Under the pieces are notes generated by a model that did no database searches, had not been told where the DNA came from, and saw only the letters and a program-made list of their open reading frames with translations. 64,000 bases of DNA. Source: an uncultured Alphaproteobacteria bacterium. Lineage in GTDB: Bacteria; Pseudomonadota; Alphaproteobacteria; Rhizobiales; Xanthobacteraceae. This document shows positions 1 through 64,000 of this stretch, piece after piece. The position numbers and the translations under genes were made by a program. The first letter of the stretch is position 1. Every line of letters starts with the position of its first letter. Location of the stretch: NCBI GenBank assembly GCA_963755055.1, contig CAVWIS010000004.1, positions 125,478-189,477 of the forward strand, given 5' to 3'.

Positions 1-885
1 ATCGCCTTTGTCGCGCAGATAGCCGTGCAGAGATCCGGTCACGGCGGCAAGCAGCATGTCGTTGACGGAGCAGCCGAGCGCCCGGCTGACCGCCTTGACC
101 TCGGGAAGCGCGATCGGGTCGGTCCAGGCCACGCATTTGTGCCCGCTGGGCCTTCCCTTGAAGCGGGTCGGGGTATCGGCGGGCATGAACAGGAGGTAGC
201 CGAGTTCCGCCGCGATGCCCGTGCCGTCGAGAACGGCGCCCGTTCCTTCGATCGCATAGTCGAGAATCCTGCCGGGATCCGACGCCACCGCCAGGGACCC
301 GCGGAGCACATCGCCCGATGTCCGCCACCCCCACTGGACGGCGTCGGTGACCGGCGCCAGCAGCGACAGCCAGGAGCCCTCCTCGCGCCGGCGTGCCCGG
401 GAGGGCGGCCGGTCCGGCTGCGCGTCGGCCTCACGGTCGGCGAGCGACATCACCACCCCCATCAGCGCCATGCCGTCGCCGATCGCGTGATGGATGCGGC
501 TGACCAGCGCGGCCCCGCCCTCGAAATCCTCGACGATGTGGAACTGCCAAAGCGGATGCGCGAGGTCGAGCGGTTGCGACGCCAGTCCGGCGACGTAGCG
601 CTGGAGCTCGGCCTTTCCGGCTGGATCCGGCAGACGCACCCGCCGGATATGGCGGTGGATGTCGAAATCCGGATCGTCGCGCCACCAGTTGCCGCCGAGG
701 CCGAGCTCGGCGCGTTGGCGAAATCGCCGGTAGTCGAGGAGCCGCGTGGCGAGCGTTCGCTGCATCCGGTCGACGTCGACCGGCCCGGCGAGCTTCATCA
801 CGCCGAGGATGACCATCCGGTTGGCCGGCCGATCCATGCGCAGCCATGTGGTGTCGACCGGCGTCATGCGTTCGCGACTGGGCAT
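1..885 (-). CDS. Wax ester synthase / acyl-CoA:diacylglycerol acyltransferase (WS/DGAT) family, N-terminal part; C-terminus runs off the window
   Basis: Minus-strand translation from the ATG (complement of 883-885) reads MPSRERMTPVDTTWLRMDRPANRMVILGVMKL...RIHHAIGDGMALMGVV, containing the WS/DGAT catalytic HHxxxDG motif. The frame is not in the ORF track because the stop lies outside the window. The listed + and - ORFs over 25-952 are Arg-rich and low-complexity. Confidence 0.8.
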   Translation of the reverse strand, partial: MPSRERMTPVDTTWLRMDRPANRMVILGVMKLAGPVDVDRMQRTLATRLLDYRRFRQRAELGLGGNWWRDDPDFDIHRHIRRVRLPDPAGKAELQRYVAGLASQPLDLAHPLWQFHIVEDFEGGAALVSRIHHAIGDGMALMGVVMSLADREADAQPDRPPSRARRREEGSWLSLLAPVTDAVQWGWRTSGDVLRGSLAVASDPGRILDYAIEGTGAVLDGTGIAAELGYLLFMPADTPTRFKGRPSGHKCVAWTDPIALPEVKAVSRALGCSVNDMLLAAVTGSLHGYLRDKGD

Positions 886-1009
886 GTCGGTTCCTTCGCG
901 GACTTTGCACCATAAGAGCCAATTCCGGGCTCGGCGAAATGATTTGGATCAAGTCGGAGCGGTTCCGGATTTGCTAGTTTTCTCTCGAGAACGTCGGGAC
1001 CGGCGAGCC

Positions 1010-1738
1010 ATGAGCGAGACCCAGCGGATCATCGAACGCCTCCACAGTCAGTTGGACCTGGCGGTCCGATTGCGGACCGGCGCCAAGGCCGATCCAGCGT
1101 CAGCCGAGAGACGCCAGAACCTGCGCGCCTGGCAGACCGTGCGGCTCGCCCGCACCCATGCGGATCTCCTGGCCAGCCCGCGGTTCGGACTGGCGGCGAC
1201 CTTCTTCCTGACCGAACTCTACAGTGCCAAGGACATCACCTCACGGGACGAGCAGGTTCGCAGCGTCGTCCCGGTGATGACCCGGCTGCTGCCGGCGTCT
1301 GCCCTGGAGACGGCGTCCGATGCCATCGAACTCGACGCGCTGTCGGAAGATCTCGACGCCGCCATGGTGACCGCCCTGGGGCCTCGGATCACCAGCATCG
1401 ACGCCGCCGCCTATGGTCGCGCCTATCGGCAGGTCGACCGTCGCGACGACCGCGAGCGGCAGCTCGAGCTCGTCCGCCATCTCGGGACATCGCTCGATCG
1501 CCTGGCGCATCAGCGTTTCTCCGGCATGATGCTTTCGCTCATGCGCACGCCGGCGCAGCTTGCCGGGCTGGGTGATCTGCAGGAATTCCTCGAGCGCGGC
1601 TACAAGGCCGTGCACAAGATGGGCAGCGCCGACGACTTCCTGGACCTGGTTGTCGGGCGCGAGCAGAGACTGCTCGAAGGTCTGCTCGCCGGCAGCGACA
1701 GCTTGCTCGAGGAAGGCCCGACGCCGCAGGCCGCCTGA
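1010..1738 (+). CDS. Hypothetical protein (conserved, about 242 aa)
   Basis: ORF 746..1738 trimmed to the internal ATG at 1010 (MSETQRIIERLHSQLDL...) so it does not overlap the WS/DGAT gene. Good GC3 coding bias; no recognisable motif. Confidence 0.5.
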   Translation: MSETQRIIERLHSQLDLAVRLRTGAKADPASAERRQNLRAWQTVRLARTHADLLASPRFGLAATFFLTELYSAKDITSRDEQVRSVVPVMTRLLPASALETASDAIELDALSEDLDAAMVTALGPRITSIDAAAYGRAYRQVDRRDDRERQLELVRHLGTSLDRLAHQRFSGMMLSLMRTPAQLAGLGDLQEFLERGYKAVHKMGSADDFLDLVVGREQRLLEGLLAGSDSLLEEGPTPQAA

Positions 1739-1781
1739 GCGATCAGCTCGCAAGCGTGCGCGCCGGTGAGGCGCGTTGCAC

Positions 1782-3020
1782 TCAGGCCGCCAGCCGGTTC
1801 TTGTACCATACGCCGCCCTTCATGATCGCCGAGAGATACCGGCCCTGGTCCTGAAACAGGCCGAGATCGCTCGTGGGGTCGCCGTCGACGACCAGGAGGT
1901 CCGCATAGGCGCCGGGCACCAGCTCGCCGAGCTCGCCCGGCTTCTGCAGAATCTCCGCGTTCACCACGGTCGCCGACCGGATGATCTCCATCGGCTTCAT
2001 GAGGTCGGAACGGATCAGGAATTCCCGGCTCTGGTCGTCCTGCAGCTGGCCGAGCAGATCTGTGCCGAAGCCGATCCTCACCCCGGCCCGCCGCGCGATC
2101 TCCACCGACCGCAGCCCGGCCTGAAGCACCACCTCGTTCTTCTGCAGGCTGTACTCGGTCAAGCCGTAGTCGCGGCCGCGCCGGCGCATCGAGTCGTAGG
2201 TGACGAGAGTGGGAACCAGGAACGCCTTCTTCTGCGCCATGATGGCGGCGGCCGGCTCGTCGATCAGGTTGCCGTGCTCGATGGTGCGCACGCCGGCCTT
2301 GACGGCGCGCTGGACGGCGATCGACGAATAGGCGTGGGCCGCGACGTATTTTCCCCAGTTGGCCGCCTCCTCGACCGCGGCCTCGATCTCGTCGATGCGG
2401 AACTGCAGGCTTTCCAGCGGGTCGCTCTGGGAGGCGACGCCTCCCGACACCATGATCTTGATCAGGTCGGCGCCCTTGCGCAGCTCGTCGCGCACCGCCT
2501 TGATCACGTCGGGCACGCCGTCGGCGACCCGGGCCGTGTAGGTGAGCCCGGAGCAACAATCGCAGGCGAAGGCTTTTTGCGTGCGCTTGCGGAAGTCGCC
2601 GTGGCCGCCGGTCTGGCTGATCGCCTGGCCGGAGATGAACAGCCGCGGCGCGTCGAGCAGCCCCTGCTCGATCGCCGCCTTCATGCCGAAATCGCCGCCG
2701 GCGGTGTCGCGCACCGAGGTGAAGCCGCGCATCAGCGAGTTCCGCAGCGCCAGGCTGCCCTGCATGGCGAGCAGGGTCAGCGGCACGGCGTCGAGCAGGC
2801 CGATATTCACCTCGGTCAGGAAGATGTGCAGATGCGCGTCGATCAGGCCCGGCATCAGGGTCTTTCCCGCAAGGTCGACGCGCATCGCCTGCGCGGCCGT
2901 GATCGGCCGGTCCGCCACCTCCTTGACCCGGTCGCCTTCGACCAAGACCTCGATGCCGTCGATCGGCTCGGCCTGTCGGGGGTCGAGAAACCGCCCACCG
3001 GAGAACAGGAATGATGACAT
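1782..3020 (-). CDS. Metal-dependent amidohydrolase (imidazolonepropionase / Xaa-Pro dipeptidase-like amidohydrolase family)
   Basis: Translation MSSFLFSGGRFLDP...GLIDAHLHIF...HAYSSIAVQRAVKAGVRTIEHG...GTDLLG shows amidohydrolase-fold metal-binding motifs. ORF 1782..3080 trimmed to the ATG at 3020. Confidence 0.8.
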   Translation of the reverse strand: MSSFLFSGGRFLDPRQAEPIDGIEVLVEGDRVKEVADRPITAAQAMRVDLAGKTLMPGLIDAHLHIFLTEVNIGLLDAVPLTLLAMQGSLALRNSLMRGFTSVRDTAGGDFGMKAAIEQGLLDAPRLFISGQAISQTGGHGDFRKRTQKAFACDCCSGLTYTARVADGVPDVIKAVRDELRKGADLIKIMVSGGVASQSDPLESLQFRIDEIEAAVEEAANWGKYVAAHAYSSIAVQRAVKAGVRTIEHGNLIDEPAAAIMAQKKAFLVPTLVTYDSMRRRGRDYGLTEYSLQKNEVVLQAGLRSVEIARRAGVRIGFGTDLLGQLQDDQSREFLIRSDLMKPMEIIRSATVVNAEILQKPGELGELVPGAYADLLVVDGDPTSDLGLFQDQGRYLSAIMKGGVWYKNRLAA

Positions 3021-3169
3021 GCTGATGTGTGTCCTGGATTGCGGGGCGAGGTCGGTCAGGCGCGACAGGGAGCGTGGCATCTCTCGCGGGGCCCTCGGAG
3101 GACGAAATTATCGGCGAGCGGCCAAAACCTTTCAATCGGTTTTGCCGGCGCACCGGCATTGACGCCTCC

Positions 3170-3988
3170 GGCATGCCGGATATCGTGTCGCCGGACCCGG
3201 CCGACACAGGAGTGATCGTGGCCCTTCTGGAAGTCCGCGGCGTGACGAGAAGCTTCTACGGCGTCAGCGCGCTCTGCGGCGTCGACCTCGACGCGGAGGA
3301 AGGCCGCATCACCGGATTGATCGGACCGAACGGCGCCGGCAAGACGACGCTTTTCAATTGCATATCGGGGCTCGTTCCCCCGGATTCCGGCTCGGTGCGT
3401 TTCGCCGGCCGCGACATCACCGGCCGGCGCTCCGACGAGATCACGCGCGCGGGACTTTCACGGACGTTCCAGATCGCCCGCGGCTTTCCCCGGCTGACCG
3501 TGCTCGAGCATCTGTTGCTCCACGGTCCGGATCACCCGGGTGAGCATCTGGGCGCGGCGCTGAGACGATCGGCACCGATGCTGCGTCGCGAGGAGACGTT
3601 GCTCGCGCATGCGGTCGCGGTCGCCGAGCGGCTCGGCCTGGCGCGCATGCTGGAAAGCCGGGCCTCGGAGCTTTCGGGCGGACAGAAGAAGCTGTTGGAG
3701 ATCGGCCGCGCGCTGATGGCGGAGCCGAGGCTCATCCTGCTCGACGAGCCCGTCGCCGGAGTGAACCCGACGCTGGCGCGCGAGATCGGCGAGACCCTGC
3801 GCGGTCTCGCCGCCGACGGCATCACGATCCTGCTGATCGAGCATCAGATGGATACGATCTCGCGACTGTGCGACCACGTGATCGTGATGGCCGAGGGGCG
3901 GCGGCTGATCGAAGGCTCGTTCGCCGAGCTCGCCCGCAACCCGCTGGTGCAGGACGCCTACATGGGACGCAGCAAATGGGCGTCCTGA
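3170..3988 (+). CDS. livG: Branched-chain amino acid ABC transporter ATP-binding protein (LivG-like)
   Basis: Walker A GPNGAGKTTLFN, signature LSGGQKKLLEIGRAL and the LivG C-terminal extension. Start is ambiguous (ATG 3170, or GTG about 3216 after an AGGAG). Confidence 0.8.
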   Translation, partial: GMPDIVSPDPADTGVIVALLEVRGVTRSFYGVSALCGVDLDAEEGRITGLIGPNGAGKTTLFNCISGLVPPDSGSVRFAGRDITGRRSDEITRAGLSRTFQIARGFPRLTVLEHLLLHGPDHPGEHLGAALRRSAPMLRREETLLAHAVAVAERLGLARMLESRASELSGGQKKLLEIGRALMAEPRLILLDEPVAGVNPTLAREIGETLRGLAADGITILLIEHQMDTISRLCDHVIVMAEGRRLIEGSFAELARNPLVQDAYMGRSKWAS

Positions 3989-4683
3989 CGGTCTCCGGGA
4001 TTGCGGCCGGCTATTCGGCGGCGGACGAGGTCCTCAAGGATCTCGACTTTGCCGCCGACGAGAGCGAGATCGTCTGCGTGATCGGACCCAACGGCGCCGG
4101 GAAGTCGACCCTGCTGCGGGCAATCGCCGGGCTGCTGCGGCCGTCGCGGGGCAGCATCGTCTGGAACGGCCAATCATTGACGGATCGCACGCCGGCCGAG
4201 ATCGCACGCCTGGGCATCGCCTATGTGCCGCAGGAGCACAACATCTTCGCCACCATGACGGTGCGCGAGAATCTCGAGATCGGCGGCTATGTGGATCCGG
4301 CCGGCACGCCGGCGCGGATCGCCGAGGTGATGGAGCGCTTCCCGCTGCTGGCACAGAAGCGGCGGCACGTGGCCCGCACGCTGTCGGGCGGCGAACGGCA
4401 GATCCTCGCCATGGCGATGGCGCTGATGGTGGACCCGAAAATGCTGCTGCTCGACGAGCCCTCCGCCGGTCTCTCCCCGCTCGCCGCCGCAAAACTGTTC
4501 GACACCGTGGTGGCGATCAAGCGCGGCGGGATCTCGGTGGTGCTGGTCGAGCAGAATGCCGACCAGGCGCTGGCGATCTCCGATCGCGCCTACCTGCTGG
4601 TCGACGGCCGCAACAGGAGCACCGGCCGCGCCCGCGATTTTTCCACCGACCCCGACATCCGCAAGGCCTTCCTCGGCGGCTGA
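3970..4683 (+). CDS. livF: Branched-chain amino acid ABC transporter ATP-binding protein (LivF-like)
   Basis: MGVLTVSGIAAGY...GPNGAGKSTLL...LSGGERQILAMAMAL. Overlaps the livG stop, consistent with translational coupling. Confidence 0.85.
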   Translation, partial: QQMGVLTVSGIAAGYSAADEVLKDLDFAADESEIVCVIGPNGAGKSTLLRAIAGLLRPSRGSIVWNGQSLTDRTPAEIARLGIAYVPQEHNIFATMTVRENLEIGGYVDPAGTPARIAEVMERFPLLAQKRRHVARTLSGGERQILAMAMALMVDPKMLLLDEPSAGLSPLAAAKLFDTVVAIKRGGISVVLVEQNADQALAISDRAYLLVDGRNRSTGRARDFSTDPDIRKAFLGG

Positions 4684-4724
4684 ACCTGCCGGCGCCGGCC
4701 GGCCCCACGACAAGGATCGACCTC

Positions 4725-5936
4725 ATGTCCACTTCAAGCCTGGCTTCACGCCGCACCATCATCCGGGGCGCTGCTTCTGTCGCGGCCGGTGCCTTGATAT
4801 GTCCCCGGATCGGCGGCGCGCAATCGCCGGCGCTGCGCCTCGGCGTGCTCACGCCGCTGACCGGCGCCGGCGGCTTCGATGGCCCACGCATGCTCAAGGC
4901 GATGCAGGCGGTTGCCGCCGAGGTCAATGCGGCTGGCGGCATCCGCGGCCAGAAGGTCGAGCTCGCCATCGAGGACGACCAGACCAGCCCGGAGGCCGCC
5001 GTCCGCGCCGCCCGAAAGCTCATCGACGTCGACAAGGTGCCGGTGATCATGGGCACCTGGGCCTCGGCGGTCACCTCCGCGGTCGCGCCGGTGTGCTGGG
5101 AAAGCAAGACCTTCCTGCTCACCTGCTCCGGCGCCGACACCATCACCCAGCTGCCGCATCAGGGTTATCTGGTCCGCACCCAGCCCAACAGCAACCTGCA
5201 GGCCACCAAGCACGCCGAGTTCATCGCCGGGCTCGGCATCAAGCGCGTCTACATCATGTCGATCCAGGCGCCGTTCGCGCTGCCGACGCAACGGCGGCTC
5301 GAGGAGGTGCTGGCAAAGAACGGATCGGCGATGACCGGCGCGCTGATCTACGAGAAGGACAAGACCACCTATCGCTCGGAGGTCGATCAGGCGCTGCGGG
5401 CCAACCCCGACCTGATCTATCTCAATGGCTATGCGCCGGACGTCACCGTGCTCATGCGCGACCTCTATCGGGCGGGGTTCACCGGGCCGCGCGTCGCCCA
5501 GTCCTATGCGCTCACCAGCAAGGTGCTGGAATCGCTTCCCGCCGACGTCACCGAGGGTGCCTATACGGTGCAGCCCTCCGCCGACGTCGGCTCGCCGGCC
5601 TACGCCATGGCGGCCAAGCGCCTCGGCGTCAGCGATCCCGACACCTACGAGTGTCAGGCCAACGACTGGATGAGCCTCGTCTGCCTGACCATCGCCAAGG
5701 CGCAGGCCGCGACCGGGACCGCGTGCCGGGACAATGTGCGGAAGATATCGCAAGGCTCGGGGGTCAAGGTCACCTCGGCGGTCGAGGGCCTGAAGCTCCT
5801 GGCCGAGGGCAAGGAGATCAACTACGAGGGCGCGAGCGGCCCGTGCGACTTCACTGACATCGGCGACATCCTCGACTGCAAGTTCCGCTACAACAAGGTG
5901 GAGGCCGGAAAATTCAACCTGGTGAAGATCGTCTGA
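4725..5936 (+). CDS. ABC transporter substrate-binding protein, Leu/Ile/Val-binding (LivK/LivJ) family, Tat-type signal
   Basis: N-terminal RRTIIRGAASVAAGAL signal. Type-I periplasmic binding protein fold features. Sits inside the liv operon. Confidence 0.8.
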   Translation: MSTSSLASRRTIIRGAASVAAGALICPRIGGAQSPALRLGVLTPLTGAGGFDGPRMLKAMQAVAAEVNAAGGIRGQKVELAIEDDQTSPEAAVRAARKLIDVDKVPVIMGTWASAVTSAVAPVCWESKTFLLTCSGADTITQLPHQGYLVRTQPNSNLQATKHAEFIAGLGIKRVYIMSIQAPFALPTQRRLEEVLAKNGSAMTGALIYEKDKTTYRSEVDQALRANPDLIYLNGYAPDVTVLMRDLYRAGFTGPRVAQSYALTSKVLESLPADVTEGAYTVQPSADVGSPAYAMAAKRLGVSDPDTYECQANDWMSLVCLTIAKAQAATGTACRDNVRKISQGSGVKVTSAVEGLKLLAEGKEINYEGASGPCDFTDIGDILDCKFRYNKVEAGKFNLVKIV

Positions 5937-5949
5937 GGGACCCGCGGCT

Positions 5950-6816
5950 TTGCCGGTGGAAATCCTTCAGCTCGTGCTCAACGGCGCCATGGCGGGTACC
6001 ATCCTGGCGCTTCCCGCCATCGGACTGACCGCGATCTTCGCGGTGCTGCGCTTCCCGAACTTCGCGCTCGCCTCGCATGCGACCGTCGGGGCGTTTGCGG
6101 GCTACCTCGCCAACGTCGCCTGGGGCTTGCCCATCATCCCGTCGCTCGCCTGCGCCTTCGTGGTCGCGGGCTCTCTCGGGGTCATGAGCGACGAGCTCGT
6201 GCTCAAGCCGTTCCGCGCCTCGGGCTCGATCACCACGGCGATCGGCTCGATCGCTCTCACCATCGCGATCGAGAACGTCGTGCGCTTCATCTTCGGCAAC
6301 GAGCTGCGCGGCTACGACCTGGCGCTGCGCCGCGACTGGCGCTTCGACGGCATTCGCATCGGCCCGCAGCAGGTCGAGAACCTGGCTCTCGCCGTTGCCG
6401 TCATGGCGGCGGTCTTTCTGTTCCTTGCCTTCACCCGCGCCGGCAAGGCGATGCGCGCGGTTGCCGACAATCCGACGCTCGCCGACATCAAGGGCATCGA
6501 CGCGGCGGTCGTCGCCCGCAGCGTGTCGTTCGTCGGCATGGGGCTAGCAGGCCTCGGCGGCATGCTGATCGGCCTCGACTCGACCATCGACCCGCTCACC
6601 GGCTTCCGCTCCATCCTGTCGGTATTTGCCGCCGCGGTAGTCGGCGGGCTCGGCAGCATTCCGGGCGCCGTGATCGGGGCGCTCACGGTCGGCATCGGCG
6701 AGGAGCTTTGTCTGTTGTTCCTGGCGCCGAATTATCGCAGCGCCGTCGGCTTCCTCGCCATCCTGCTGGTGCTGACGTTCCGCCCGCGCGGGATTCTCGG
6801 CGCCAGGGCCTATTAG
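5950..6816 (+). CDS. livH: Branched-chain amino acid ABC transporter permease (LivH-like)
   Basis: Multi-pass hydrophobic protein: MPVEILQLVLNGAMAGTILALPAIGLTAIFAVLRFPNFA... Confidence 0.8.
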   Translation: MPVEILQLVLNGAMAGTILALPAIGLTAIFAVLRFPNFALASHATVGAFAGYLANVAWGLPIIPSLACAFVVAGSLGVMSDELVLKPFRASGSITTAIGSIALTIAIENVVRFIFGNELRGYDLALRRDWRFDGIRIGPQQVENLALAVAVMAAVFLFLAFTRAGKAMRAVADNPTLADIKGIDAAVVARSVSFVGMGLAGLGGMLIGLDSTIDPLTGFRSILSVFAAAVVGGLGSIPGAVIGALTVGIGEELCLLFLAPNYRSAVGFLAILLVLTFRPRGILGARAY

Positions 6817-6823
6817 GAGAGTT

Positions 6824-7784
6824 TTGGGCGCAATGGAGAACTACGTCATCGCCATGGGGGTCTCGGCCGGTATCTACGCCCTGATGGCGCTCGGGCTCAA
6901 CGTGATCTGGGGCATGGCCGGGCAGGTCAATCTCGGGCTGGTGGGATTTTTCGGCGTCGGCGCCTATGTATCCGCTCTCGTCACGCTCAAGCTCGGATTT
7001 CCGATTGTCGCCGGCATGATCTGCGGGGCGCTGGCCGCCGCTCTGGTCGGCGGGATCGTGTGCTGGGTGACGGCGCCGTTGCGCGGCGACTATCTGGCGA
7101 TCGTGACGCTGGGCTTCGCCGAGACGATCCGCATCGTCGCCAGCAACGAGATCTGGCTCACCAACGGCACCGACGGCATTTCCGGCATCCCCGGTCCGTT
7201 CCGCTCCGCGCTGGGGCCGAGCGAGTTCAATCTCCTCTATCTCTGCCTGGTCGCCATGGTGGTCACCGCCGCGTTCTTCGTGGCCGAACGGGTGAGCTGG
7301 TCGCCGTTCGGCCGGGTGCTCCGTGCGATCCGCGACGACGAGCAGGCCGCCGCAGTCGCCGGCAAGTACACCATCGCCTTCAAGATCCAGGCCTTTGCGC
7401 TGGGCAGCGCGGCGCTCGGCCTCGCCGGCGCGCTCTACGGCCATTACACCTCCTACATCGCGCCGGATCTCTTCGTGCCGCTGCTGACCCTCTACATCAA
7501 GCTCTCGCTGCTCGCCGGCGGCCTCGGCAACAACCGCGGTGCCGTGGTCGGCGCCATCGTGGTGGTGTTCTTCCTCGAGTTCGACGCGCTTCATCGTGCC
7601 GCTCGTCCCCGGGCTCGCTCCCGTCCAAGGCGCAGCTTTGAGGGAAATCCTTGTCAGCGCCGCCCTGATCGTCATTCTCCGCTACCGCCCGCAAGGCTTG
7701 GTTCCGGAGGAACGGATGCACCCGGTCATCGCCCTGCCCCAAATCATGGGCGACCCGGCGAAATCAACGGAAGGCCGCCCATGA
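6824..7784 (+). CDS. livM: Branched-chain amino acid ABC transporter permease (LivM-like), interrupted by an apparent frameshift near 7585-7595
   Basis: N-terminal two-thirds is in frame 2 (ORF 6824..); the conserved C-terminus FIVPLVPGLAPVQGAALREILVSAALIVILRYRPQGL is in frame 0 (ORF 7539..7784). The switch falls in a GCGC run (gacgcgcttcatcgtg); a 2-nt deletion would restore FLEFDARFIVPL. Confidence 0.7.
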
Positions 7785-8284
7785 GTCAGGCAAAGCAGCA
7801 GATCACCATCGCCGATGTCGCCGGGATCATGAACATCGCCGCGACGCAGGCCGAAGCCGGCGTCGCCTTCGGCGCCGTCGACGATCTGGCGAAGCGCACC
7901 GTCGGGCACACGCTGTTCACGGTCATGCGCAATCTCGACCAGACTGCCGAGGTCGAGCGCCTCTATTCCAGCGACCCCGCCGCCTACCCGGTCGGCGGAC
8001 GCAAGAAGAAGGAGGGCACGCGCTGGGGCGGCATCGTGCTCGACCGCGGCGAGGTCTTTCTCGCGCCCGACCCCGATGCGCTGCGCGCGGCCTATCCGGA
8101 CTACGAGCTGATCGTCAGCCTCGGCATCGGCGCGATCCTCAACATCCCGATCTGCTACGCCGGCCGCTGCATCGGCACCATGAACCTGTGCGGCAAAGCC
8201 GGCCAGTATGGCGAGGCCGACATCCCGACCGGAAAGGTTCTGGCGGGGCTCTTGGTGCCGATGGTGATCAGTAGGATGGGTTGA
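7779..8284 (+). CDS. GAF domain-containing protein (about 168 aa)
   Basis: MSQAKQQITIADVAGIMNIAATQAEAGVAFGAVDDL...VSLGIGAILNIPI.. is typical of free-standing GAF proteins. The ATG overlaps the livM stop (ATGA). Confidence 0.7.
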
Positions 8285-8381
8285 GCATTTCGCGAAACCC
8301 ATCACTTTGTTTGCTCATCTTGATTGATGGGTTTCGCCATAGCCCGCGAAGACGGGCGTAAACGCCCTGATGGCTCAACCC
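8262..8381. repeat. Nested palindromic element (about 120 bp) between two convergent genes
   Basis: Outer inverted repeat AGGATGGGTTGAGC / GCTCAACCCATCCT (8268-8281 and 8363-8376). Inner inverted repeat CGAAACCCATCA / TGATGGGTTTCG. The outer arms overlap the last codons of the GAF gene and of the M24 peptidase gene. Confidence 0.6.
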
Positions 8382-8384
8382 ATC

Positions 8385-9572
8385 CTACAAGATCGTGTTC
8401 GTCCGGATGTCTCTGGGCGCATTGGTCAGCGTCTCGGGTTTCTGGCCGATCACCACGGAATTGTCGATGCGAAAGCCGCCGAGGCCGTAGACGTAGATGC
8501 CGGGCTCGACGGAAAACACCTCGCCCTTCAGCAGCGGGCGGTAGCAGAACGGCATGTCGTCGGGATATTCGTGGCCCTGCACCCCCATGCCGTGGCCGGT
8601 GCGGTGCAAAATGTTCTCGCCGAATCCGGCCTTCTCGATCACCGCCTGGGCGGCTGCGTCGATCGCCGCCACCGGATTGCCGGCGACCGCCGCGATGGTG
8701 CCGGCCTCGTTGGCGGCGCGCGCCGCCTCGTAGAGCGCCGCCTGCTGGTTGGAGGGTTTTCCAACGAAGAAGGTGCGCTCGTTCTCGGTCATCATGCCGT
8801 TGAGGCGGACGTTGCAGATGTTGACGATGCCGTGGCCCTTCTCGATCGTCGCGCCGGTCGGCATGCCGTCACCGTGGGGCGAGGCCGAGGCCGGTCCGCT
8901 CAAGGTCATGCAGCGGATCTCCGCATTCTCGCCGGGAAGGCGCTTTGCCGCCTCCTCCGAGATCATCGCCGCGATGGAGAAATCGAGCTCCTGCAGGCGG
9001 CGACCCGGGCGGATATTTTCCAGATAGCGCTGCTGGCCCCAATCGGACAGCGACCCGGCGGCACGGTGGACGACCAATTCCTCCTCGCACTTGACGAAGC
9101 GCATCTCGCGCAGCGTCGACAGGCACGCCACCAGCTTGAGGTCGGGCAGCAGCGCCGCGACCCGCGCCAGCGGCCCGCCGGCGGCGTCGACCCCGATGGC
9201 TGAGCGCGCAAGGCCATGCTGCCGCAGCAGGTCGGCCACCATCTCGGCCCACTGGACGCGGACCGGCACCCGGTTGGTCGTGCGCGGATGCTCGCTCCAG
9301 ATGCTGACGTCGCTCACCCACATCACCCCGCGCTCGACGGTGCCGCGCACATGATTGGTGGAGAGCTCGTTCATCACGGCGAACGGCTCGCCGTCGCGCG
9401 GCATTACGACGACGATCGGCCGCTCCCACAGCTGGACGTCGACGTGGAAATTGGTCGCCCATTGGAAGAAGTCGCCGGTGAGGAAGGCCAGCGCGTCGAG
9501 CCGGTTCGCCTCCATGGTCTTGCGCATGATGTCGCGGCGGTAGTCGAAGGTCTTCTTGCTCAGAAACGCCAT
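8385..9572 (-). CDS. M24-family metallopeptidase (Xaa-Pro aminopeptidase / creatinase-like)
   Basis: MAFLSKKTFDYRRDIMRK...: creatinase-type N-domain plus pita-bread-fold C-terminus with HGMGVQGHE / SVEPGIY metal-ligand motifs. Confidence 0.8.
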   Translation of the reverse strand: MAFLSKKTFDYRRDIMRKTMEANRLDALAFLTGDFFQWATNFHVDVQLWERPIVVVMPRDGEPFAVMNELSTNHVRGTVERGVMWVSDVSIWSEHPRTTNRVPVRVQWAEMVADLLRQHGLARSAIGVDAAGGPLARVAALLPDLKLVACLSTLREMRFVKCEEELVVHRAAGSLSDWGQQRYLENIRPGRRLQELDFSIAAMISEEAAKRLPGENAEIRCMTLSGPASASPHGDGMPTGATIEKGHGIVNICNVRLNGMMTENERTFFVGKPSNQQAALYEAARAANEAGTIAAVAGNPVAAIDAAAQAVIEKAGFGENILHRTGHGMGVQGHEYPDDMPFCYRPLLKGEVFSVEPGIYVYGLGGFRIDNSVVIGQKPETLTNAPRDIRTNTIL

Positions 9573-9614
9573 CTTGGATTCCCTTCTTCTCGTATTGAAC
9601 ATTGAAACCTGCGG

Positions 9615-10484
9615 TCAGCGGCCGTATTTCCGCTGCAGCACCGATTGCGACACGACCGTGATGGCGACCGTCACCAGCATCAGCACGAATGCCAGCGCGG
9701 CGCCGAACGGCCAGTTCTGCGAGCTCGCGATCTGGTCGTAGATGGTCTGCGCCATCATCTGGAAACCCGGCCCGCCGAGCAACAGCGGGGTCGCGTAGGC
9801 GTTCATCGTCAGGATGAAGCCGAGCGAGGCGCCGGCGATGACCCCCGGCATGGCGAGCGGCAGGATGATGCGGGCGAGCACCGTTGCCGGCGGAGCGCCG
9901 AGCGTGCGGGCGGCCTCCTCGAGCGAGCCGTCGATGCCCTCGATGACCGCCTGGAGGGTGAGGATCATGTAGGGCGTGATGATCGCCACGATGCCGATGA
10001 GCACCGCCGTCTCGGTGTAGAGAATGCGCGTCGAGGGCCGGATCAGGCCGACACCCGCCAGCGCCACGGTGGCGAGACCGCGGGTGTCGAGCAGCGCCAT
10101 CCACCCGGCCGCACGCACCACGTTGCCGACCAGCAGCGGAAACACCACGAGCACGACCAGGAAGCTCTTGAGCCGGGTCCTGGTGCGCGCCAGGAAGTAG
10201 GCGGTCGGAAAGGCGAGCACCAGGCTGATCACGGTGCAGACCAGCGCCACCCGCAGCGTGGTCCACAGCACCCGGTGATAGAACGGGTCGGCCAGGAATT
10301 TTCCGTAGTTCTCCGCCGTCAGCGCGTCCTGCATGAACTGCCCGGGCACGAACCTGTTGAGGCTGTAGCGCAACATGATCAGCATCGGCGCGACCAGCGC
10401 GACGAGGACGACGAACGTCGCCGGCCCGACGAGCGCCAGTGCGGTCACGGATCGTGTGCCGGGGGAGGAAACGGCGTCACGCAC
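9615..10484 (-). CDS. ABC transporter permease, spermidine/putrescine (PotB/PotH-like) family
   Basis: Binding-protein-dependent transport permease; the EAA-like motif IEGIDGSLEEAARTLGAPPATVLARIILPLAMPG. Confidence 0.8.
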   Translation of the reverse strand: MRDAVSSPGTRSVTALALVGPATFVVLVALVAPMLIMLRYSLNRFVPGQFMQDALTAENYGKFLADPFYHRVLWTTLRVALVCTVISLVLAFPTAYFLARTRTRLKSFLVVLVVFPLLVGNVVRAAGWMALLDTRGLATVALAGVGLIRPSTRILYTETAVLIGIVAIITPYMILTLQAVIEGIDGSLEEAARTLGAPPATVLARIILPLAMPGVIAGASLGFILTMNAYATPLLLGGPGFQMMAQTIYDQIASSQNWPFGAALAFVLMLVTVAITVVSQSVLQRKYGR

Positions 10485-10496
10485 GAGGACCCGCCG

Positions 10497-11549
10497 TCAA
10501 CTGAGGAAGCTCTTGCTCCACCACTCACCCCACGCGGAAAAATTCGCCGCCACATAGGCTTGGTCCTCCTCGAAGAAGTTGGCGCGATCGGCCTCGGAAA
10601 AACCGATCTCGCGCATCACCTCGTCGGGAACCCCGGAATTGGTGACGGTCGGCACGTAGCCCATGCTCTTTGCAAACCCCGCCTGACCGGCCGGGCTGAG
10701 CATGGCGTCGAGATAGGAAAAGCCGCAGTCGGGAGCCCGGGCGTTCTTCGGCACGGCGGCGCGATAGACCACCGGCACCGCTCCCTCCTTGGGCACCGCA
10801 GTTCTCAGCGGCATCCCGGACTGCTGCCACATGTAGCCGCGTGCGCGCCAGTTCGGCGTGAGCCAGACGTCGCCCTGCTTCAGCCCCGCGGCCAGCGCCT
10901 CCTGGGATGGGTAGACCCGCGGCTCGAGCGCCTTGAGCTCCATGAGCATCGCCTTGCCGACCTCGTAGTTCTTGGCATTGCCTCCCGCCAGGATCGCCGC
11001 AATGGCGAACCAGTTGACCCACAGGTGGCGCTGGATGCCGACGCGTCCGCGGTACTTCGGGTTCCAGAAGATCGCGTAGCTCTCCGGCGCCGCCTTGATC
11101 TCATCCTTGTTGTAGACGATGACCTGGGCGCTGTAGATGTGCGGCACCGACCAGGGGTCGGCGAATCCGTCGCGAATATTTTTGGCATTGGGAATTTTCG
11201 CGAGGTCGAGCTCGCGCAGCACGCCCGCCTCACGGATCTGGAACATGTCCGGCACGTTGAGATGCACGACATCGATCGAGCCGCGCGGCAGCGGGCGTTC
11301 GGCCAACAGCTTGGTGATGCGCTGGGCCGGCCGGGTGACGTCGTGGAGGATCTCCACGCCGCCGCCGCGCAGCGACGGCTCGACGAAGTCCATGAGGAAT
11401 TTCTGGTAGTCGCCGCCCCAGGTGGTGACCGCCACCTGCTGGCAGGCGGCCGCGCGGCTTCGTCGCGGCAGGGCGAGGCTCGCACCGCCCAATGCGGCCG
11501 CGCCGAGCACTGCTCGCCGGCTGAAGCCTTGTCCATCAGGGCGCGTCAT
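10497..11549 (-). CDS. ABC transporter substrate-binding protein (PotD/PotF-like polyamine-binding family), Tat signal
   Basis: MTRPDGQGFSRRAVLGAAALGGASLALP signal, then a PotD-type fold (WGGDYQKF..., ...WNPKYRGR...). Confidence 0.75.
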   Translation of the reverse strand: MTRPDGQGFSRRAVLGAAALGGASLALPRRSRAAACQQVAVTTWGGDYQKFLMDFVEPSLRGGGVEILHDVTRPAQRITKLLAERPLPRGSIDVVHLNVPDMFQIREAGVLRELDLAKIPNAKNIRDGFADPWSVPHIYSAQVIVYNKDEIKAAPESYAIFWNPKYRGRVGIQRHLWVNWFAIAAILAGGNAKNYEVGKAMLMELKALEPRVYPSQEALAAGLKQGDVWLTPNWRARGYMWQQSGMPLRTAVPKEGAVPVVYRAAVPKNARAPDCGFSYLDAMLSPAGQAGFAKSMGYVPTVTNSGVPDEVMREIGFSEADRANFFEEDQAYVAANFSAWGEWWSKSFLS

Positions 11550-11558
11550 CGCTCTCTC

Positions 11559-12650
11559 CTATTCGCCGGACACGACCAGCGCGCAGTCGGCGGGCCATGA
11601 CAGGTGGACTTGCTGGCCGACATCGTGGCGGCCGATCAGCTCGACCCGATCGTTGGAGGTGTGCGCGATCAGCCGATCGCCGGACGCGAGCACGACCGCG
11701 AGCTCGGTCCGCGCGCCGAAATACACCACGGATTCCACGCGGGCGGCAAACATATTGGCCGCGCCCTGCGGCGGCTCGGCGTGGACGGCGATCTTCTCTG
11801 GCCGTACCGCAAGCGCAGTTCCCCCGGCAGAGCAGGCGTCCGGGTCGAAGCGGATCTCGGCGCCGCGCGCGGTGCGGAAGACGTCGCGGGCGACCACGCG
11901 GCCGGCCAGCACGTTGGAGCGGCCGATGAAGTCGGCGACGAAGACGCTGCGCGGCCGCTCATAAAGCTCGCGGGGCGCTCCGATCTGCCGGATCGTGCCC
12001 TCGTTCATCACCACCAGCCGGTCCGCGATCGTCAGCGCCTCCTCCTGGTCGTGGGTGACGAACACCGCGGTGACGCCGAGCGCCTGCTGAACTTTTCGGA
12101 TCTCGCCACGCACCTCCAGGCGCAATTTGGCGTCGAGGTTCGACATCGGCTCGTCGAGCAGGAGTACCGCCGGCTCGATCGCCAGGGCGCGGGCCAGCGC
12201 CACGCGCTGCTGCTGGCCGCCGGACAGCTCCTTCGGGTAGCGCTCCGCATGGCCGTCGAGCCGCACCAGCTCCAGCGCCTGGGCGACCCGCCGCGCGGTC
12301 TCGGCAGCGGGGATTTTTCGCATCTCCAGGCCGAAGGCGACGTTCTGGGCCGCCGTCATGTGGGGAAACAGCGCGTAGCCCTGGAACACCATGCCGGTGT
12401 TGCGGCGGTGCACCGGCATGCCGGTGACGTCGCGCTCGCCGATCAGGATCCGCCCGCGCGTCGCATCGGTGAGGCCGGCGATCATGCGCAGGACCGTGGT
12501 CTTGCCGCAGCCGCTGGGGCCGAGCAGCGCCAGCATCTCGCCGGCGCCGACATCGAGCGTGAGGTCCGTGACCGCGTGGACCGACCCGTAGGATTTCGAC
12601 AGGCCGACGAGGCGGACATGCGGCGCGCCGGCGGACGTGGCGGAGGGCAT
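11559..12650 (-). CDS. ABC transporter ATP-binding protein (PotA-like)
   Basis: MPSATSAGAPHVRLVGLSKSYG...GPSGCGKTTVLRMIAGL...LSGGQQQRVALARAL plus a TOBE-like C-terminal domain. The 628-aa ORF 11559..13445 is an artefactual fusion with the upstream permease region; the real start is the ATG at 12650, which overlaps the permease stop. Confidence 0.85.
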   Translation of the reverse strand: MPSATSAGAPHVRLVGLSKSYGSVHAVTDLTLDVGAGEMLALLGPSGCGKTTVLRMIAGLTDATRGRILIGERDVTGMPVHRRNTGMVFQGYALFPHMTAAQNVAFGLEMRKIPAAETARRVAQALELVRLDGHAERYPKELSGGQQQRVALARALAIEPAVLLLDEPMSNLDAKLRLEVRGEIRKVQQALGVTAVFVTHDQEEALTIADRLVVMNEGTIRQIGAPRELYERPRSVFVADFIGRSNVLAGRVVARDVFRTARGAEIRFDPDACSAGGTALAVRPEKIAVHAEPPQGAANMFAARVESVVYFGARTELAVVLASGDRLIAHTSNDRVELIGRHDVGQQVHLSWPADCALVVSGE

Positions 12651-13501
12651 CAGACCACCCGGCTCAGCTGGACGAACCGGTCGGTGACCATGATCGCCGT
12701 GCCGATGATGACGATCTGCACCACCGAGACCGCCGCGATGGTGGGATCGAGGTTGAAGGTGAGATACTGCAGGATCGCGATCGGCAGGGTGGTGCGGCCG
12801 GGACCGACCAGGAACAGGGTCATCTCCAGGTTCCCGAACGAGGTGATGAAGCCGAACAGCGCCGCGGCGATGAGGCCCGGCCGGATCAGCGGCAGGGTCA
12901 CGCGCCAGAACGTCGCCATGACGGTGGCGCCGAGATTGCGTGCCGCCTCCTCGACCGCCGGGTCGATGCCGACGAGGCTCGCCGAGATCAGCCGGACGGT
13001 CCACGGGATGGTGATGGCGATGTGGGCGAGAACGAGCCCCGGCAGCGTGCCGGCAAGCTCCAGCCCCAATGCGAGATCGATCTGGATGTAGAAGATGTAG
13101 ATCGCGGTCCCCGCCACGATGCCGGGCACGATCAGCGGCGCCAGCAGCAGGTTGGCGAGCACGTCGCGGCCGACGAACCGCAGGCGCACCAGCGCCACGC
13201 TCGCCAGCGCCCCGGCGACGAGGCCGCTCGCCATGGCGACCAGCGCCACCTCGAAGCTGGTGGCGAAGCCGCGGACGAAGGTCGCCTGGCGAAAAATGTT
13301 GGCGTACCAGGCGAGCGTGTAGCCGTCGGGCGGGAAGGCAATGATCTCGTTGGAGAAGAAGCTGACCCAGACGATCATCACGATGGGCAGCAGGATGAAC
13401 GCATAGACCGCGACGGCGGCGAGCCGCAACCAGATCCATCCCCAATGGCGCGCACTGCGGCGATCACCGTCGCGATCGACGCCAGCCTTCGGCCCGGTCA
13501 T
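12650..13501 (-). CDS. ABC transporter permease (PotC/PotI-like)
   Basis: Multi-pass permease, ...HIAITIPWTVRLISASLVGIDPAVEEAARNLGATVMATFWRVTLPLIRPG. Start assigned to MTGPKAG... (ATG about 13501). Confidence 0.75.
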   Translation of the reverse strand: MTGPKAGVDRDGDRRSARHWGWIWLRLAAVAVYAFILLPIVMIVWVSFFSNEIIAFPPDGYTLAWYANIFRQATFVRGFATSFEVALVAMASGLVAGALASVALVRLRFVGRDVLANLLLAPLIVPGIVAGTAIYIFYIQIDLALGLELAGTLPGLVLAHIAITIPWTVRLISASLVGIDPAVEEAARNLGATVMATFWRVTLPLIRPGLIAAALFGFITSFGNLEMTLFLVGPGRTTLPIAILQYLTFNLDPTIAAVSVVQIVIIGTAIMVTDRFVQLSRVV

Positions 13502-13648
13502 GTCGCCGTCCTCGATCCCAAAAATCACGAAACCGCCGCAACCGGCCGCCAGGAATCAGCAATATTGCATCGCCGTCGGCCTGGCGACAATCGCCCGGTC
13601 ATGCGGCATGTTCTTGAATTCCCCGGTCGCGACGCCCTATAGGACCAC

Positions 13649-14705
13649 CATGAAGCTCGTGTTCAGCGACAGGCAGCTGGCGCACCGGCCGCTGCAATAC
13701 ATGGTTCATGGGCGGATCGTCGACCCGTTCGAGAACCCGAACCGCGCCGAGGCCCTGATCGAGGCGCTGGGGCCCGCCGGGCTGACGCGCACCGAGCCCA
13801 AGGATTTCGGCCATCGGCCGATCATGAAGGCCCATTCGTACCATTACGTGACGTTCCTGCAGGACGCCTATCAGCGCTTCATCGAGCTCGAGGAGCATGG
13901 GCCGGAAGTGCTTCCCAACGTCCATCCCTATCTGGGCGCCGGCCCCGGCCTGGAGCCGCGCGGCCGCCCCCGGCCGACCGGGATCATCGGCCGCGCCGGC
14001 TGGTATCTCGGCGACTTGTCCTGCGCCGTCATGGAGCACACCTACGACGCCGCCTACTGGTCGGGGCAGACCGCCGCGGCCGGCGCCGAGGCGTTGCGCG
14101 CCGGCGAGCGCGCCGCCTATGCGCTCTGCCGCCCACCCGGCCACCACGCCTATGCGGATCGCGCCTCCGGCTTCTGCTATCTCAACAACGCGGCGATCGC
14201 GGCGGAAGTGCTGCGCAACGATTTTTCCAAGGTCGCCATCGTGGATTTCGATACCCATCATGGCGATGGCACCCAGGCGATCTTCTATGCGCGCGCCGAC
14301 GTCTTCTACGGCTCGGTGCATACCGACCCGTCGGCCTACTATCCGCACTATTTCGGCTATGCGGACGAGACCGGGACCGGCGACGGCCAGGGCGCCAACC
14401 TCAACCTGCCGCTGGCGCAAGGTTCCGGCGACGACGCCTTCACCGACGCCACCATGCGGCTCGCCGAGGCGGCGAAGGCCCATGGCGCCGAGGTGCTGAT
14501 CGTCTCGGCGGGGTGGGACGCCCACCAGGACGACCCGCTGTCGCGGCTCGCGGTCACCACCGACGCCTATGCGCGCATCGGCGAGATTCTTGGCGCCCTC
14601 CGGCTGCCGACGCTGATCGTCCAGGAGGGCGGCTATTCGCTCGACGCGATCGTCGAGGCGGCGCCCGCCTTCGTCACGGCGTTTCGCGCCGCCGCCGGCG
14701 TCTGA
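13649..14705 (+). CDS. Histone-deacetylase-family amidohydrolase (acetylpolyamine amidohydrolase / acetoin-utilisation AcuC-like)
   Basis: MKLVFSDRQLAHRP...LCRPPGHHA...FCYLNNAAIAA...IVDFDTHHGDGTQ...YGSVHTDP: canonical HDAC/arginase-fold Zn-site motifs. Divergently placed from the Pot polyamine transporter operon. Confidence 0.8.
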
Positions 14706-14714
14706 AACCTCTGG

Positions 14715-15168
14715 TCAATCGACGACCCGCATCACTGCCTCGATCTCCACGGTGATCCGGCTGGGCAGCGAGCCCATGCCGACCGCCGAGCGCGCGTGCC
14801 GGCCGCGCTCGCCGAGGACCGCGACGAAAAGGTCGGAGCAGCCGTTGATGACTTTCGGCTGGTCGCCGAAATCCGGCACCGCATTGACCATGCCCAGCAC
14901 CTTCAGCACCTCGACCTTGTCGAGACTGCCGGCGGCGAGCTTGGCCACCGCCAGCAGGCCGAGGCCGACCAGCTGCGCGTGCTGGGTGGCCTCCTCGACG
15001 GTGACGTCGAGGCCGACCTTGCCGGTATGCATCCTGCCGTCCGCCATGCGCGGCCCCTGCCCCGACAGATAGATCACCTGCCCGTCGCGGCGGAACGGCA
15101 CGTAGCTGCCGAGCGGCGTCGGCACCGGCGGCAGCGTCAATCCCAGCTCCCTGAGCTTGTCCTCGGCG
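14715..15168 (-). CDS. RidA/YjgF (Rid) family protein
   Basis: MSAEDKLRELGLTLPPVP...GQVIYLSGQGP...ARSAVGMGSLPSRITVEIEAV. The 348-aa ORF 14715..15761 has a spurious N-terminal extension overlapping the upstream amidohydrolase. Confidence 0.8.
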
Positions 15169-15169
15169 C

Positions 15170-16345
15170 TCATGCGGCGTTCTCCAGCCTGGGGAATTTT
15201 GTCTGGTCGTTCGGGTGCCACCATTTGCCGGCGATGACGACACCTTCCGACAGGATGCGCTGGTCGCCAGTCAGATGCTCGCCGACCACGTCCACATAGT
15301 CGAATTTTCCCTTCCGCACGCTGATGATCGTGGCGTCGCCGACGCTGCCCGGCTTGAGGGTGCCGAGCTCGTGACGCTTGAGGGCGATGGCGGCGTTGTA
15401 GGTGGACGCCGCGATCACGTCGCCGAGCGGCATGCCCATGCACAGGAATTTCGACAGGGTGGTGACCTGGTCGAAGGCCGGGCCCTCGATGCACAGCGCG
15501 TGGATGTCCGACGAGATGGTGTCGGGATAGAAGCCGTTGGCCAGCATGCCGCGCGCGGTCTTGAAGGCGAACGAGCCCTTGCCGTGGCCGATGTCGAACT
15601 GCACGCCGCGTTCGCGCGCCTTGAGCACCGCCTGCTTGACCTTGCCCTGGCTGTCGAGGGGCGAGTTGGGAAAAGGCCGGAACGCGTGAGTCAGCACGTC
15701 GCCGCCGCGCAGCCGCTCCAGCACTTCCTCGTAGCTCGGCGGCGGGTGGTCGATGTGGCACATCAGCGGCATGCCGAGCTCGTTGGCGGCCTGCAGCGCC
15801 ATGTCGAGGGGCGCGGTGCCGGAGCGGCCGCTGGCATGCAGGCCGACCCGCACCTTGATGCCGACGATCACGTCGCGGTTGGCGTCCGCCACCGCCACCG
15901 CCTCGGCGGGCGCCAGCAGGCGGAGCTCCTCGCTCTCGCCCACCATGATGGTCTTCGAGAACCCGAAGATGCCGGCGAACGACACGTGCAGATAGGCGAG
16001 GATGCGCACCGCGCTCGGCTCGATCACGTGCTTGCGGAAGCCGGCAAAATTGCCCGGCCCGGCGCTGCCGGTATCGATGCAGGTGGTGACCCCGCTGGTA
16101 CGGCAGAATTCCTCGGCGTCGATGCCGAGCGAGGTGCCGCCCCAGTAGACGTGGGTGTGCAGGTCGATCAGGCCGGGGGTCACGATGTAGCCCTTGACGT
16201 CGCGCACCTCGGTCCCCTTCTCGGGGCGCAGGTCGCCGTCGATCCGCGCGACCTTGCCGCCCGCGAAGGCGACGTCCGCGACGCGGTCTACCCGCTGTGA
16301 CGGGTCGATCACGTGCCCACCCTTCAGGATCAGATCGAATGCCAT
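15170..16345 (-). CDS. Amidohydrolase-family metallo-hydrolase (dihydroorotase / deacetylase-like)
   Basis: MAFDLILKGGHVIDPSQ...PGLIDLHTHVYWGG...MCHIDHP...DIGHGKGSF: amidohydrolase metal ligands. Confidence 0.75.
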   Translation of the reverse strand: MAFDLILKGGHVIDPSQRVDRVADVAFAGGKVARIDGDLRPEKGTEVRDVKGYIVTPGLIDLHTHVYWGGTSLGIDAEEFCRTSGVTTCIDTGSAGPGNFAGFRKHVIEPSAVRILAYLHVSFAGIFGFSKTIMVGESEELRLLAPAEAVAVADANRDVIVGIKVRVGLHASGRSGTAPLDMALQAANELGMPLMCHIDHPPPSYEEVLERLRGGDVLTHAFRPFPNSPLDSQGKVKQAVLKARERGVQFDIGHGKGSFAFKTARGMLANGFYPDTISSDIHALCIEGPAFDQVTTLSKFLCMGMPLGDVIAASTYNAAIALKRHELGTLKPGSVGDATIISVRKGKFDYVDVVGEHLTGDQRILSEGVVIAGKWWHPNDQTKFPRLENAA

Positions 16346-16446
16346 GTCTCCTCCGTTCGGCCGACTGGCACGATGCTTAGCGGATCAGGCGCGCCCTGAA
16401 CAGATTTGGCCATGGTCCGCGTCCCTGCGAGGCGGACCAGGCGGTC

Positions 16447-17573
16447 CTACCGGTCATCGCTCTCCGGCGCGGGCATCGGCTCGGCCGGCCGGGTCTCCAG
16501 CCCGTTGAGCCGCCGGAGCAGAGAGGACGCAATCTTGCCAACGCCGCAGCGCCTCTGGTTCGCCAGGACGACCACGCCCGTGCGGCTCGACGGTGCGAAC
16601 ATCATCATGCTCGAATAGCCGGGCATCAGGCCGTCCTTCCACACGATGGGAGTGCCGTCGCGCAGGTTCCGCATGTGCCATCCGAGCCCGACGCCGCCGC
16701 GCTGACCGGTCGCGAAGCGCATCTGGTGCAAGGCGGGCAGCAGCGAATCGAGCGGCGAGCCGGCTTCGCCGAGCTCGAATGCGAGATAGCGCATCATGTC
16801 GCGCAGGGTGGAACGCATGGCGCCCGAGCCGCCCACGAACGGGAAGCCCGGCGTGAACTCGGTGGCGCGCTGCCCGTTCTCCCGAAAACCCCAGGCGAGA
16901 CGCGCATGCCGGGCTCTCGACAGCTCGATCGCGGTATCCGGCATCCCCAGCGGTCCGGTGATCACCTGGGCGTAGAGCTCATCGAGCGAGGCGCGATGGG
17001 CACGCTCGAGGGCAAGGCCGAGAATGTTCATGCCGGCATTGGAATAGAGGTACTCGGCGCCGGGCGCGCGGGTCAGCCGATAGTCGGCGAGAGAGGCCCA
17101 GACGGCGCCGGGCAGGAGCCGCGGTCCGCGGATCGGCAGCTGGCGCGGCAGACCGGAGGTATGGTCGGCAAGATGCAGAAGCCGGATCGGCTGGCCCTGC
17201 CAGCTCGGAACCGGCAACGGGGCGAATTTTTCCAGCGCATCGTCGATGCGCATCCTGCCCCGCTGATCCGCCCAGGCGAGCAGCGTCGTGGTGAAGGTCT
17301 TGGTGATCGATCCGATCTCGAACTCGGTATCGGCGGTCGGCACGCCATGGTTGCCGGTCGTGCCGAAGAAGCGCGCGGCGACGGTCTGTTCCTGCTTGGC
17401 GCCGACCGCAAGCCCGATGCAGGACGAATTCTCGGCGACCGCCTGATCGATCCAGCGACCGAGCTCCTCGGCGGTCGGCTGCGCGCCGGCGGGCATCGCG
17501 CCGATGAGGACCGACAGGCCGAGCAGCAGAGCCGGGGCGCTGCCACAGGCCCTGACGCGGAGCCCGCACGTCA
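16447..17573 (-). CDS. Serine hydrolase, class C beta-lactamase / esterase family, secreted
   Basis: Signal peptide MTCGLRVRACGSAPALLLGLSVLIGAMPAGAQ; SxxK motif SITKTF; YSN-like motif (YLYSNAG). Confidence 0.75.
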
Positions 17574-17955
17574 TCGTCTTCCTCCGTGTCCTCCGAAAGC
17601 GCGACGACTTTCCTTCGACGCACACCCGGACCAAGCGGATTCGACAACATTGTGAGATGCGCCTCGGCAGGTCAACGTCTGGCGCCGCATCCGTCTCACC
17701 GTGGGCCTGCCGATTGGGCAGCCTGCCCGGCGGACCAGGCGCAACCTGAACCGGTTCGGCGACCAGGCGCCTGACTGCTCCGGCATTTCGCGCCGGACGG
17801 ACCGCTCCTTGATCCGTTGTAGATTCGTTGTTTCCGTAGGTTCGTTGTTATTCAACCTCACGAAGAAATTTTCGCCGCCGCACGTCCCCAGCTTGCCGGC
17901 AGCGCCTGCGCGGCCCGAGGATCACGCCTTGCTCCGTTGCAGATTTCGTTGTTTT

Positions 17956-18075
17956 TCTCATTGTTCTCATTGTTCTCATTGTTCTCATTGTTCTCATTGT
18001 TCTCATTGTTCTCATTGTTCTCATTGTTCTCGTTGTTCTCGTTGTTCTCTCTCGTTGTTCTCGTTGTTCTCTCTC
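17956..18075. repeat. Tandem 9-nt repeat array: (TCTCATTGT) x8, degenerating to TCTCGTTGT units
   Basis: Perfect periodicity read directly from the sequence. Preceded by two copies of a roughly 25-bp direct repeat CCTTG(A/C)TCCGTTG(T/C)AGATT(T)CGTTGTTT at about 17808 and 17927. Lies about 350 bp upstream of the GG-leader peptide gene. Confidence 0.9.
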
Positions 18076-18423
18076 CTTGCTGCGTTGTTCCAGGCGCGGC
18101 CCGCCCCGCAAGCGCGGCCTCCTTGCGATCGCGGCCCGTCCGGCCGCGCGCTCTCGCGCTTCATCGACAGCACGATCTCCCGGCTCTCTCGACGCGAAGT
18201 CACTTCCGTTTGAGTACCCTATTAAGGGTAATATGTCAAGCGGTAAAGTGGCATGTGAGTTTCCGGCTGGCGCCCCTTGTCTTCGGCCGAGTCTCGGCAA
18301 AATCGCCGTCCAGGCGGGAAATCGCAGCAATTGTGACGACCGCCACAAACCGCGCAGTGCCCGCAGCCGACCCACAGCTGAGTGCGCGGACTTCACCGCA
18401 CACCGAACCGAAGGAGCAGCAAC

Positions 18424-18612
18424 ATGACCAAACCCGAGATGATCCGCGAGCTGACCGCCGACGAGGCGCAGATGGTCGCGGGCGGCTCGATCTTTAGCGT
18501 ACTGAGCCGTTACGTGGCCGTGCATCAGTGGGTGAGCCCTCTCGACACGCACTCCCTGAACCCGCAGCCCCTGCCGCCCGGCCCCGAGGCCGTCCGGCAG
18601 ATCATGGTCTGA
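18424..18612 (+). CDS. Small protein with double-glycine leader (62 aa): MTKPEMIRELTADEAQMVAGG | SIFSVLSRYVAVHQWVSPLDTHSLNPQPLPPGPEAVRQIMV
   Basis: Strong RBS AAGGAG 7 nt upstream of the ATG. The leader ends in the ELxxxExxxVxGG consensus of GG-type bacteriocin/RiPP leaders. The core has no Cys and is rich in aromatics and Pro. Confidence 0.6.
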   Translation: MTKPEMIRELTADEAQMVAGGSIFSVLSRYVAVHQWVSPLDTHSLNPQPLPPGPEAVRQIMV

Positions 18613-18790
18613 GCCGGGCGCGCGACCCGACCACATCAACAGGAGGGCGACGCCGGGTAACACCGGCGCCGCTTCTGGCGTTGCCTCGAGAACGTCGACA
18701 CCGTCCACGACCGGGCGTGCTTCACCAGGTTCGGGGCGGTTTCCGTCCGCTCCCGAAGGTGATGAACTGTGTCACGAAGTGAGCTGACGC

Positions 18791-19579
18791 CTATTTCTCG
18801 ACCTCGAACCCGGCCGCCGCATAAGCCTGCCTCGCCTCGGTGCCGGCCAGCGCCTGCAGGAATGCCTGGGCCGCCGCCTCATCGAGGGGACGCGCGCCCA
18901 GCACCGCCGAATAGGGCAGCGGGACCTGCAGCTCCTTCGGCAACGGCCCCACCAGCTTCGCCCCCGGGTGGCCGGCGATCTCGACCAGAACGCTCAGCGC
19001 AATCACGGTTCCGGGGCTCGTGTCCATTGCCAGCGTGGTCACGTTGGTACCCGCGGCCACGACCTGCGACTTGGCCTTGACCTCATCGGCCACGCCCAGG
19101 CGCTCGGCGAGGCGCAGCAGGAGCTGGCCCGAGGGCGTGACCTTGGGATCGTTGTAGATCACCTTGCTGGCTCCCAGCAGCGCCGCCCGCAGCGCGTCGG
19201 CGGTAGAAATGTCCGGGGCGGGGTCGCCGCTCCGCGTCGCCAGGCCGAAGCCCGTGGTGGCGAGCGGAACGCGACCGCGGCGGACCAGACCCTTGTCCTC
19301 GACCTCGGCCAGCGCGCCGTCGGTGAGAACGACCACGTCGGCATGCCGGCCGGCCTGCAGGGCCGCCACGATCTCGCCGGGGGCCGCCACGGTCATCTTG
19401 ACCGTGTGGCCGGAGCGCTTCTCGAAGGCAGCGGCCACCTCGGCGACGGCGCCGCGCAGGGCGACGGACACCGGGACCTGCAGCTCGGACGCCTGAGTCA
19501 CGGGCATCGCGCCCAGGAGCGACCCCGACAGAAATGCTGCCACCCGCAATGCCCGCCCGGCGCGCGATCGATGCATCAT
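18791..19579 (-). CDS. Periplasmic substrate-binding protein, ModA-like (molybdate/tungstate/sulfate-binding fold)
   Basis: Signal peptide, then ...VKMTVAAPGEIVAALQAGRHADVVVLTDGALAEVEDKGLV..: type-II periplasmic binding protein, ModA family pattern. Confidence 0.6.
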   Translation of the reverse strand: MMHRSRAGRALRVAAFLSGSLLGAMPVTQASELQVPVSVALRGAVAEVAAAFEKRSGHTVKMTVAAPGEIVAALQAGRHADVVVLTDGALAEVEDKGLVRRGRVPLATTGFGLATRSGDPAPDISTADALRAALLGASKVIYNDPKVTPSGQLLLRLAERLGVADEVKAKSQVVAAGTNVTTLAMDTSPGTVIALSVLVEIAGHPGAKLVGPLPKELQVPLPYSAVLGARPLDEAAAQAFLQALAGTEARQAYAAAGFEVEK

Positions 19580-19713
19580 GATCCCTCCATCAGCCTTGTC
19601 GGAATATCCGACATTCCGGCTCGCATCCGGCCCTGACGGTTCCTCGCCATCGTTGGAGTAGTCCGGGTTGCGCGGTGGTCTGCGATCCGAGCGGCATCTC
19701 CTACTTCAACCGC

Positions 19714-20413
19714 TTACGCTCCGCGTCGCCCCGCCACCGGCAGCTTCGGCGATTTCGCCGGCCGCTCCGGCCCCCACACCCGGCTGTAATAACTGTCCGC
19801 CAGTTGCAGGGCCGCCAGCGGATTATGTCCAAGCACGCGGTCCTTGGCGACCAGCACCGTGCTCAGCGCCTTGGCGTATTTGAAGAACAGGCTGTCGTGA
19901 CCGATGCACAGTCCCATGACGATGTTGAATTCACAGCCATGCGCGCCCAATAGCTCCGCCTGCGCTATCGGATTGCACAGCGCCTCGAAATTGCCGGGGC
20001 GAATTTTCTGCGCGTCGCTGAGCCCTATCTCTTCCTTCGGAATACTTCCGTTCTTGCAGGCAACGGACACCGTCTCGAATCCATGATTCTCCAGGATGCC
20101 GCTCAGCACATAGGCGTGATCGACAAAACTGATGCAATTGGCGATGCCCAATTTTTTGTAGCCCATGCGCTTGGCGAACTGGATGATTTCTTCCACCCGC
20201 GTCCACTTGCAGTAACCCTCCGCCTCGACAGCGGCAGATTCCCGCGCAACACGCAGCGTCTCCGGATCATCGTAAAGGGCGCGCGCGACGGCTTGGGTTT
20301 CGGGGTCCACCTTGCTCGGGCAGAAGCCGGGGCCCCGGCTGTCGGCCTCCCCCTGGCGACAGGCGCGCACCGTGGCCGGGCAATAGGCGCAGGCGGGATC
20401 GGGGTAATCCATT
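19714..20413 (-). CDS. DUF1847 domain-containing metal-binding protein
   Basis: MDYPDPACAYCPATVRACRQGEADSRGPGFCP... Cys-rich N-terminus. ORF 19714..20634 trimmed to the ATG at 20413. Confidence 0.55.
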
Positions 20414-20724
20414 TTCGTTGAAAACCTCTTTATCCGACATTTCCGACGGCGACGTGGCCAGCGGCTTGCCCGTACAACTCGCAGCATCGACAAGACGTCC
20501 GAAACTCGGACGAGTGAACGTCGGGAGCGGCCGAGATGGGGTCTTGCCTTACTGATGCGACCCGCGAGGGTCGCTCCCGGCGTGCCGTTCGTGTGTTTGC
20601 CGCTATGCTGCAGCCCGAACGCATGTCGCAACAATCGCAGCGGCCCTTTGACCCGGTGGAACCATCGAAAGACCTCCTTGCTGCAAACGAATTTGTGTAG
20701 CAGTTAGCGGGGAAGAACTTTGAT

Positions 20725-21555
20725 CTATATCAATGAGAACCGTAACAGGTGGCTCGCGCCCCGCCAGAGCAGTACCCAGCCGAGGATGAAGAGGAGAATA
20801 TAGGTGATGCGGTAGAACTGCGCAGTCGGTACGCTCTTGACCATCCGGATGCCGGCGAAGTTCGCCAGCACGGCGATCGGCAACAGAGCGAGCGAGGTGG
20901 AGAAATTCTTTGCCGAAAACTGCGCGAGCATGAAATAGGGCACGATCTTCATTACGTTGACGGCGGCGAAAAAGATCGTGGTCGTGCCGACGAACACCAT
21001 CTTCGGCAACTGCTGCGGCAGTGTGTACATCTGATAGGGCGGCCCGCCGCCTTGGCTGGCGAAGGACGTGAAGCCGGAGACCGCGCCCCAAAACAGCCCG
21101 CTCGGCACGGTGCTCTTCTTCGGCGCCGCCTGCCCCGTGCGCAGCCAGGCGCTGGCGACAAAGGCGAGAGCGATGACGCCAATAAGGATCCGGATGGCGT
21201 CGTCCGACACATGGGATGCCAACAGCCAGCCAAGCGCCATGCCGATCGCCGCGCCTGGCAGCAGCACCTTCAGGTTCCAGGCGCTCCATTCGTGCCAATA
21301 GACATGAACCGAGATCGCGTCCTGGCAGATGAGGATCGGCAACAGCAGCGCAGCGGCCTCGAGCGGCGGGAGATAAAGCGCCAGCAGCGGCGTCGCCGCC
21401 GTCCCCACGCCGGAAAAGCCGCCCTTGGAGAGCCCAAGGAAAATCACCCCCGGAATGGCGACGGCATAGAACAGCGGCTCGGTGATGATCGGGGCCAACA
21501 TGCGTGCCGCAGACTTCTGGGAGATACGACTTTGACGGAAGGACGTCGCGTTCAT
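20725..21555 (-). CDS. Sulfite exporter TauE/SafE family membrane protein
   Basis: Repeated 4-TM halves with G-rich helices (GFSGVG..., ...GGGPPY...). Start is uncertain (ATG 21555 or 21501). Confidence 0.65.
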   Translation of the reverse strand: MNATSFRQSRISQKSAARMLAPIITEPLFYAVAIPGVIFLGLSKGGFSGVGTAATPLLALYLPPLEAAALLLPILICQDAISVHVYWHEWSAWNLKVLLPGAAIGMALGWLLASHVSDDAIRILIGVIALAFVASAWLRTGQAAPKKSTVPSGLFWGAVSGFTSFASQGGGPPYQMYTLPQQLPKMVFVGTTTIFFAAVNVMKIVPYFMLAQFSAKNFSTSLALLPIAVLANFAGIRMVKSVPTAQFYRITYILLFILGWVLLWRGASHLLRFSLI

Positions 21556-21722
21556 CAACTGCTGAGCTCGCCGACCGCTCCTATGTGGCACCCCCGTGCG
21601 TGCCAAGCGGCACGGCCATCTCTGTAGAAAGTTATTGCGATGTTGACAGCCACGCAACGCTGACGTTGCGTAGACACCTTCCAATGCGCGATTCCGTAGT
21701 CGCGCCAATCAAAGGTGATTTC

Positions 21723-22838
21723 ATGCTGCGTACGGCTATCGTGGGGCTCGGCTGGTGGGGAAAGTTGCTCGTCGGCTCGGTGCAGGGCAAGAGCGACCGC
21801 ATCAGGTTCACCGTGGGAAATACCCGCAGCCCGGCCAAGGCCGAGACGTTTTGTCGCGACAACGCCATCGAGCTCGTTGACGATTACGGCGCCGTGCTTG
21901 CCGATCCCGCCATCGACGCGGTCGTGCTCTCCACGCCGCACTCGCAACATGGCGATCAGATCAGGCGCGCGGCAGCGGCGGGCAAGCATGTGTTCGTCGA
22001 GAAGCCGTTCACGCTGAATAGCCGCGACGCCAGAGAGGCGCTGGCGTCTGCCGCCGAGGCAAAAATCGTTCTCGCAGTCGGGTTCAATCGGAGATTTCAT
22101 CCCTCGATGGCCGAGCTGCGAAACCGCGTGCGTGACGGACGGCTCGGCGTGATCGAAAGCTGCATCGTCGAGCAGACGGCGGGCGGCGGCGTCAACATCC
22201 AGCCGGGAGCCTGGCGTGCCGATCCGAGCGAAACGCCGGCCGGTGCGATGACCGGCATCGGCATCCATATCGTCGATGCGATGATCAGCCTGTTCGGGCG
22301 CGTCGGCGAGGTCCATTGCGTCACCACCCGGCGCGTCGCGCAGCATGTCGACGACACCACGGCGGTGCTGCTCAAATTCAAGAACGGCGTATCGGGGATG
22401 TTGTTCTGCTCGCTGACGACTGTTCCCAATTATCGTTTCGCCGTCTACGGATCGAAGGGTCTTGCCGAGATTCTCAAACCCACGCTCGAGGAATTCCGGT
22501 TCGCGCCGATGCCCGATCCGAAGGCCGGACACTTGGCGGTCATTCAGCCGGAGCTGGTGCACAATCCCGGATTCGACACGCTTCACGCCGAGCTCACCAC
22601 GTTCGCCGCCTGCGTCCGCGACCGCAAGCCCTATCCGGTTCCAACCGACGAGGTCCTGCATGGCGTCGAGGCGTTCGAGGCCATCGTCGAATCCGCCGCG
22701 GATCGGCAAGCCGGTGGCGATCGGATAAGAACAATTATTGCGCCGCGATCCGCCCTGCATCGGCGAGGAACAGACAGAGCCGAAGCGGTCGAACGAGACA
22801 GCAATATCGGCGCCGCCTTTCGCTTCGGACGTGCCTGA
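21723..22838 (+). CDS. Gfo/Idh/MocA-family NAD(P)-dependent oxidoreductase
   Basis: MLRTAIVGLGWWGK... Rossmann N-terminus, ...EKPFTLN... motif. Confidence 0.8.
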   Translation: MLRTAIVGLGWWGKLLVGSVQGKSDRIRFTVGNTRSPAKAETFCRDNAIELVDDYGAVLADPAIDAVVLSTPHSQHGDQIRRAAAAGKHVFVEKPFTLNSRDAREALASAAEAKIVLAVGFNRRFHPSMAELRNRVRDGRLGVIESCIVEQTAGGGVNIQPGAWRADPSETPAGAMTGIGIHIVDAMISLFGRVGEVHCVTTRRVAQHVDDTTAVLLKFKNGVSGMLFCSLTTVPNYRFAVYGSKGLAEILKPTLEEFRFAPMPDPKAGHLAVIQPELVHNPGFDTLHAELTTFAACVRDRKPYPVPTDEVLHGVEAFEAIVESAADRQAGGDRIRTIIAPRSALHRRGTDRAEAVERDSNIGAAFRFGRA

Positions 22839-22880
22839 ACCTTCGCTGACCGCGACGAAGGCGCGATCGGTGACATCGGC

Positions 22881-24647
22881 TTACCTCGCCGGGATGATCG
22901 GCAGGAGCAGGTAGGACCCGCGCGGGCCCCCGGTGTGAAGCGTTACCTTCCCGCCGAACACGTCCGGCGGCCGGTTGTCGGGATCGCTGTGGGTCATGCC
23001 GCCCGTGCCGCGGGTCGCATAATGGAATTTCTTGCCGAACTCGGACAGCTCGCCCTCGTACTCGTAGTCCTTGCCGCGTACCGTGAGCGCGACCTGCCAG
23101 CCCGCCGGCACCACGATTGAGCTCGTCACGATCTCCACATCGCATTCGGCGACCTCGCCCGGCGTCAGCGGCTCGACCCGGTCATGCGGGTGGTAGGGCC
23201 GGTAAGGTGTGCTCCGGCTCGGGTCGAGCCGGCGGTGCGAGACGCGCAGCCAGCCGTTGGCGATGGGCGTGTTGGGATCGGTCGAGCCCATGAAGGTGAG
23301 CTCCTTGCCTTGCGGGTCGAGCACGCGGACGATCAGGAAGAGGTCGGCGTCCCTGGTGGCGGACGAGACGAACAGTTTTGCCGCCATCGGCCCGGTGATC
23401 TCGGTGGCGTGCGCCATCGGCGCCATCCGGAACGTCAAGCCGTTGCCGAGCGCTTCGTACTCGATCTTCCCCTCCCGGGCGACGGGCTCGGGGCTGAGCG
23501 TCATGCCGGCGGGATCGAGGTAGAATTTCGTCCACTGCGTGCGGGCGAGCGGCCATTCGTTCTCGTGCCGCAGCACGAACTTCTCCCCGGGATGGCGGAC
23601 GTTGAGGGTCACCGGCGAGGTCTTCTCCCAGCCGTTGTCGATGCCCTTCAGGAAGTGATCGAAGAAGCGCTTCTGCAGCACCACCCCATAGCCGGAGGAG
23701 AACAGCGACCAGTGCGACTCGCCATGGACCTCGAGCCACTTCTGCTTCGACGCCGCCTCCATGAAGCCGTTGAAGTTGCCGCGCGGGTGGATGCCCTGAC
23801 CGCCCCAGTTGGCGCACGACAGCAGCGGCACTTCCACCTTGGAGAGGTCGGCGGAGCGCTGGCGGTGCCAGGCGTCATCGAGAGGGTGCTGCTTGGTCGC
23901 CTCGTAGGGATTGATGCGGTTGCGGGCGAGCTCCTCCGCGGAGAGCGTGACGGGGCCCGCCACCGACTCGCCGGTGTTGGGGTTCTTCTTCGCCCGCTCG
24001 CCCTGCCCGTACTGAATGTTGGCGACCTGGTGCTTTGCCCAGAGCTCCTGAAACTGGTTGAGGATGCCGCCGTGATACCCGAAATCGCGGTAGGCGTCAT
24101 TGAACCCTTCCCAGGGAATGATGGCGGCGAGGTGCGGCGGGTGCTTCGTCGCTACGGACCATTGGTTGATGGCATAGTACGAGATGCCGAGCATGCCGAC
24201 CTTGCCGTTGCTCCATGGCTGGGTGCCGGCCCACTCGATGCACTGATAGAGATCCTCGGTCTCGCGCGGAGATTGGGTATCCATCAGGTCGGGCGACCAG
24301 CCGGCGCCGCGCGAGTCGACACGGATCACGACGTAGCCGTGCGGGACCCAGCGCTCGGGATCGGTGACCTCCCAGTTCTGGTACTTGTTGGTCGAGCCAT
24401 CGAGGATCTCCGGATGATCCTCGACCATCTTGTTCCACTGGTGCGGATAGCCCTCCTGGTACGAAAGACCCTTGGCGTACACTCCGTAGGTGAGGATGAC
24501 CGGATAGCGGCCGTCCTCGATCGGACGGAAGACGTCGGCGCGCAGCACGAGGCCGTCGTCCATCGCGATCGGCTGGTGCCACGTGATCCGCATGCCGTCC
24601 CGCACCTCGGTGCGTGCCTCGACCTCGGCACTTCGAGCCAATGGCAT
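22881..24647 (-). CDS. CocE/NonD-family alpha/beta hydrolase (X-Pro dipeptidyl-peptidase S15-like), copy 1
   Basis: ...VILTYGVYAKG...VRVDSRGAGWS...: S15/CocE fold. Roughly 90 percent identical to the next gene. Confidence 0.75.
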   Translation of the reverse strand: MPLARSAEVEARTEVRDGMRITWHQPIAMDDGLVLRADVFRPIEDGRYPVILTYGVYAKGLSYQEGYPHQWNKMVEDHPEILDGSTNKYQNWEVTDPERWVPHGYVVIRVDSRGAGWSPDLMDTQSPRETEDLYQCIEWAGTQPWSNGKVGMLGISYYAINQWSVATKHPPHLAAIIPWEGFNDAYRDFGYHGGILNQFQELWAKHQVANIQYGQGERAKKNPNTGESVAGPVTLSAEELARNRINPYEATKQHPLDDAWHRQRSADLSKVEVPLLSCANWGGQGIHPRGNFNGFMEAASKQKWLEVHGESHWSLFSSGYGVVLQKRFFDHFLKGIDNGWEKTSPVTLNVRHPGEKFVLRHENEWPLARTQWTKFYLDPAGMTLSPEPVAREGKIEYEALGNGLTFRMAPMAHATEITGPMAAKLFVSSATRDADLFLIVRVLDPQGKELTFMGSTDPNTPIANGWLRVSHRRLDPSRSTPYRPYHPHDRVEPLTPGEVAECDVEIVTSSIVVPAGWQVALTVRGKDYEYEGELSEFGKKFHYATRGTGGMTHSDPDNRPPDVFGGKVTLHTGGPRGSYLLLPIIPAR

Positions 24648-24702
24648 TTGCTCCTCCTCACCTCAAAGGGATCGACACTGTGCTTTGTCGAAGCCGGTAT
24701 GC

Positions 24703-26463
24703 CTATTTCGCCGGGATGATCGGCAGGAGCAGGCAGGACCCGCGCGGACCCCCGGTGTGAAGCGTTACCTTCCCGCCGAACACGTCCGGCGGCCGGTTGT
24801 CGGGATCGCTGTGGGTCATGCCGCCCGTGCCGCGGGTCGCGTAATGGAATTTCTTGCCGAACTCGGACAGCTCGCCCTCGTACTCGTAGTCCTTGCCGCG
24901 TACCGTGAGCGCGACCTGCCAGCCCGCCGGCACCACGATTGAGCTCGTCACGATCTCCACATCGCATTCGGCGACCTCGCCCGGCGTCAGCGGCTCGACC
25001 CGGTCATGCGGGTGGAAGGGCCGGTAGGGTGTGCTCCGGCTCGGGTCGAGCCGGCGGTGCGAGACGCGCAGCCAGCCGTTGGCGATGGGCGTGTTGGGAT
25101 CGGTCGAGCCCATGAAGGTGAGCTCCTTGCCTTGCGGGTCGAGCACGCGGACGATCAGGAAGAGGTCGGCATCCCTGGTGGCGGACGAGACGAACAGTTT
25201 TGCCGCCATCGGCCCGGTGATCTCGGTGGCGTGCGCCATCGGCGCCATCCGGAACGTCAAGCCGTTGCCGAGCGCTTCGTACTCGATCTTCCCCTCCCGG
25301 GCGACGGGCTCGGGGCTGAGCGTCATGCCGGCAGGGTCGAGGTAGAATTTCGTCCACTGCGTGCGGGCGAGCGGCCATTCGTTCTCGTGCCGCAGCACGA
25401 ACTTCTCCCCGGGATGGCGGACGTTGAGGGTCACCGGCGGGGTCTTCTCCCAGCCGTTGTCGATGCCCTTCAGGAAGTGATCGAAGAAGCGCTTCTGCAG
25501 CGCCACGCCATAGCCGGAGGAGAACAGCGACCAGTGCGAGTCGCCGTGGACCTCGAGCCACTTCTGCTTCGACGGCGGCTCCATGAAGCCGTTGAAGTTG
25601 CCGCGCGGGTGGATGCCCTGACCGCCCCAGTTGGCGCAGGTCAACAGCGGCACTTCGACCTTGGAGAGGTCGGCGGAGTGCTCGCGGTGCCAATCGTCGA
25701 AGAGCGGATGCGCCTTCAATTGATCATAGACGTTGATGCGGTTCCTGGCGAGTTCGTCTTCGGAGAGCGTGACTGGCCCGGCCACCGACTCGCCGGTGTT
25801 GCGATTCCTCTTCGCCCGCTCGCCCAGTCCGTACTGGATGTTGGCGACCTGGTGCTTCCACCACAGCGCCTGAAACCCGCTGAGGATGCCGCCGTGGTAG
25901 CCGGAATCGCGATAGCGGTCGTTTTGCCCCTCCCAGGGAATGATGGCGGCGAGATGCGGCGGGTGCTTGGCGGCGACGCGCCACTGATTGCTCGCATAAT
26001 ACGAGATCCCGAGCATGCCGACCTTGCCGTTGCTCCATGGCCGGGTCCCGGCCCACTCGATGCACTGGTAGAGATCTTCGATCTCACGGGTGGAGTTCGG
26101 GTCCATGACCCCGGGCGACCAGCCGGCGCCGCGCGAGTCGACGCGGACCACGACGTAGCCGTGCGGGACCCAGCGCTCGGGATCGGTGACCTCCCAGTTC
26201 TGGTACTTGTTGGTCGACCCTTCGAGGATCTCCGGATGGTCCTCGACCATCTTGCTCCACTGGTGCGGATAGCCCTCCTGGTACGAAAGGCCCTTGGCAT
26301 ACACGCCGTAGGTGAGGATGACCGGATAGCGGCCGTCCTCGATCGGAGCAAAGACGTCGGCGCGCAGCACGAGACCGTCGTCCATCGCGATCGGCTGATG
26401 CCACGTGATCCGCATGCCGTCGCGCACCTCGGTGCGTGCCTCGACCTCGGACGATCGATCCAT
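24703..26463 (-). CDS. CocE/NonD-family alpha/beta hydrolase, copy 2 (tandem paralog)
   Basis: MDRSSEVEARTEVRDGMRITWHQPIAMDDGLVLRADVF..., near-identical to copy 1, including the 3' flank. Confidence 0.75.
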   Translation of the reverse strand: MDRSSEVEARTEVRDGMRITWHQPIAMDDGLVLRADVFAPIEDGRYPVILTYGVYAKGLSYQEGYPHQWSKMVEDHPEILEGSTNKYQNWEVTDPERWVPHGYVVVRVDSRGAGWSPGVMDPNSTREIEDLYQCIEWAGTRPWSNGKVGMLGISYYASNQWRVAAKHPPHLAAIIPWEGQNDRYRDSGYHGGILSGFQALWWKHQVANIQYGLGERAKRNRNTGESVAGPVTLSEDELARNRINVYDQLKAHPLFDDWHREHSADLSKVEVPLLTCANWGGQGIHPRGNFNGFMEPPSKQKWLEVHGDSHWSLFSSGYGVALQKRFFDHFLKGIDNGWEKTPPVTLNVRHPGEKFVLRHENEWPLARTQWTKFYLDPAGMTLSPEPVAREGKIEYEALGNGLTFRMAPMAHATEITGPMAAKLFVSSATRDADLFLIVRVLDPQGKELTFMGSTDPNTPIANGWLRVSHRRLDPSRSTPYRPFHPHDRVEPLTPGEVAECDVEIVTSSIVVPAGWQVALTVRGKDYEYEGELSEFGKKFHYATRGTGGMTHSDPDNRPPDVFGGKVTLHTGGPRGSCLLLPIIPAK

Positions 26464-26641
26464 GAACGTCCCTCCCTGATATATTCGCGTCCCCGCGTCG
26501 CGACGGACGTTAGAGCATTTTCGGGAAAAGCGGACACCGCTTTTCCGCAATGCCACCATGCATCGCGCCGCGTTATCTGGATTCAATCCAATCTGGCTTT
26601 CAGGTGAGCCAATCCGTGCATCATTTGGTGCTGCATTCGCC

Positions 26642-26665
26642 GCGCATTGACATTTCGCAATGCGC
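26642..26665. promoter_or_regulatory. Perfect palindrome GCGCATTG-N8-CAATGCGC in a divergent promoter region (candidate operator)
   Basis: Read directly from the sequence. Lies between the divergent CocE/NonD copy 2 and the MFS transporter, next to an unusually AT-rich stretch (26680-26717). Confidence 0.35.
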
Positions 26666-26792
26666 GGAGCGACTACGACATGAATGAGATATGATGAGAT
26701 AAAATCCAGAATAGAGGCTGACGGGCCGTTTTCGGCGGGGGTCGAGCGGCCGTGACCAGCCCGTCTTCAATCAATGAACTCGGGGGGAAACC

Positions 26793-28154
26793 GTGGCCAA
26801 GACAGCAACCATCAGTCCGGAGATCATCGGCCAGGCGATCGACAAGGCGCCGCCAACCAGACCATTGATCTTCATCGTCGGGGTCGCGGCGGCGGGATAT
26901 TTCTTCGACTCCTTCGACATCTCGATCATGTCCTACGCGCTGCCGAGCGTCGCCAAGGAGTTCCACCTGGCCCCGCAGCAGCTCGGGCTCGTGGGCTCGG
27001 CCGGGCTCGCCGGGATGGCGGTCGGCTCGTGGATCTGGGGCTTGATCGCCGATCGCTGGGGTCGTGCGCTGGTGTTTGCCGCCACTGTGCTCACGTTCTC
27101 GCTGTTTACCGGCGTGGCGGCGCTCGCCTATTCGGTCGGGTTCCTGATCGGGGCGCGCTTTCTGACGGGCCTCGGGCTCGGCGGGACGATCCCGGTCGAC
27201 AGTGCGCTTGTGGCGGAATACGCGCCGGCGCGGCTGCGGGGGCGGCTGGGCGGCTTGCTGCCGCTGGCATGGCCCATCGGGATCTTCGCGGCGGCGGGCG
27301 TCGGCCTCGCGGTGGTTCCGACGATCGGTTGGCGGTGGCTCTTCGTCATCGGGGCGCTGCCTGCCCTGCTGGCTTTCGCGATCCGCAGGGGCATTCCCGA
27401 GTCGCCGCGGTGGCTCGCGGGCCAGGGCCGCAATGACGAGGCGCGCCAATCCCTGCGTTACGTCGGCATCGACGACGAGATGCTGGAGCGCGCCAGGCTC
27501 GAGCTCGAGGCGATGCCGGCGCGGCCGGTCGTGCGGGAAGCCAGGATATCCGACCTGTTCAGCCGCGCCTATGCGCGTCGCGTCGTCCACACCTGGTCGA
27601 TGTGGTTCTTCTCGAGCCTGGGCAGCTGGGCCTTCATCGTCTGGCTCCCCACCGTGTACGCGACCGTCTATCATATCGAGCTCACGCGCACCCTGCTTTA
27701 CACGTTCATCGTGGCGGGCGCCTCGGTGGCCGGCCGCTTCGTGGCGCTCTGGCTCGTCGATCGCATCGGCCGCAAGCCGGTTATCGTCGGCGGCTTCCTG
27801 CTCGCGGGGATCGACGCCTGGCTTTTCAACCTGGCGACCACCGAGGCGACGCTGCTGGCGGTGGCGGTGACCTACGCTTTCTTTCAGGATCAGGGTGCGC
27901 TTGGAATGACGGTCTATACGCCGGAAGTCTACCCGCTTCGCATCCGCGGGATCGGCACCGCCTGCGCGATGGCGTGCGGGCGGATCGCCGGGGTGATCTC
28001 GCCGTTCGCGGTGGGCCTGATCATCGGCGCGCAGAACATAGCGCTGATGTGGTGGTTGATGGGGGCATGCGGGATCATCGCCGCCCTGATGTCGCTGTGG
28101 CTCGCGATCGAGACGCGCGGCGTGAACCTGGAGCGACTGTCCGAGGCGGCTTAG
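26793..28154 (+). CDS. MFS transporter (aromatic acid / metabolite:H+ symporter-like)
   Basis: 12-TM pattern, with MFS motif GxLaDRxGRR (GLIADRWGRA). Confidence 0.8.
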   Translation: MAKTATISPEIIGQAIDKAPPTRPLIFIVGVAAAGYFFDSFDISIMSYALPSVAKEFHLAPQQLGLVGSAGLAGMAVGSWIWGLIADRWGRALVFAATVLTFSLFTGVAALAYSVGFLIGARFLTGLGLGGTIPVDSALVAEYAPARLRGRLGGLLPLAWPIGIFAAAGVGLAVVPTIGWRWLFVIGALPALLAFAIRRGIPESPRWLAGQGRNDEARQSLRYVGIDDEMLERARLELEAMPARPVVREARISDLFSRAYARRVVHTWSMWFFSSLGSWAFIVWLPTVYATVYHIELTRTLLYTFIVAGASVAGRFVALWLVDRIGRKPVIVGGFLLAGIDAWLFNLATTEATLLAVAVTYAFFQDQGALGMTVYTPEVYPLRIRGIGTACAMACGRIAGVISPFAVGLIIGAQNIALMWWLMGACGIIAALMSLWLAIETRGVNLERLSEAA

Positions 28155-28214
28155 ATCCGATCTTCTGCTCCTTCGCCTGCTTCCTCCGGCTTATCAAAGA
28201 AATAACCTCTGCGC

Positions 28215-29228
28215 TCAGGCATCGCCCGGCGGTTTGAGCTGCGGCCGGATCCGGCTCATGAACAGCTCGAGCTGGCGCGGATCCGGCGTCATGAAGTTGA
28301 ACGTCACTTCCTCGACGCCGGCATCGATGCGGGCCTGGAACAGCGGCACCAGATCGTCGGGATGCCCCATCAGGTAGATCGGCGCCATGTCCTCGAAGCG
28401 GTTGTGGGTGAAGCGATGGAGAACGCCGGCGAGGCGTTCGTGCGTCGGCTCGAGATCGATGTGGACGTGATCGTGATGGGCGAGCCTGACGCTGCCGGGA
28501 TCGCGGCCCGCCAGCTTCATCTCCCCGGCGAGCAGCTCGCGGGTCTCCAGGATGCAGGACACGTCGCGCCCCGGTGCCGAGCGGTAGGCCGTCATCAGGC
28601 CCTGCCCGAGCCGCGCCGCCCGGCGGATCGAGGGCACCGGCGAGTAGCCCGGCCGAACCGTGATATGCCGGCTTTTCCCTGCCGGCACCGTGCCGCCGGC
28701 GAGCCAGACCGGCGGGTGCGGCTTCTGCAGCGGACGCGGCAGCAGCCGAATTTCCGGGACATCGAAGCAACGGCCCTGGTAGGCGAACGTGTCATGCGTC
28801 CACAGCCCGACGATGATATCGAGCATCTCGTCCATACGGCGGCCGCGCTCGGCAATGGCGACCTGCGATGCCTTGAACTCCGTCTCCGCCCAGCCCACAC
28901 CGACGCCGAAGACGAGACGGCCGCCGGACAGGAGATCGATGTTGGCGAACGTCTTGGCGGTGAGAACGGGGTCGCGGAGAGGAAGCACGAGGACGCCGGT
29001 GCCGATGGTGACGCGCCTGGTCGCGAGCGCGGCGAACGCCAGCGTCGTGGCCGGCTCGAGGAAGGCCGCCTTGTAGGACGGCGGAGCATCGAGCAGATGG
29101 TCGAACACCCAGATGCTGTCGAAGCCGAGCTCCTCCGCCAGCCGTGCGTAGTTTTGGAGGGCGGCGGCCGCAGGCGGAGGCTCGCCCGGATAGACATACG
29201 ATGGCAGAAAGACGCCGAACCGCAGCAT
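28215..29228 (-). CDS. LLM-class flavin-dependent oxidoreductase (luciferase-like monooxygenase)
   Basis: MLRFGVFLPSY...FDSIWVFDHL...LLSGGRLVFGVGVGW: TIM-barrel LLM signature. ORF 28215..29321 trimmed to the ATG at 29228. Confidence 0.75.
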   Translation of the reverse strand: MLRFGVFLPSYVYPGEPPPAAAALQNYARLAEELGFDSIWVFDHLLDAPPSYKAAFLEPATTLAFAALATRRVTIGTGVLVLPLRDPVLTAKTFANIDLLSGGRLVFGVGVGWAETEFKASQVAIAERGRRMDEMLDIIVGLWTHDTFAYQGRCFDVPEIRLLPRPLQKPHPPVWLAGGTVPAGKSRHITVRPGYSPVPSIRRAARLGQGLMTAYRSAPGRDVSCILETRELLAGEMKLAGRDPGSVRLAHHDHVHIDLEPTHERLAGVLHRFTHNRFEDMAPIYLMGHPDDLVPLFQARIDAGVEEVTFNFMTPDPRQLELFMSRIRPQLKPPGDA

Positions 29229-29313
29229 GCAGGGCTCCCCAGAAGTGGAGGTCGGGATCGAGGCGATCGCCTCGGGGCGCACATGTTCCGGTGAAGTGGA
29301 CACCGTTTCCGCC

Positions 29314-29341
29314 AAGAACATGCGCCATCGACGATTTTACC
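29314..29341 (+). promoter_or_regulatory. Conserved upstream motif AAGAACATGCG-N6-CGACGATTTTACC (copy 1 of 3), inside the IR GCGCACATGTTC...GAACATGCGC
   Basis: The same motif recurs at 31485-31512 and 34879-34904, each 85-98 bp upstream of a start codon. Confidence 0.4.
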
Positions 29342-29438
29342 TGTTACGATTGGCCGGCGGGGAGTTGTATTCTCTCCTGGTTCCAGCATTGCGAGGCGGA
29401 TTGGACGATCACCGCCGTCGATCCCGGAGACCAGCACG

Positions 29439-29672
29439 ATGGGGACAGGACGACGTTCGCGAACACTTCCGCTCTCGACGCTCCTGGCTGCCCTGCTGGC
29501 GGCGGGTCTTGCGATGTCGGTCCTCACGCAGCAGGCCGACGGCGGCGACGAGATCGAGACGCTGCGCCGGCACGCCTCCCAGCTCTCCCGGGAGGGCAGG
29601 TTCGCCGAGGCGGTGCCGATCTGGCGGCGTGCGCTCATGCTGGCGGAACGGCTGTCCGACATATTGCATTGA
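29439..29672 (+). pseudogene. Truncated paralog (first ~75 codons) of the secreted TPR protein gene at 31601
   Basis: About 85-90 percent nucleotide identity with 31450-31830, including the 5' UTR. Diverges at about 29650 into low-GC DNA and terminates (...MLAERLSDILH*). Confidence 0.6.
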
Positions 29673-30170
29673 AATTACAGCAGTCTTAGACACTATTCCG
29701 ATGAGACCTACGGTCTAACCTGCATTCCGGCCTGACCTTTGGAAGCTCTGCCCAGACATCGAATCGTGCGCAGCAGACGGCCGTGGCCGGACAACTGCCG
29801 GGACGTGACCGGCGGAGCGGCCGGGAACTACGACCGCGATTGTTGGACCACCCTTCCGCCGGGGCCTATCATGGGGCGATGGGTTCCAAGGCCGAACAGT
29901 TCCGATCGGCAAGCTCGAAATGCTGCGTGTCGAATGCGCAACGGCGAGCGTCGGTCGCTATCGAGTGGCGGCGTTCGCCGAGACGATCGGCCTCGACGGT
30001 TGGCTGACAAACTGGCTGCACGATCTAACGGCGGATTGCCTGCGCAAGAACTAGCCCGGACTTACGGGTGCGTGCGCCACACGGTGCCCGAACCTGTTGA
30101 AAGAGGCTATGACTCGACGGTATGAAACCGATACGGCTCAACGAGACTGCCAGACGACGGGGAAAACTAG

Positions 30171-30356
30171 ATGACGATCTTCGAACCAGGATTTTGGCCT
30201 CTTACTGCTTATATCGGTCTTGTCCTGCTCGTGATGATCTTCATTCGGCTCGGTACGATCAGCCGTCAGCTTGCTGCAGTTCGGGAGGCCAAAGAGCAGC
30301 AATTCAATGCCATGTTCGATCTTGTACGCGACATCCGAAGCTTCAGCGGGCCTTGA
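30171..30356 (+). CDS. Small hypothetical membrane protein (61 aa) in a low-GC island
   Basis: One predicted TM helix (FWPLTAYIGLVLLVMIFIRLG), AT-rich codon usage. No support beyond ORF shape. Confidence 0.3.
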   Translation: MTIFEPGFWPLTAYIGLVLLVMIFIRLGTISRQLAAVREAKEQQFNAMFDLVRDIRSFSGP

Positions 30357-30423
30357 CCCATGCCGCTTATCCGCACGTGAGCCTACCTCAATAGGCGGCG
30401 AAATAATCCAGACGCGGACGGAC

Positions 30424-31329
30424 TCAAGAGTTGGATTCCTTAGTGACTTCGGCCACTCGATCAAGAATTGTCTGAACGAAGAAAAGATCACGGCGATCGG
30501 CGACAATTGTAGTGTGTGCGCGGGTAATCGTGCGGAAATTGATTTCGAAAACGCCCTCCCAATCCAAAACGAGCCAGTCGTGGAGCCCTGGCGGTTTGTG
30601 CGTAAACCGCAGTGCATGTGTCGGCGAGACGGGCATCGTGATCTCGCAGCCCGGCGAGCCGAGACCGCGCGGTGATGTAATCCGACCATCTTCAGATTTA
30701 ATCGGCGGGAAATAGACGACGGCCGGATTATCGCTTGTCAGAAACGGATGGGGTAATTTGTTAATCAGCACATCACATCCGAAGAACCTAGTAAGCGACC
30801 TGATGTAAGCATTGAGCGAATGCGGGAACCATGTCCCCATTGGATCATCGGCCATGCGTTGCGCTTCGGACAGCTTGAGGGCAGGGCCGCCCCGCCCAAG
30901 CGTCGGAATGGGTGGCTTTGCCCGGTCGATGCGGATTGTTCGGGCCTTAGCAACAATTGACGACCATTGCTGCTTCATGTGGTCAATCTTGTGCGGGGGC
31001 CGCGCAAGCATCGCGGCGACGAACCCATACAGCGCAACGACCTCTTTCAATCCCCCGTAGTCGGTGGTCTCGATGAGGCCGCGAACCCGCACGAAATCGC
31101 GTTCGAATCGGCTGAAATGCTTTTCGAGGCTCAGGTCGCGCTGTTCCCCGGAAACAATTGTGTAGAGGTCAGGCATGTTGAAGATGTTTTTCGGACTCCG
31201 TTGCCTGTGTTCGCCGCCCTGTCGATTGAACAAGTGCACGAAAGGTTCGTAATGTCCGGGCCGACTAGGATCGGTCCAGGCCTGCAAATAGCTTTTGGGA
31301 ACCCAATGTTGGTCCTTGTTCGCGACCAT
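30424..31329 (-). CDS. DUF4238 domain-containing protein
   Basis: N-terminal MVANKDQHWVPKSYLQAWT is the DUF4238 hallmark (HxVPxxYLxxW). The gene sits in a distinctly lower-GC segment (about 29.67-31.45 kb). Confidence 0.7.
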   Translation of the reverse strand: MVANKDQHWVPKSYLQAWTDPSRPGHYEPFVHLFNRQGGEHRQRSPKNIFNMPDLYTIVSGEQRDLSLEKHFSRFERDFVRVRGLIETTDYGGLKEVVALYGFVAAMLARPPHKIDHMKQQWSSIVAKARTIRIDRAKPPIPTLGRGGPALKLSEAQRMADDPMGTWFPHSLNAYIRSLTRFFGCDVLINKLPHPFLTSDNPAVVYFPPIKSEDGRITSPRGLGSPGCEITMPVSPTHALRFTHKPPGLHDWLVLDWEGVFEINFRTITRAHTTIVADRRDLFFVQTILDRVAEVTKESNS

Positions 31330-31484
31330 GACTCTAGCCCGGCGTCAGTAGAAGTGCAGGTTTATACAATGAGCGGCGAGCCGCACAAGGGCGTGACTCC
31401 CCGGTCAACGGCGGATGTCGGGATCGAGGCGATCGCCTCGGGCAGGTGCCCACCAGCGCATGTTCCGGTGACACCGTTTCCGAT

Positions 31485-31512
31485 AAGAACATGCGTTAGC
31501 AACGATTCTACC
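31485..31512 (+). promoter_or_regulatory. Conserved upstream motif AAGAACATGCG-N6-CAACGATTCTACC (copy 2), inside the IR GCGCATGTTC-N20-GAACATGCG
   Basis: Sits 89 bp upstream of the TPR ATG at 31601. Confidence 0.4.
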
Positions 31513-31600
31513 TGTTTCGGTTGGCCGGCGGGGAGTTGTATTCTCTCCCGGTGCAGTCGGGTTGGACGACCGCCCCCGCCGATTCCGAAAGACCAGCACG

Positions 31601-32401
31601 ATGCTCCCAGGACGACTTTGGCGAACGCTTCCGCTCGCAGCGCTCCTGGCGGCCCTGCTGGCCGCGTGTCTGGCGACGTCGCTGCCGGCGCAGCAGACCG
31701 ACGACGACGAGATCGAGACGCTGCGCCGGCAGGCCTCCGAGCTCTCCAGGGAACGAAGGTTCGCCGAGGCGGTGCCGATCTCGGAGCGTGCGCTCATGCT
31801 GGTGGAACGGCAGTTCGACCCCACGCATCTTCGCATTGCCGAGGCGCTCGGCGATCTCGCCTACCTCCATCTCGCCCAGAAGCACTATGCCGAGGCCGAA
31901 CCGCTCTACCGGCGGCTGCTGTCGATCCGCGAGAGGGGCGCCGAGGACGGCCGCCTTTGGCTCGTCCTCAACAGCCTCGAGCAGATCTATGACGCCCAGG
32001 GACGCGGCGCCGATGCCGGGGCGTTCGCGGCCCGCGCCCGGGCGATCGAGCAAAGAGTTTCGGCTCCCTTCGAGGTCGACATCGTGCCGGGGGAGATCAT
32101 CACGACCGATCTCAAGCGGATGGGGCTCGCCGACTGCGGCAAGGTCTGGTTCAAGGTCGACGATCCCCGGATGCTGCTGATGAGCTTCGGGGACATCGAG
32201 CAGGCCCGCAGCCGCGGCAGGCTGATTATCGCCAGCGCCTTGCGCCGGGTGCTGGGCAACATGACGTCGGCCGACGTGCGCCAGCAGGCCGAGGCGATTG
32301 CCACGGAGGTCAAACGCACGATCAACCGGGACGTCAGCTACACCGGATATTCGGTCCGGGACATCGCCGTGAATTTCGGCGCGTGCGTGACGTGGAAGTG
32401 A
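31601..32401 (+). CDS. Secreted tetratricopeptide-repeat (TPR) protein
   Basis: Signal peptide MLPGRLWRTLPLAALLAALLAACLA, then TPR-like helical repeats (RFAEAVPISERALMLVERQ..., HYAEAEPLYRRLLSIRE...). Start set by alignment with the truncated paralog. Confidence 0.65.
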   Translation: MLPGRLWRTLPLAALLAALLAACLATSLPAQQTDDDEIETLRRQASELSRERRFAEAVPISERALMLVERQFDPTHLRIAEALGDLAYLHLAQKHYAEAEPLYRRLLSIRERGAEDGRLWLVLNSLEQIYDAQGRGADAGAFAARARAIEQRVSAPFEVDIVPGEIITTDLKRMGLADCGKVWFKVDDPRMLLMSFGDIEQARSRGRLIIASALRRVLGNMTSADVRQQAEAIATEVKRTINRDVSYTGYSVRDIAVNFGACVTWK

Positions 32402-32491
32402 TGCTCGGAGAAGGTCGCGGCGGCGGGAGAGTCTTCCGGCTGCGAAGCGTGCCTCCCGTCATCGTACCTTACCCTTAAGCATCGCACATTC

Positions 32492-33352
32492 TTGTTGTGC
32501 GCGATCTCTTGTTCTCGTATCAACGGAGTGCACGCGCGCTTGACAAGTTCGTCATGTGATCAGGCCTTGAGGAGCCGGACTCAAGTGGCGGTCGATAAGG
32601 CTACTTCTGCGGAATTGGCGATTAACGACGTTCTGGAGCTCGTTACTGCTACGGTGCGTTGGTCTCGCGCGAGCCAAACGAGCAAGATATTTTTGAGCGG
32701 CACATTATGGTACGGCATGATGTGTCGTTCTTTTTTGCTGCTGGAACGAATTCTTCGATCTGCGATCGCTGAGTTATCGCAATTAGGCCCGGTGGCAGCG
32801 ACGGAGATCGCAAAGGAACGCGCGGGAGGAAAGCCAATTGCCCAGATGACCTTTGGCCAGTGTGTAGCGTTCGCAGAAGTGCTTGTCCCGCTCGTGTCGG
32901 TCCGTCTGAATAACTCTGAATTTGGCACCGACCGGTCGCTTCTTTCACATGCCGACGTGCAGTTATGGAAACGCGCCGTCTTCCTGCGCAACCGGATGGC
33001 GCATCATGGCCCTGGCTTTCTTGACTCCGTCGACTTGAGTGCCCAAAGGATTTGGCGCAGCCCCGTGGAGGAGAGAGAGCCTCTTGAAGTGCAGGCAGAG
33101 GAGATTTGGCGCCTTTGCAGACAACTTTGCTCGTCGTCGCTCATTATCAGTTATTTGGCAATCAAAGGGATACCAGCAAGCTTGACACGCGCTCAGATAG
33201 CAAAGGCCGAACAGGCCGTTATGGAATTGCAACTAGATACGCGGCAGGAATTGAGAACGATCGGACACGCCGCGTCTATTGCCGTCAATGAATTTCACGC
33301 GCCTAGCCCGGAAAATGGACCTTCGCAAGGCAGTGTGAAGCGATCCACGTAG
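32492..33352 (+). CDS. Hypothetical protein in a second low-GC patch
   Basis: Lower GC than the flanks and no recognisable motifs. Start uncertain. Confidence 0.35.
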   Translation: MLCAISCSRINGVHARLTSSSCDQALRSRTQVAVDKATSAELAINDVLELVTATVRWSRASQTSKIFLSGTLWYGMMCRSFLLLERILRSAIAELSQLGPVAATEIAKERAGGKPIAQMTFGQCVAFAEVLVPLVSVRLNNSEFGTDRSLLSHADVQLWKRAVFLRNRMAHHGPGFLDSVDLSAQRIWRSPVEEREPLEVQAEEIWRLCRQLCSSSLIISYLAIKGIPASLTRAQIAKAEQAVMELQLDTRQELRTIGHAASIAVNEFHAPSPENGPSQGSVKRST

Positions 33353-33628
33353 CACTGATCGCGCGTGAACTGGCGTGAATAGAATGCTTCGACCGTGAAT
33401 GCGTTCGTCGCGATGTTGGAAATGAGGAATCCGCATTCGGAACGAAGCCGACCCCCCAGACAGGATTCGAAATCGCGACCGCAATATTTCAACTCGCCAC
33501 CCGCACTCCTGCGGGTTTGCTAAGCGGGCTGAAAGGCTCGGGTTTGGCAGCGCCTTGAGCCCGCCCGGCGCCTTGAGCCCGCCCGGCGCCTTGAGCCGCA
33601 ACCGAGCATGCCGATGCGATCCATCGCA

Positions 33629-34223
33629 TCAGCGGCAGGAGTAGCGGGTAGCAGAAAACGTGTCGGACACCGCCGACACCTTGGTGTCCCGGTACCCGGC
33701 CTCGCGCATGATCCGGCGGACAGCCGCCTCAGCGAATGGAGAGCCCGAACCTTTTCCGTGAACAACCCAGATTGGAGCTCCGGAAGGCAAGGTCTCGTGG
33801 AGGCGCAGCGCATGCTCAAGCGCTGCCGCGTCCGCGACGACCGCGACGCTGAGCTTGGCCTCCTCGCCGCGAGCGGCCACGCAGCCGGCAAGGGCCTCGC
33901 GGAGCGCCGGATCTTCCGCCGCGCCGATCACCAGGGCTTTTGCTGATGGCCCGACGCCGAGCTTTTGGGCGAGCGTGCGCGGCGGTGCGACAAGCTTCTT
34001 GGCCCAGCGCCCGGCGCGCGCAGCGCCCAGTCCCAGCGCAACCTCCTCGTCGCCGACCCTGAAGCGAAGATCCTCGCCCTCCACCCTCACCTGCGTGATC
34101 GCGGCGACAGGAATGGTGCGCCTCAGGTCGCCGCGCAGGATCAGCTCGCGGGCCTCCAGGAGCGCCCGGACGTCGCCCGAGCCGGCGGTCCACCGACATG
34201 GGCATCGCGCCTCGAGTCCCATC
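33629..34223 (-). CDS. DUF3052-like hypothetical protein
   Basis: MGLEARCPCRWTAGSGDVRALLEARELILRGDLRRTIPVAAI... The DUF assignment is tentative. Confidence 0.4.
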
Positions 34224-34878
34224 CGATCGTCCTCCCAGGTCGGCGTCCGGCTCGCGCCGGCGTCATGAGCCAACCGAAACTAAACGAGCGGGTGCAAGTA
34301 CGCCACGGTCTCGGCCTCGATCGCAGCTTGCGGCAGGTACCGCCACCTGAGCAAACAGCCGAACGAAGGCCGCCCTGATCTATCGTCGAGCCGGTAACCT
34401 GCACACCAACCCACTGCTCCTCGGCTTCGCGCAGCGAGACACAGCTCAGCATGGCCATTTTCAGCACGCAGCTCTTCGGCCATATGCGCGATCGTGATGG
34501 TATCGAAGTATGCCGCAGCATTTTGCGGCTTTGCCATTGGCCTTGCCGTCGCTTGACAGGTCGCTCGGGCCGGCCGTACCGTCGCGCATCTTCACGGTAT
34601 TGGGAGTCCGGTCGTGGCCATCCTGACGTTGAAGGTTATTGCCAGCCTGCTGCAAATGCATGGGCCGGGCGCGACGATCCAGAGCGACCATCAGGGAATC
34701 GACGCGCTGCTCGGCGACATCCGTGGACAGATTTCGGACGAAGGGGTCGCTCAGTGCACGCCCGACGCGACCCAGGTCGTGTTCCGCAAAGGATTCGTCA
34801 GAGGCGGGAGTGGATCATTTCGCCGGGGAGCATTCCGCAGGATCTAGCGCATCTTTCGGCGAAGTGGATGCCGGTTCG

Positions 34879-34904
34879 CCGACGAGAACATGCGCCGCTC
34901 AACG
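34879..34904 (+). promoter_or_regulatory. Conserved upstream motif GAGAACATGCG-N6-CAACGATTCC (copy 3)
   Basis: Sits 85 bp upstream of the radical-SAM ATG at 34989. A partial upstream IR arm GCGCATC is present at 34847. Confidence 0.4.
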
Positions 34905-34988
34905 ATTCCAGAGCACGTCCCGGTCGAACCTGATTGGGACGTGCTCTAGCTTTCCTGCTCCTTCCGCCGCCTTGCCCGGACGTGCTGC

Positions 34989-36176
34989 ATGTCGATTGAC
35001 GACCCGGAGCGTCCTGTTTTCCCAAGTCAGCCGATCTCGCAGCTCCTCATCAAGGTAGCTTCGCGCTGCAATATCGACTGCTCCTATTGCTACTGGTTCC
35101 GCGACGCCGCGGTTTACGACAAGCCCAAGCTGATGAGCGGCGAAGTGCTGCAGCAACTGCTGCGGCGCATCGAGGAGCACATCGTCAAGTACTCGATTGC
35201 TGAATTTCCCCTGATCCTGCACGGCGGCGAGCCGCTGCTGTGGGGGGTCGATAATTTTTGCCGGATTGCCGAGGCCTGCGAGGCCATGGCGGCGCGGACC
35301 AGCTGCGAGATCCCCATTGCGGTGACCACCAACGGCATCCTGATCGACGAGACCTGGCTGGACTGCTTCGAGACCCACGGCATCACGGTCGCCATCAGTC
35401 TCGATGGGCCGGCGCATATTCACGACATTCATCGCCGCACCTTCCAGGGCACAGGCACGCACGCCGCCGTCGAGCGCGCCGCCCGCATGCTGGCATCGCG
35501 CGACATCAATGTGAGCGCACTGGCGGTCTGCAATCCGGCGCATCCGCCGAAGGAATACGTCGATTTCTTCGCCGGGTGTGGAATTCCGAGCTACGACATC
35601 ATGATTCCGGACGCGACAGTGGGCGAGAACCCGCCGCCTATCGCCGCGTTCTACAAGGGCCTGTTCGACCTGTGGCTGGAGGCGAACCGCCGCGAGCGGA
35701 CCGTCGACATCCGCATCGTCACCGACATGGTCGGCGCGCTGCTCGGCAACGACGCGCCGACCGAGGGCGTCGGCTACAAGCCGATCGAGCTCTGCACCGT
35801 GATGACCGACGGCTCGCTGGAAGCCCATGATGTCCTGCGCATCGCCGGCGACGGCGTGACGCAGACGACCTTCAACATTTTCGACCATGCGATCGACGAC
35901 GTGAGGAACGAGCCGCGCTGGAAAGCGGCACGGGAGGCTTCGATCGATCTGTGCGAAAAGTGCCGGCAGTGCAAATTCATGAATGCCTGCGGCGGCGGCT
36001 ATCTTCCTCACCGCTTCTCCAAGGAGAACGGCTACGACAATCCCTCGGTCTATTGCGACGACCTTTACGCGACGTTCGAGCACATCCAGTCGGTGCTCGA
36101 GAGCCATGTCTATGTCGCCAGGCCGGACGGAGAGCGGCTCAAGGTGAGCGACGAGCTCGCGCGCACCGCCGGTTGA
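34989..36176 (+). CDS. Radical SAM / SPASM-domain protein (anSME-like peptide-modifying maturase)
   Basis: CxxxCxxC motif CNIDCSYCYWF at residues 27-34. Cys-rich C-terminal SPASM/twitch region (...ELCTVM..., DLCEKCRQCKFMNACGGGY..., VYCDD). Confidence 0.8.
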   Translation: MSIDDPERPVFPSQPISQLLIKVASRCNIDCSYCYWFRDAAVYDKPKLMSGEVLQQLLRRIEEHIVKYSIAEFPLILHGGEPLLWGVDNFCRIAEACEAMAARTSCEIPIAVTTNGILIDETWLDCFETHGITVAISLDGPAHIHDIHRRTFQGTGTHAAVERAARMLASRDINVSALAVCNPAHPPKEYVDFFAGCGIPSYDIMIPDATVGENPPPIAAFYKGLFDLWLEANRRERTVDIRIVTDMVGALLGNDAPTEGVGYKPIELCTVMTDGSLEAHDVLRIAGDGVTQTTFNIFDHAIDDVRNEPRWKAAREASIDLCEKCRQCKFMNACGGGYLPHRFSKENGYDNPSVYCDDLYATFEHIQSVLESHVYVARPDGERLKVSDELARTAG

Positions 36177-36276
36177 CGGCGAAGGCCGGGCGTCGAGCCG
36201 GCCCTGCCGGCGGCAAGATCTGGCCAGCAGCTCCCGCGTCGGGGTAAGGTGTCAGCCGACCAGGGAGGAATGACAC

Positions 36277-37410
36277 ATGAAAGCGCCGATCGTTGCGGTC
36301 CTCATGTCGCTTGCCGCCAGCGCGCCGGCTCTCGCCGGTACGTTCGTCTACGTCTCCAACGCCGAGGACGGCGATATCGGGATGTACACGCTGCAGGCGG
36401 ACGGCTCGCTTGAGCCGGGACCCCGCTTCAAGGCGGCAAAGCTCGTGATGCCGATGGCGGTGAGCCCGGACAAGCGTTTTCTCATCGCCGCCGTGCGCTC
36501 CAAGCCGTTCCAGGCGTACACCTACGGCATCGACAAGAGCTCGGGCGCGCTCGGCCTGGTCGGCACCGGCCCGCTCGCGGAAAGCTACCCGTATATCGCG
36601 CTCGATCGCAGCGGCCGCTTTCTCCTCGGCGCGTCCTATGGCGCCAACCAGGTGGGGGTGAATCCGGTCGGGGCGGACGGCCGGGTCGGCGAGCCGATCC
36701 AAGTCGTTCCGACGGCGCGCAATGCGCATTCCATCCGCACCGACAACACCAATCGCTTCGTGTTCGTGCCGCACCTCGGCACCGACCAGGTGTTCCAGTT
36801 CCTGCTCGACGAGAAGAGCGGACGACTTTCCGCGAACACCCCGCCGGTCCTCCAGCTCAAGCAGGGCACCGGGCCGCGTCACCTCATCGTCTCGCCCGAC
36901 AACCGGTTCGTCTATCTGCTCAATGAGCTGACCGGCATGGTCACCACGCTGGCGCTCGACCCGGCCGCCGGAACGCTCAAGGAGATCGACTCGGTCTCGG
37001 CGCTGCCGCCGGACACCAAGCTCGGCCCGGGGGTGCCGCGCGGCGCCGTCGGGACGCCCGGCGCCAACCAGGCCCCGCGCAACACCGACAACGACATCTG
37101 GGCCTCGGATCTTCACCTCACGCCGAACGGCCGCTTACTCTACGCGGCGGAGCGCACCTCGAGCACGCTCGGCGCCTTCCGGGTCGATACGGGAAGCGGA
37201 AAGCTCACCTATCTCGGAAGCACGCCGACCGAGAAGCAGCCGCGCGGTTTCGCGATCGACCCGACCGGGCGCTTCGTCGTCGTGAGCGGCGAGCAGTCGG
37301 ACCGGATCGCTTCCTACGCGATCGACGCCGAGACCGGCGCGCTGAAGCCGGTCGGACGCTACCCGACCGGCAAGGGCTCGAACTGGGTGGAGATCGTCGC
37401 CTTCGAGTAG
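36277..37410 (+). CDS. Secreted 7-bladed beta-propeller protein, lactonase family (6-phosphogluconolactonase / 3-carboxymuconate cyclase-like)
   Basis: Signal peptide MKAPIVAVLMSLAASAPALA, then repeated blade motifs (YVSNAEDGDIGMY, FVFVPHLGTDQVFQF, FVYLLNELTGMVTT, LLYAAERTSSTLGAF, FVVVSGEQSDRIASY). Confidence 0.7.
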   Translation: MKAPIVAVLMSLAASAPALAGTFVYVSNAEDGDIGMYTLQADGSLEPGPRFKAAKLVMPMAVSPDKRFLIAAVRSKPFQAYTYGIDKSSGALGLVGTGPLAESYPYIALDRSGRFLLGASYGANQVGVNPVGADGRVGEPIQVVPTARNAHSIRTDNTNRFVFVPHLGTDQVFQFLLDEKSGRLSANTPPVLQLKQGTGPRHLIVSPDNRFVYLLNELTGMVTTLALDPAAGTLKEIDSVSALPPDTKLGPGVPRGAVGTPGANQAPRNTDNDIWASDLHLTPNGRLLYAAERTSSTLGAFRVDTGSGKLTYLGSTPTEKQPRGFAIDPTGRFVVVSGEQSDRIASYAIDAETGALKPVGRYPTGKGSNWVEIVAFE

Positions 37411-37422
37411 CGTCGTACAGGG

Positions 37423-37567
37423 TGGGCAAAATCCGTCGCAAGCGCAGACGCGGGCGCAGGCCGTGCGCGGATTTTGCCCACGCGGTCACACCGGCGTGGT
37501 ACCGCGTGGGCAAATCGCCGGCACCCCATCAGCAAATATCACCCGTCGTGCCCGGCGATTTGCCCAC
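37423..37567. repeat. Two hairpin elements after the beta-propeller gene and upstream of peptide gene 2
   Basis: Hairpin A: GGGCAAAATCCG-N30-CGGATTTTGCCC (37424-37480). Hairpin B: GTGGGCAAATCGCCGGCAC-N23-GTGCCCGGCGATTTGCCCAC (37506-37567). B is near-identical to the element at 37983-38044. Confidence 0.75.
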
Positions 37568-37758
37568 CCTACTCGCGGCGCGCGCCCACTTCCGTTCCTG
37601 ACCAACGTCGGGTAAGGTAGGAAACGCCTGACCGCCCGTCGGCATGCACGGCCGCCGGCGATGCGAACCCGATTGGCTGTCGACCAAGTGCAGCCGATTC
37701 CCGCCGGCCCGAGTAGGCAGGAATCCCTGGAGAGGAGAGCAGACGGCCATGACCACGC

Positions 37759-37931
37759 GAACCGACGCGACGAACGACAGCGAGCCGCGCCCGCTCGACG
37801 AGACAGAGCTCAGGGCCGTAAGCGGCGGCGACAAAGCTTCGGATCAGCAGAGCATGATGCAGATCATGTCGAACATCATTCGCTCGATCCAGGATGCGCA
37901 AAAGAGCATCGTCAACAATATCCGCGGATAA
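37759..37931 (+). CDS. Small protein with double-glycine leader (57 aa): MTTRTDATNDSEPRPLDETELRAVSGG | DKASDQQSMMQIMSNIIRSIQDAQKSIVNNIRG
   Basis: RBS GGAGAGGAG about 8 nt upstream of the ATG. LDETELRAVSGG matches the class-II microcin/bacteriocin GG-leader consensus. The core is a Cys-free amphipathic helix. Confidence 0.6.
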
Positions 37932-37982
37932 TGCGGCGACCGGCGGCGGGAGCCACACCGGCGCCGGACCGCGTGGGCAAAT

Positions 37983-38044
37983 CGCCGGCACGGTAGCACC
38001 AAATATCACTCGCCGTGCCCGGCGATTTGCCCACCCTACGATCG
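37983..38044. repeat. Third copy of the palindromic element, 50 bp after the peptide-2 stop (terminator-like)
   Basis: GTGGGCAAATCGCCGGCAC-N23-GTGCCCGGCGATTTGCCCACCCTAC; the loop shares CAAATATCAC with copy B. Confidence 0.75.
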
Positions 38045-38055
38045 CCGAATACCGG

Positions 38056-40266
38056 CTACTTCCCTTCCAGCGTGAAGACCGGCTCCCAATCCGGCCCGGG
38101 CGGGTGGATGACAAGCACCTTCGCCCGCTTCAGGAGCAGCGCGGCCGGCGGGTCCTCCGCGGCGGTCCGTTCGAGGCATTTTGCCGCGCCGGCGAAGTCG
38201 CGCGCGCGCCAGCAGGCGAGGCCCTCGGCATAGATCGCCGCATGGGCCGACTGCTCCGGCGTCTGCCGGCCGGATTCGGCGAGCAACTCGTGGATGGTGA
38301 CGGGCTGGGCCCGGCCCATGACCTTGATCGCCTCGAGCTCGCGCCAGGCGAACGTCGTCCCGGTCAGCGCCACCGTCGCCTGCGATGCCATGATCGACGT
38401 CGCGAAATACTTGTTGGCCCCTTCGAGCCGCGAGGCGAGGTTCACCGCATCGCCGAGCGAGGTGTAGTTGAAGCGGCGCAGCGAGCCGATATTGCCCACC
38501 AGCACCTCGCCCGAGTGCAGCCCGATCCGGTGGCCGATCGCCAGACCCTGGAATTCCGCAACGGTGCGGTTGAGCTCCTCGAGGCGGGCATTGCAGGTGA
38601 GCGCCGCGCGAACCGCATTGCGGGCATGGTCGGGATCGTCCACCGGCGCGCCGAATATCGCCTTGATCGTGTCGCCGACATATTTGTCGATGTAGCCGCC
38701 GTTGTCCTCGATGATGTCGGTCATCGCCGACAGGTAGGTGTTCAGCACGGTCACCAGCGTGCCCGGCGGCATCTTTTCGGCGAACGAGGAAAAACCGGCG
38801 ATATCCGAGAAGAACATCGTGACCTGGCGGACCTCGCCGCCGAGCGCCGGCAGCTTGTTCGCCGTCATCATCCGGTCGATGACCTCGTCCGCCAGGTAGA
38901 GCGCAAAGCTCTTGCGCAGAAACCGCTCCTCCCGGTCGGCGACAGCGAAGCGATACGCGGTGATCGCAACGATGGCGGCGAGCCCCGCCAGGAACGGCTC
39001 CACCAGGGGCAATGCGACAGAATGCGTGAAGGCGAAGGTCGCAGCCGCGGTGCATGCCGCGAAGAACCCCAAATAGGCGCCCGCCGCCCAGGCAGGCGTC
39101 AGCGCCAGCGCCGTCACCGAGGCCAATCCGGCGAACAGGATGGCGATCGCCGCGGAGGCCACCACCCCGGGCTCCGCGACGGTATCGTGACGGACGAGAT
39201 TGTTGACGGCAGTGGCGTGAACGTAGACGCCGGAGATCGATGCCCGCCGCGCCGCCGCCAGGGCCGGCGCCTCGGGCAGCGCGCAGCGCGGAGCCGCGGC
39301 GTGCTCGGGGCCGGTCGCCAGCCGCTTCGAGGTGACCTTGCGGTCCTCGATGTCGAGCAGGGTGCCGACGAGCACGATCTTGCCGCCGAAATGGCGGCGA
39401 AAGAACTCCTTGTCGTCCTTCTCTACGCAGGCGCGCAGATCGGCGAATGAAAAGGTCAGGATATCCTCGGCGCCGCCGTCGAAATTGAGCGTGACGGTGT
39501 TGGCGATCGCGCTCGGAAACCGGCGCCCGGCAAGCGTCAACGTTTCGTCGGGCGAAAACTCGGGAGCGACCCCGAGCGCCCGGGAGGCAAGCTCGACCGC
39601 CATGGACGGCGTGCGCCTGCCCCCGCCGGAAAAGGCCAGCGGCAGGCGGCGCACCACGCCGTCCGGATCGATGTAGACGTTCAGCGGACGGATGTTTCTC
39701 TGCTGACCGACGGCGATCCGCTGCGCCGGGGATGGCCGGACAGGCCGGTCGCGGTCCTCGATCTCGCCGAGCACGACGTTGCCGGAGCGGGCGCCGGCGG
39801 CAAGCGCCCGGAGAAAATCGCGGTCGAAGCCGCGCACGCGCGCGCCCAAGAGGTCGCCGTCGAACGGCATCTCCGATTGCTCGAGCGAGGCGGTAAAAAT
39901 GACGTCGAAGCCGACCACCCTGGCGCCGCCCTCGAGCATTGCGGTGAGCACGCGGCCGATCTCGCGCGTCCAGGTGATGCTCGGCGAGCCTTTGAACGGC
40001 GGGCGCTGGTAGCTCTCCTCGTCGATTGCCACCACCACGACCGGGGCCGATGCGGGGTCATGGCGGGCGCCGAACGCCTGCCAGCGCAGCATCGTGAGCA
40101 GGTCGATCGACAGGCCGTGCAGGATTCCAAGTGCCGGCGACGCGAAGAGCGCGCCGGATGCGAGCGCGATCACGATGACGGCGAGAACGTCGCGTCTGGA
40201 CAGTCGCCGGCGCCGTACGGGCGAGCGACGCGGCAAAGCCCTATTCCAGGCGCAGCAGACGGCCAA
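38056..40266 (-). CDS. CHASE2 sensor-domain adenylate/guanylate cyclase
   Basis: N-terminal TM, a CHASE2-like periplasmic region, a multi-TM segment, then a class-III cyclase domain (...TMFFSDIAGFSSFAE..., ...LHSGEVLVGNIGS...RFNYTSLGDAVNLASRLEG). Start uncertain (the ORF-track start is TTG). Confidence 0.75.
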   Translation of the reverse strand: MAVCCAWNRALPRRSPVRRRRLSRRDVLAVIVIALASGALFASPALGILHGLSIDLLTMLRWQAFGARHDPASAPVVVVAIDEESYQRPPFKGSPSITWTREIGRVLTAMLEGGARVVGFDVIFTASLEQSEMPFDGDLLGARVRGFDRDFLRALAAGARSGNVVLGEIEDRDRPVRPSPAQRIAVGQQRNIRPLNVYIDPDGVVRRLPLAFSGGGRRTPSMAVELASRALGVAPEFSPDETLTLAGRRFPSAIANTVTLNFDGGAEDILTFSFADLRACVEKDDKEFFRRHFGGKIVLVGTLLDIEDRKVTSKRLATGPEHAAAPRCALPEAPALAAARRASISGVYVHATAVNNLVRHDTVAEPGVVASAAIAILFAGLASVTALALTPAWAAGAYLGFFAACTAAATFAFTHSVALPLVEPFLAGLAAIVAITAYRFAVADREERFLRKSFALYLADEVIDRMMTANKLPALGGEVRQVTMFFSDIAGFSSFAEKMPPGTLVTVLNTYLSAMTDIIEDNGGYIDKYVGDTIKAIFGAPVDDPDHARNAVRAALTCNARLEELNRTVAEFQGLAIGHRIGLHSGEVLVGNIGSLRRFNYTSLGDAVNLASRLEGANKYFATSIMASQATVALTGTTFAWRELEAIKVMGRAQPVTIHELLAESGRQTPEQSAHAAIYAEGLACWRARDFAGAAKCLERTAAEDPPAALLLKRAKVLVIHPPGPDWEPVFTLEGK

Positions 40267-40918
40267 TCACCGGGGTCGCCCCGGACCTGCCGTTGAGATC
40301 GACCTTGAAGACCGCCCGCCGCGTCCCGAGGCTCGCCTCGTAGACGACGCCCGGCACCAGCTCCTTGCGGGCCTCGGCGAGATCGTAGAACTTGCCCCGC
40401 ACCAGCGACTTGCCGTCGATCGCCAGCTGATGGCGCTCGCCTTTGCGATCGAGGCGCTCGATCACCAGGGTGCCGGGACGATCGACCTCCACCAGCGGCG
40501 AACGGCCATAGATCGTGACGTAGGGCTGTCGCACCCCTTGCTGGTCCGGCGCCATGTTGCGGAATACGGTCGCCGCGCTCTGACCCTGCACGGGCTCGGC
40601 GAGCTGCGTCTGGTTCGAGTCGCAGTCGACCCTCTGGCGATACAGCTTGCCGTTCTCGACCGTGCTCTGCTCGCGGCCGACGGTCACGACCCCGCCGGTG
40701 ATCCGTTCCTGCAGACAGGAGGTCATGTAGCCGAGCACGACCACATCTTGCGGACCGAGCCTGATCACCGTTCCCGGCGTGACGTAGTCCATGAACTCGA
40801 TGCCGGGGATTTTTCCGGTGACCTCCTCGACCACCGCGACCGGAGGCTGGGCCGCGGCCGCCGCCGCGAACCCGAGCCCGCCGACCAAAGCGCCGACGAA
40901 CATCCTGATATGTGCCAT
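40241..40918 (-). CDS. Secreted hypothetical protein (upstream partner of the CHASE2 cyclase)
   Basis: Signal peptide MAHIRMFVGALVGGLGFAAAAAAQP. Overlaps the cyclase start by about 25 nt, so the two are probably co-operonic. Confidence 0.5.
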   Translation of the reverse strand: MAHIRMFVGALVGGLGFAAAAAAQPPVAVVEEVTGKIPGIEFMDYVTPGTVIRLGPQDVVVLGYMTSCLQERITGGVVTVGREQSTVENGKLYRQRVDCDSNQTQLAEPVQGQSAATVFRNMAPDQQGVRQPYVTIYGRSPLVEVDRPGTLVIERLDRKGERHQLAIDGKSLVRGKFYDLAEARKELVPGVVYEASLGTRRAVFKVDLNGRSGATPVIGRLLRLE

Positions 40919-41229
40919 AGCGGGGGGTATCCTTCCGTGACTGGTTTTGCCGGCAAATGTACGGCCTTGACGAGCAAGAGCCGTGATCCAGACCACCCCG
41001 GGCCTTGAGACCCCGCAATGCCGGAGAGCATGTGCGAGTTCGCGACGATTGTCCATTCACTTGCCGCGGCGCAGCGCAAAGAAAATCGTCCATTTTCTCG
41101 CCCTGGTTGCGCACGCGGCGGCGACGCGCACGAGACTGTGACCGCCGCGCGGCGACGGTGCGTGCAGGTCGCCTTGGGTTGGGATTTGCCGGCCATGAGT
41201 ACCGCTCCCGGTTGCCGGCGTCGGTTTCA

Positions 41230-41358
41230 ATTCACGCCACCTTCAATGTCGGAATGGCCTTAATCTTCTCCCCGAGCTCGCTGGGACGGCCCGTCAAGGA
41301 GATGATCGGCGGCATTACCGGATGGCAAGATGAAGGCTTCGAGCTCGCACACATCTGA
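41230..41358 (+). pseudogene. Possible C-terminal remnant of a rhodanese-domain gene
   Basis: ...LGRPVKEMIGGITGWQDEGFELAHI* resembles a rhodanese C-terminus (GGxxAWxxAGxP). No upstream body is present. Confidence 0.25.
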
Positions 41359-41486
41359 AACGAGGCATTAAGGTCACTGTATTCCTGACGGACAGCCGGA
41401 ATTCGCCGCCATGAACACAGTCTACGGGCAGCAAATCGAGCAGCCGTAGCCCGCGCAAACAACGATCGCAGGTACCGGGACAATCT

Positions 41487-42284
41487 TCAGGCAAGAGTTC
41501 GATGATGTCTGCGTACGCCATATATGGCGGCGTTCCAAGCAACAGAAACGCCAAGGGCGAGAACGAGAGCCAGCGCGGACCCGACTGGCTCCGCTGTTAG
41601 GTGCAGCGTCAGCAGCGCTGCACCAAACCCGGCAAGGCCGGAAATGGCGTTCGCCAGCACCGCGGCCGTAGCCGGGCCGCCGATGCGGCGATGCAAGATC
41701 AGCATGATGCTCGCATAGATCACAGGGAAAACAGCAAGCACGCCGCTTCCTTCCGCGCCAATTTTGAAACTTAAGGCGACAATGACGCCGACGAGCACGG
41801 TCACCATACCGGCCCTTATGACCAAGTCGTACCAGGCCTGCGTCGTCGTTGGCATGCGTACGTGAGAGAACGGCCTCACAATGAAGAAGCAGGACGCGAA
41901 AACAACCAGATTGAGAACGAATGCTCGGGATACAGTCCAGTGAAAAGCGCTGAGCGCCAACGTGGTCGTGAGCCATACCACGAATGCAACGGACACGCTG
42001 AGCCACAGCGAGTGTCGTTGTGCAATCAGTACGTAGGTCGTTAGAAAGATCGCGGTTGCGGCGTTCAATGCTAGGCTTGCCACCGCGCTCGCGGAAATAA
42101 AAGCCGCGTCGTGATCGAGCGCCAAGAACACGTAAACAGGCCCAGCTGAGACGGGCAGCGTCGCCACGAGCGCTCCCACGATGGCGCCGAGTCTTTCCGC
42201 TATGATGGTCGCTATGCTCACGAACAAGGCGGTGACCGCCATTTTCGCTGCAAGCGCAAGCCAGAATATAAGTTCGGGAGACAT
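41487..42284 (-). CDS. Hypothetical multi-pass membrane protein
   Basis: About 8 hydrophobic helices. Lower GC than its surroundings. Confidence 0.5.
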   Translation of the reverse strand: MSPELIFWLALAAKMAVTALFVSIATIIAERLGAIVGALVATLPVSAGPVYVFLALDHDAAFISASAVASLALNAATAIFLTTYVLIAQRHSLWLSVSVAFVVWLTTTLALSAFHWTVSRAFVLNLVVFASCFFIVRPFSHVRMPTTTQAWYDLVIRAGMVTVLVGVIVALSFKIGAEGSGVLAVFPVIYASIMLILHRRIGGPATAAVLANAISGLAGFGAALLTLHLTAEPVGSALALVLALGVSVAWNAAIYGVRRHHRTLA

Positions 42285-42533
42285 CGTGCCTGAAACTCCG
42301 CGATAAAATGGGGAAACTGCTGCGCTGGTTGTAGATGCCCGCCGCCGGTCTAACCTTCGCGGTTGCTGGATGCCCAGTACAAGAGCACGCCGATCCGCCG
42401 CATCTGTTCGGACTCCGCGCCGGCGTCGATCAGCAAATAAACTCGCGTCGCCTCACCGGCCGCCGCTTCAGCCAGACGCACCTATCCTACCACACCGCTG
42501 ACGAGCAGACCGCATCGAGCGGTACGCTACCGC

Positions 42534-43100
42534 ATGACGTCTGCTTCGGGTCTTTCGCGTCGATATTGCCATGTGCGCTGCTTGGTCCGCTATCCACAAC
42601 ACCGGACATTACCACGTCCGACTGAGACCTGTCTGGTTGCCGCCTTCCTGCGCCGGTTCTGCAAACAACGGGCACAGCCGCCGCAGCTCCCGCATTCCGC
42701 CGAATTGCGCAAGCGAGCAAGCGAAGCAGACGCCAAACTCAAGCGGCTCTACGACGCGATCGAGAACGGGATGGCCAATCTCTCCGACCCGATGTTGAAG
42801 GACCGAATTGCCGAGCTCAAGGCGATCCGCGATCAGGCCCGCGCCGACGCAGAGCGGGCCGAGGATGCAATCGAACGGCTCGGACCGAGCATCGCAGCGC
42901 AAGCTCTCAGAACGTTCGCCAAGCAGGCCCGCAAGCGGATGCGGACCGAGAGTGGCGGCTACCGTCGCGACCATCTCCGCGCGCTCGCCCAGCGCGTCGA
43001 AGTCGACGCGAAAGAAGTTCGTATCGTGGGATCGAAAAGCGCACCTCTTCGCACCCTCGTCGCCGCTTCGAGCGCGAAAACGGCGGGTTTTGGCGTTACC
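42534..43100 (+). pseudogene. C-terminal fragment of a large serine recombinase (zinc-ribbon remnant plus coiled-coil tail)
   Basis: ...AELRKRASEADAKLKRLYDAIENGMANLSDPMLKDRIAELKAIRDQARADAERAEDAIERLG...DHLRALAQRVEVDAKEVRIVGSKSAPLRTLVAASSAK matches the conserved C-terminal region of recombinase-family proteins. No catalytic N-terminal domain is present. The frame reads through into the next gene. Confidence 0.6.
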
Positions 43101-43124
43101 AGTTTTGTACCGACGTGGCGCCCC

Positions 43125-43175
43125 GGAAGGGATTCGAACACTTGGCTCCGGGCTTGGAAAGCCGGCGGCCGGCCC
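43125..43175 (-). other. 3' half of a tRNA gene (tRNA-Gly(UCC)-like): candidate att-site remnant
   Basis: The minus-strand sequence carries an anticodon loop TTTCCAA, a T-arm AAGTG-TTCGAAT-CCCTT, acceptor strand CCGGGGC-G-CCA, and stem mismatches. No 5' half (acceptor 5' strand / D-arm) can be folded. Confidence 0.45.
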
Positions 43176-43305
43176 GGCTCGACAGCGACCGGCCGAGCTT
43201 CCCCCTCGCCCGCCGTGCTACTATCCCGCCCTCCCCGGAGCCAACCGGGACGGGCCACATCGGGCAGGTTTCGCCCTGCCCGGCGACAAGCATTGCCACG
43301 GAGGA

Positions 43306-44870
43306 ACCACCCGATGAGCTGGCAGAACGAGCTCGAGGAGCTGCGCCGGCGCGAGGCGCTTGCCCGCGAGATGGGCGGGCCCGACAAGGTGCGGCGGCAG
43401 CACGACGGCGGCCGACTGACCGTGCGCGAGCGCATCGGCAAGCTCATCGATCCGGGCAGCTTTCACGAGGTCGGCGCGCTCGCCGGCCGCGCCCAGTATG
43501 ACGCGGCGGGCGACCTCGTCTCGTTCACGCCGGCGAACTGCGTGTTCGGCCGCGGCATGGTCGACGGCCGGCCGGTCGTGGTGGTGGGCGACGATTTCAC
43601 CGTGCGCGGCGGCTCGGCGGACGCCACCATCCGCGAAAAACCGCTGATGGCCGAGCAGATGGCGAGCGAGTTCCGCCTGCCGATCATCCGCATCATCGAG
43701 GGGTCCGGCGGCGGCGGCTCGGTGAAGACCATCGAGACGACCGGGCGCGCCAACCTGCCGGGCGGCGTCGGCGGCTCGATGGGCTTCCATTACGCCACCG
43801 CCAACCTCGCCGTGGTCCCGGTGGTGGCGCTCGGCCTCGGCTCGGTGGCGGGGCTCGGCGCGGCGCGGCTTGCCGCCAGCCACTACTCGGTGATGACCAA
43901 AACCTCCGCCATGTTCGTCGCCGGGCCGCCGGTGGTGGCGCGGATCGGCGAGGATCTGACCAAGCAGGAGCTCGGCGGCTGGCAGATCCAGACGCGCAGC
44001 GGCGCGGTGGACCACGCGGTCGACACCGAGGACGAGGCTTTCGCCTGCACGCGTCGCTTCTTGTCCTATCTGCCGAGCTCGGTGCACGCGGTGGCGCCAA
44101 GAATCGCCAGCGACGACGATCCGCGGCGACGCGACGAAAGCCTGATGAAGGCGATCCCGCGCGACCGCCGAAAAGTCTACAAGATGCGCCCGATCGTCGA
44201 GACATTGGTCGACCGCGGCAGCTTTTTCGAGATGGGAAGCATGTTCGGCCGCTCGGTCATTACCGGGTTCGCCCGGCTCGAGGGCCGCGCCGTCGCCGTG
44301 ATGGCAAGCGATCCCTATTTCCACGCCGGCGCCTGGACGGCGGAGAGCTGCCAGAAGGTGGTGCGGTTCCTCGATCTCGCCGAAACCTTCCACCTGCCGG
44401 TGGTCTACCTGATGGACTGCCCGGGTTTTCTGATCGGGCTGGAGGCCGAGCGGACGGCGACGATCCGCCATGGCGTCCGCGCCATGGCGGCGATGAACCA
44501 GACCACCGTGCCGTGGTGCACCATCATCGTGCGCAACTCCTTCGGCGTCGCCGGCGCCGTGCACAAGCCGGCCGGGCGGCTGGCGCTGCGCTATGCCTGG
44601 CTCTCCGGCTACTGGGGCTCGCTGCCGCTCGAAGGCGGCATCGAGGCGGCCTATCGGGCCGACATCGACGCCGCGGCCGATCCGGCAGCAAAGCTCGGCG
44701 AGATCGAGACGCGGCTCAACAAGCTGCGCTCGCCGTTCCGCACCGCGGAAACGTTCTGGGTCGAAGAAATCATCGACCCGCGCGACACCAGGGCGCTCAT
44801 CTGCGAGTTCGCGCGCCTCGCCGAGCCGCTGCTGACCCCCGGGCCGTCCGCCTTCCCGATGCGGCCCTGA
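43306..44870 (+). CDS. Acyl-CoA carboxylase carboxyltransferase subunit (propionyl-CoA carboxylase beta / AccD superfamily)
   Basis: MSWQNELEELRRREALAREMGGPDKVRRQHDGGRLTVRERIGKLIDPGSF...: duplicated crotonase-fold CT domains. Own ATG at 43306; the 778-aa ORF is an artefactual fusion with the recombinase fragment. Confidence 0.8.
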
Positions 44871-45091
44871 CGCCGCGTCATCTCCCGTGCTTGTCCGACC
44901 GCGGCTGGTCGATCTCTTTTCGCTCGAGCGGCGGCGAGATTCGGCCAACACGGTGCATGTCCGAGTTGCGCCACCATCGCGCCGTGATAGGCTGACCACA
45001 ACGGCGCCGAGACGCCGAGCAAAGCAAGAATGCCAGCGCATGTCCCGGCTCCAAGGGAACCGGGCGAGCGCCGGCGGGGAGCGGGCGGTCA

Positions 45092-46055
45092 ATGCAGGCC
45101 TATATCGCGCGACGACTGCTGGCGCTGCTGCCGACGCTGTTCTTCGCCAGCATCATCGTCTTCGTCACCGTGCGGCTGATTCCCGGCGACGTCATCGACC
45201 TGATGCTCAGCCAGAACGACGTCAGCGCCGGCAAGCTGAGCCGCGACCAGCTGATCGCAGGCGCTCGGCCTCGACCGCCCGATGTGGCGAGCAGTACCTG
45301 CGCTGGGTCGGCGGCATCGTGCTGCACGGCGATCTCGGCAACTCGCTGTGGCAGAACACGCCGGTCGGCGAATAGCTGTTCGCGCCGGCTGCCGGTCACC
45401 TTCGAGCTCGGTCTCCTCGCGCTGATCGTCGCGCTGATCGATCGCGATCCCGATCGGCGTCTATTCGGCGGTGCGCCAGGACACCGCCGGCGACTACCTG
45501 GCGCGCTCGTTCTCCATCCTGATGCTGGCGGTGCCCGAGCTTCTGGCTGGGCACGATGGTGATGGTGTTCCCGTCGATCTGGTGGGGCTGGTCGCCGGAG
45601 GTGAAGTACGTCCCCTTTCGCGACGATCCGCTGCAGAACCTCAAGCAGATGATCATCCCGGCGGTCGTGCTCGGAGCTGGCGCTGTCGGCGATCACCATG
45701 CGGCTGACCCGCACCATGATGCTGGAGGTGCTGCGCCAGGACTACATCCGCACCGCCTGGGCCAAGGGCCTGAGCGAGCGGCTGGTGGTCGTGCGCCATG
45801 CGCTGCGCAACGCGCTGATCCCGGTGGTCACCCTGTCGGCCTGCAGGCGCCGCTGCTGATCGGCGGCGCCGTCATCATCGAGCAGATCTTCGTCATTCCC
45901 GGGCATGGGCCTGCTGCTGCTCGACGCGGTGAGCCAGCGCGACTATCCGATCATCACCGGCGTGTTCCTGATCGTCGGCGTCGCCGTGATGCTGATCAAC
46001 CTGCTGGTCGATCTGAGCTACGGCGCTGCTCGATCCCAAGGTGAGGTACCGCTGA
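45092..46055 (+). pseudogene. Dpp/Opp-type peptide ABC transporter permease (DppB-like), multiply frameshifted
   Basis: Recognisable DppB segments appear in all three + frames in succession (MQAYIARRLLALLPTLFFASIIVFVTVRLIPGDVIDLML... / ...YLRWVGGIVLHGDLGNSLWQNTPV / ...LPVTFELGLLALIVALI / ...MVFPSIWWGWSPEVKYVPF... / ...[30 protein letters not shown] / ...DYPIITGVFLIVGVAVMLINLLVDLSYG). Confidence 0.7.
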
Positions 46056-46959
46056 TGGCGACGCGTCGCCGAGACCGTTGCCTGCGCCGGCCGCCCGCGC
46101 GGCGCGCTCGGCCGCGCTTCCTGCTCGGCTGTTCCGCGAGAAGCCGCTGGGCGCCGCCTGCGCGGTCGTGCTTCTGCTGTTCCTGCTCTGCGGCATCTTC
46201 GCCGACCTGGCTGGCGCCCTACGGCTTCAACGAGATCAGCCCGATCAACCGGCTGAAGCCGCCCGTCGCTGGAAGTTCCCGTTCGGCACCGACAATCTCG
46301 GCCGCGACATGCTCTCGCGCTGCCTCTACGGCGCGCAGCTGTCGGTGATCATCGGCTTCTCGGCGGCCGGCCTCGCCACCGCTGATCTCGGTCGTGCATC
46401 GGCATCGTCACCGGCTACCTCGGCGGCACGGTTCGACATGGTCATGCAGCGCTTCGTCGACGCCTGGATGAGCTTCCCCGACCTCGTCATCCTGATCGTC
46501 GTCGTCTCGGTGGTCGGGCCCGGCATGCCGCAGATCATCGTGCACGCTCGGCCTGCTGCTCGGCATCGCCGGCTCGCGCATCATCCGCAGCGCCGTGGTC
46601 TCGGTGCGCGAGAACATGTACGTGCATGCCGCGCAGTCGATCGGCGCCTCGACCGCCGCGCATCCTGTGGCGCCACATCCTGCCCAACGTGCATGCCGCC
46701 GGTGATCGTGCTGTTCACCACCCGCGTCGGCACCGTGATCCTGGCCGAATCGGGCCTGTCGTTCCTCGGCCTCGGCGTGCCGCCGCCGGCGCCGACCTGG
46801 GGCGGCATGCTGTCGGGCAGCGGCCGCACCTACATGTTCCAGGGGCCGTGGCTGGCGCTGGCGCCCGGCCTGTGCCTCACCGTCGTGGTCTATGCCACCA
46901 ACATGTTCGGCGACGCGCTGCGCGACCTGCTCGACCCGCGCATGCGCGGAGCGCGCTGA
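46055..46959 (+). pseudogene. Dpp/Opp-type ABC permease (DppC-like), multiply frameshifted
   Basis: DppC motifs are split across frames (FREKPLGAACAVVLLLFLLCGIFADL / LAPYGFNEISPINRLKPP / FGTDNLGRDMLSRCLYGAQLSVIIGF / FDMVMQRFVDAWMSFPDLVILIVVVSVVGPG / ...ILAESGLSFLGLGVPPPAPTWGGMLSG...). Confidence 0.7.
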
Positions 46960-46981
46960 ATGACAACCTGAGGAGGACATC

Positions 46982-48779
46982 ATGACCGATCCATCGAGAT
47001 CACGGAAGTCGCAAGAACTAGCGCTGCCGGTCGCGCTGGCGCTCGCTCGCTCGGCGGCGAGCCGCGGCGCCGGCCGAGACGCGAGAAGCCGCAGTACGGC
47101 GGCGCGCTCGAGATCGGCACGGTCTACGTGACGCTGTCGGCGCTGTCGTGGGACCCGGCCGACTGGAACTGGAAGCTCAACCACGACACCGGCCTGTTCT
47201 ACGAGCAGCTGTTCGCCGCCGACCTCGCCAAGAGCGAAGCGCAAGGGCGGCAAGCACACCGTTCTACGCCGACGCCTGGCTGCCGTCCGACGCGATCCGC
47301 GGCGAGCTGGCCGAGAGCTGGGAGTGGAAGGAGAACCCGCTGCGCGTCGAGGTGCAAGCTGCGCAAGGGCGTGATGTTCCCCGAGAAGCCCGGCGTCATG
47401 GAGGCGCGCGAGCTCACCGCCGACGACGTGGTGTTCAGCTTCAACCGGCTCGACCAGAGCCCGAAGAAGATCGCCGGGCTACTTCGACCACGTCGACAAG
47501 GTCGAGGCGACCGACAAGCACACGGTCGTCTTCACCTTCAAGGACTACAACGCCGAGTGGGACTACCGCTTCGGCTGGGGCTACTACTCGGCCATCATGC
47601 CCAAGGAGGTGGTCGACGCCGGCGCCGGCCAACTGGAAGAACGTCAACGGCACCGGGCCGTTCAGCTGACCGACTTCGTGCAGGGCAACTCCAACACCTA
47701 CACCAAGAACCCGATCTACTGGGACAAGGAGAAGATCGGCGGCGACGAGTACAAGCTGCCCTTCGTCGACAAGATCGTCTACCGCACCATCAAGGACGAG
47801 GCGACCTTCGTCACGGCGCTGCGCACCGGCAAGCTCGACATGCTGGAGGCGATCCGCTGGCAGCACGTCGACAGCTGAAGAAGAGCGCGCCGCAGCTCAA
47901 GTGGACGCGCTGGCTGTCAATGTCGGGCACGTTCCTCGCGCATGCGCGTCGACACCAAGCCGTTCGACGACATCCGCGTGCGCCGCGCGCTGAACATGGC
48001 GGTCAACAAGCAGGAGATCGTCAAGGCCTACTACAGCGGCAACGCCGAGCTGTTCGCCTATCCGCAGCATCCCGACTATATCGGCTACTTCGAGCCGCTC
48101 GACACGATGCCGGCATCGGTGAAGGAGCTGTTCACCTACGACCCCGCCAAGGCCAAGAAGCTGCTGGCCGAGGCCGGCTACCCCAAGGGCTTCACCTTCA
48201 AGGTCCAGGTCTGCTCGTGCAGCCCCGACCACATGGACCTGCTGCCGCTGGTGGCCGCCTATCTCGAGCAGGTCGGCGTCAAGATCGAGATCCAGCCGAT
48301 GGAGTACGGCGCCTTCCTCTCGGCGATGACCACGCGGACCAACGCGCCCGGCTACTTCATGAACAACGGCCACACCAACCCGACCACCACGCATCCGCAA
48401 GAGCTTCGTCACCGGGCCAGGTGTGGAACCCGTCGCAGTGGTCACGACCCGAGATACGACAAGAAGATGGCGCGAGGTCTATCGCGAGCGCGACGAGGAG
48501 CAAGCGCCAGGCGATGATCCGGCGAGATGACGCGCGAGATCCTCGACAAGGCGCCGTACATCTGGCTGCCCACGCCCTACATCTACACCGCCTGGTGGCC
48601 GTGGGTGAAGAACTACGGCGGCGAGCTGCGCGCCGGCGCGGTGCGCCCCGGCCCGATCTACGCGCGCATCTGGGTCGACCAGGAGCTGAAGAAGAAGATG
48701 GGATTACTGAGCAGCTGCACCGGTCGCACCGCCGACGTGGCCGCACGCCTCTGCTCGAGGTCCGCAACCTGACCACGCG

Positions 48780-48780
<1 letters not shown>
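46982..48780 (+). pseudogene. Peptide/nickel ABC substrate-binding protein (DppA/OppA family 5), multiply frameshifted
   Basis: Family-5 binding-protein segments alternate between three frames (LSALSWDPADWNWKLNHDTGLFYEQLFAADL / AESWEWKENPLRVEV / VMFPEKPGVMEARELTADDVVFSFNRL / IYWDKEKIGGDEYKLPFVDKIVYRTIKDEATFVTALRTGKLDMLEAI / MRVDTKPFDDIRVRRALNMAVNKQEIV... / ...ILDKAPYIWLPTPYIYTAWWPWVKNYGGEL). Confidence 0.7.
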
Positions 48781-49739
<959 letters not shown>

Positions 49740-49740
<1 letters not shown>

Positions 49741-50732
49741 CGCCGACGAGATCCTGCGCGTCGAGGATCTGAAGGTGCATTTCCCGATCACCGCGGGCAT
49801 CGCTGATGCAGCGGCAGGTCGGCACCGTCAAGGCGGTCGACGGCGTCTCGTTCGCGCTGCGCCGCGGCGAGACGCTGGGCCTGGTCGGCGAGAGCGGCTG
49901 CGGCAAGATCCACCACCGGCCTCGCGGTGCTGCGCATGCTCGAGCCCACCGCCGGCCGCATCGTGTTCGAGGGCGAGGACATCACGGCGTTCGGCAAGGC
50001 GCGCATGCGGCACGATCCGCCGGCGCATGCAGATGGTCTACCAGGACCCCTACGGCTCGCTCGATCCGCGCATGAAGGTGCGCGACATCGTCGGCGAGCC
50101 GCTCGAGGTGCACGGGCATCGCCGGCAGCCGCGCCGAGCTACGCGCGAGCGCGTCGCCGCGCTGCTCGCCATGGTCGGCCTGCTGCCCGACATGGCCGAG
50201 CGCTACCCGCACGAATTCTCCGGCGGCCAGCGCCAGCGCATCGGCATCGCCCGCGCGCTGGCGCTGGAGCCGCAGCCTGCTGATCTGCGACGAGCCGGTC
50301 TCGGCGCTCGACGTCTCGATCCAGGCGCAGGTCGTCAACCTGTTCATGGACCTGCAGCAGCGGCTCGGCCTGACCTACCTGTTCATCGCCCACGACCTCG
50401 CCGTGGTGCGCCACATCAGCCACCGCATCGCCGTGATGTATCTCGGCCGCATCGTCGAGATCGCGACGCGCGACGAGCTGTATCGACGTCCGCTGCATCC
50501 CTACACCGAGGCGCTGCTGGCGGCGGTGCCGGTCGCCGACCCCGAGGTCGAGGCGCGGCGCCCGCGCGTCATCGTGACCGGCGAGGTGCCGAGCGCGCTG
50601 ACGCCGCCGTCGGGCTGCCGTTTCCATCCGCGCTGTCCGCAGGCGATGGCGGTCTGCAGGACGGTCGACCCTGCGCTGACCGAGCTCGGCGCCGGCCGGG
50701 CGGTCGCCTGTCATCTGCACGTCGCGCCGTAG
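49740..50732 (+). pseudogene. Peptide ABC transporter ATPase (DppF-like), multiply frameshifted
   Basis: [25 protein letters not shown] / [28 protein letters not shown] / [24 protein letters not shown] / ...[61 protein letters not shown].. lie in different frames. Confidence 0.7.
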
Positions 50733-50852
50733 CCCGCCGGCATCGTTGAATGGACCGGCATTGTGGCGCACGGCAAGCCGCGGTTGCGGCTGCGTGCACC
50801 AGCCGATAAAGTCGCGCCGACCTTTCCCCGATCACCATTCGAGGATTGCCCC

Positions 50853-51707
50853 GTGACCAACTCGAGCGCAAGACTGGTGAGTGCACTGACCATCCTGGCG
50901 GCGCTGCTGACGCCGGCCTTCGGCCAGCAGCAGACCGAGCACGAGCGCAAGCTCGGCGAGATCAGGAAGCTCGGATGGCAGGCCGGACCCTCGCAAGGCC
51001 CGATCGCGAGCCGCGCGCACATCACGGTGCCGGAGGGCTACGTCTATCTCGGCGCCGACGATACGGCGCGCTTTCTCGTCCTCCTGGAGAACCTTCCCAC
51101 CAAGAACAGCTATACGTTCGCCCCGCGCTCCCTCGACTGGTTCTCGGTGTTCGACTATTCGGACACCGGCTACATCAAGGACGACGAGAAGATCGATCCC
51201 GACGCCATCCTGAAGGTGCTCAAGGAGGGCACCGAGCGGGAGAATACCGAGCGCACCAAGCGCGGCTATCCGGCGCTCGAGCTTGAGGGCTGGGCGGTGC
51301 CCCCGCACTACGACACCGAGACCAAGCGGCTCGAATGGGCGACCAAGCTGAAATCATCCGGCGGAACGAGCATCAACTACAGCATCCGCCTGCTCGGGCG
51401 CACCGGCGTCATGAATGCCGTGCTGGTCACCGATCCGGCGTCGCTCGATGCCGACATCCGCACCTTCAAGACGGCGCTCGGCGGATTCTCCTTCGATAGC
51501 GGCGAGCGTTATGCGGAGTACCGGGTGGGCGACAAGATCGCCGAGTACGGGCTGACCGGCCTGATCGTCGGCGGTGCCGCCGCCCTGGCGGCGAAGTCCG
51601 GGCTGCTGAAGATCCTGCTGAAGTTCGGGATCTACATCTTCGCCGCTGTTGCCGCCTTCGCCGGCGGCATCTTCAAATGGTTCAGCGGCCGGCGAAGGTC
51701 GGCTTGA
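50853..51707 (+). CDS. DUF2167 domain-containing membrane-anchored protein
   Basis: GTG start after GAGGA; signal/anchor VTNSSARLVSALTILAALLTPAFG; a periplasmic domain plus a C-terminal TM pair, the typical DUF2167 architecture. Confidence 0.55.
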   Translation: MTNSSARLVSALTILAALLTPAFGQQQTEHERKLGEIRKLGWQAGPSQGPIASRAHITVPEGYVYLGADDTARFLVLLENLPTKNSYTFAPRSLDWFSVFDYSDTGYIKDDEKIDPDAILKVLKEGTERENTERTKRGYPALELEGWAVPPHYDTETKRLEWATKLKSSGGTSINYSIRLLGRTGVMNAVLVTDPASLDADIRTFKTALGGFSFDSGERYAEYRVGDKIAEYGLTGLIVGGAAALAAKSGLLKILLKFGIYIFAAVAAFAGGIFKWFSGRRRSA

Positions 51708-52384
51708 TGCTCGAGGCGATCGCCAACTCCTGGTTCGGGTTCTGGACGGCGGCGCTGGTGATCGTGCTCGTCGATTCGGCGACGCTGCTGGCGCCGGGCG
51801 AGTTCGCCTTCGCGTTCGACCGCGATGGCAGGCCGCGGCTGCGCATCCCGACCGCGCCGTTCCTGATCCGCCAGAAGGACCTGCTGATCGCGGCGCTGAA
51901 GTATTTTGCGACGCCCTTCTTCGTCGCGTCGGTCGCCGCGCCGGACGCCCTCGACGCGGCGCGGCTGGCCGAGCTGCGCGCCACGGCGGCGCGCTGCCGC
52001 GCCATGTGCGCCTATTCGTACGTGACCGCCGCGGCGCTGGTCGTGGTCGGGCCGGTCGCCAGCCTGACGCTCGGCATCGGCGTGGCGCTGCTCGGCATCC
52101 TGCCGGTTCTTTACCTGACCGCGGCGCTGGCACTCATGGCGATCTTCGTCACGCGCCAGGATTTCGGGCTGACCGGCGGAAAATTCGCCTCGCTGGCCTT
52201 CGAGCTCATCGTCTGCCCTGCCTTGGTGGTCAATCTCAACAAGCGCCTGGTCGACCGCACCCGCGTGGTGCCCAATGCGTTTCTCCTGATCGGCGACGAC
52301 GAGACCCTGCGGCGGCAGATCGACGCCAACCTCGAATATCTCCACGTCGCGCCGATTGCCCGCGGCGCCGACCGCGGCGGATGA
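51707..52384 (+). CDS. Hypothetical integral membrane protein
   Basis: MLEAIANSWFGFWTAALVIVLV... with several hydrophobic helices. Translationally coupled on both sides (TGATG overlap at 51707; stop and next ATG abut at 52384/52385). Confidence 0.5.
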   Translation: MLEAIANSWFGFWTAALVIVLVDSATLLAPGEFAFAFDRDGRPRLRIPTAPFLIRQKDLLIAALKYFATPFFVASVAAPDALDAARLAELRATAARCRAMCAYSYVTAAALVVVGPVASLTLGIGVALLGILPVLYLTAALALMAIFVTRQDFGLTGGKFASLAFELIVCPALVVNLNKRLVDRTRVVPNAFLLIGDDETLRRQIDANLEYLHVAPIARGADRGG

Positions 52385-53866
52385 TTGCGCACAACATTGA
52401 TCATGCGGCAAGCCGACGAGATCAGCGAGTTGGATCCTGTGAGCAGCGTGTCAGGCAAGGTTCCGCTGGTCATCGACCTCGCGGGAGCCTTGCTGAAGAC
52501 CGACGTGATGCATGAAGGTTTCATGCAGCTGGTGCGGCGCCAGCCGGGCGCTTTATCGGGTTTGCGACATTGGCTGACCGGCGGGCGCGAGGCGTTCGGC
52601 CGATTCGTCGCCGCCCGGGCGAAGCTCGACGTCGAAAGGCTTCCGGTCCGCGAGGACCTCGTCGCCTGGGCGGCGCGCGAGCACGCCGCGGGCCGGCAGG
52701 TCATTCTCGCTGCCGTCGACCGGCGCGTCGCCGAAAAAGTTGCCGCCCGGCTCGGATTCGTCGACGACATCATCGCGGTGGATGGCGGCGGCTCTGCCGG
52801 TCGGGCGAACGCCGACCTCATGGGTGAACGATTTCCCAAAGGTTTCATCTATGCGGGCCATTCGGCCGCCGACCTCGACGCCTGGCGCCGCGCGAGCGAC
52901 ATCGTGGTGGTCGATGCGTCGCCGAATGTGGAGCGTGAGGCACGGGCCATCCGCGCGCCGCTTGCGGTGTTCCCTCGCCGCCCGATCACTTTCACGACCG
53001 TTCGCCGCGCGCTGCGCCTGCACCAGTGGGCGAAGAACCTTCTCGTCTTCGTCCCGCTCCTGCTCGGCGGAAAATTTCACGATCCGTCCGCCTGGGGCCA
53101 GGCGCTGCTGGGATTTCTTTCGCTCGGCCTGCTCGCATCGTCGACCTACCTGGTCAACGATCTGTGGGATCTCGACGACGACCGCCGGCATTGGTCGAAG
53201 CGCGGGCGACCGCTGGCGGCAGGCCTCGTGTCGATTCCCGGCGCGCTCCTCATCGCCGGCATCGGGCTGGTCTCGAGCTTCGCCCTGATTGCATGGTGCG
53301 GCCTGGCCGCAGCGGCGATGCTCGGGCTCTACCTGGTCCTGGCGATGGCCTATTCGTTGCGGCTCAAGCGCGAGCCGATCGTCGACGCGCTCGCCATCGC
53401 CAGCCTTTTCACCATGCGGCTGGGGCTCGGCGTCGCCGTGACCCAGGTGCGCTTCTCGCCGTGGCTGTTCGTCTTCTCGATGTTCGTCTTTCTCTCGCTG
53501 TCGCTGGCCAAGCGCTGCACCGAGATCACCCGCATGGTCGAGCACGGCGAGGCCCGCGCTTTCGGGCGGGGCTACAAGCCGTCCGACGAGCCGCTGGTGC
53601 TGGCCATGGGCGTGGCGGCGATGTTCGGCGCCACCCTGATCATGATCATCTATCTGATCAGCGACGCCTTTCCGGCCGGCTTCTACTCGCATCCCTCGTT
53701 CCTGTGGATATTTCCCGTCGTCCTCTTTCTGTGGCTCGGACGGGTGTGGCTGCTGTGCCATCGCGGGGTCCTGCAGGACGACCCCGTCGTCTTCGCGTTG
53801 AAGGATCGGATCAGCCTCGGCTACGCGGCGCTCACCATGATCGCCTTCGTGGCGGCGATCTGGTGA
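52385..53866 (+). CDS. UbiA-family prenyl/phosphoribosyl-transferase with N-terminal HAD-like domain (decaprenyl-phosphate phosphoribosyltransferase-like)
   Basis: The C-terminal about 290 aa form a multi-TM UbiA fold with an Asp-rich motif NDLWDLDDDRRH. The N-terminal about 190 aa are soluble and HAD-like (VIDLAGALLKTD...). Confidence 0.65.
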   Translation: MRTTLIMRQADEISELDPVSSVSGKVPLVIDLAGALLKTDVMHEGFMQLVRRQPGALSGLRHWLTGGREAFGRFVAARAKLDVERLPVREDLVAWAAREHAAGRQVILAAVDRRVAEKVAARLGFVDDIIAVDGGGSAGRANADLMGERFPKGFIYAGHSAADLDAWRRASDIVVVDASPNVEREARAIRAPLAVFPRRPITFTTVRRALRLHQWAKNLLVFVPLLLGGKFHDPSAWGQALLGFLSLGLLASSTYLVNDLWDLDDDRRHWSKRGRPLAAGLVSIPGALLIAGIGLVSSFALIAWCGLAAAAMLGLYLVLAMAYSLRLKREPIVDALAIASLFTMRLGLGVAVTQVRFSPWLFVFSMFVFLSLSLAKRCTEITRMVEHGEARAFGRGYKPSDEPLVLAMGVAAMFGATLIMIIYLISDAFPAGFYSHPSFLWIFPVVLFLWLGRVWLLCHRGVLQDDPVVFALKDRISLGYAALTMIAFVAAIW

Positions 53867-53876
53867 GGCAGTCGCC

Positions 53877-55202
53877 ATGGGATTCCACATGCGCGCCGAC
53901 GTCACCTCCTGGGGACGCGTGACGCGTCCCCGGCAGCTCGTCGCCGGCCCGGCATTTCGCGACGAGATCGGCGAGGCCGTGGCCGCCAGGCCGCCCGGCG
54001 CCAGCTATCTGGCGGTCGGGCTGCGGCGTTCCTACGGCGATTCCTGCCTGAACACCGATGGCGTCGTGATCGAGACGAGCCGCCTCGATCGCTTCATATC
54101 GTTCGATCCGGTCACCAGGATATTTCGCGCCGAGGCCGGGGCGAGCCTGGCAGACATTCTGGCATTCGCGGTGCCGCTCGGCCTGTTTCTTCCCACCACC
54201 CCGGGGACGCGCTTCGTCACGCTGGGCGGCGCGGTTGCCAACGACGTGCACGGCAAGAACCACCACCGGGCCGGAACGTTCGGCCGGCATGTCGGCGCGC
54301 TCGGGCTTTTGCGTAGCGACGGCAGCCGCCTGGTCCTGTCGCCGACCACAGAGCCCGAGCTTTTTCGGGCGACGATCGGCGGGCTCGGGCTGACCGGGAT
54401 CGTCGAATGGGTGGAGATCGGCCTGGTGCCGATCCCGAGCGCATGGCTCGACGTGGAGAATGTTCCGTTCGCCTCGCTCGAAGGATTCTGGGATATCGCC
54501 CGCGTGAGCGTCGAGACTCACGAGCACACCGTCGCCTGGATCGACTGCGTCGCGTCGGGAAGCGCGCTCGGGCGCGGCATCTTCTCGCGGGCCAACTGGC
54601 GGACCGCCGACGACCGGAGCCCGCGCCAGAACCGCGTGCGAACAATCCCCTTCGACGCACCGGCGGCGCTGCTCAATGCCTGGACGGTCGGGGCGTTCAA
54701 CGCGCTCTACTATCGGCGCGAGGCGCGAAGGACACGAGTTTCGCCCCGCCACTACGCGCCCTTCTTCTACCCGCTCGATGCAATTTCCGACTGGAACCGG
54801 CTTTACGGCCGCCGCGGCATGTACCAGTACCAGTGCGTGATCCCGTTGCCGGTCCAGCAGCAGGCGGTCCGCGCGCTCATCGGCGAGATCGTCGCCTCCG
54901 GCGAGGCATCCTTTCTGGCGGTGCTCAAGACGTTCGGCGGCCTGCCGTCGCCGGGCCTCATCTCGTTTCCGCGCGAGGGAGCGACCCTTGCCCTCGATTT
55001 TCCCAACCGCGGCGCACCGACGCTGCGGCTGATGGAGCGCCTCGATGTCATCGTCGGCGAGGCCGGAGGCGCCCTCTATCCGGCCAAGGACGGGCGCATG
55101 AGTGCCGCCATGTTCCGCGCCGGTTTTCCGGGCTGGGAGCAGTTTGCCGCGCATATCGACCCGGCCTGCGCGTCGGATTTTTGGCGGCGGGTGAGGTCGT
55201 GA
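53877..55202 (+). CDS. FAD-linked oxidase, DprE1-like (decaprenylphosphoryl-beta-D-ribose 2'-oxidase homolog)
   Basis: FAD-binding PCMH-type domain: ...LAVGLRRSYGDSCLNTDGVVIE..., ...FVTLGGAVANDVHGKNHH... Confidence 0.7.
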   Translation: MGFHMRADVTSWGRVTRPRQLVAGPAFRDEIGEAVAARPPGASYLAVGLRRSYGDSCLNTDGVVIETSRLDRFISFDPVTRIFRAEAGASLADILAFAVPLGLFLPTTPGTRFVTLGGAVANDVHGKNHHRAGTFGRHVGALGLLRSDGSRLVLSPTTEPELFRATIGGLGLTGIVEWVEIGLVPIPSAWLDVENVPFASLEGFWDIARVSVETHEHTVAWIDCVASGSALGRGIFSRANWRTADDRSPRQNRVRTIPFDAPAALLNAWTVGAFNALYYRREARRTRVSPRHYAPFFYPLDAISDWNRLYGRRGMYQYQCVIPLPVQQQAVRALIGEIVASGEASFLAVLKTFGGLPSPGLISFPREGATLALDFPNRGAPTLRLMERLDVIVGEAGGALYPAKDGRMSAAMFRAGFPGWEQFAAHIDPACASDFWRRVRS

Positions 55203-55954
55203 CCGACATCTCCGCCGGACAGCGCGTCGTCATCCTGGGCGCCACCTCGGCGATCGCCGAGGCCGCCGCCAGGCTGTGGGCCCGCGAGGGCGCGCACCTC
55301 GTGCTGGTCGCTCGCAATGCCGAGCGCCTCGGCGCGATCACCGACGACCTGCGCGTTCGCGGGGCCGCCGCCGTGCATACCGTGGTGCTCGATCTCGCGA
55401 CCGCCGATGCGGGGCGCGAGCTCGACGGGTTCGCAAAACTCGCCGGCGCGATCGATGTCGTGCTGCTGGCCTACGGGGTGCTCGGCGACCAGGCAGCCGC
55501 CGAGCAGGATCCGGCGGTGGCGAAAAACATCCTCGAGGCCGATTTCCTTTCCGCCGCCGCATGGTGCCTGGCGGCGGCGAACCATCTGGCGGCCCGTCGC
55601 GCCGGCGTGCTCGTCGTGATCGGCTCGGTCGCCGGCGATCGCGGCCGCATGTCGAACTACATCTACGGCGCTGCAAAGGGCGGGCTCGGCATTCTCGTCC
55701 AGGGCATCGCCCACAGGCTGGCGCCGACCGGCGCCCGCGCCGTCCTGATCAAGCCCGGCCTCGTCGACACGCCGATGACGGCGCACATGGCGCCGGGCGG
55801 CATCTTGTGGTCCAGACCCGAGGTGGTCGCGGCCGCCATCAGGAAGGCGGCCGAGCGCGGCGGCCCGGTCGTCTATGCGCCGTGGTGGTGGCGCTTCGTC
55901 ATGCTGATCATCCGGCTGGTGCCGTCGTCGATCCTGCACAAGACGAAGCTGTGA
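55198..55954 (+). CDS. Short-chain dehydrogenase/reductase, DprE2-like
   Basis: VTDISAGQRVVILGATSAIAEAAA... Rossmann fold, YxxxK (YIYGAAKGG). The GTG start overlaps the DprE1 stop. Confidence 0.7.
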
Positions 55955-55967
55955 GCCAGGGGAGCAG

Positions 55968-57446
55968 TCAATCGGAGGCCGGTCGACGGCTCTCGATCCG
56001 CACCGACCGTACTCCCACATAGCGCGCCAGGCAGACATTCCGCCATGCGCCGGGGTCCTCGCCCGCGGGATCGCCGAACCACAGGTCGGCGATCGGCGGG
56101 GCCGGCAGAACAAGGTCGCGATCGGCGATCGGCGCTCCCGGTGCCTTGCCGCCCCCCAACAGCGCAAATCTCGCCTCCACCGCTCGATAGAGCGGGACCA
56201 GGTGCGCCAGGGTCTGGACGGCCTGCAGGAAGTGCGGCGTCGCGATCATCAGGAGAAGAGCCGCGACCGCGAGCTTTCGACCGTCAAGACGCGGCCAGCG
56301 CTCGCCGACGATGGCGCGGATGCGCGGGCCGAAGGCTGCCGACGCCGCGACTGCGCTCGCGCCCAATCCGCCGACCAGCACGAAGTGCAGATAGTTGAGC
56401 GCGCGCTGCTCGAGAAGGTGTCCGGTCGCCACCTGCCCGATCCACAGCGACCCGTAGATCGCGATCATCGCGGTGGCGAGCGGCATCCACACCGCCGGCG
56501 AGGCACCGACCGCCGGCGGAGCGTCGCGCGAGCGGGGAAGAACGAGCAGACAGACGAGCCAGGCGAGAACGGCCGGGTTGGTCAGGCGGCGCGACAGGAA
56601 CTGGGCGACGTGCCCGACGGTGAGGGGCAGACCAGCCAGCATGCGCAGCGCCATGCCCTGGTCGGTCCCCATCACCCGCAGGCGAAGCGCATTTCCCGGC
56701 GCCAGGACGACGATCGCGACACCGACCGCGATGGCTGAGAGGATCAGCGCGTGGGCCACCGGCTGGCGCGGCGCATCGACCAGCCAGCGATGCAGCAGGG
56801 AGCCGAGCACGACGGCAAGCAGCACCGGTCCGCTGATCTCGGTCGCCGTCGCGATCAGCATTCCGCCGGCCATCAGCAATCCGACCGCAGCGGGGCCGAT
56901 CGGCGCTTTTCGCTGCACCTGGCGGTGCAGCCAGATCATCATCCCGAGGGTGACCAGCGCGGGAATCGTATAGAAGCCGATGCCGGTGGCCCAATAGAAC
57001 AGATCCTCGGGCTGCGGACTGCCGGCGACGAGCACCGCCGCGGTCAAAAACCCCAGCAGCAGCCGGATGGACTTCGGGCAGCCCGGCAGAATGGCGTTCG
57101 CGCCCCACAGCGCCAGCGCGATGGCCGCTCCCAGCGCCGCCGCGCAGAAGGCGCGGAAGGCCACCAGCAGGTCGACCCCCAGCATGTAGTGAAGCCAGAA
57201 GGGGACGATGGTGGCGACGAAGCTGAACAGTCGCCCCTGAAAGTTCACGTATAGATCGCCCACCATGGCGATCAGGCCGCGATCGCGCCACGAGGCGGCG
57301 AAGCAAAAATCGTCCGAATGGGGCGACGCGCAAACCAGCAGAATCACGAACGGAGCAATCACGAGGATCGGCAGCCAGACCGCCCGCCCGGCAAACCGAT
57401 CGTCGACCGCCGGACGCCGGACAACTGGCGTTGCGGGCTGCGTCAT
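55968..57446 (-). CDS. Polytopic membrane protein, GT-C-type glycosyl (arabinofuranosyl) transferase-like
   Basis: At least 10 TM helices with large loops. Convergent with the UbiA/DprE1/DprE2 genes. Confidence 0.5.
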   Translation of the reverse strand: MTQPATPVVRRPAVDDRFAGRAVWLPILVIAPFVILLVCASPHSDDFCFAASWRDRGLIAMVGDLYVNFQGRLFSFVATIVPFWLHYMLGVDLLVAFRAFCAAALGAAIALALWGANAILPGCPKSIRLLLGFLTAAVLVAGSPQPEDLFYWATGIGFYTIPALVTLGMMIWLHRQVQRKAPIGPAAVGLLMAGGMLIATATEISGPVLLAVVLGSLLHRWLVDAPRQPVAHALILSAIAVGVAIVVLAPGNALRLRVMGTDQGMALRMLAGLPLTVGHVAQFLSRRLTNPAVLAWLVCLLVLPRSRDAPPAVGASPAVWMPLATAMIAIYGSLWIGQVATGHLLEQRALNYLHFVLVGGLGASAVAASAAFGPRIRAIVGERWPRLDGRKLAVAALLLMIATPHFLQAVQTLAHLVPLYRAVEARFALLGGGKAPGAPIADRDLVLPAPPIADLWFGDPAGEDPGAWRNVCLARYVGVRSVRIESRRPASD

Positions 57447-57611
57447 GGGCTAACCACATCCCGACCTTGTTGAATCACGGCGTCATGCGCGGGCTTGTCC
57501 CGCGCATCCACGTCTTTCTTCCTTCTTGGCCAAGACGTGGATGGCCGTGGCGAACACGGCCATGACGCCGAGGCCCGTTCGGTCTCCGCGTAACTGTCGG
57601 CCAGCCCGGGT

Positions 57612-58262
57612 CTACCCAACCGCGGCGGCATCGCCCCAGGTTTCGCTGATCGGCATCCAGCCGGCGCCCTGGCCGGCTTGTTTTCTGCTGGTATTTTCTG
57701 CCGTCGCGATCGGCAGCTGAACCACCCGCGGCGTCTCCGCGTCCGCGCGTTCCGGCTGCCCGGCTTGTTTCGGCCTTGTATTTTCGGCTGCCGCGGCGGG
57801 CGCTTGCTCGGTGCTTGTATCTGGCGCCACCTCCGCCGCCTCGCCCGCGGCGGCTTGTTCCTGCCTTGTATTCTGCTCCCGCTCGGCGAGCCGGGCCTCG
57901 AGCCTTGCGGCGGCCCCGAGGCAGCGCACCGCGCTCTCCACCACGCGGATCAGATCCATCCCTTCCGAGGGTGCGAGCTCCCCGGCCGACACTCCCTCGA
58001 GGATCGCGGCGACTGCCGCCGGAACGTCCGCCGCGCCGGCGATGCGCGGCAGCGGGAACCGCACCGGCCGGCTCCGGCCGCGCGGCATGAGACGGTCGAG
58101 GCAGAGCCGCAGCGCGCCCAGATCGCCGTCGAGCGCCCGCTCGATCGCCTTGCGCGCCAGCGCCTCGCCCTCCTGCTCGAACAGCCCTTCGGCGATCAGC
58201 GTCGCGCGGTTGCGCGCCCCCGGCGGCCGGCCCGCCGGATTTCCGCTCTGCCCCTTCACGAA
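57612..58262 (-). CDS. DUF5681 domain-containing protein (phage-associated family)
   Basis: MTFVKGQSGNPAGRPPGARNRATL is the DUF5681 signature (FxKGxSGNPxGRPxG). The C-terminus has internal repeats (AENTRPKQAGQ / AENTSRKQAGQ) mirrored by a 3x ~30-nt DNA repeat at 57690-57870. Confidence 0.65.
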   Translation of the reverse strand, partial: FVKGQSGNPAGRPPGARNRATLIAEGLFEQEGEALARKAIERALDGDLGALRLCLDRLMPRGRSRPVRFPLPRIAGAADVPAAVAAILEGVSAGELAPSEGMDLIRVVESAVRCLGAAARLEARLAEREQNTRQEQAAAGEAAEVAPDTSTEQAPAAAAENTRPKQAGQPERADAETPRVVQLPIATAENTSRKQAGQGAGWMPISETWGDAAAVG

Positions 58263-58383
58263 CGTCATGGCTCCCTCCGTTGGTTGGGTATCACACGCGG
58301 TGTGTATACCCTTTTTATTGTACACTGTCAAGTGGGCTGCGGGTGGCCCTTCGAGACGCCCCGCGCCGGAGGCGCGTGGCTCC

Positions 58384-58581
58384 TCAGACTGAGGGGCAGG
58401 AGTTTGAGGCACTCAGGTGCGCCGTCACCGGAGCCGGCGCGCCGCCCTTCCGGGCGCAGACGCCATCGCCGATGGCGCTGCCGCCTTGAAAGGATCCGCT
58501 CTGCCGCAGCCTGCCGAGGTATGGTTCCCAGTCACCGTCATCGACGGCGTCATCGTGCATGAGCAGGATATAATCGGCCAT
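58384..58581 (-). CDS. Small YciI-like / hypothetical protein (about 66 aa)
   Basis: MADYILLMHDDAVDDGDWEPYLGRLRQSGSFQGG... resembles short YciI-family proteins. Confidence 0.3.
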   Translation of the reverse strand: MADYILLMHDDAVDDGDWEPYLGRLRQSGSFQGGSAIGDGVCARKGGAPAPVTAHLSASNSCPSV

Positions 58582-58661
58582 GTCCATCTCCCGGTCCGTT
58601 GGCTACAACGGGGGCGCCGCGTGTAGGGTTCCGGGTGCGGGCGGACCGGCCCGGGATTGGG

Positions 58662-60296
58662 CTACGTCAGCATGACCTCCCGGTATCCCTTGGTCGCCAC
58701 CGCGTCCGCCCATGCCCGGTAGGCCGGGGCGCTGCCGCTGTAGCGCGCGACGATGCGGGTCTGCTTGCCCTCGACATTGCTGTTGATGCCGGTCATCCAG
58801 GAATTGACCTCGTTGCTGAGCAGCCCGGTTCCGACCGCCTTGACATGGTCGGTCCAGGTCGCCACCGCCTCCGGCCGGGCGTCGGCCCGGGTCAGATCGC
58901 GGTCGCGCATGTGGCGGATGAGACCGGTCACCCACTCGACATTGTACTCGATGCTGCGGGGGATGTTGCCGAGCGCGGTATGCGGCCCCATCAGCATGAA
59001 CATGTTGGGGAAGCCGGCGACCTGGACGCCGAGAAAGGTCTGCGGCCCGCCCGCCCATCGGTCCTTCAGCTTCAGCCCGTCGAGACCCCTGATGTCGATG
59101 CGGTCGAAGCTGCCGGTGATGGCGTCGAAGCCGGTCGCATAGATGATGATGTCGAACTCAAAATCCTCATTGCTGGTCCTGATGCCCTTGGGCGTGATCC
59201 GCTCGATCGGCGTCGCCTTGATGTCCACCAGCCGGACATTGGGCTGGTTGTAGACCTCGTAGTATCTGGTCTCCAGCGGCACGCGGCGGGTGCCAAAACC
59301 GTGGTCCTGGGGTATCAGCTTCTCGGCAACCTGCTGATCCCGCACCCGCCCGCGGATTTTTCGCGCCACGAACTCCGAGATGGCGGCGTTCGCCGCCCGG
59401 TCGATCAGGATGTCGCGGAAATTGCCCTGCCAGATGCCGAAGCCGGGCTCGGCGTAGAGCTTTTCGAAAAACGCCTCGCGCTCCTCCGCCGTCACCTCGA
59501 AGGTCCCGCGCGGGTCCGGCGTGTGCAGGAAGCAGGCAAATGTCTCGCGGCAGCGGGCGAACATTTCCGGGTAACCGGCCTTGATCTTCCGCTGGGTCTC
59601 CTCGTCGATCCGGCTGTTGTGCAGCGGCGCGCACCAGTTCGGCGTGCGCTGGAAAATCGTCAGGTGCCCGACGGTCTTCGCCACCTCCTGGATGGTTTGC
59701 ACGCCGGTCGCCCCGGTGCCGATCACCGCCACCCGTTTGCCGGCAAAACTCACCGGCTCGTGCGGCCATCGGGCGGTGTGAAAGGCCTGGCCCTGGAACG
59801 ATTCCACCCCGTCGATGCGCGGCATGGTCGGCGCCGACAGCGGGCCGACGGCAGTGATCAGGAAACGCGAGCGGTACCGGCTGCCGCCCTCCAATGTCAT
59901 CTCCCAGGCCCGATCCTCCTCGTGGTAATGCGCCGCGGTCACCCGGCTGCGGAACTGGATGTCGCGGCGCAGGTCGAATTTGTCGGCGACGAAGTTGAGA
60001 TAGCGCAAGGTCTCGGGCTGGCCGGCGAAATGCTCCGACCAGCTCCACTCCTCCAGCAGCTCCGGCGAGAAGGAGTAGCCATACGAGTAGCTTTCGGAGT
60101 CGAAGCGCGCGCCGGGATAGCGGTTCCAGTACCAGGTGCCGCCGACGCCGGTGCCGGATTCGAAGATCCGCACGCTCAACCCCAGATCGCGCAGCCGGTA
60201 GAGCTGGCAGAGGCCCGACATGCCCGCCCCGATGATGATGACGTCGTAGTCCAGGACAGGCGCCGCCCCGGCATGGGCTTCATGCAAGGCGGCCAT
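58662..60296 (-). CDS. Baeyer-Villiger (flavin-containing) monooxygenase
   Basis: GxGxxG (IIGAGMSG), BVMO fingerprint FxGxxxHxxxW (FQGQAFHTARW), second Rossmann motif (AVIGTGATG). Confidence 0.85.
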   Translation of the reverse strand: MAALHEAHAGAAPVLDYDVIIIGAGMSGLCQLYRLRDLGLSVRIFESGTGVGGTWYWNRYPGARFDSESYSYGYSFSPELLEEWSWSEHFAGQPETLRYLNFVADKFDLRRDIQFRSRVTAAHYHEEDRAWEMTLEGGSRYRSRFLITAVGPLSAPTMPRIDGVESFQGQAFHTARWPHEPVSFAGKRVAVIGTGATGVQTIQEVAKTVGHLTIFQRTPNWCAPLHNSRIDEETQRKIKAGYPEMFARCRETFACFLHTPDPRGTFEVTAEEREAFFEKLYAEPGFGIWQGNFRDILIDRAANAAISEFVARKIRGRVRDQQVAEKLIPQDHGFGTRRVPLETRYYEVYNQPNVRLVDIKATPIERITPKGIRTSNEDFEFDIIIYATGFDAITGSFDRIDIRGLDGLKLKDRWAGGPQTFLGVQVAGFPNMFMLMGPHTALGNIPRSIEYNVEWVTGLIRHMRDRDLTRADARPEAVATWTDHVKAVGTGLLSNEVNSWMTGINSNVEGKQTRIVARYSGSAPAYRAWADAVATKGYREVMLT

Positions 60297-60406
60297 GGGC
60301 TGTTCCTTGTTCGCTGATCATGAGGGCAGGTTATCGACGGAACCGCTATTCTGCAAAGAACGGGGCACCGGAAGATGGATTGCCCACGCGGCAAGGGAGA
60401 GAAAAC

Positions 60407-61186
60407 ATGCGGATGAGGGACAAGGTCGGGATCGTGACGGCGGCGGGTTCCGGAATGGGCCGCGCCGGCGCGCTGCGCTTCGCCCGTGAAGGGGCGGCGA
60501 TCGGGGTGGTCGATATCGACGCGGCGAGCGTCGCCGCCGTGGTCGGCGAGATCGCCGCGAACGGCGGCAAGGCCCGGGGCATCGTCGCCGACCTGCGGCA
60601 GGACGCCGAGGCGCGCAGAATCGTCCGCGAGACCGCGAGCGCCTTCGGGGGCCTCGACTTCGTCTGGAACCATCTCGGCCATCCCGGGCCGGCCGCGGTC
60701 GAAGGCATCGAGATGGCGGATTTCGAGCTCGCGGTCGACCTCAACCTGCGCTCGCAGATCGTCACCACCGAGGCGGCGCTGCCGGAGCTGCGCGCCCGCG
60801 GCGGCGGCAGCCTGCTGTTCACCGCCTCGACCTCGGGCCTCGCCGGCTCGCAGTTCAGCCCGGTCTACTCGGCGGTGAAATTCGGCGTGGTCGGCTTCGT
60901 CCGGGCGCTGGCAAAGCGCGTGGCCAAGGACGGGATCCGGGTCAACGCCATCTGCCCGGGAGCGACCGACACGCCGATGCTGCGCGTGTTCGTCGCCCGC
61001 CCCGATCAGCAGAGCACCCGCGGCATGGACCCCGAGGAGCTGGTCCGCCAGCGTGCCGGCCAGAACCCCATGGGCCGGCCCGGGCGCCCGGAGGAAATGG
61101 CGAACGCTGCGCTTTTTCTGCTGTCGGACGAGGCATCGTTCGTCACCGGCGCGGCGCTGCCGGTCGACGGCGGCACGACCGCGTAG
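60407..61186 (+). CDS. SDR-family oxidoreductase
   Basis: TAAGSGMGRA Rossmann motif, YxxxK (YSAVKFG), NAICPG. Confidence 0.85.
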   Translation: MRMRDKVGIVTAAGSGMGRAGALRFAREGAAIGVVDIDAASVAAVVGEIAANGGKARGIVADLRQDAEARRIVRETASAFGGLDFVWNHLGHPGPAAVEGIEMADFELAVDLNLRSQIVTTEAALPELRARGGGSLLFTASTSGLAGSQFSPVYSAVKFGVVGFVRALAKRVAKDGIRVNAICPGATDTPMLRVFVARPDQQSTRGMDPEELVRQRAGQNPMGRPGRPEEMANAALFLLSDEASFVTGAALPVDGGTTA

Positions 61187-61279
61187 GGCGAAGCCGCGGG
61201 CTGAATTGCAAACCCGCTTGTTCGCCGTCACCACCCTGTGCCACCGAATTGTCCGGGAACGATCGTGGAGGCCACAACA

Positions 61280-62587
61280 ATGCCGAGGACCGATATTCGC
61301 CAGGCCGCGCTGCGGGAGCGCGCGCAAAAAGTCATTCCTGGCGGCATGTACGGCCATCAGTCGACGGCGCTGCTGCCGACGGAATTTCCTCAATTCTTCC
61401 ATTCCGCCAAGGGCTGCCGGCTGTGGGACGCCGACGGCAACGCGTATATCGACCTGATGTGCGGCTACGGGCCGAACCTCCTGGGCTACGGTCATGCGGC
61501 GATCGACGCCGCGGCGGCCGCCCAGCAGGCGCTGGGCGACACCATGACCGGGCCGTCGGAGATCATGGTGGAGCTCGCGGAACAATTCGTCGCACTGGTC
61601 GACCATGCCGACTGGGCGATGTTCTGCAAGAACGGCACCGACGCGACCTCGATCGCCATGCTGGGGGCGCGCAGCCACACCGGGCGGCGGAAAATTCTGG
61701 TGGCCGAGGGCGCCTATCACGGCTCGGCGCCATGGTGCCTCAATCGCGGCGCCGGACGGGTGGCGGAGGACCAGGCCCATGTGATCCGCTTCAGATACGA
61801 CGACCCGGACAGTCTTCGCGACGCATTCCGGGAAGCCGCCGGCGACGTCGCCGGCGTGTTCGCGACGCCGTTCCGCCACGACGTCTTTGCCGACCAGTCG
61901 CTGCCCTCCCAGGAGTTCGCCGAGACCGCACGGCGCCTCAGCGACGAGGCGGGTGCGCTGCTGATCGTCGACGAGATCCGCACCGGGCTTCGGCTCGCGC
62001 GCGACTGCGGCTGGGCGGCGCTCGGGATTGCGCCCGACGTCAGCTGCTGGGGCAAATCGATCGCCAACGGCTACCCGATCTCCGCGGTGCTCGGATCCGA
62101 CAAGGCGCGTGCGGCTTTTGGAAAGATCTTCGCCACCGGGACGTTCTGGTTCTCCGCCGTGCCGATGGCGGCGGCGCTCGCCACGCTGCACGAGGTCAGG
62201 ACAACCGACTATCTGGAGCGGATCGTCGCCAGCGGCACGATGCTGCGGCAGGGCTTGGCCGAGCAGGCCGCGCGCCACGGCTTCGGCCTCCGGCAGACCG
62301 GACCGGTGCAGCTGCCGCAGATCCTGTTCGCGGACGACCCGGATTTCCGCCTGGGCTATGGCTTTGCCGCCGAGGCGGTCAGCCGCGGCGTCTACCTGCA
62401 TCCGTTCCACAACAATTTCGTCAGTGCGGCGCTGACTGAAGCTGATGTGCGGCAGACCCTGGAGATCACCGACGCGGCGTTTTCCGCGCTGAAGGTGCGC
62501 GGCCCGGGACTGGGTCCCGTGCCGCAGCTCGCCGGACGCTTCCCCACCGCAGCCCGCACGGCGCAGGCGGAGCGCGCTCATGCTTGA
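61280..62587 (+). CDS. Class-III (PLP-dependent) aminotransferase, glutamate-1-semialdehyde aminomutase-like
   Basis: MPRTDIRQAALRERAQKVIPGGMYGH..., PLP-lysine region IVDEIRTGLRLA...SCWGKSIANGYP. Confidence 0.8.
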   Translation: MPRTDIRQAALRERAQKVIPGGMYGHQSTALLPTEFPQFFHSAKGCRLWDADGNAYIDLMCGYGPNLLGYGHAAIDAAAAAQQALGDTMTGPSEIMVELAEQFVALVDHADWAMFCKNGTDATSIAMLGARSHTGRRKILVAEGAYHGSAPWCLNRGAGRVAEDQAHVIRFRYDDPDSLRDAFREAAGDVAGVFATPFRHDVFADQSLPSQEFAETARRLSDEAGALLIVDEIRTGLRLARDCGWAALGIAPDVSCWGKSIANGYPISAVLGSDKARAAFGKIFATGTFWFSAVPMAAALATLHEVRTTDYLERIVASGTMLRQGLAEQAARHGFGLRQTGPVQLPQILFADDPDFRLGYGFAAEAVSRGVYLHPFHNNFVSAALTEADVRQTLEITDAAFSALKVRGPGLGPVPQLAGRFPTAARTAQAERAHA

Positions 62588-64000
62588 CCCGGCGAGCCGC
62601 CCCGACATGGCCGACGACATCTGCTTTCTCTCGCTTGCCGGGCTCGGCAAGCGCTACGCAACAGGAGCGCTCTCGCCTGTCGCGGTGGCCGAGCATCATC
62701 TCGATCGGGTCACGCAACTCGAACCGCATCTCAACGCGTTCCAGATCGTCGACCGCGACGGCGCGCTTGCAGCCGCCCACCGGGCCGAGGCACGCTGGCG
62801 CGCGGGCGCGCCACGGAGCGCGCTCGACGGCGCGCCGGTCACCATCAAGGACAATGTCGACGTTGCGGGGTTTCCCACCCGCCACGGCTCGCTGACCACG
62901 TCCGACGCGCCGGCTGCGGCGGATTCGCCGGTCGTGGCGAGGCTGCGCGAGGCCGGCGCAACAATCCTCGGCAAGACCACGCTGCCGGAATTCGGCTGGA
63001 GCGGGCTCACCGACAGCCGCCTCAAGGGCACGACACGCAATCCGTGGAACCTGTCGCGCTCCTCCGGCGGATCGAGCGGCGGCGGCGCGGCGGCGCTTGC
63101 CGCCGGCATCGGGACGATCGCGTTCGGCAACGACGGCGGCGGATCGATCCGCGTGCCGTCGAGCTTTTGCGGCGTGTTCGGCATCAAGCCGACGTTCGGG
63201 CGCGTGCCGCATGTGCAGGAGGGACTCTTTCGACCGTGGTCGCCGGCGGGCCGATCGCCCGCTCGGTGGCGGACGCCGCGGCAGCGCTCGCCGTCATGGC
63301 GCGGCCGGACGACCGCGACTGGCACGCCCTGCCGCCGCCGGGCGAGGACTGGCTCGCCGGCCTTGCGCCGCGCCTCGGCGACCTCACCTTCGCCTATGCG
63401 CCCGGCCTCGGCGGCGCCGAGCCGGACGCCGCGGTGCACACCGCGGTCGATCAGGCAGTCGACACGCTGCGCCGGGCGGGCGCCCGCATCGAGGATGTCG
63501 GCCCGGTGATCGCGCCGCTGCGTCCCGATTTCGAGGCTTTTTGGCTCGCCGGCTTCGCCCGGCGGCTGCGGACGATCCCGCGGGAACGCTGGGACGACCT
63601 CGATCCGGGTTACCGGAGGCTGGGCGAGCAGGGTCTCGGCATCGGCGTCGAGGCGGTGCTGGCGGGGGAAGCGGCGCGCGCCGCGCTCGGGCGCGCGTTC
63701 CAGGCATTGCACCGGAGCTACGACTTGCTGCTCACCCCGACCATGCCGCACGCGGCGCCGCCGGCCGATACCGCCTATCACAGCCAAGGCTACGACCGCT
63801 GGCGCGACAGCGTGCCGTTCACCCTGCCCTTCAACCTGACCGGACAGCCGGCGGCGTCGGTTCCCTGCGGCCTTACCGCGGAAGGCCTTCCGGTCGGCCT
63901 TCAGGTGGTCGGGCCGAAATATGCCGAGCGAAAAATTCTCGAAGCCTGCCTGGCGATCGAGGCGGTGCTGGGCTTTGCGCAGCCGCATCCGCGGCTCATG
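62580..64000 (+). CDS. Amidase (amidase-signature family), interrupted by an apparent frameshift near 63215-63235; C-terminus off the window
   Basis: GGSSGGGAAALAAG signature and catalytic region in frame 0 up to ...FGRVPHV. The conserved continuation GGTLSTVVAGGPIARSVADAAAALAVMARPDDRDWH... to ...LEACLAIEAVLGFAQPHPRLM is in frame 1. Confidence 0.7.

Follow-up and report, generated by a model that had tools for sequence, protein, structure and literature searches.

A stand-alone gene for a putative double-glycine-leader peptide with a conserved LNPQPLPP core, and a 9-nt minisatellite upstream of it

An intergenic region of 850 nt, lying within the 64-kb stretch of DNA analysed here (hereafter the window), brings together a small open reading frame that might encode the precursor of an exported peptide and, farther upstream, a conspicuous array of 9-nt tandem repeats. 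A radical SAM (rSAM) enzyme of a type that modifies peptides is encoded elsewhere in the window. The question raised by this locus is whether the three elements belong together, that is, whether the small gene is genuine and what sort of peptide it specifies, whether the repeats have a part in its regulation, and whether its product is a substrate of the enzyme, as the original prediction had suggested. The features on which the answer depends are collected in Table 1.

Table 1. Features of the intergenic region and related genes, in coordinates of the window
Feature	Position	Strand	Basis or remark
Direct repeat, copy 1 (GGACCGCTCCTTGATCCGTTGTAGATT)	17799..17825		head of presumed duplicated unit 1
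Direct repeat, copy 2 (GGATCACGCCTTGCTCCGTTGCAGATT)	17919..17945		head of presumed duplicated unit 2
9-nt minisatellite	17955..18090		Tandem Repeats Finder, plus degenerate continuation
47-nt block conserved with L002	18202..18248		alignment with L002
CRP-type palindrome TGTGACGACCGCCACA	18332..18347		9/10 positions of TGTGA-N6-TCACA
Possible 5'-UTR hairpin GTGCGCGG-ACTTCA-CCGCACAC	18382..18403	+	just 5' of the ribosome-binding site
Shine-Dalgarno sequence GAAGGAG	18410..18416	+	7 nt 5' of the ATG
Peptide gene (62 aa + stop)	18424..18612	+	GC3, family membership
Leader MTKPEMIRELTADEAQMVAGG	18424-18486	+	21 residues, GG end
Predicted 41-aa core SIFSVLSRYVAVHQWVSPLDTHSLNPQPLPPGPEAVRQIMV	18487-18609	+	downstream of GG
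YhhB/FxsB-like rSAM/SPASM gene	34989-36176		profile matches NF041707, TIGR04269
Peptide 2	37749-37931		GG-type ORF

The open reading frame is a genuine gene, as indicated by its codon usage, its good ribosome-binding site and its membership of a family. Its GC3 is 0.89, within the range of 0.8-0.93 found for real genes of the source genome, and a purine-rich AAGGA/AGGGG block occupies the position of the ribosome-binding site at other family loci. The original prediction of a 62-residue product translated from a good ribosome-binding site was borne out, the translation being identical to the one quoted, and so was the expectation that the small ORF would be conserved in relatives: when the homologues were aligned, both leader and core proved to be kept across the family. 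An AlphaFold2 model of the peptide, based on an alignment of 48 sequences, was of low confidence (pLDDT 65, pTM 0.22).

A phmmer search of 1.84 billion representatives yielded 33 matches at E ≤ 1e-3, and a profile search at the same threshold yielded 845, nearly all of them 55-70 residues long. The peptide is thus one of more than 800 double-glycine-leader peptides that make up a family not described so far. The leaders follow the pattern ..ELTxxELxxVAGG and the cores the pattern YYAAVxxWVSPLDxxALNPQPLPP, or in degenerate form ..Y-x-A-V-x-x-W/F-V-S-P-L-D-x-x-A/S-L-N-P-Q-P-L-P-P.., and N46, P47, Q48, P49, P51 and P52 are invariant across the family. Bacteriocins do not usually have a core as strongly conserved as this one, which fits an enzymatically modified peptide or one that binds a conserved partner at least equally well. 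Pfam, NCBIfam, Rfam, PDB sequences and the full-text literature were searched for the peptide, for its motif and for the intergenic region, and yielded nothing beyond a generic resemblance of the leader; no described family of bacteriocins, microcins or RiPPs has a core of similar sequence. The family occurs in soil bacteria that resemble Alphaproteobacteria. Among named organisms, the closest are Xanthobacteraceae metagenome-assembled genomes, near which the source organism was placed by an M24 peptidase of 78-79% identity. Two scans of GTDB species-representative genomes, one with the ampH-like neighbour and one with the peptide alignment, found no close orthologs, and their very specific patterns mean that this result covers close orthologs and not the whole family; among 72,556 plasmids, no match to two family members was obtained by tblastn.

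The assignment of the N-terminal part to the double-glycine (GG) type, which had been made on the window peptide, is supported by its relatives. The window leader has V-4, A-7, E-8, L-12 and I-15, and among 90 short family members GG is present in at least 73, V-4 in 76, L-7 in 58 and E-8 in 80, with L or M at -12 in 74 of 87-90. The leader has the length (~15-25 residues) and the GG end of substrates of C39 exporters, along with their hydrophobic residues at -4, -7, -12 and -15 and their acidic residue at -8. The best PDB matches of the leader profile were a Nif11-type leader (ELSDSELEAVAGG) and the CtA peptide (RELTDEELMEMTGG), at E = 0.3 and 1, respectively, so that they support the GG type at the level of the pattern alone. 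CtA is a substrate of an ABC transporter that contains a peptidase.

Genes for the processing or export of the peptide do not accompany it. The peptide gene is an orphan, standing alone in ten different contexts: the neighbours of family genes differ between the nine contexts other than the window, no immunity gene or maturase is found beside the peptide gene in any of the ten, and a Peptidase_C39 gene is present neither in the 64-kb window nor in the nine other annotated contexts (6-10 kb flanks).

The region 5' of the gene carries a CRP-type palindrome, which is found in all 26 non-redundant family loci with its centre 70-106 nt before the ATG (84 nt in the window). Over these loci, the match to the consensus is 10/10 in three cases, 9/10 in 20 and 8/10 in three, the half-sites being conserved and the N6 spacer variable. 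As background, only 13 comparable sites were counted elsewhere over 301 kb, of which at least three lie 5' of further GG-leader ORFs whose cores are unrelated. A palindrome at a fixed distance from the gene is what is expected of a CRP/FNR-regulated promoter, and we infer that the box in the window is a putative binding site of a Crp/Fnr-family activator; the 64-kb window contains no Crp/Fnr-family gene. A weak -10-like element lies 20-27 nt 3' of the box in many family loci, and a GC-rich hairpin is found at the equivalent position in other family loci, although its covariation is weak, with double changes in three of five predicted pairs and a consensus energy of only -0.36 kcal/mol. A consensus promoter and terminator scan of 17400-18800 made no call, and Rfam gave no match in the intergenic region. 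The 47-nt block conserved with L002, the locus of the closest ortholog, was not found in other family loci. It contains a palindrome, TACCCT-ATTA-AGGGTA (18215-18230), and on the minus strand a TTGACA-17 nt-TACTCA sequence at which the consensus scan called no promoter.

The array was found much as it had been described, with eight perfect copies of a 9-nt unit followed by degenerate ones. Eight perfect TCTCATTGT units occupy 17956-18027 and are continued by TCTCGTTGT and TCTCTCTCGTTGT variants to ~18090; Tandem Repeats Finder reported a period of 9, 10.6 copies, 98% matches and a score of 176 for 17955-18049. Its GC content is 40%, that of the genome 67%, and no array matches are expected from shuffled sequences. 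The end of the array lies 334 nt from the ATG, in agreement with the ~350 bp first given. There are no further copies of the array in the 64 kb window. Of the two direct repeats said to precede it, both are present, each 27 nt long, 81% identical and 120 nt apart, but the second does not stand clear of the array and runs straight into it, while three degenerate 9-nt units continue the first to ~17852. Both heads also occur in L002, which at the position of the array has four TTYGTTGTT units, TTCGTTGTT TTTGTTGTT TTTGTTGTT CCTGTTGTT. Thus, the two relatives, which are 87% identical at four-fold sites, differ both in copy number (~14 units in the window and 4 in L002) and in the sequence of the unit, TCTCATTGT as against TTTTGTTGT. 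In L001, a near-identical strain, the assembly breaks inside the array. Neither heads nor array are present in 38 other family loci. Three motif readings of these repeats were tried and rejected, namely a sigma-54 site in the second head (GG-N10-GC), of which about one chance match is expected in the region, LexA sites in the array (GTTC-N7-GTTC), where the actual spacing is N5, and Hfq binding of a minus-strand transcript through (ARN)n, for which there is no evidence of transcription. From these comparisons, the array appears to be a lineage-specific minisatellite expansion without detectable link to the peptide or the rSAM enzyme.

With moderate confidence, we favor the explanation that two unrelated things share the intergenic region, an orphan gene for a GG-leader peptide and a minisatellite. 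In the case of the peptide, a Crp/Fnr-family regulator of the cyclic-nucleotide type bound at about -41.5 would activate the weak promoter of the gene, and an ABC exporter of the C39-peptidase type, with its gene in another part of the genome, would cut the 21-residue leader after Gly-Gly. A Cys-free peptide of ~41 residues, in which a hydrophobic helix is combined with a proline-rich segment, would be released outside the cell, where it might act as a bacteriocin-like or signalling molecule and where its partner might recognise it by the invariant LNPQPLPP stretch. As for the minisatellite, a module of ~120 nt, made of a 27-nt head, three or four 9-nt T/G-rich units and a tail, would have been tandemly duplicated before the split of this strain from its closest relative. 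The tract in the second copy would then have grown by replication slippage to ~14 units in this lineage, with the eight identical units representing the most recent growth.

A wider reading of the peptide, offered tentatively, is that LNPQPLPP peptides and other GG-leader mini-genes might form a cyclic-nucleotide/CRP regulon of exported peptides in uncultivated soil Alphaproteobacteria, in which LNPQPLPP would be a portable module recognised by one conserved extracytoplasmic partner, be it a receptor or a modifying enzyme. Several GG-leader ORFs with differing cores are present per genome fragment (L011, L010 and L006), and LNPQPLPP is also found in tandem within proteins that bear classical signal peptides. 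Moreover, an identical type of core occurs behind a second, longer leader ending in AGG (L013, L020 and L039), as expected for a leader/core architecture.

The occurrence of one core on two leader types might also point to a RiPP precursor, whose core would be the target of a modifying enzyme with a distant gene; a 2OG-Fe(II) oxygenase hydroxylating Pro, Asn or Asp residues in LNPQPLPP would be an example. A RiPP precursor is rather unlikely. A core with six invariant residues is far more conserved than those of unmodified bacteriocins, a PF13640 (2OG-FeII_Oxy_3) gene lies ~600 nt downstream of the peptide gene in L011 and in a second contig, inside a cluster of GG-leader ORFs, and prochlorosins provide a precedent for dispersed precursors served in trans. 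On the other hand, the oxygenase is confined to this one type of context, no modifying enzyme turns up repeatedly among the nine other contexts, and Cys is absent from the peptide, in which Ser and Thr are few.

The alternative for the repeats is that array and heads are cis-elements, acting either as iterated regulator sites or as an element whose copy number would modulate, in a phase-variable manner, the peptide gene or the divergent ampH-like gene. Both heads are ~95% conserved with L002, slightly above the 87% found at four-fold degenerate sites, so that a function is conceivable for them and hence also for the spacing that the array determines. Their CGTTGT hexamers lie 11-12 nt apart, like response-regulator sites, the CGTTGT-N5-CGTTGT arrangement has the spacing of a helical turn, and Tandem Repeats Finder detected a period of 11 at 17811-17831. 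The difference in copy number between relatives also speaks for this reading, as do the eight identical units, which imply recent slippage. However, a period of 9 nt does not keep the units in phase with the helix, the sequence of the unit is not conserved, and no comparable element exists at any other family locus. The position of the array is equally unfavorable: it lies ~242-285 nt upstream of the CRP-type box, starts at least ~380 nt from the start codon of the ampH-like gene, is not between the -35 and -10 elements of any recognisable promoter, and is thus found neither inside a coding region nor at core promoter elements, as contingency loci are. The absence of the array as such from L002, its absence from other loci and its location far upstream speak against a role connected with the peptide, and cis-acting elements are an unlikely explanation overall. 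Most likely the array is without specific function; its effect, if any, would be on spacing or DNA topology between the divergent genes.

Still less probable is that the N-terminal part is not cleaved at all, the 62-mer being an intracellular small regulatory protein or the product of a gene decaying in this lineage. No exporter is encoded nearby, and in some family members AG, GA, GS or SA replaces GG. In the closest ortholog, L002, AG takes the place of GG and the PLPP motif is lost as well, NPQQLLS standing for NPQPLPP; these differences, together with seven non-synonymous and four synonymous codon changes between the window peptide and L002, might reflect relaxed selection on the copy of this lineage. 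In contrast, positions -4, -7, -8 and -12 obey the double-glycine rule in most of the 90 members, the LNPQPLPP motif of signal-peptide proteins places the function outside the cytoplasm, and the window copy retains every invariant residue of the family.

It is highly improbable that the peptide is a substrate of the rSAM/SPASM enzyme, which in the original prediction would introduce cyclophane crosslinks, of the three-residue kind, at its aromatic residues. The rSAM gene does sit between the two small peptide genes, as had been pointed out. Its best matches are models of cyclophane-forming maturases, NF041707 (301.6 bits) and TIGR04269 (287.7 bits), but these scores are under the curated cut-offs of 445 and 370, respectively. 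No obvious precursor is found directly beside the enzyme, and the nearer peptide 2 has no aromatic residue, whereas the peptide studied here has several. Among these, Y30 and position 36 (W/F/Y) are conserved in the family; F24 and H43 are variable, so that the aromatic-x-x spacing that had drawn attention to the peptide is shared by the family at some positions only. The dominant conserved element of the core, LNPQPLPP, which defines the family in place of repeated aromatic-x-x motifs, is devoid of aromatic residues. Furthermore, 16.4 kb and ~12 unrelated genes on both strands separate enzyme and peptide genes, and a Radical_SAM gene was found within 6-10 kb of family members in none of the nine other annotated contexts, so that neither the adjacency of precursor and maturase nor the co-occurrence of peptide and enzyme is seen. 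The proposed match between the leaders of the two peptides could not be reproduced either: BLASTP gave no alignment at E ≤ 100, the generic ..E..L....V.GG pattern alone is shared, and the CRP-type box of the family is absent upstream of peptide 2.

There is next to no chance that the array itself is coding, with its TCT-CAT-TGT frame specifying a (Ser-His-Cys)n, HxsA-like peptide from a TTG at 17929, a reading suggested by a weak match of the repeat only to NF038313 (HxsA4; 30.4 bits, E = 5e-7), by a GAGGA-N7-TTG sequence conserved in L002 and by a 9-nt unit that keeps the reading frame, and rejected on a composition-driven score below the cut-off of 55, a GC3 of 0.24-0.47 as against 0.8-0.93 in real genes, an L002 frame reduced to a 20-codon ORF without His-Xaa-Ser, the lack of HxsB, HxsC or HxsD genes (the only rSAM gene scores 67.7 bits against an HxsB cut-off of 370) and the failure of Pfam to find anything in the array frame.

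GG-leader peptides of Gram-negative soil bacteria have barely been explored, and the analysis defines a family of more than 800 members for which there is neither a database model nor literature. Its conserved proline-rich core, uniform CRP-type box and leader provide a concrete and easily tested entry point. A false lead is removed, in that the peptide should not be pursued as a substrate of the neighbouring cyclophane-type rSAM enzyme, and the eye-catching 9-mer array should not be taken as regulation of the peptide in the absence of experiments. Should the regulon and portable-module reading prove true, the family would represent a new system of peptide signalling or competition, beyond one more bacteriocin.

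Among known systems, contingency loci rely on slippage in repeats, located in promoters or in coding sequences, to switch genes; the TAAA tract 5' of nadA in Neisseria is an example, and the units of such loci usually have 1-7 nt. Like them, the array is a perfect tandem repeat 5' of a gene, and the number of its units differs between relatives, but its unit has 9 nt and a non-conserved sequence, and it is far from recognisable promoter elements. Triceptides are three-residue cyclophane peptides made by rSAM/SPASM enzymes of the XyeB, GrrM, FxsB or YhhB type. The window does encode such an enzyme, and aromatic residues occur in the peptide; unlike in triceptide systems, the precursor is not adjacent, the two do not co-occur in the contexts examined, and no repeated aromatic-x-x motifs are conserved as such.

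Class II CRP promoters of E. coli carry TGTGA-N6-TCACA centred at -41.5. The family loci share with them the palindrome, the variable 6-nt spacer and a fixed distance that would suit a short 5' UTR, although the hosts are soil Alphaproteobacteria-like bacteria, whose many Crp/Fnr paralogs are mostly without known specificity. In prochlorosin-type systems, many scattered precursor genes are served by one enzyme and one exporter; the cores are hypervariable and rich in Cys, Ser and Thr, and the Nif11-type leaders are of ~65 residues. As in these systems, the precursor genes described here stand alone, far from processing genes, with several GG-leader ORFs per genome fragment, but their core is conserved, Cys-free and proline-rich, and their leader is short. 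Finally, the family differs from GG-leader systems at large in that no C39-ABC transporter, immunity gene or maturase adjoins the peptide gene in ten contexts, and from hypervariable GG-leader cores in the high conservation of its own over more than 800 members. With the class II microcins such as MccV, the class II bacteriocins, the CtA/PCAT1 pair and the Nif11/NHLP RiPP leaders, it nevertheless has in common a GG leader of 15-25 residues, hydrophobic residues at -4, -7, -12 and -15, Glu at -8, and a small precursor of 55-70 residues.

The 62-codon open reading frame (ORF) is a gene: GAAGGAG stands seven nt 5' of its ATG, and its GC3 of 0.89 is what genes in this genome (67% GC) typically show. 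The ORF, its ribosome-binding site, the 9-nt array and the direct repeats of the original prediction were all found, by sequence reading and Tandem Repeats Finder. Among 5.8 billion proteins, a word-indexed search retrieved only the peptide itself and one 89% identical soil-metagenome ortholog; phmmer, run exhaustively against 1.84 billion representatives, yielded 33 relatives. A profile made from these collected 845 proteins at E<=1e-3, nearly all of 55-70 residues and none of them named. No Pfam or NCBIfam model matches the peptide, the PDB holds no relative except for a leader-level resemblance, and the motif was not found in a full-text literature search. The AlphaFold2 model was uninformative (pLDDT 65).

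Coordinates of features in the window
Feature	Position	Strand	Remarks
Proline-specific-type peptidase genes	8385-9614, 22881-24662, 24703-26766		
AmpH/class-C-beta-lactamase-like gene	16447-17574	minus	flanks peptide ORF, divergent
Segment missing from L002	17621-17770		between ampH-like start and head 1
14-nt inverted repeat	17664-17677 / 17700-17713		within this segment
Direct repeats (heads 1 and 2)	start 17799 and 17919		27 nt, 81% identical, exactly 120 nt apart
9-nt array	17955-18049		10.6 copies; degenerate continuation to 18090
Perfect units	17956-18027		eight consecutive TCTCATTGT
47-nt block	18202-18248		contains palindrome TACCCTATTAAGGGTA
CRP-type box	18332-18347		TGTGACGACCGCCACA
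Peptide ORF	18424-18612	plus	62 codons
SBP_bac_11 gene	18791-19579	minus	flanks peptide ORF, convergent
Low-GC stretch	~29.7-33.5 kb		
Radical SAM/SPASM gene	34989-36176		
REP-like copies	37504-37569, 37971-38036		~66 nt; GCGTGGGCAAATCGCCGG ... CCGGCGATTTGCCCACCC
Peptide 2 ORF	37749-37931		
CHASE2 adenylate/guanylate cyclase gene	38056-40266	minus	directly adjoins peptide 2
SBP_bac_5 solute-binding gene	47375-48517		in-frame TGA at 47876-47878

Both leader and core are conserved among the homologous small ORFs. The leader follows the pattern ..R-E-L-T-x-x-E-L-x-x-V-A-G-G, and the positions that define double-glycine (GG) leaders are kept across the family: among 90 short members, at least 73 carry GG, position -4 is V in 76, -7 is L in 58, -8 is E in 80, and -12 is L or M in 74. 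The strongly conserved core, Y-Y-A-A-V-x-x-[WFY]-V-S-P-L-D-x-x-[AS]-L-N-P-Q-P-L-P-P, precedes a short variable tail; a second subfamily reads G-G-I-I-I-V-S-G-L-Q-R-Q-F-T-S-x-L-D-R-V-A-L-N-P-Q-P-L-P-P. N46, P47, Q48, P49, P51 and P52 are invariant across 48 sequences. The closest ortholog (L002:1578-1766) has AG for GG and NPQQLLS for the otherwise invariant NPQPLPP, and differs from the window's peptide by seven non-synonymous and four synonymous codon changes, which may reflect relaxed constraint or decay in that strain, and relaxed constraint in the clade.

The LNPQPLPP core is also found behind another, longer leader with an AGG end (L013, L020, L039). In addition, proteins that bear classical signal peptides (P0004, P0017, P0059, P0106) contain three to eight tandem copies of it, which puts the site of action of the motif outside the cytoplasm. 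As a single copy, [AS]LNPQPLPP[GKR] closes proteins of ~95 aa whose N-terminal region is of another, longer type and ends in AGG; larger proteins carry it three to eight times in tandem, and of these several have signal peptides and one, P0008, has RTX repeats. Proteins and loci of these two types include P0004, P0014, P0017, P0020, P0059, P0086, P0104, P0106, P0129, L013, L014, L020 and L039; neither the tandem-motif nor the ~95-aa proteins received a family assignment.

Alignment of upstream regions revealed a palindrome common to all family loci. All 26 non-redundant regions match TGTGA-N6-TCACA, the classical CRP consensus, at 8-10 of 10 positions (three at 10, 20 at nine, three at eight), with the centre 70-106 nt 5' of the ATG. 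The half-sites are conserved and the six-nt spacer is free to vary, the hallmark of a protein-binding site rather than an RNA stem. Only 13 comparable sites occur elsewhere in the 301 kb of fetched DNA, at least three of them (L011:5499, L010:14838 and L030, minus strand) 5' of other GG-leader mini-ORFs with unrelated cores. The window's box, its sole one near a small ORF, is centred ~84 nt 5' of the ATG, which would fit class II promoter geometry and ~40 nt of 5' UTR.

Mini-ORFs with GG leaders, unrelated cores and a CRP-family box at similar distance were noted at L011:5367-5669, L010:14734-15008, L030:~1290-1550 (minus strand), L006:12016-12281 and L008:14145-14384. Examples with the TGTGA-N6-TCACA box include MTTETMKREDLSVIELSDADLDCATGG..., ...VRELTETELQVAAGG... 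and ...RELSANELDTVVGG...; the L006 and L008 boxes are Clr-like TGTT-N8-AACA palindromes (TGTCACCCAGGGAACA and TGTTACCTGGGGAACA). Such boxes suggest that, in these soil bacteria, CRP-family regulators and GG-leader peptides are more broadly connected.

The array (period 9, 98% matches, score 176, 40% GC) lies 242 nt 5' of the box; its run of perfect units has zero expected matches in shuffles. Two direct repeats do precede it as predicted, but they are 27 nt long each and the second abuts it directly. The array is lineage-specific. L002, the closest relative, is a contig of metagenomic origin on which the flanking genes are the same and four-fold degenerate sites are 87% identical. It has both heads and, at the array position, only TTCGTTGTT TTTGTTGTT TTTGTTGTT CCTGTTGTT, four units versus ~14 in the window; in both genomes three degenerate 9-nt units and then TTCAAC come after head 1. 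Since both heads carry 9-nt tracts in both genomes, a ~120-nt module (head, short T/G-rich tract of 9-nt period, tail) was tandemly duplicated. By this comparison the duplication predates the split of the two lineages, and the second tract grew to ~14 units in that of the window; eight identical units on its 5' side point to recent slippage. De Bruijn assemblers break at such tracts, and the short-read assembly of a near-identical strain (L001) ends exactly at the perfect-tract edge. The array has no second copy in the window, and neither it nor the heads occur at any of the 38 other loci. No Rfam match and no promoter or terminator call fell on it, and it is most likely a product of slippage, neutral or at most modulatory. 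The heads, whose conservation somewhat exceeds the neutral expectation, contain CGTTGT hexamers spaced by 11-12 nt and might serve as binding sites of some kind.

Translation of the array as (Ser-His-Cys)n was rejected: the repeat-only HxsA4 match is weak and sub-threshold (30.4 versus 55 bits), GC3 is 0.24-0.47, the frame is not kept in L002 and hxsBCD genes are absent. Nearby, the segment 5' of head 1 that L002 lacks (~150 nt, with an inverted repeat) may be a small inserted element. The 47-nt block is near-identical in L002 despite diverged surroundings and absent at other family loci; its minus strand carries a perfect TTGACA, 17 nt, then TACTCA.

Genomic contexts were compared for the window and nine further family loci (contigs <=355 kb). 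Neighbours include a two-component kinase with a META-domain gene, a dCMP deaminase with an MFS transporter or methyltransferase, an IDO/cNMP-binding gene, a small-ORF cluster with a 2OG-Fe(II) oxygenase, LysR and META genes, an RTX-like gene and SnoaL/DUF4440 genes; radical SAM enzymes and C39 peptidase/ABC exporters are absent among neighbours in the nine further contexts. Because neighbours vary and no such enzyme or exporter lies nearby, the peptide gene is an orphan, and the processing machinery, if the peptide is processed, acts in trans. The family member P0034 is encoded directly 3' of a gene for indoleamine 2,3-dioxygenase plus a cyclic-nucleotide-binding domain (L010:8444-9871, Logan ERR11592907), an arrangement seen on two independent contigs of one context type and of interest given the CRP-type box. 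The window's three proline-specific-type peptidase genes (one M24 Xaa-Pro aminopeptidase and two paralogous S15 X-Pro dipeptidyl-peptidase-family genes) probably accompany a proline-rich peptide by coincidence.

The original interpretation was supported in part, and its proposal that the window's radical SAM enzyme forms cyclophanes on this peptide is very improbable. The enzyme does most resemble the YhhB and FxsB maturases, which form cyclophanes, at scores below the cut-offs (301.6 versus 445 and 287.7 versus 370 bits), and no obvious precursor ORF adjoins it. However, it lies 16.4 kb from the peptide gene, separated from it by some 12 unrelated genes that are spread over both strands; no such enzyme occurs in any other family context examined, and the family conserves a proline-rich motif, not aromatic-x-x repeats. 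The claimed leader match to peptide 2 likewise found no support: BLASTP detected no similarity, and the peptide 2 gene has no CRP-type box. The peptide 2 core has zero aromatic residues.

The enzyme gene adjoins a low-GC stretch with a DUF4238 gene and a 286-aa ORF of no family. Peptide 2 lies between two palindromic REP-like copies (four arm matches versus 0.18 expected by chance), beside the cyclase gene. Further on, the SBP_bac_5 gene is split by a TGA into halves matching consecutive parts of the Pfam profile, and is a pseudogene, a sequencing error or a case of read-through.

We propose that a Crp/Fnr-type regulator activates the peptide gene and that a trans-encoded C39-ABC exporter would cleave after Gly21, neither protein having been found in the 64-kb window. 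A 41-residue Cys-free peptide would be released, whose LNPQPLPP stretch may contact a conserved partner. The top PDB matches of the leader profile, non-significant and at the level of resemblance only (E = 0.3 and 1), fall on a Nif11-type leader, at its C-terminal end, and on the CtA peptide. CtA is the substrate of PCAT1, a peptidase-containing ABC transporter. The array is an ordinary minisatellite, and the peptide family is a new, large sequence family of a known kind, the double-glycine-leader peptides.

What the first reader, a model, noticed from the sequence alone, without database searches (positions are those of the whole stretch)
34870..40266. Candidate RiPP-like or peptide-signalling locus: radical-SAM/SPASM maturase, secreted beta-propeller, GG-leader peptide boxed by palindromic elements, convergent CHASE2 cyclase
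A radical-SAM enzyme with a CxxxCxxC cluster and a Cys-rich SPASM/twitch C-terminus (34989-36176) is followed by a secreted 7-bladed lactonase-type beta-propeller. Next comes a 57-aa ORF whose N-terminus (…LDETELRAVSGG) is a textbook double-glycine leader, with a strong RBS. That small gene is flanked by near-identical 62-bp hairpin elements (37506-37567 and 37983-38044). No C39 peptidase-ABC exporter, which normally cleaves GG leaders, is in the window, and the core peptide has no Cys, so sactipeptide/ranthipeptide chemistry is excluded. The combination of an rSAM/SPASM maturase with a GG-leader, Cys-free helical core does not match any RiPP class I can name (PQQ, mycofactocin, QHNDH, darobactin, streptide, SCIFF). 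The immediately convergent CHASE2 sensor cyclase raises the possibility that the processed peptide is an extracellular signal.
Basis: partly seen in the sequence, partly recalled or inferred. Interest (0 to 1): 0.72.

Follow-up and report, generated by a model that had tools for sequence, protein, structure and literature searches.

The report
Cyclophane peptide cassette with unrelated neighbours

Summary
All the listed features exist, with small errors. The small ORF is 60 aa, not 57. The second hairpin is at 37973-38034. There is also a third hairpin. They do not form one system.

The rSAM/SPASM protein (34989-36176) belongs to the three-residue-cyclophane ("triceptide") maturase clade. Its best NCBIfam hits are YhhB and FxsB, both below their cut-offs. 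Its best solved structure is the triceptide synthase ChlB (E 1.3e-56).

Upstream, at 34614-34847, lies a GTG-started 77-aa ORF. It has a conserved leader and four Phe-x-Arg/Lys motifs (FRK, FVR, FRR, FRR). This peptide-plus-rSAM pair recurs in 67 of 76 loci that align with the rSAM. Of 75 related loci, mostly Bradyrhizobium and other Xanthobacteraceae, none has the lactonase or the small ORF next to the rSAM, and a few carry only a distant (24-30%) cyclase-domain match.

The 60-aa ORF is a real gene of a very rare double-glycine-leader peptide family (7 clusters among 5.8 billion proteins). Its core has no aromatic residue, so it cannot be a cyclophane substrate. Strong hairpins separate it from the lactonase upstream and the cyclase downstream.

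Verdict: a new member of a known RiPP kind, plus an orphan GG-leader peptide. Modest interest.

The parts
34602..34606 (+). Shine-Dalgarno-like GGGAG, 7 nt before the GTG start of the precursor gene
   Evidence: Read from the sequence.
34614..34847 (+). Triceptide-type precursor peptide gene (77 aa, GTG start). The leader is roughly residues 1-56 (MAILTLKVIASLLQMHGPGATIQSDHQGIDALL...). The core is residues 57-77 (FRKGFVRGGSGSFRRGAFRRI).
   Evidence: DNA and protein conservation upstream of the rSAM in the related loci. An ORF with this leader is recovered in 67/76 loci. Alignment A4 shows a conserved leader and a variable core rich in [FY]-x-[RK]. An 80-aa homologue with the same GTG start was called independently in L202. 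GC by codon position is 0.64/0.47/0.74.
34782..34844 (+). Core region with four aromatic-x-basic motifs: F57-R-K59, F61-V-R63, F69-R-R71, F74-R-R76. These are the predicted sites of Phe-to-C-beta cyclophane cross-links.
   Evidence: Motif positions read from the translation. The chemistry is inferred from triceptide literature (PMC11499958).
34847..34947 (+). Two palindromes in the precursor-rSAM spacer (about 34847-34895 and 34910-34947). They may be inserted REP/MITE-like elements, or an attenuator between the precursor and enzyme genes.
   Evidence: Fold of 34900-34950: 17-bp stem, dG -30.2, z -6.8. The spacer is 141 nt here against about 25-50 nt in most loci. Loci with 125-150-nt spacers also carry palindromes.
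34989..36176 (+). Radical SAM/SPASM three-residue-cyclophane-forming maturase (395 aa), with no RRE domain and no HExxH domain.
   Evidence: NCBIfam: YhhB 301.7 bits (cut-off 445), FxsB 287.8 (370), XyeB 171, anSME 143 (349). PDB: ChlB rSAM domain 9gm3, E 1.3e-56 over residues 17-369. 2793 homologues at E<=1e-20.
36277..37410 (+). Secreted lactonase-type 7-bladed beta-propeller (377 aa). A neighbour, not part of the cassette.
   Evidence: PF10282, E 3.7e-72. PRK11028 at 284 bits is below its cut-off of 370. No homologue within 6 kb of the rSAM in 75 loci, nor in L202.
37422..37481 (.). Palindromic element A (GTGGGCAAA...TTTGCCCAC), directly after the lactonase stop.
   Evidence: dG -43, z -4.9.
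37506..37567 (.). Palindromic element B, upstream of the small ORF.
   Evidence: dG -35.2, z -6.1.
37729..37739 (+). Shine-Dalgarno GGAGAGGAGAG of the small ORF.
   Evidence: Read from the sequence. Largely conserved in L002 (one G-to-C change).
37749..37931 (+). 60-aa double-glycine-leader peptide gene. The leader is residues 1-27 (...LDETELRAVSGG). The core is residues 28-60 (DKASDQQSMMQIMSNIIRSIQDAQKSIVNNIRG). It is independent of the rSAM.
   Evidence: 87%-identical homologue P0002/L002, with differences by codon position of 4/4/10. GC3 is 0.80. Distant family with the same leader motif and C-terminal helix. The leader matches the end of a Nif11-type leader in PDB. The AF2 model shows helices 18-25 and 30-59 at low confidence, pLDDT 64.5.
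37973..38034 (.). Palindromic element C, between the convergent small ORF and cyclase genes.
   Evidence: dG -43.4, z -7.1. Also present in L002.
38056..40266 (-). CHASE2-domain class III nucleotidyl cyclase (736 aa). A convergent neighbour.
   Evidence: PF05226, E 3.8e-30. PF00211, E 3.4e-23.
40241..41056 (-). 271-aa protein with a signal-like N-terminus. It overlaps the cyclase start by 26 nt and is the likely operon partner of the cyclase.
   Evidence: ORF list. No Pfam or NCBIfam family above threshold.

Best explanation
The region holds two unrelated peptide genes and some bystanders.

(1) A two-gene triceptide-type RiPP cassette. The 77-aa precursor (34614-34847) is made with a conserved leader. 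The leader is bound by the adjacent RRE-less rSAM/SPASM enzyme (34989-36176). By analogy with characterised 3-residue-cyclophane synthases, the enzyme uses a 5'-deoxyadenosyl radical to abstract the C-beta hydrogen of the third residue. It then joins that carbon to the Phe ring at each of FRK, FVR, FRR and FRR, losing 2 Da per ring. A protease and exporter encoded elsewhere release a Gly/Arg-rich polycyclic cationic peptide of unknown role.

(2) The lactonase propeller, the 60-aa GG-leader peptide gene and the CHASE2 cyclase are separate transcription units. Strong palindromic hairpins sit between them. The 60-aa peptide is most likely an unmodified double-glycine-leader peptide, cleaved after G27 and exported by a C39-peptidase ABC transporter encoded elsewhere.

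Shown: family placement, the conserved gene pair, the motifs, the lack of synteny with the other genes, and that the small ORF is a real conserved gene.
Inferred: the cross-link chemistry, leader removal, export, and any biological activity.
For: - rSAM family: best NCBIfam hits are cyclophane maturases YhhB, FxsB, XyeB, DynA and GrrM. The best solved structure is triceptide synthase ChlB, E 1.3e-56, aligned across residues 17-369 including the CxxxCxxC and SPASM Cys motifs.
- Upstream ORF: conserved at DNA and protein level in the related loci. An intact leader plus a core with 4-8 [FY]-x-[RK] motifs is found in most of the 67 loci (of 76) that carry the ORF. The frame is kept despite many length changes, 77-131 aa.
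- rSAM relatives at about 60% identity keep the leader but switch to Y-x-K cores (L058, L061, L063). L059 has four precursor paralogues around the rSAM.
- An independent gene call of the 80-aa precursor exists in an 87%-identical relative.
- No other neighbour family occurs in more than 11 of 75 loci. The lactonase and small ORF are never adjacent, and cyclase hits are only distant domain matches.
- The triceptide definition (aromatic-x-x with an aromatic-to-C-beta link), enzymes acting on HNR, YDR and FTK motifs, and Phe-modifying enzymes such as XncB, MscB and OscB are described in PMC11499958.
- Positive control: a genuine yhhA/yhhB pair has the same precursor-then-rSAM layout and an aromatic-x-Arg motif.
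- Small ORF: coding-like substitution pattern and GC3. A 7-cluster family shares L..[ED]L..V.GG and a C-terminal helix.
Against: - No experiment. The cross-link is inferred from homology at about 31-35% identity to annotated YhhB/FxsB enzymes.
- Scores are below the curated cut-offs of every named subfamily, so a different reaction on the same motifs cannot be excluded, for example C-gamma linkage, C-O or C-N.
- No protease or transporter is linked, so maturation is unexplained.
- In this genome the lactonase follows the rSAM on the same strand after only 100 nt, with no terminator found by the scan. Co-transcription here is therefore possible.
- For the small ORF, no C39-peptidase ABC exporter (PCAT) is seen near any family member. 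GG-dependent processing is therefore untested.
Confidence: 0.8

Rival explanations
1. The rSAM, propeller and GG-leader 60-aa peptide form one new RiPP or signalling locus, in which the rSAM modifies the Cys-free helical core and the product is sensed by the CHASE2 cyclase.
For: Physical proximity, with the rSAM, lactonase and small ORF on the same strand. The GG leader is real and family-conserved. The small ORF and cyclase adjacency is kept in the one close relative, L002.
Against: None of the 75 related loci has the lactonase or small ORF nearby, and cyclase matches are only distant, nor does the 87%-identical relative. The rSAM already has a conserved cognate precursor. The small-ORF core has no aromatic residue for cyclophane chemistry. 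Two strong hairpins lie between the lactonase and the small ORF. Small-ORF relatives have no rSAM or cyclase nearby.
Confidence: 0.03
2. The rSAM is a non-peptide maturase (an anaerobic sulfatase-maturating enzyme or a cofactor enzyme), and the upstream ORF is a chance ORF of a GC-rich genome.
For: anSME models and structures do match (143 bits; PDB 4k37, E 5e-27). Long spurious ORFs are common at 67% GC.
Against: The anSME score is far below its cut-off of 349 and far below the cyclophane maturase hits. No sulfatase neighbour recurs. The upstream ORF keeps its frame, leader and aromatic-x-basic motifs across 67 loci, with cores that vary by whole codons.
Confidence: 0.02
3. In this lineage only, the secreted lactonase-type propeller has been recruited as a tailoring or processing partner of the triceptide cassette and is co-transcribed with the rSAM.
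For: Same strand, a 100-nt gap, and no terminator-like site between them. The 100%-identical Logan contig L001 also shows the lactonase start downstream.
Against: Absent from all other cassettes, including the 85-87% relatives. The protein has a signal-like N-terminus (read from the sequence), while the rSAM acts in the cytoplasm. The family is an abundant housekeeping-like lactonase.
Confidence: 0.07
4. The 60-aa ORF is not an exported GG-leader peptide. It is a small cytoplasmic helical protein, for example a regulator or a fragment related to type III secretion needle or rod subunits.
For: One distant 125-aa relative (P0127) weakly matches T3SS_needle_F (E 0.0025) and SctI (E 0.013), both below their thresholds. 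No PCAT is near any member.
Against: The six short members give no needle hit in Pfam or NCBIfam. A family profile finds no needle protein in PDB, but it does match the GG end of a Nif11 leader. L..[ED]L..V.GG is the most conserved part across distant members. No T3SS genes were noticed among the window's large ORFs, most of which were not family-scanned.
Confidence: 0.15

Closest known systems
Triceptides / three-residue cyclophane-forming rSAM enzymes (3-CyFEs: XyeB, GrrM/OscB, FxsB, YhhB, ChlB, HaaB, HtkB, XncB, MscB)
   Same: rSAM/SPASM enzyme without an RRE. The precursor gene lies immediately upstream. The core carries repeated aromatic-x-x motifs with a basic third residue, as in HNR (YhhB), YDR (ChlB) and HTK/FTK (HtkB). 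Several motifs occur per precursor.
   Different: Below the curated cut-off of every named subfamily. Only 31-35% identical to annotated YhhB/FxsB enzymes. The leader and Gly-rich F-R-R core match no NCBIfam or Pfam precursor model. It is a bare two-gene cassette with no linked protease, transporter or tailoring gene. The chemistry is untested.
YhhA/YhhB system (NF041705/NF041707)
   Same: Best-scoring NCBIfam model. Same gene order. The cross-linked motif ends in Arg.
   Different: A genuine YhhB is 716 aa with a fused aKG-HExxH beta-hydroxylase domain and scores 488.6 bits. The window protein is 395 aa, has no HExxH domain and scores 301.7. YhhA has a single C-terminal His motif and matches NF041705, whereas the window precursor does not.
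FxsA/FxsB (FxSxx-COOH) system, TIGR04269
   Same: Second-best model. Phe is the aromatic residue.
   Different: 287.8 bits against a cut-off of 370. The precursor ends in FRRI, not FxSxx. Its motifs are F-x-R/K. No FxsC/FxsD-like neighbours recur.
Double-glycine-leader peptides (class II bacteriocins and microcins, Nif11/NHLP-type leaders) exported by C39-peptidase ABC transporters
   Same: The small ORF has L-x3-E-L-x2-V-x-G-G about 27 residues from the N-terminus, followed by a short core. In some relatives two such peptide genes sit in tandem, as in two-peptide bacteriocins.
   Different: No match to any curated bacteriocin or leader model. No transporter or immunity gene is nearby in any context seen. 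The core is hydrophilic and amphipathic, without Cys or aromatic residues. The family is extremely rare.

Membership tests
Triceptide (3-residue cyclophane) RiPP system | rSAM enzyme with a CxxxCxxC and SPASM domain, homologous to characterised 3-CyFEs | tested here: met
   Full-length hits to YhhB, FxsB and XyeB models (E 6e-90 to 2e-50). ChlB structure E 1.3e-56 over residues 17-369.
Triceptide (3-residue cyclophane) RiPP system | Adjacent precursor peptide with leader and aromatic1-X2-X3 motifs in the core | tested here: met
   ORF 34614-34847 has FRK, FVR, FRR and FRR. The pair is conserved in 67/76 loci.
Triceptide (3-residue cyclophane) RiPP system | Aromatic-ring-to-C-beta C-C cross-link (-2 Da per motif) | not testable with these tools
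   Needs co-expression followed by MS and NMR.
YhhB equivalog (NF041707) with YhhA precursor (NF041705) | Score above the curated cut-off, a fused HExxH domain, and a YhhA-type precursor | tested here: not met
   301.7 bits against 445. The protein is 395 aa with no HExxH domain, whereas a genuine YhhB is 716 aa and scores 488.6 bits. The precursor gives no NF041705 hit.
FxsB subfamily (TIGR04269) | Score above the cut-off and a precursor ending in FxSxx-COOH | tested here: not met
   287.8 bits against 370. The precursor ends ...GAFRRI.
GrrM/OscB glycine-rich-repeat system (TIGR04261) | Score above the cut-off | tested here: not met
   130.5 bits against 310, although the core is Gly-rich.
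Anaerobic sulfatase-maturating enzyme | Score above the cut-off and a sulfatase partner | tested here: not met
   143.3 bits against 349. No recurrent sulfatase neighbour.
Double-glycine-leader exported peptide (small ORF) | Leader consensus L-x3-[ED]-L-x2-[IV]-x-G-[GA] preceding the core | tested here: met
   Conserved in the six aligned family members, with L16, L21, V24 and G27 invariant. It matches the terminus of a Nif11 leader.
Double-glycine-leader exported peptide (small ORF) | Dedicated C39-peptidase ABC transporter | tested here: not met
   None in the 64-kb window. None within 7-10 kb in L078-L080. It could be encoded elsewhere in the genome, which was not available.
Double-glycine-leader exported peptide (small ORF) | Cleavage after GG and secretion | not testable with these tools
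   Needs proteomics or an in vitro C39 assay.

The most novel reading that the evidence does not exclude
The 60-aa ORF founds a previously undescribed, very rare family of double-glycine-leader peptides of Gram-negative soil bacteria. Members are sometimes encoded in tandem pairs. They would be processed in trans by an unlinked C39-peptidase transporter and act as a bacteriocin-like or signalling helix. In this lineage it is conceivably sensed by the adjacent periplasmic CHASE2 cyclase.

Separately, the Bradyrhizobium F-R-R cassette could make a polycationic multi-cyclophane peptide with a cross-link type or function not yet seen in triceptides.
Probability: 0.2. Interest if true: 0.55.

Novelty: new member of a known kind. 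Interest (0 to 1): 0.3.

Why it matters
It corrects a mis-assembled locus. The rSAM has a clear cognate precursor and class, so the proposed new RiPP class with a GG leader and a Cys-free helical core disappears.

What remains useful is a widespread but uncharacterised triceptide subfamily in Bradyrhizobium and other Xanthobacteraceae, which are dominant soil bacteria. It is a minimal two-gene cassette with multi-copy Phe/Tyr-x-Arg/Lys cores, and it is a simple target for heterologous expression and for studying substrate tolerance.

The orphan GG-leader peptide family is a small curiosity. It shows that double-glycine peptides can sit far from any transporter.

Tried and rejected
- Link to T3SS needle proteins. 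I noticed by eye that the small-ORF C-terminus resembles needle-protein C-termini. Only the 125-aa outlier P0127 gives weak sub-threshold hits. A family profile did not retrieve any needle protein from PDB. Dropped.
- Looking for more small-ORF relatives and contexts. A word-indexed search gave 2, then 7 proteins. An exhaustive phmmer gave 7 hits, one of them a low-complexity repeat protein. The metagenome locus scan found none. An alignment of all six was too divergent to scan with. tblastn against plasmids found none. An exact look-up of the window's own copy returned no contig.
- Distribution of the GTGGGCAAA...TTTGCCCAC hairpin. There are 3 copies in the window, all around the small ORF. 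There are none in about 0.9 Mb of related loci except L002. Whether it is a genome-wide REP family therefore remains open.
- Rfam: nothing at or near gathering scores in 34000-38300 or 41000-44000.
- Promoter scan: no sigma-70-like site, which is not informative for this organism.
- Literature: no paper in the library links cyclophanes or triceptides with Bradyrhizobium. The two key triceptide survey papers (Nguyen 2020, Sugiyama 2022) are not held. I could not check whether this cassette is among their roughly 3900 predicted pathways.
- AF2 model of the small peptide: low confidence (pLDDT 64.5), two helices, not taken to a fold search.

Full report
**Observation.**
- A 395-aa radical-SAM ORF at 34989-36176, with RCNIDCSYCYW.
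- A 377-aa ORF at 36277-37410.
- A small ORF ending at 37931.
- A convergent 736-aa ORF at 38056-40266.

Pfam and NCBIfam give Radical_SAM plus full-length hits to SPASM peptide maturases. They also give Lactonase PF10282 (E 3.7e-72), and CHASE2 with Guanylate_cyc.

Three details need correcting.
- The small ORF is 37749-37931, which is 60 aa rather than 57. It does have the ...LDETELRAVSGG motif and a GGAGAGGAGAG Shine-Dalgarno sequence.
- The palindromes are at 37506-37567 and 37973-38034.
- A third related palindrome lies at 37422-37481.

All three palindromes fold far better than shuffles (dG -35 to -43 kcal/mol, z -4.9 to -7.1). No ORF in the window combines an ABC signature with the length of a peptidase-ABC exporter, and there is no second GG-leader small ORF.

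**What the rSAM is.** The best NCBIfam models are all cyclophane-forming peptide maturases.

| Model | Bits | Curated cut-off |
|---|---|---|
| YhhB | 301.7 | 445 |
| FxsB | 287.8 | 370 |
| XyeB | 171 | 450 |
| DynA | 132 | 450 |
| GrrM/OscB | 130 | 310 |
| Anaerobic sulfatase maturase | 143 | 349 |

The closest solved structure is the rSAM domain of ChlB (9gm3), E 1.3e-56. It aligns over residues 17-369, including the CxxxCxxC and the C-terminal Cys motifs. ChlB, YhhB, HtkB and related enzymes are triceptide synthases. They link an aromatic ring to the C-beta of the third residue of an aromatic-x-x motif. Known motifs include HNR for YhhB, YDR for ChlB and HTK/FTK for HtkB (PMC11499958). It fits the triceptide class, as an unnamed subfamily.

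**The missed precursor.** I fetched 75 genomic loci encoding relatives of the rSAM. Most are Bradyrhizobium and other Xanthobacteraceae at 70-85% identity, with some at 59-60%. A tblastn of the window's neighbouring proteins found no lactonase and no small ORF. It also found no homologue of the upstream 214-aa gene, of the 271-aa gene beyond the cyclase, or of the 265-, 279- and 286-aa flanking ORFs. The only cyclase hits were distant (24-30%) class III cyclase-domain matches in seven loci.

A blastn of the flanks instead showed one conserved block, at window 34612-34833. That block is a GTG-started ORF at 34614-34847, with GGGAG 7 nt upstream. It encodes MAILTLKVIASLLQMHGPGATIQSDHQGIDALLGDIRGQISDEGVAQCTPDATQVVFRKGFVRGGSGSFRRGAFRRI.

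Homologous ORFs lie just upstream of the rSAM in 67 of 76 loci (76 counts the window and the contig fragments that align with the rSAM). The spacer is usually 25-50 nt.
- The leader (M.I.TLKV.A.LLQ.HGPGATIQSDH.GI.ALL) is strongly conserved.
- The linker varies in length.
- The core is a Gly-rich array of 4-8 [F/Y]-x-[R/K] motifs, such as ...VYFRRGGFIRGGGYGGGFRRAGY...GGFVRGY.
- Nearly all stay in frame over lengths of 77-131 aa.
- Relatives whose rSAM is only about 60% identical keep the leader but carry Tyr-x-Lys cores (L058, L061, L063).
- A Methylocella MAG has four precursor paralogues around the rSAM (L059).
- In an 87%-identical relative, the metagenome annotators called the 80-aa gene independently. 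It has the same GTG start and the same ...AFRRGAFRRI end.

This is the standard signature of a RiPP precursor and maturase pair. The window copy has four candidate sites: F57-R-K, F61-V-R, F69-R-R and F74-R-R.

**No other partners.** I clustered all credible ORFs within 6 kb of the rSAM in the 75 loci. No family occurs in more than 11 of them. The immediate neighbours range from methyltransferases and cytochrome bd subunits to histidine kinases and cyclases. The unit is therefore a bare two-gene cassette in shifting contexts.

In the window, the 141-nt precursor-rSAM spacer carries two palindromes, at about 34847-34895 and at 34910-34947. The second has a 17-bp stem, dG -30.2, z -6.8. Most of the other loci with unusually long spacers (125-150 nt) also hold palindromic inserts. 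These may be REP/MITE-like insertions or may attenuate read-through into the enzyme gene. I did not resolve this.

**Positive control and membership.** A PGAP-annotated yhhA/yhhB pair on a Rhizobium tumorigenes plasmid has the same layout: the precursor, then 10 nt, then the rSAM.
- Its YhhB is 716 aa with a fused aKG-HExxH hydroxylase domain and scores 488.6 bits.
- Its YhhA ends ...HHRHNRS and matches NF041705.
- The window enzyme is 395 aa, lacks that domain and scores 301.7.
- The window precursor matches no curated model.

The window cassette therefore works like a triceptide system but is not a YhhB, FxsB, XyeB or GrrM equivalog. I file it as a new, uncharacterised member of the known kind. 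I could not check whether it is among the roughly 3900 predicted triceptide pathways mentioned in PMC11499958, because the survey papers are not held.

**The small ORF.** It is a real gene.
- Its GC by codon position is 0.51/0.43/0.80.
- Against its one close homologue (P0002 in L002, 87% aa identity), the differences fall 4/4/10 by codon position.
- The core is more conserved than the leader (5/102 against 13/81 nt). The Shine-Dalgarno sequence is largely kept (one substitution) and the downstream hairpin is kept.

It is extremely rare. There are 2 hits, then 7 with a profile, among 5.8 billion clusters. An exhaustive phmmer over 1.8 billion representatives gives 7 hits.

The distant members (58-64 aa) share L..[ED]L..V.GG at the same distance from the N-terminus. 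They also share a C-terminal helix of the form ..MQ.MSNII[RK]S..D.QK.IV.NIR. The leader part matches the GG end of a Nif11-type leader in PDB. In three contigs, a member is followed 70 nt downstream by a second, different GG-leader peptide gene (...LDERDLDSVAGG-LFGQVRQLFDKYRETAKGMIQSIGR). The pair sits between a GntR regulator gene and isocitrate dehydrogenase. No rSAM, cyclase or ABC exporter lies within 7-10 kb.

The core of the window peptide has no Phe, Tyr, Trp, His or Cys. It offers no site for the neighbouring enzyme's chemistry. Two strong hairpins separate it from the lactonase gene, and a third separates it from the convergent cyclase gene.

The best reading is an independent, unmodified double-glycine-leader peptide that is cleaved and exported by a transporter encoded elsewhere. 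Its function is unknown. The link to the CHASE2 cyclase rests on adjacency in a single lineage only. The cyclase has its own overlapping upstream partner gene at 40241-41056.

**Verdict.** There is a RiPP maturase and a GG-leader peptide, but they do not belong together. The maturase's class and substrate are identifiable. Interest is modest. The finding comes down to two things:
- an uncharacterised but widespread triceptide-type two-gene cassette of soil Bradyrhizobium and other Xanthobacteraceae;
- a very rare orphan GG-leader peptide family.

Noticed in passing
window 34847-34947; L009, L034, L051, L054, L067 spacers: The precursor-rSAM spacer is about 100 nt longer than usual in the window and in several other loci. 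In each case the extra DNA is one or two strong palindromes, for example AGCATGATCCGGAAAAGTG..CCGGTTTTCCGAAAAGATCATGCT in L034 and L051. These look like small REP/MITE-like insertions into the same intergenic site, or an attenuator.
   Followed up: partly
L058, L061, L063, L059, L062: rSAM relatives at about 60% identity keep the leader but have Tyr-x-Lys-rich cores (YQKVYLKDDYYYGKGNYAKYIKGKYAKAV). L059 (a Methylocella MAG) carries four precursor paralogues flanking one rSAM.
   Followed up: partly
L026, L027, L030, L032, L033 (about 4000-5500); L202 1-1054: In five Bradyrhizobium loci a class III adenylate/guanylate cyclase gene lies immediately upstream of the precursor gene. L202 has a dCache-cyclase 7 kb upstream, and the window has a CHASE2 cyclase 2 kb downstream. 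This is probably chance, since I recall these genomes carrying many such cyclases, but it was not tested statistically.
   Followed up: no
L078 1023-1199 (also L079, L080): A second, unrelated GG-leader peptide gene (58 aa, core LFGQVRQLFDKYRETAKGMIQSIGR) sits 70 nt downstream of the small-ORF relative P0128. The arrangement resembles a two-peptide bacteriocin pair, without a transporter.
   Followed up: partly
P0127 (125 aa, metagenomic): A distant relative of the small-ORF C-terminal helix gives weak, sub-threshold hits to T3SS needle (PF09392, E 0.0025) and inner-rod SctI (E 0.013) models. The short family members do not.
   Followed up: partly
window 30000-31500 and 32500-33500: GC drops to 0.54-0.58, against 0.67 overall. 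Few ORFs there have coding-like GC3. The 286-aa ORF at 32492-33352 has no Pfam family. This may be horizontally acquired or decaying DNA just upstream of the cassette.
   Followed up: no
window 22881-24647 and 24703-26586 (minus strand): Tandem paralogous S15 (X-Pro dipeptidyl-peptidase / CocE-NonD type) hydrolase genes. Each has an identical 104-aa antisense ORF, which shows a stretch of identical DNA in the two copies.
   Followed up: no
window 42534-43395: The long ORF 42534-44870 matches carboxyl transferase only from residue 288. By eye, its first 250 or so codons (...RIAELKAIRDQARADAERAEDAIERLGP...VPTWRPGRDSNT) look like the C-terminal remnant of a recombinase. No tRNA or Rfam hit was found there.
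   Followed up: partly
window 33629-34273 (minus strand) and 34280-34600: The 214-aa ORF upstream of the cassette has no Pfam or NCBIfam family. The 330 nt between it and the precursor gene hold no convincing ORF and are not conserved in other loci.
   Followed up: no
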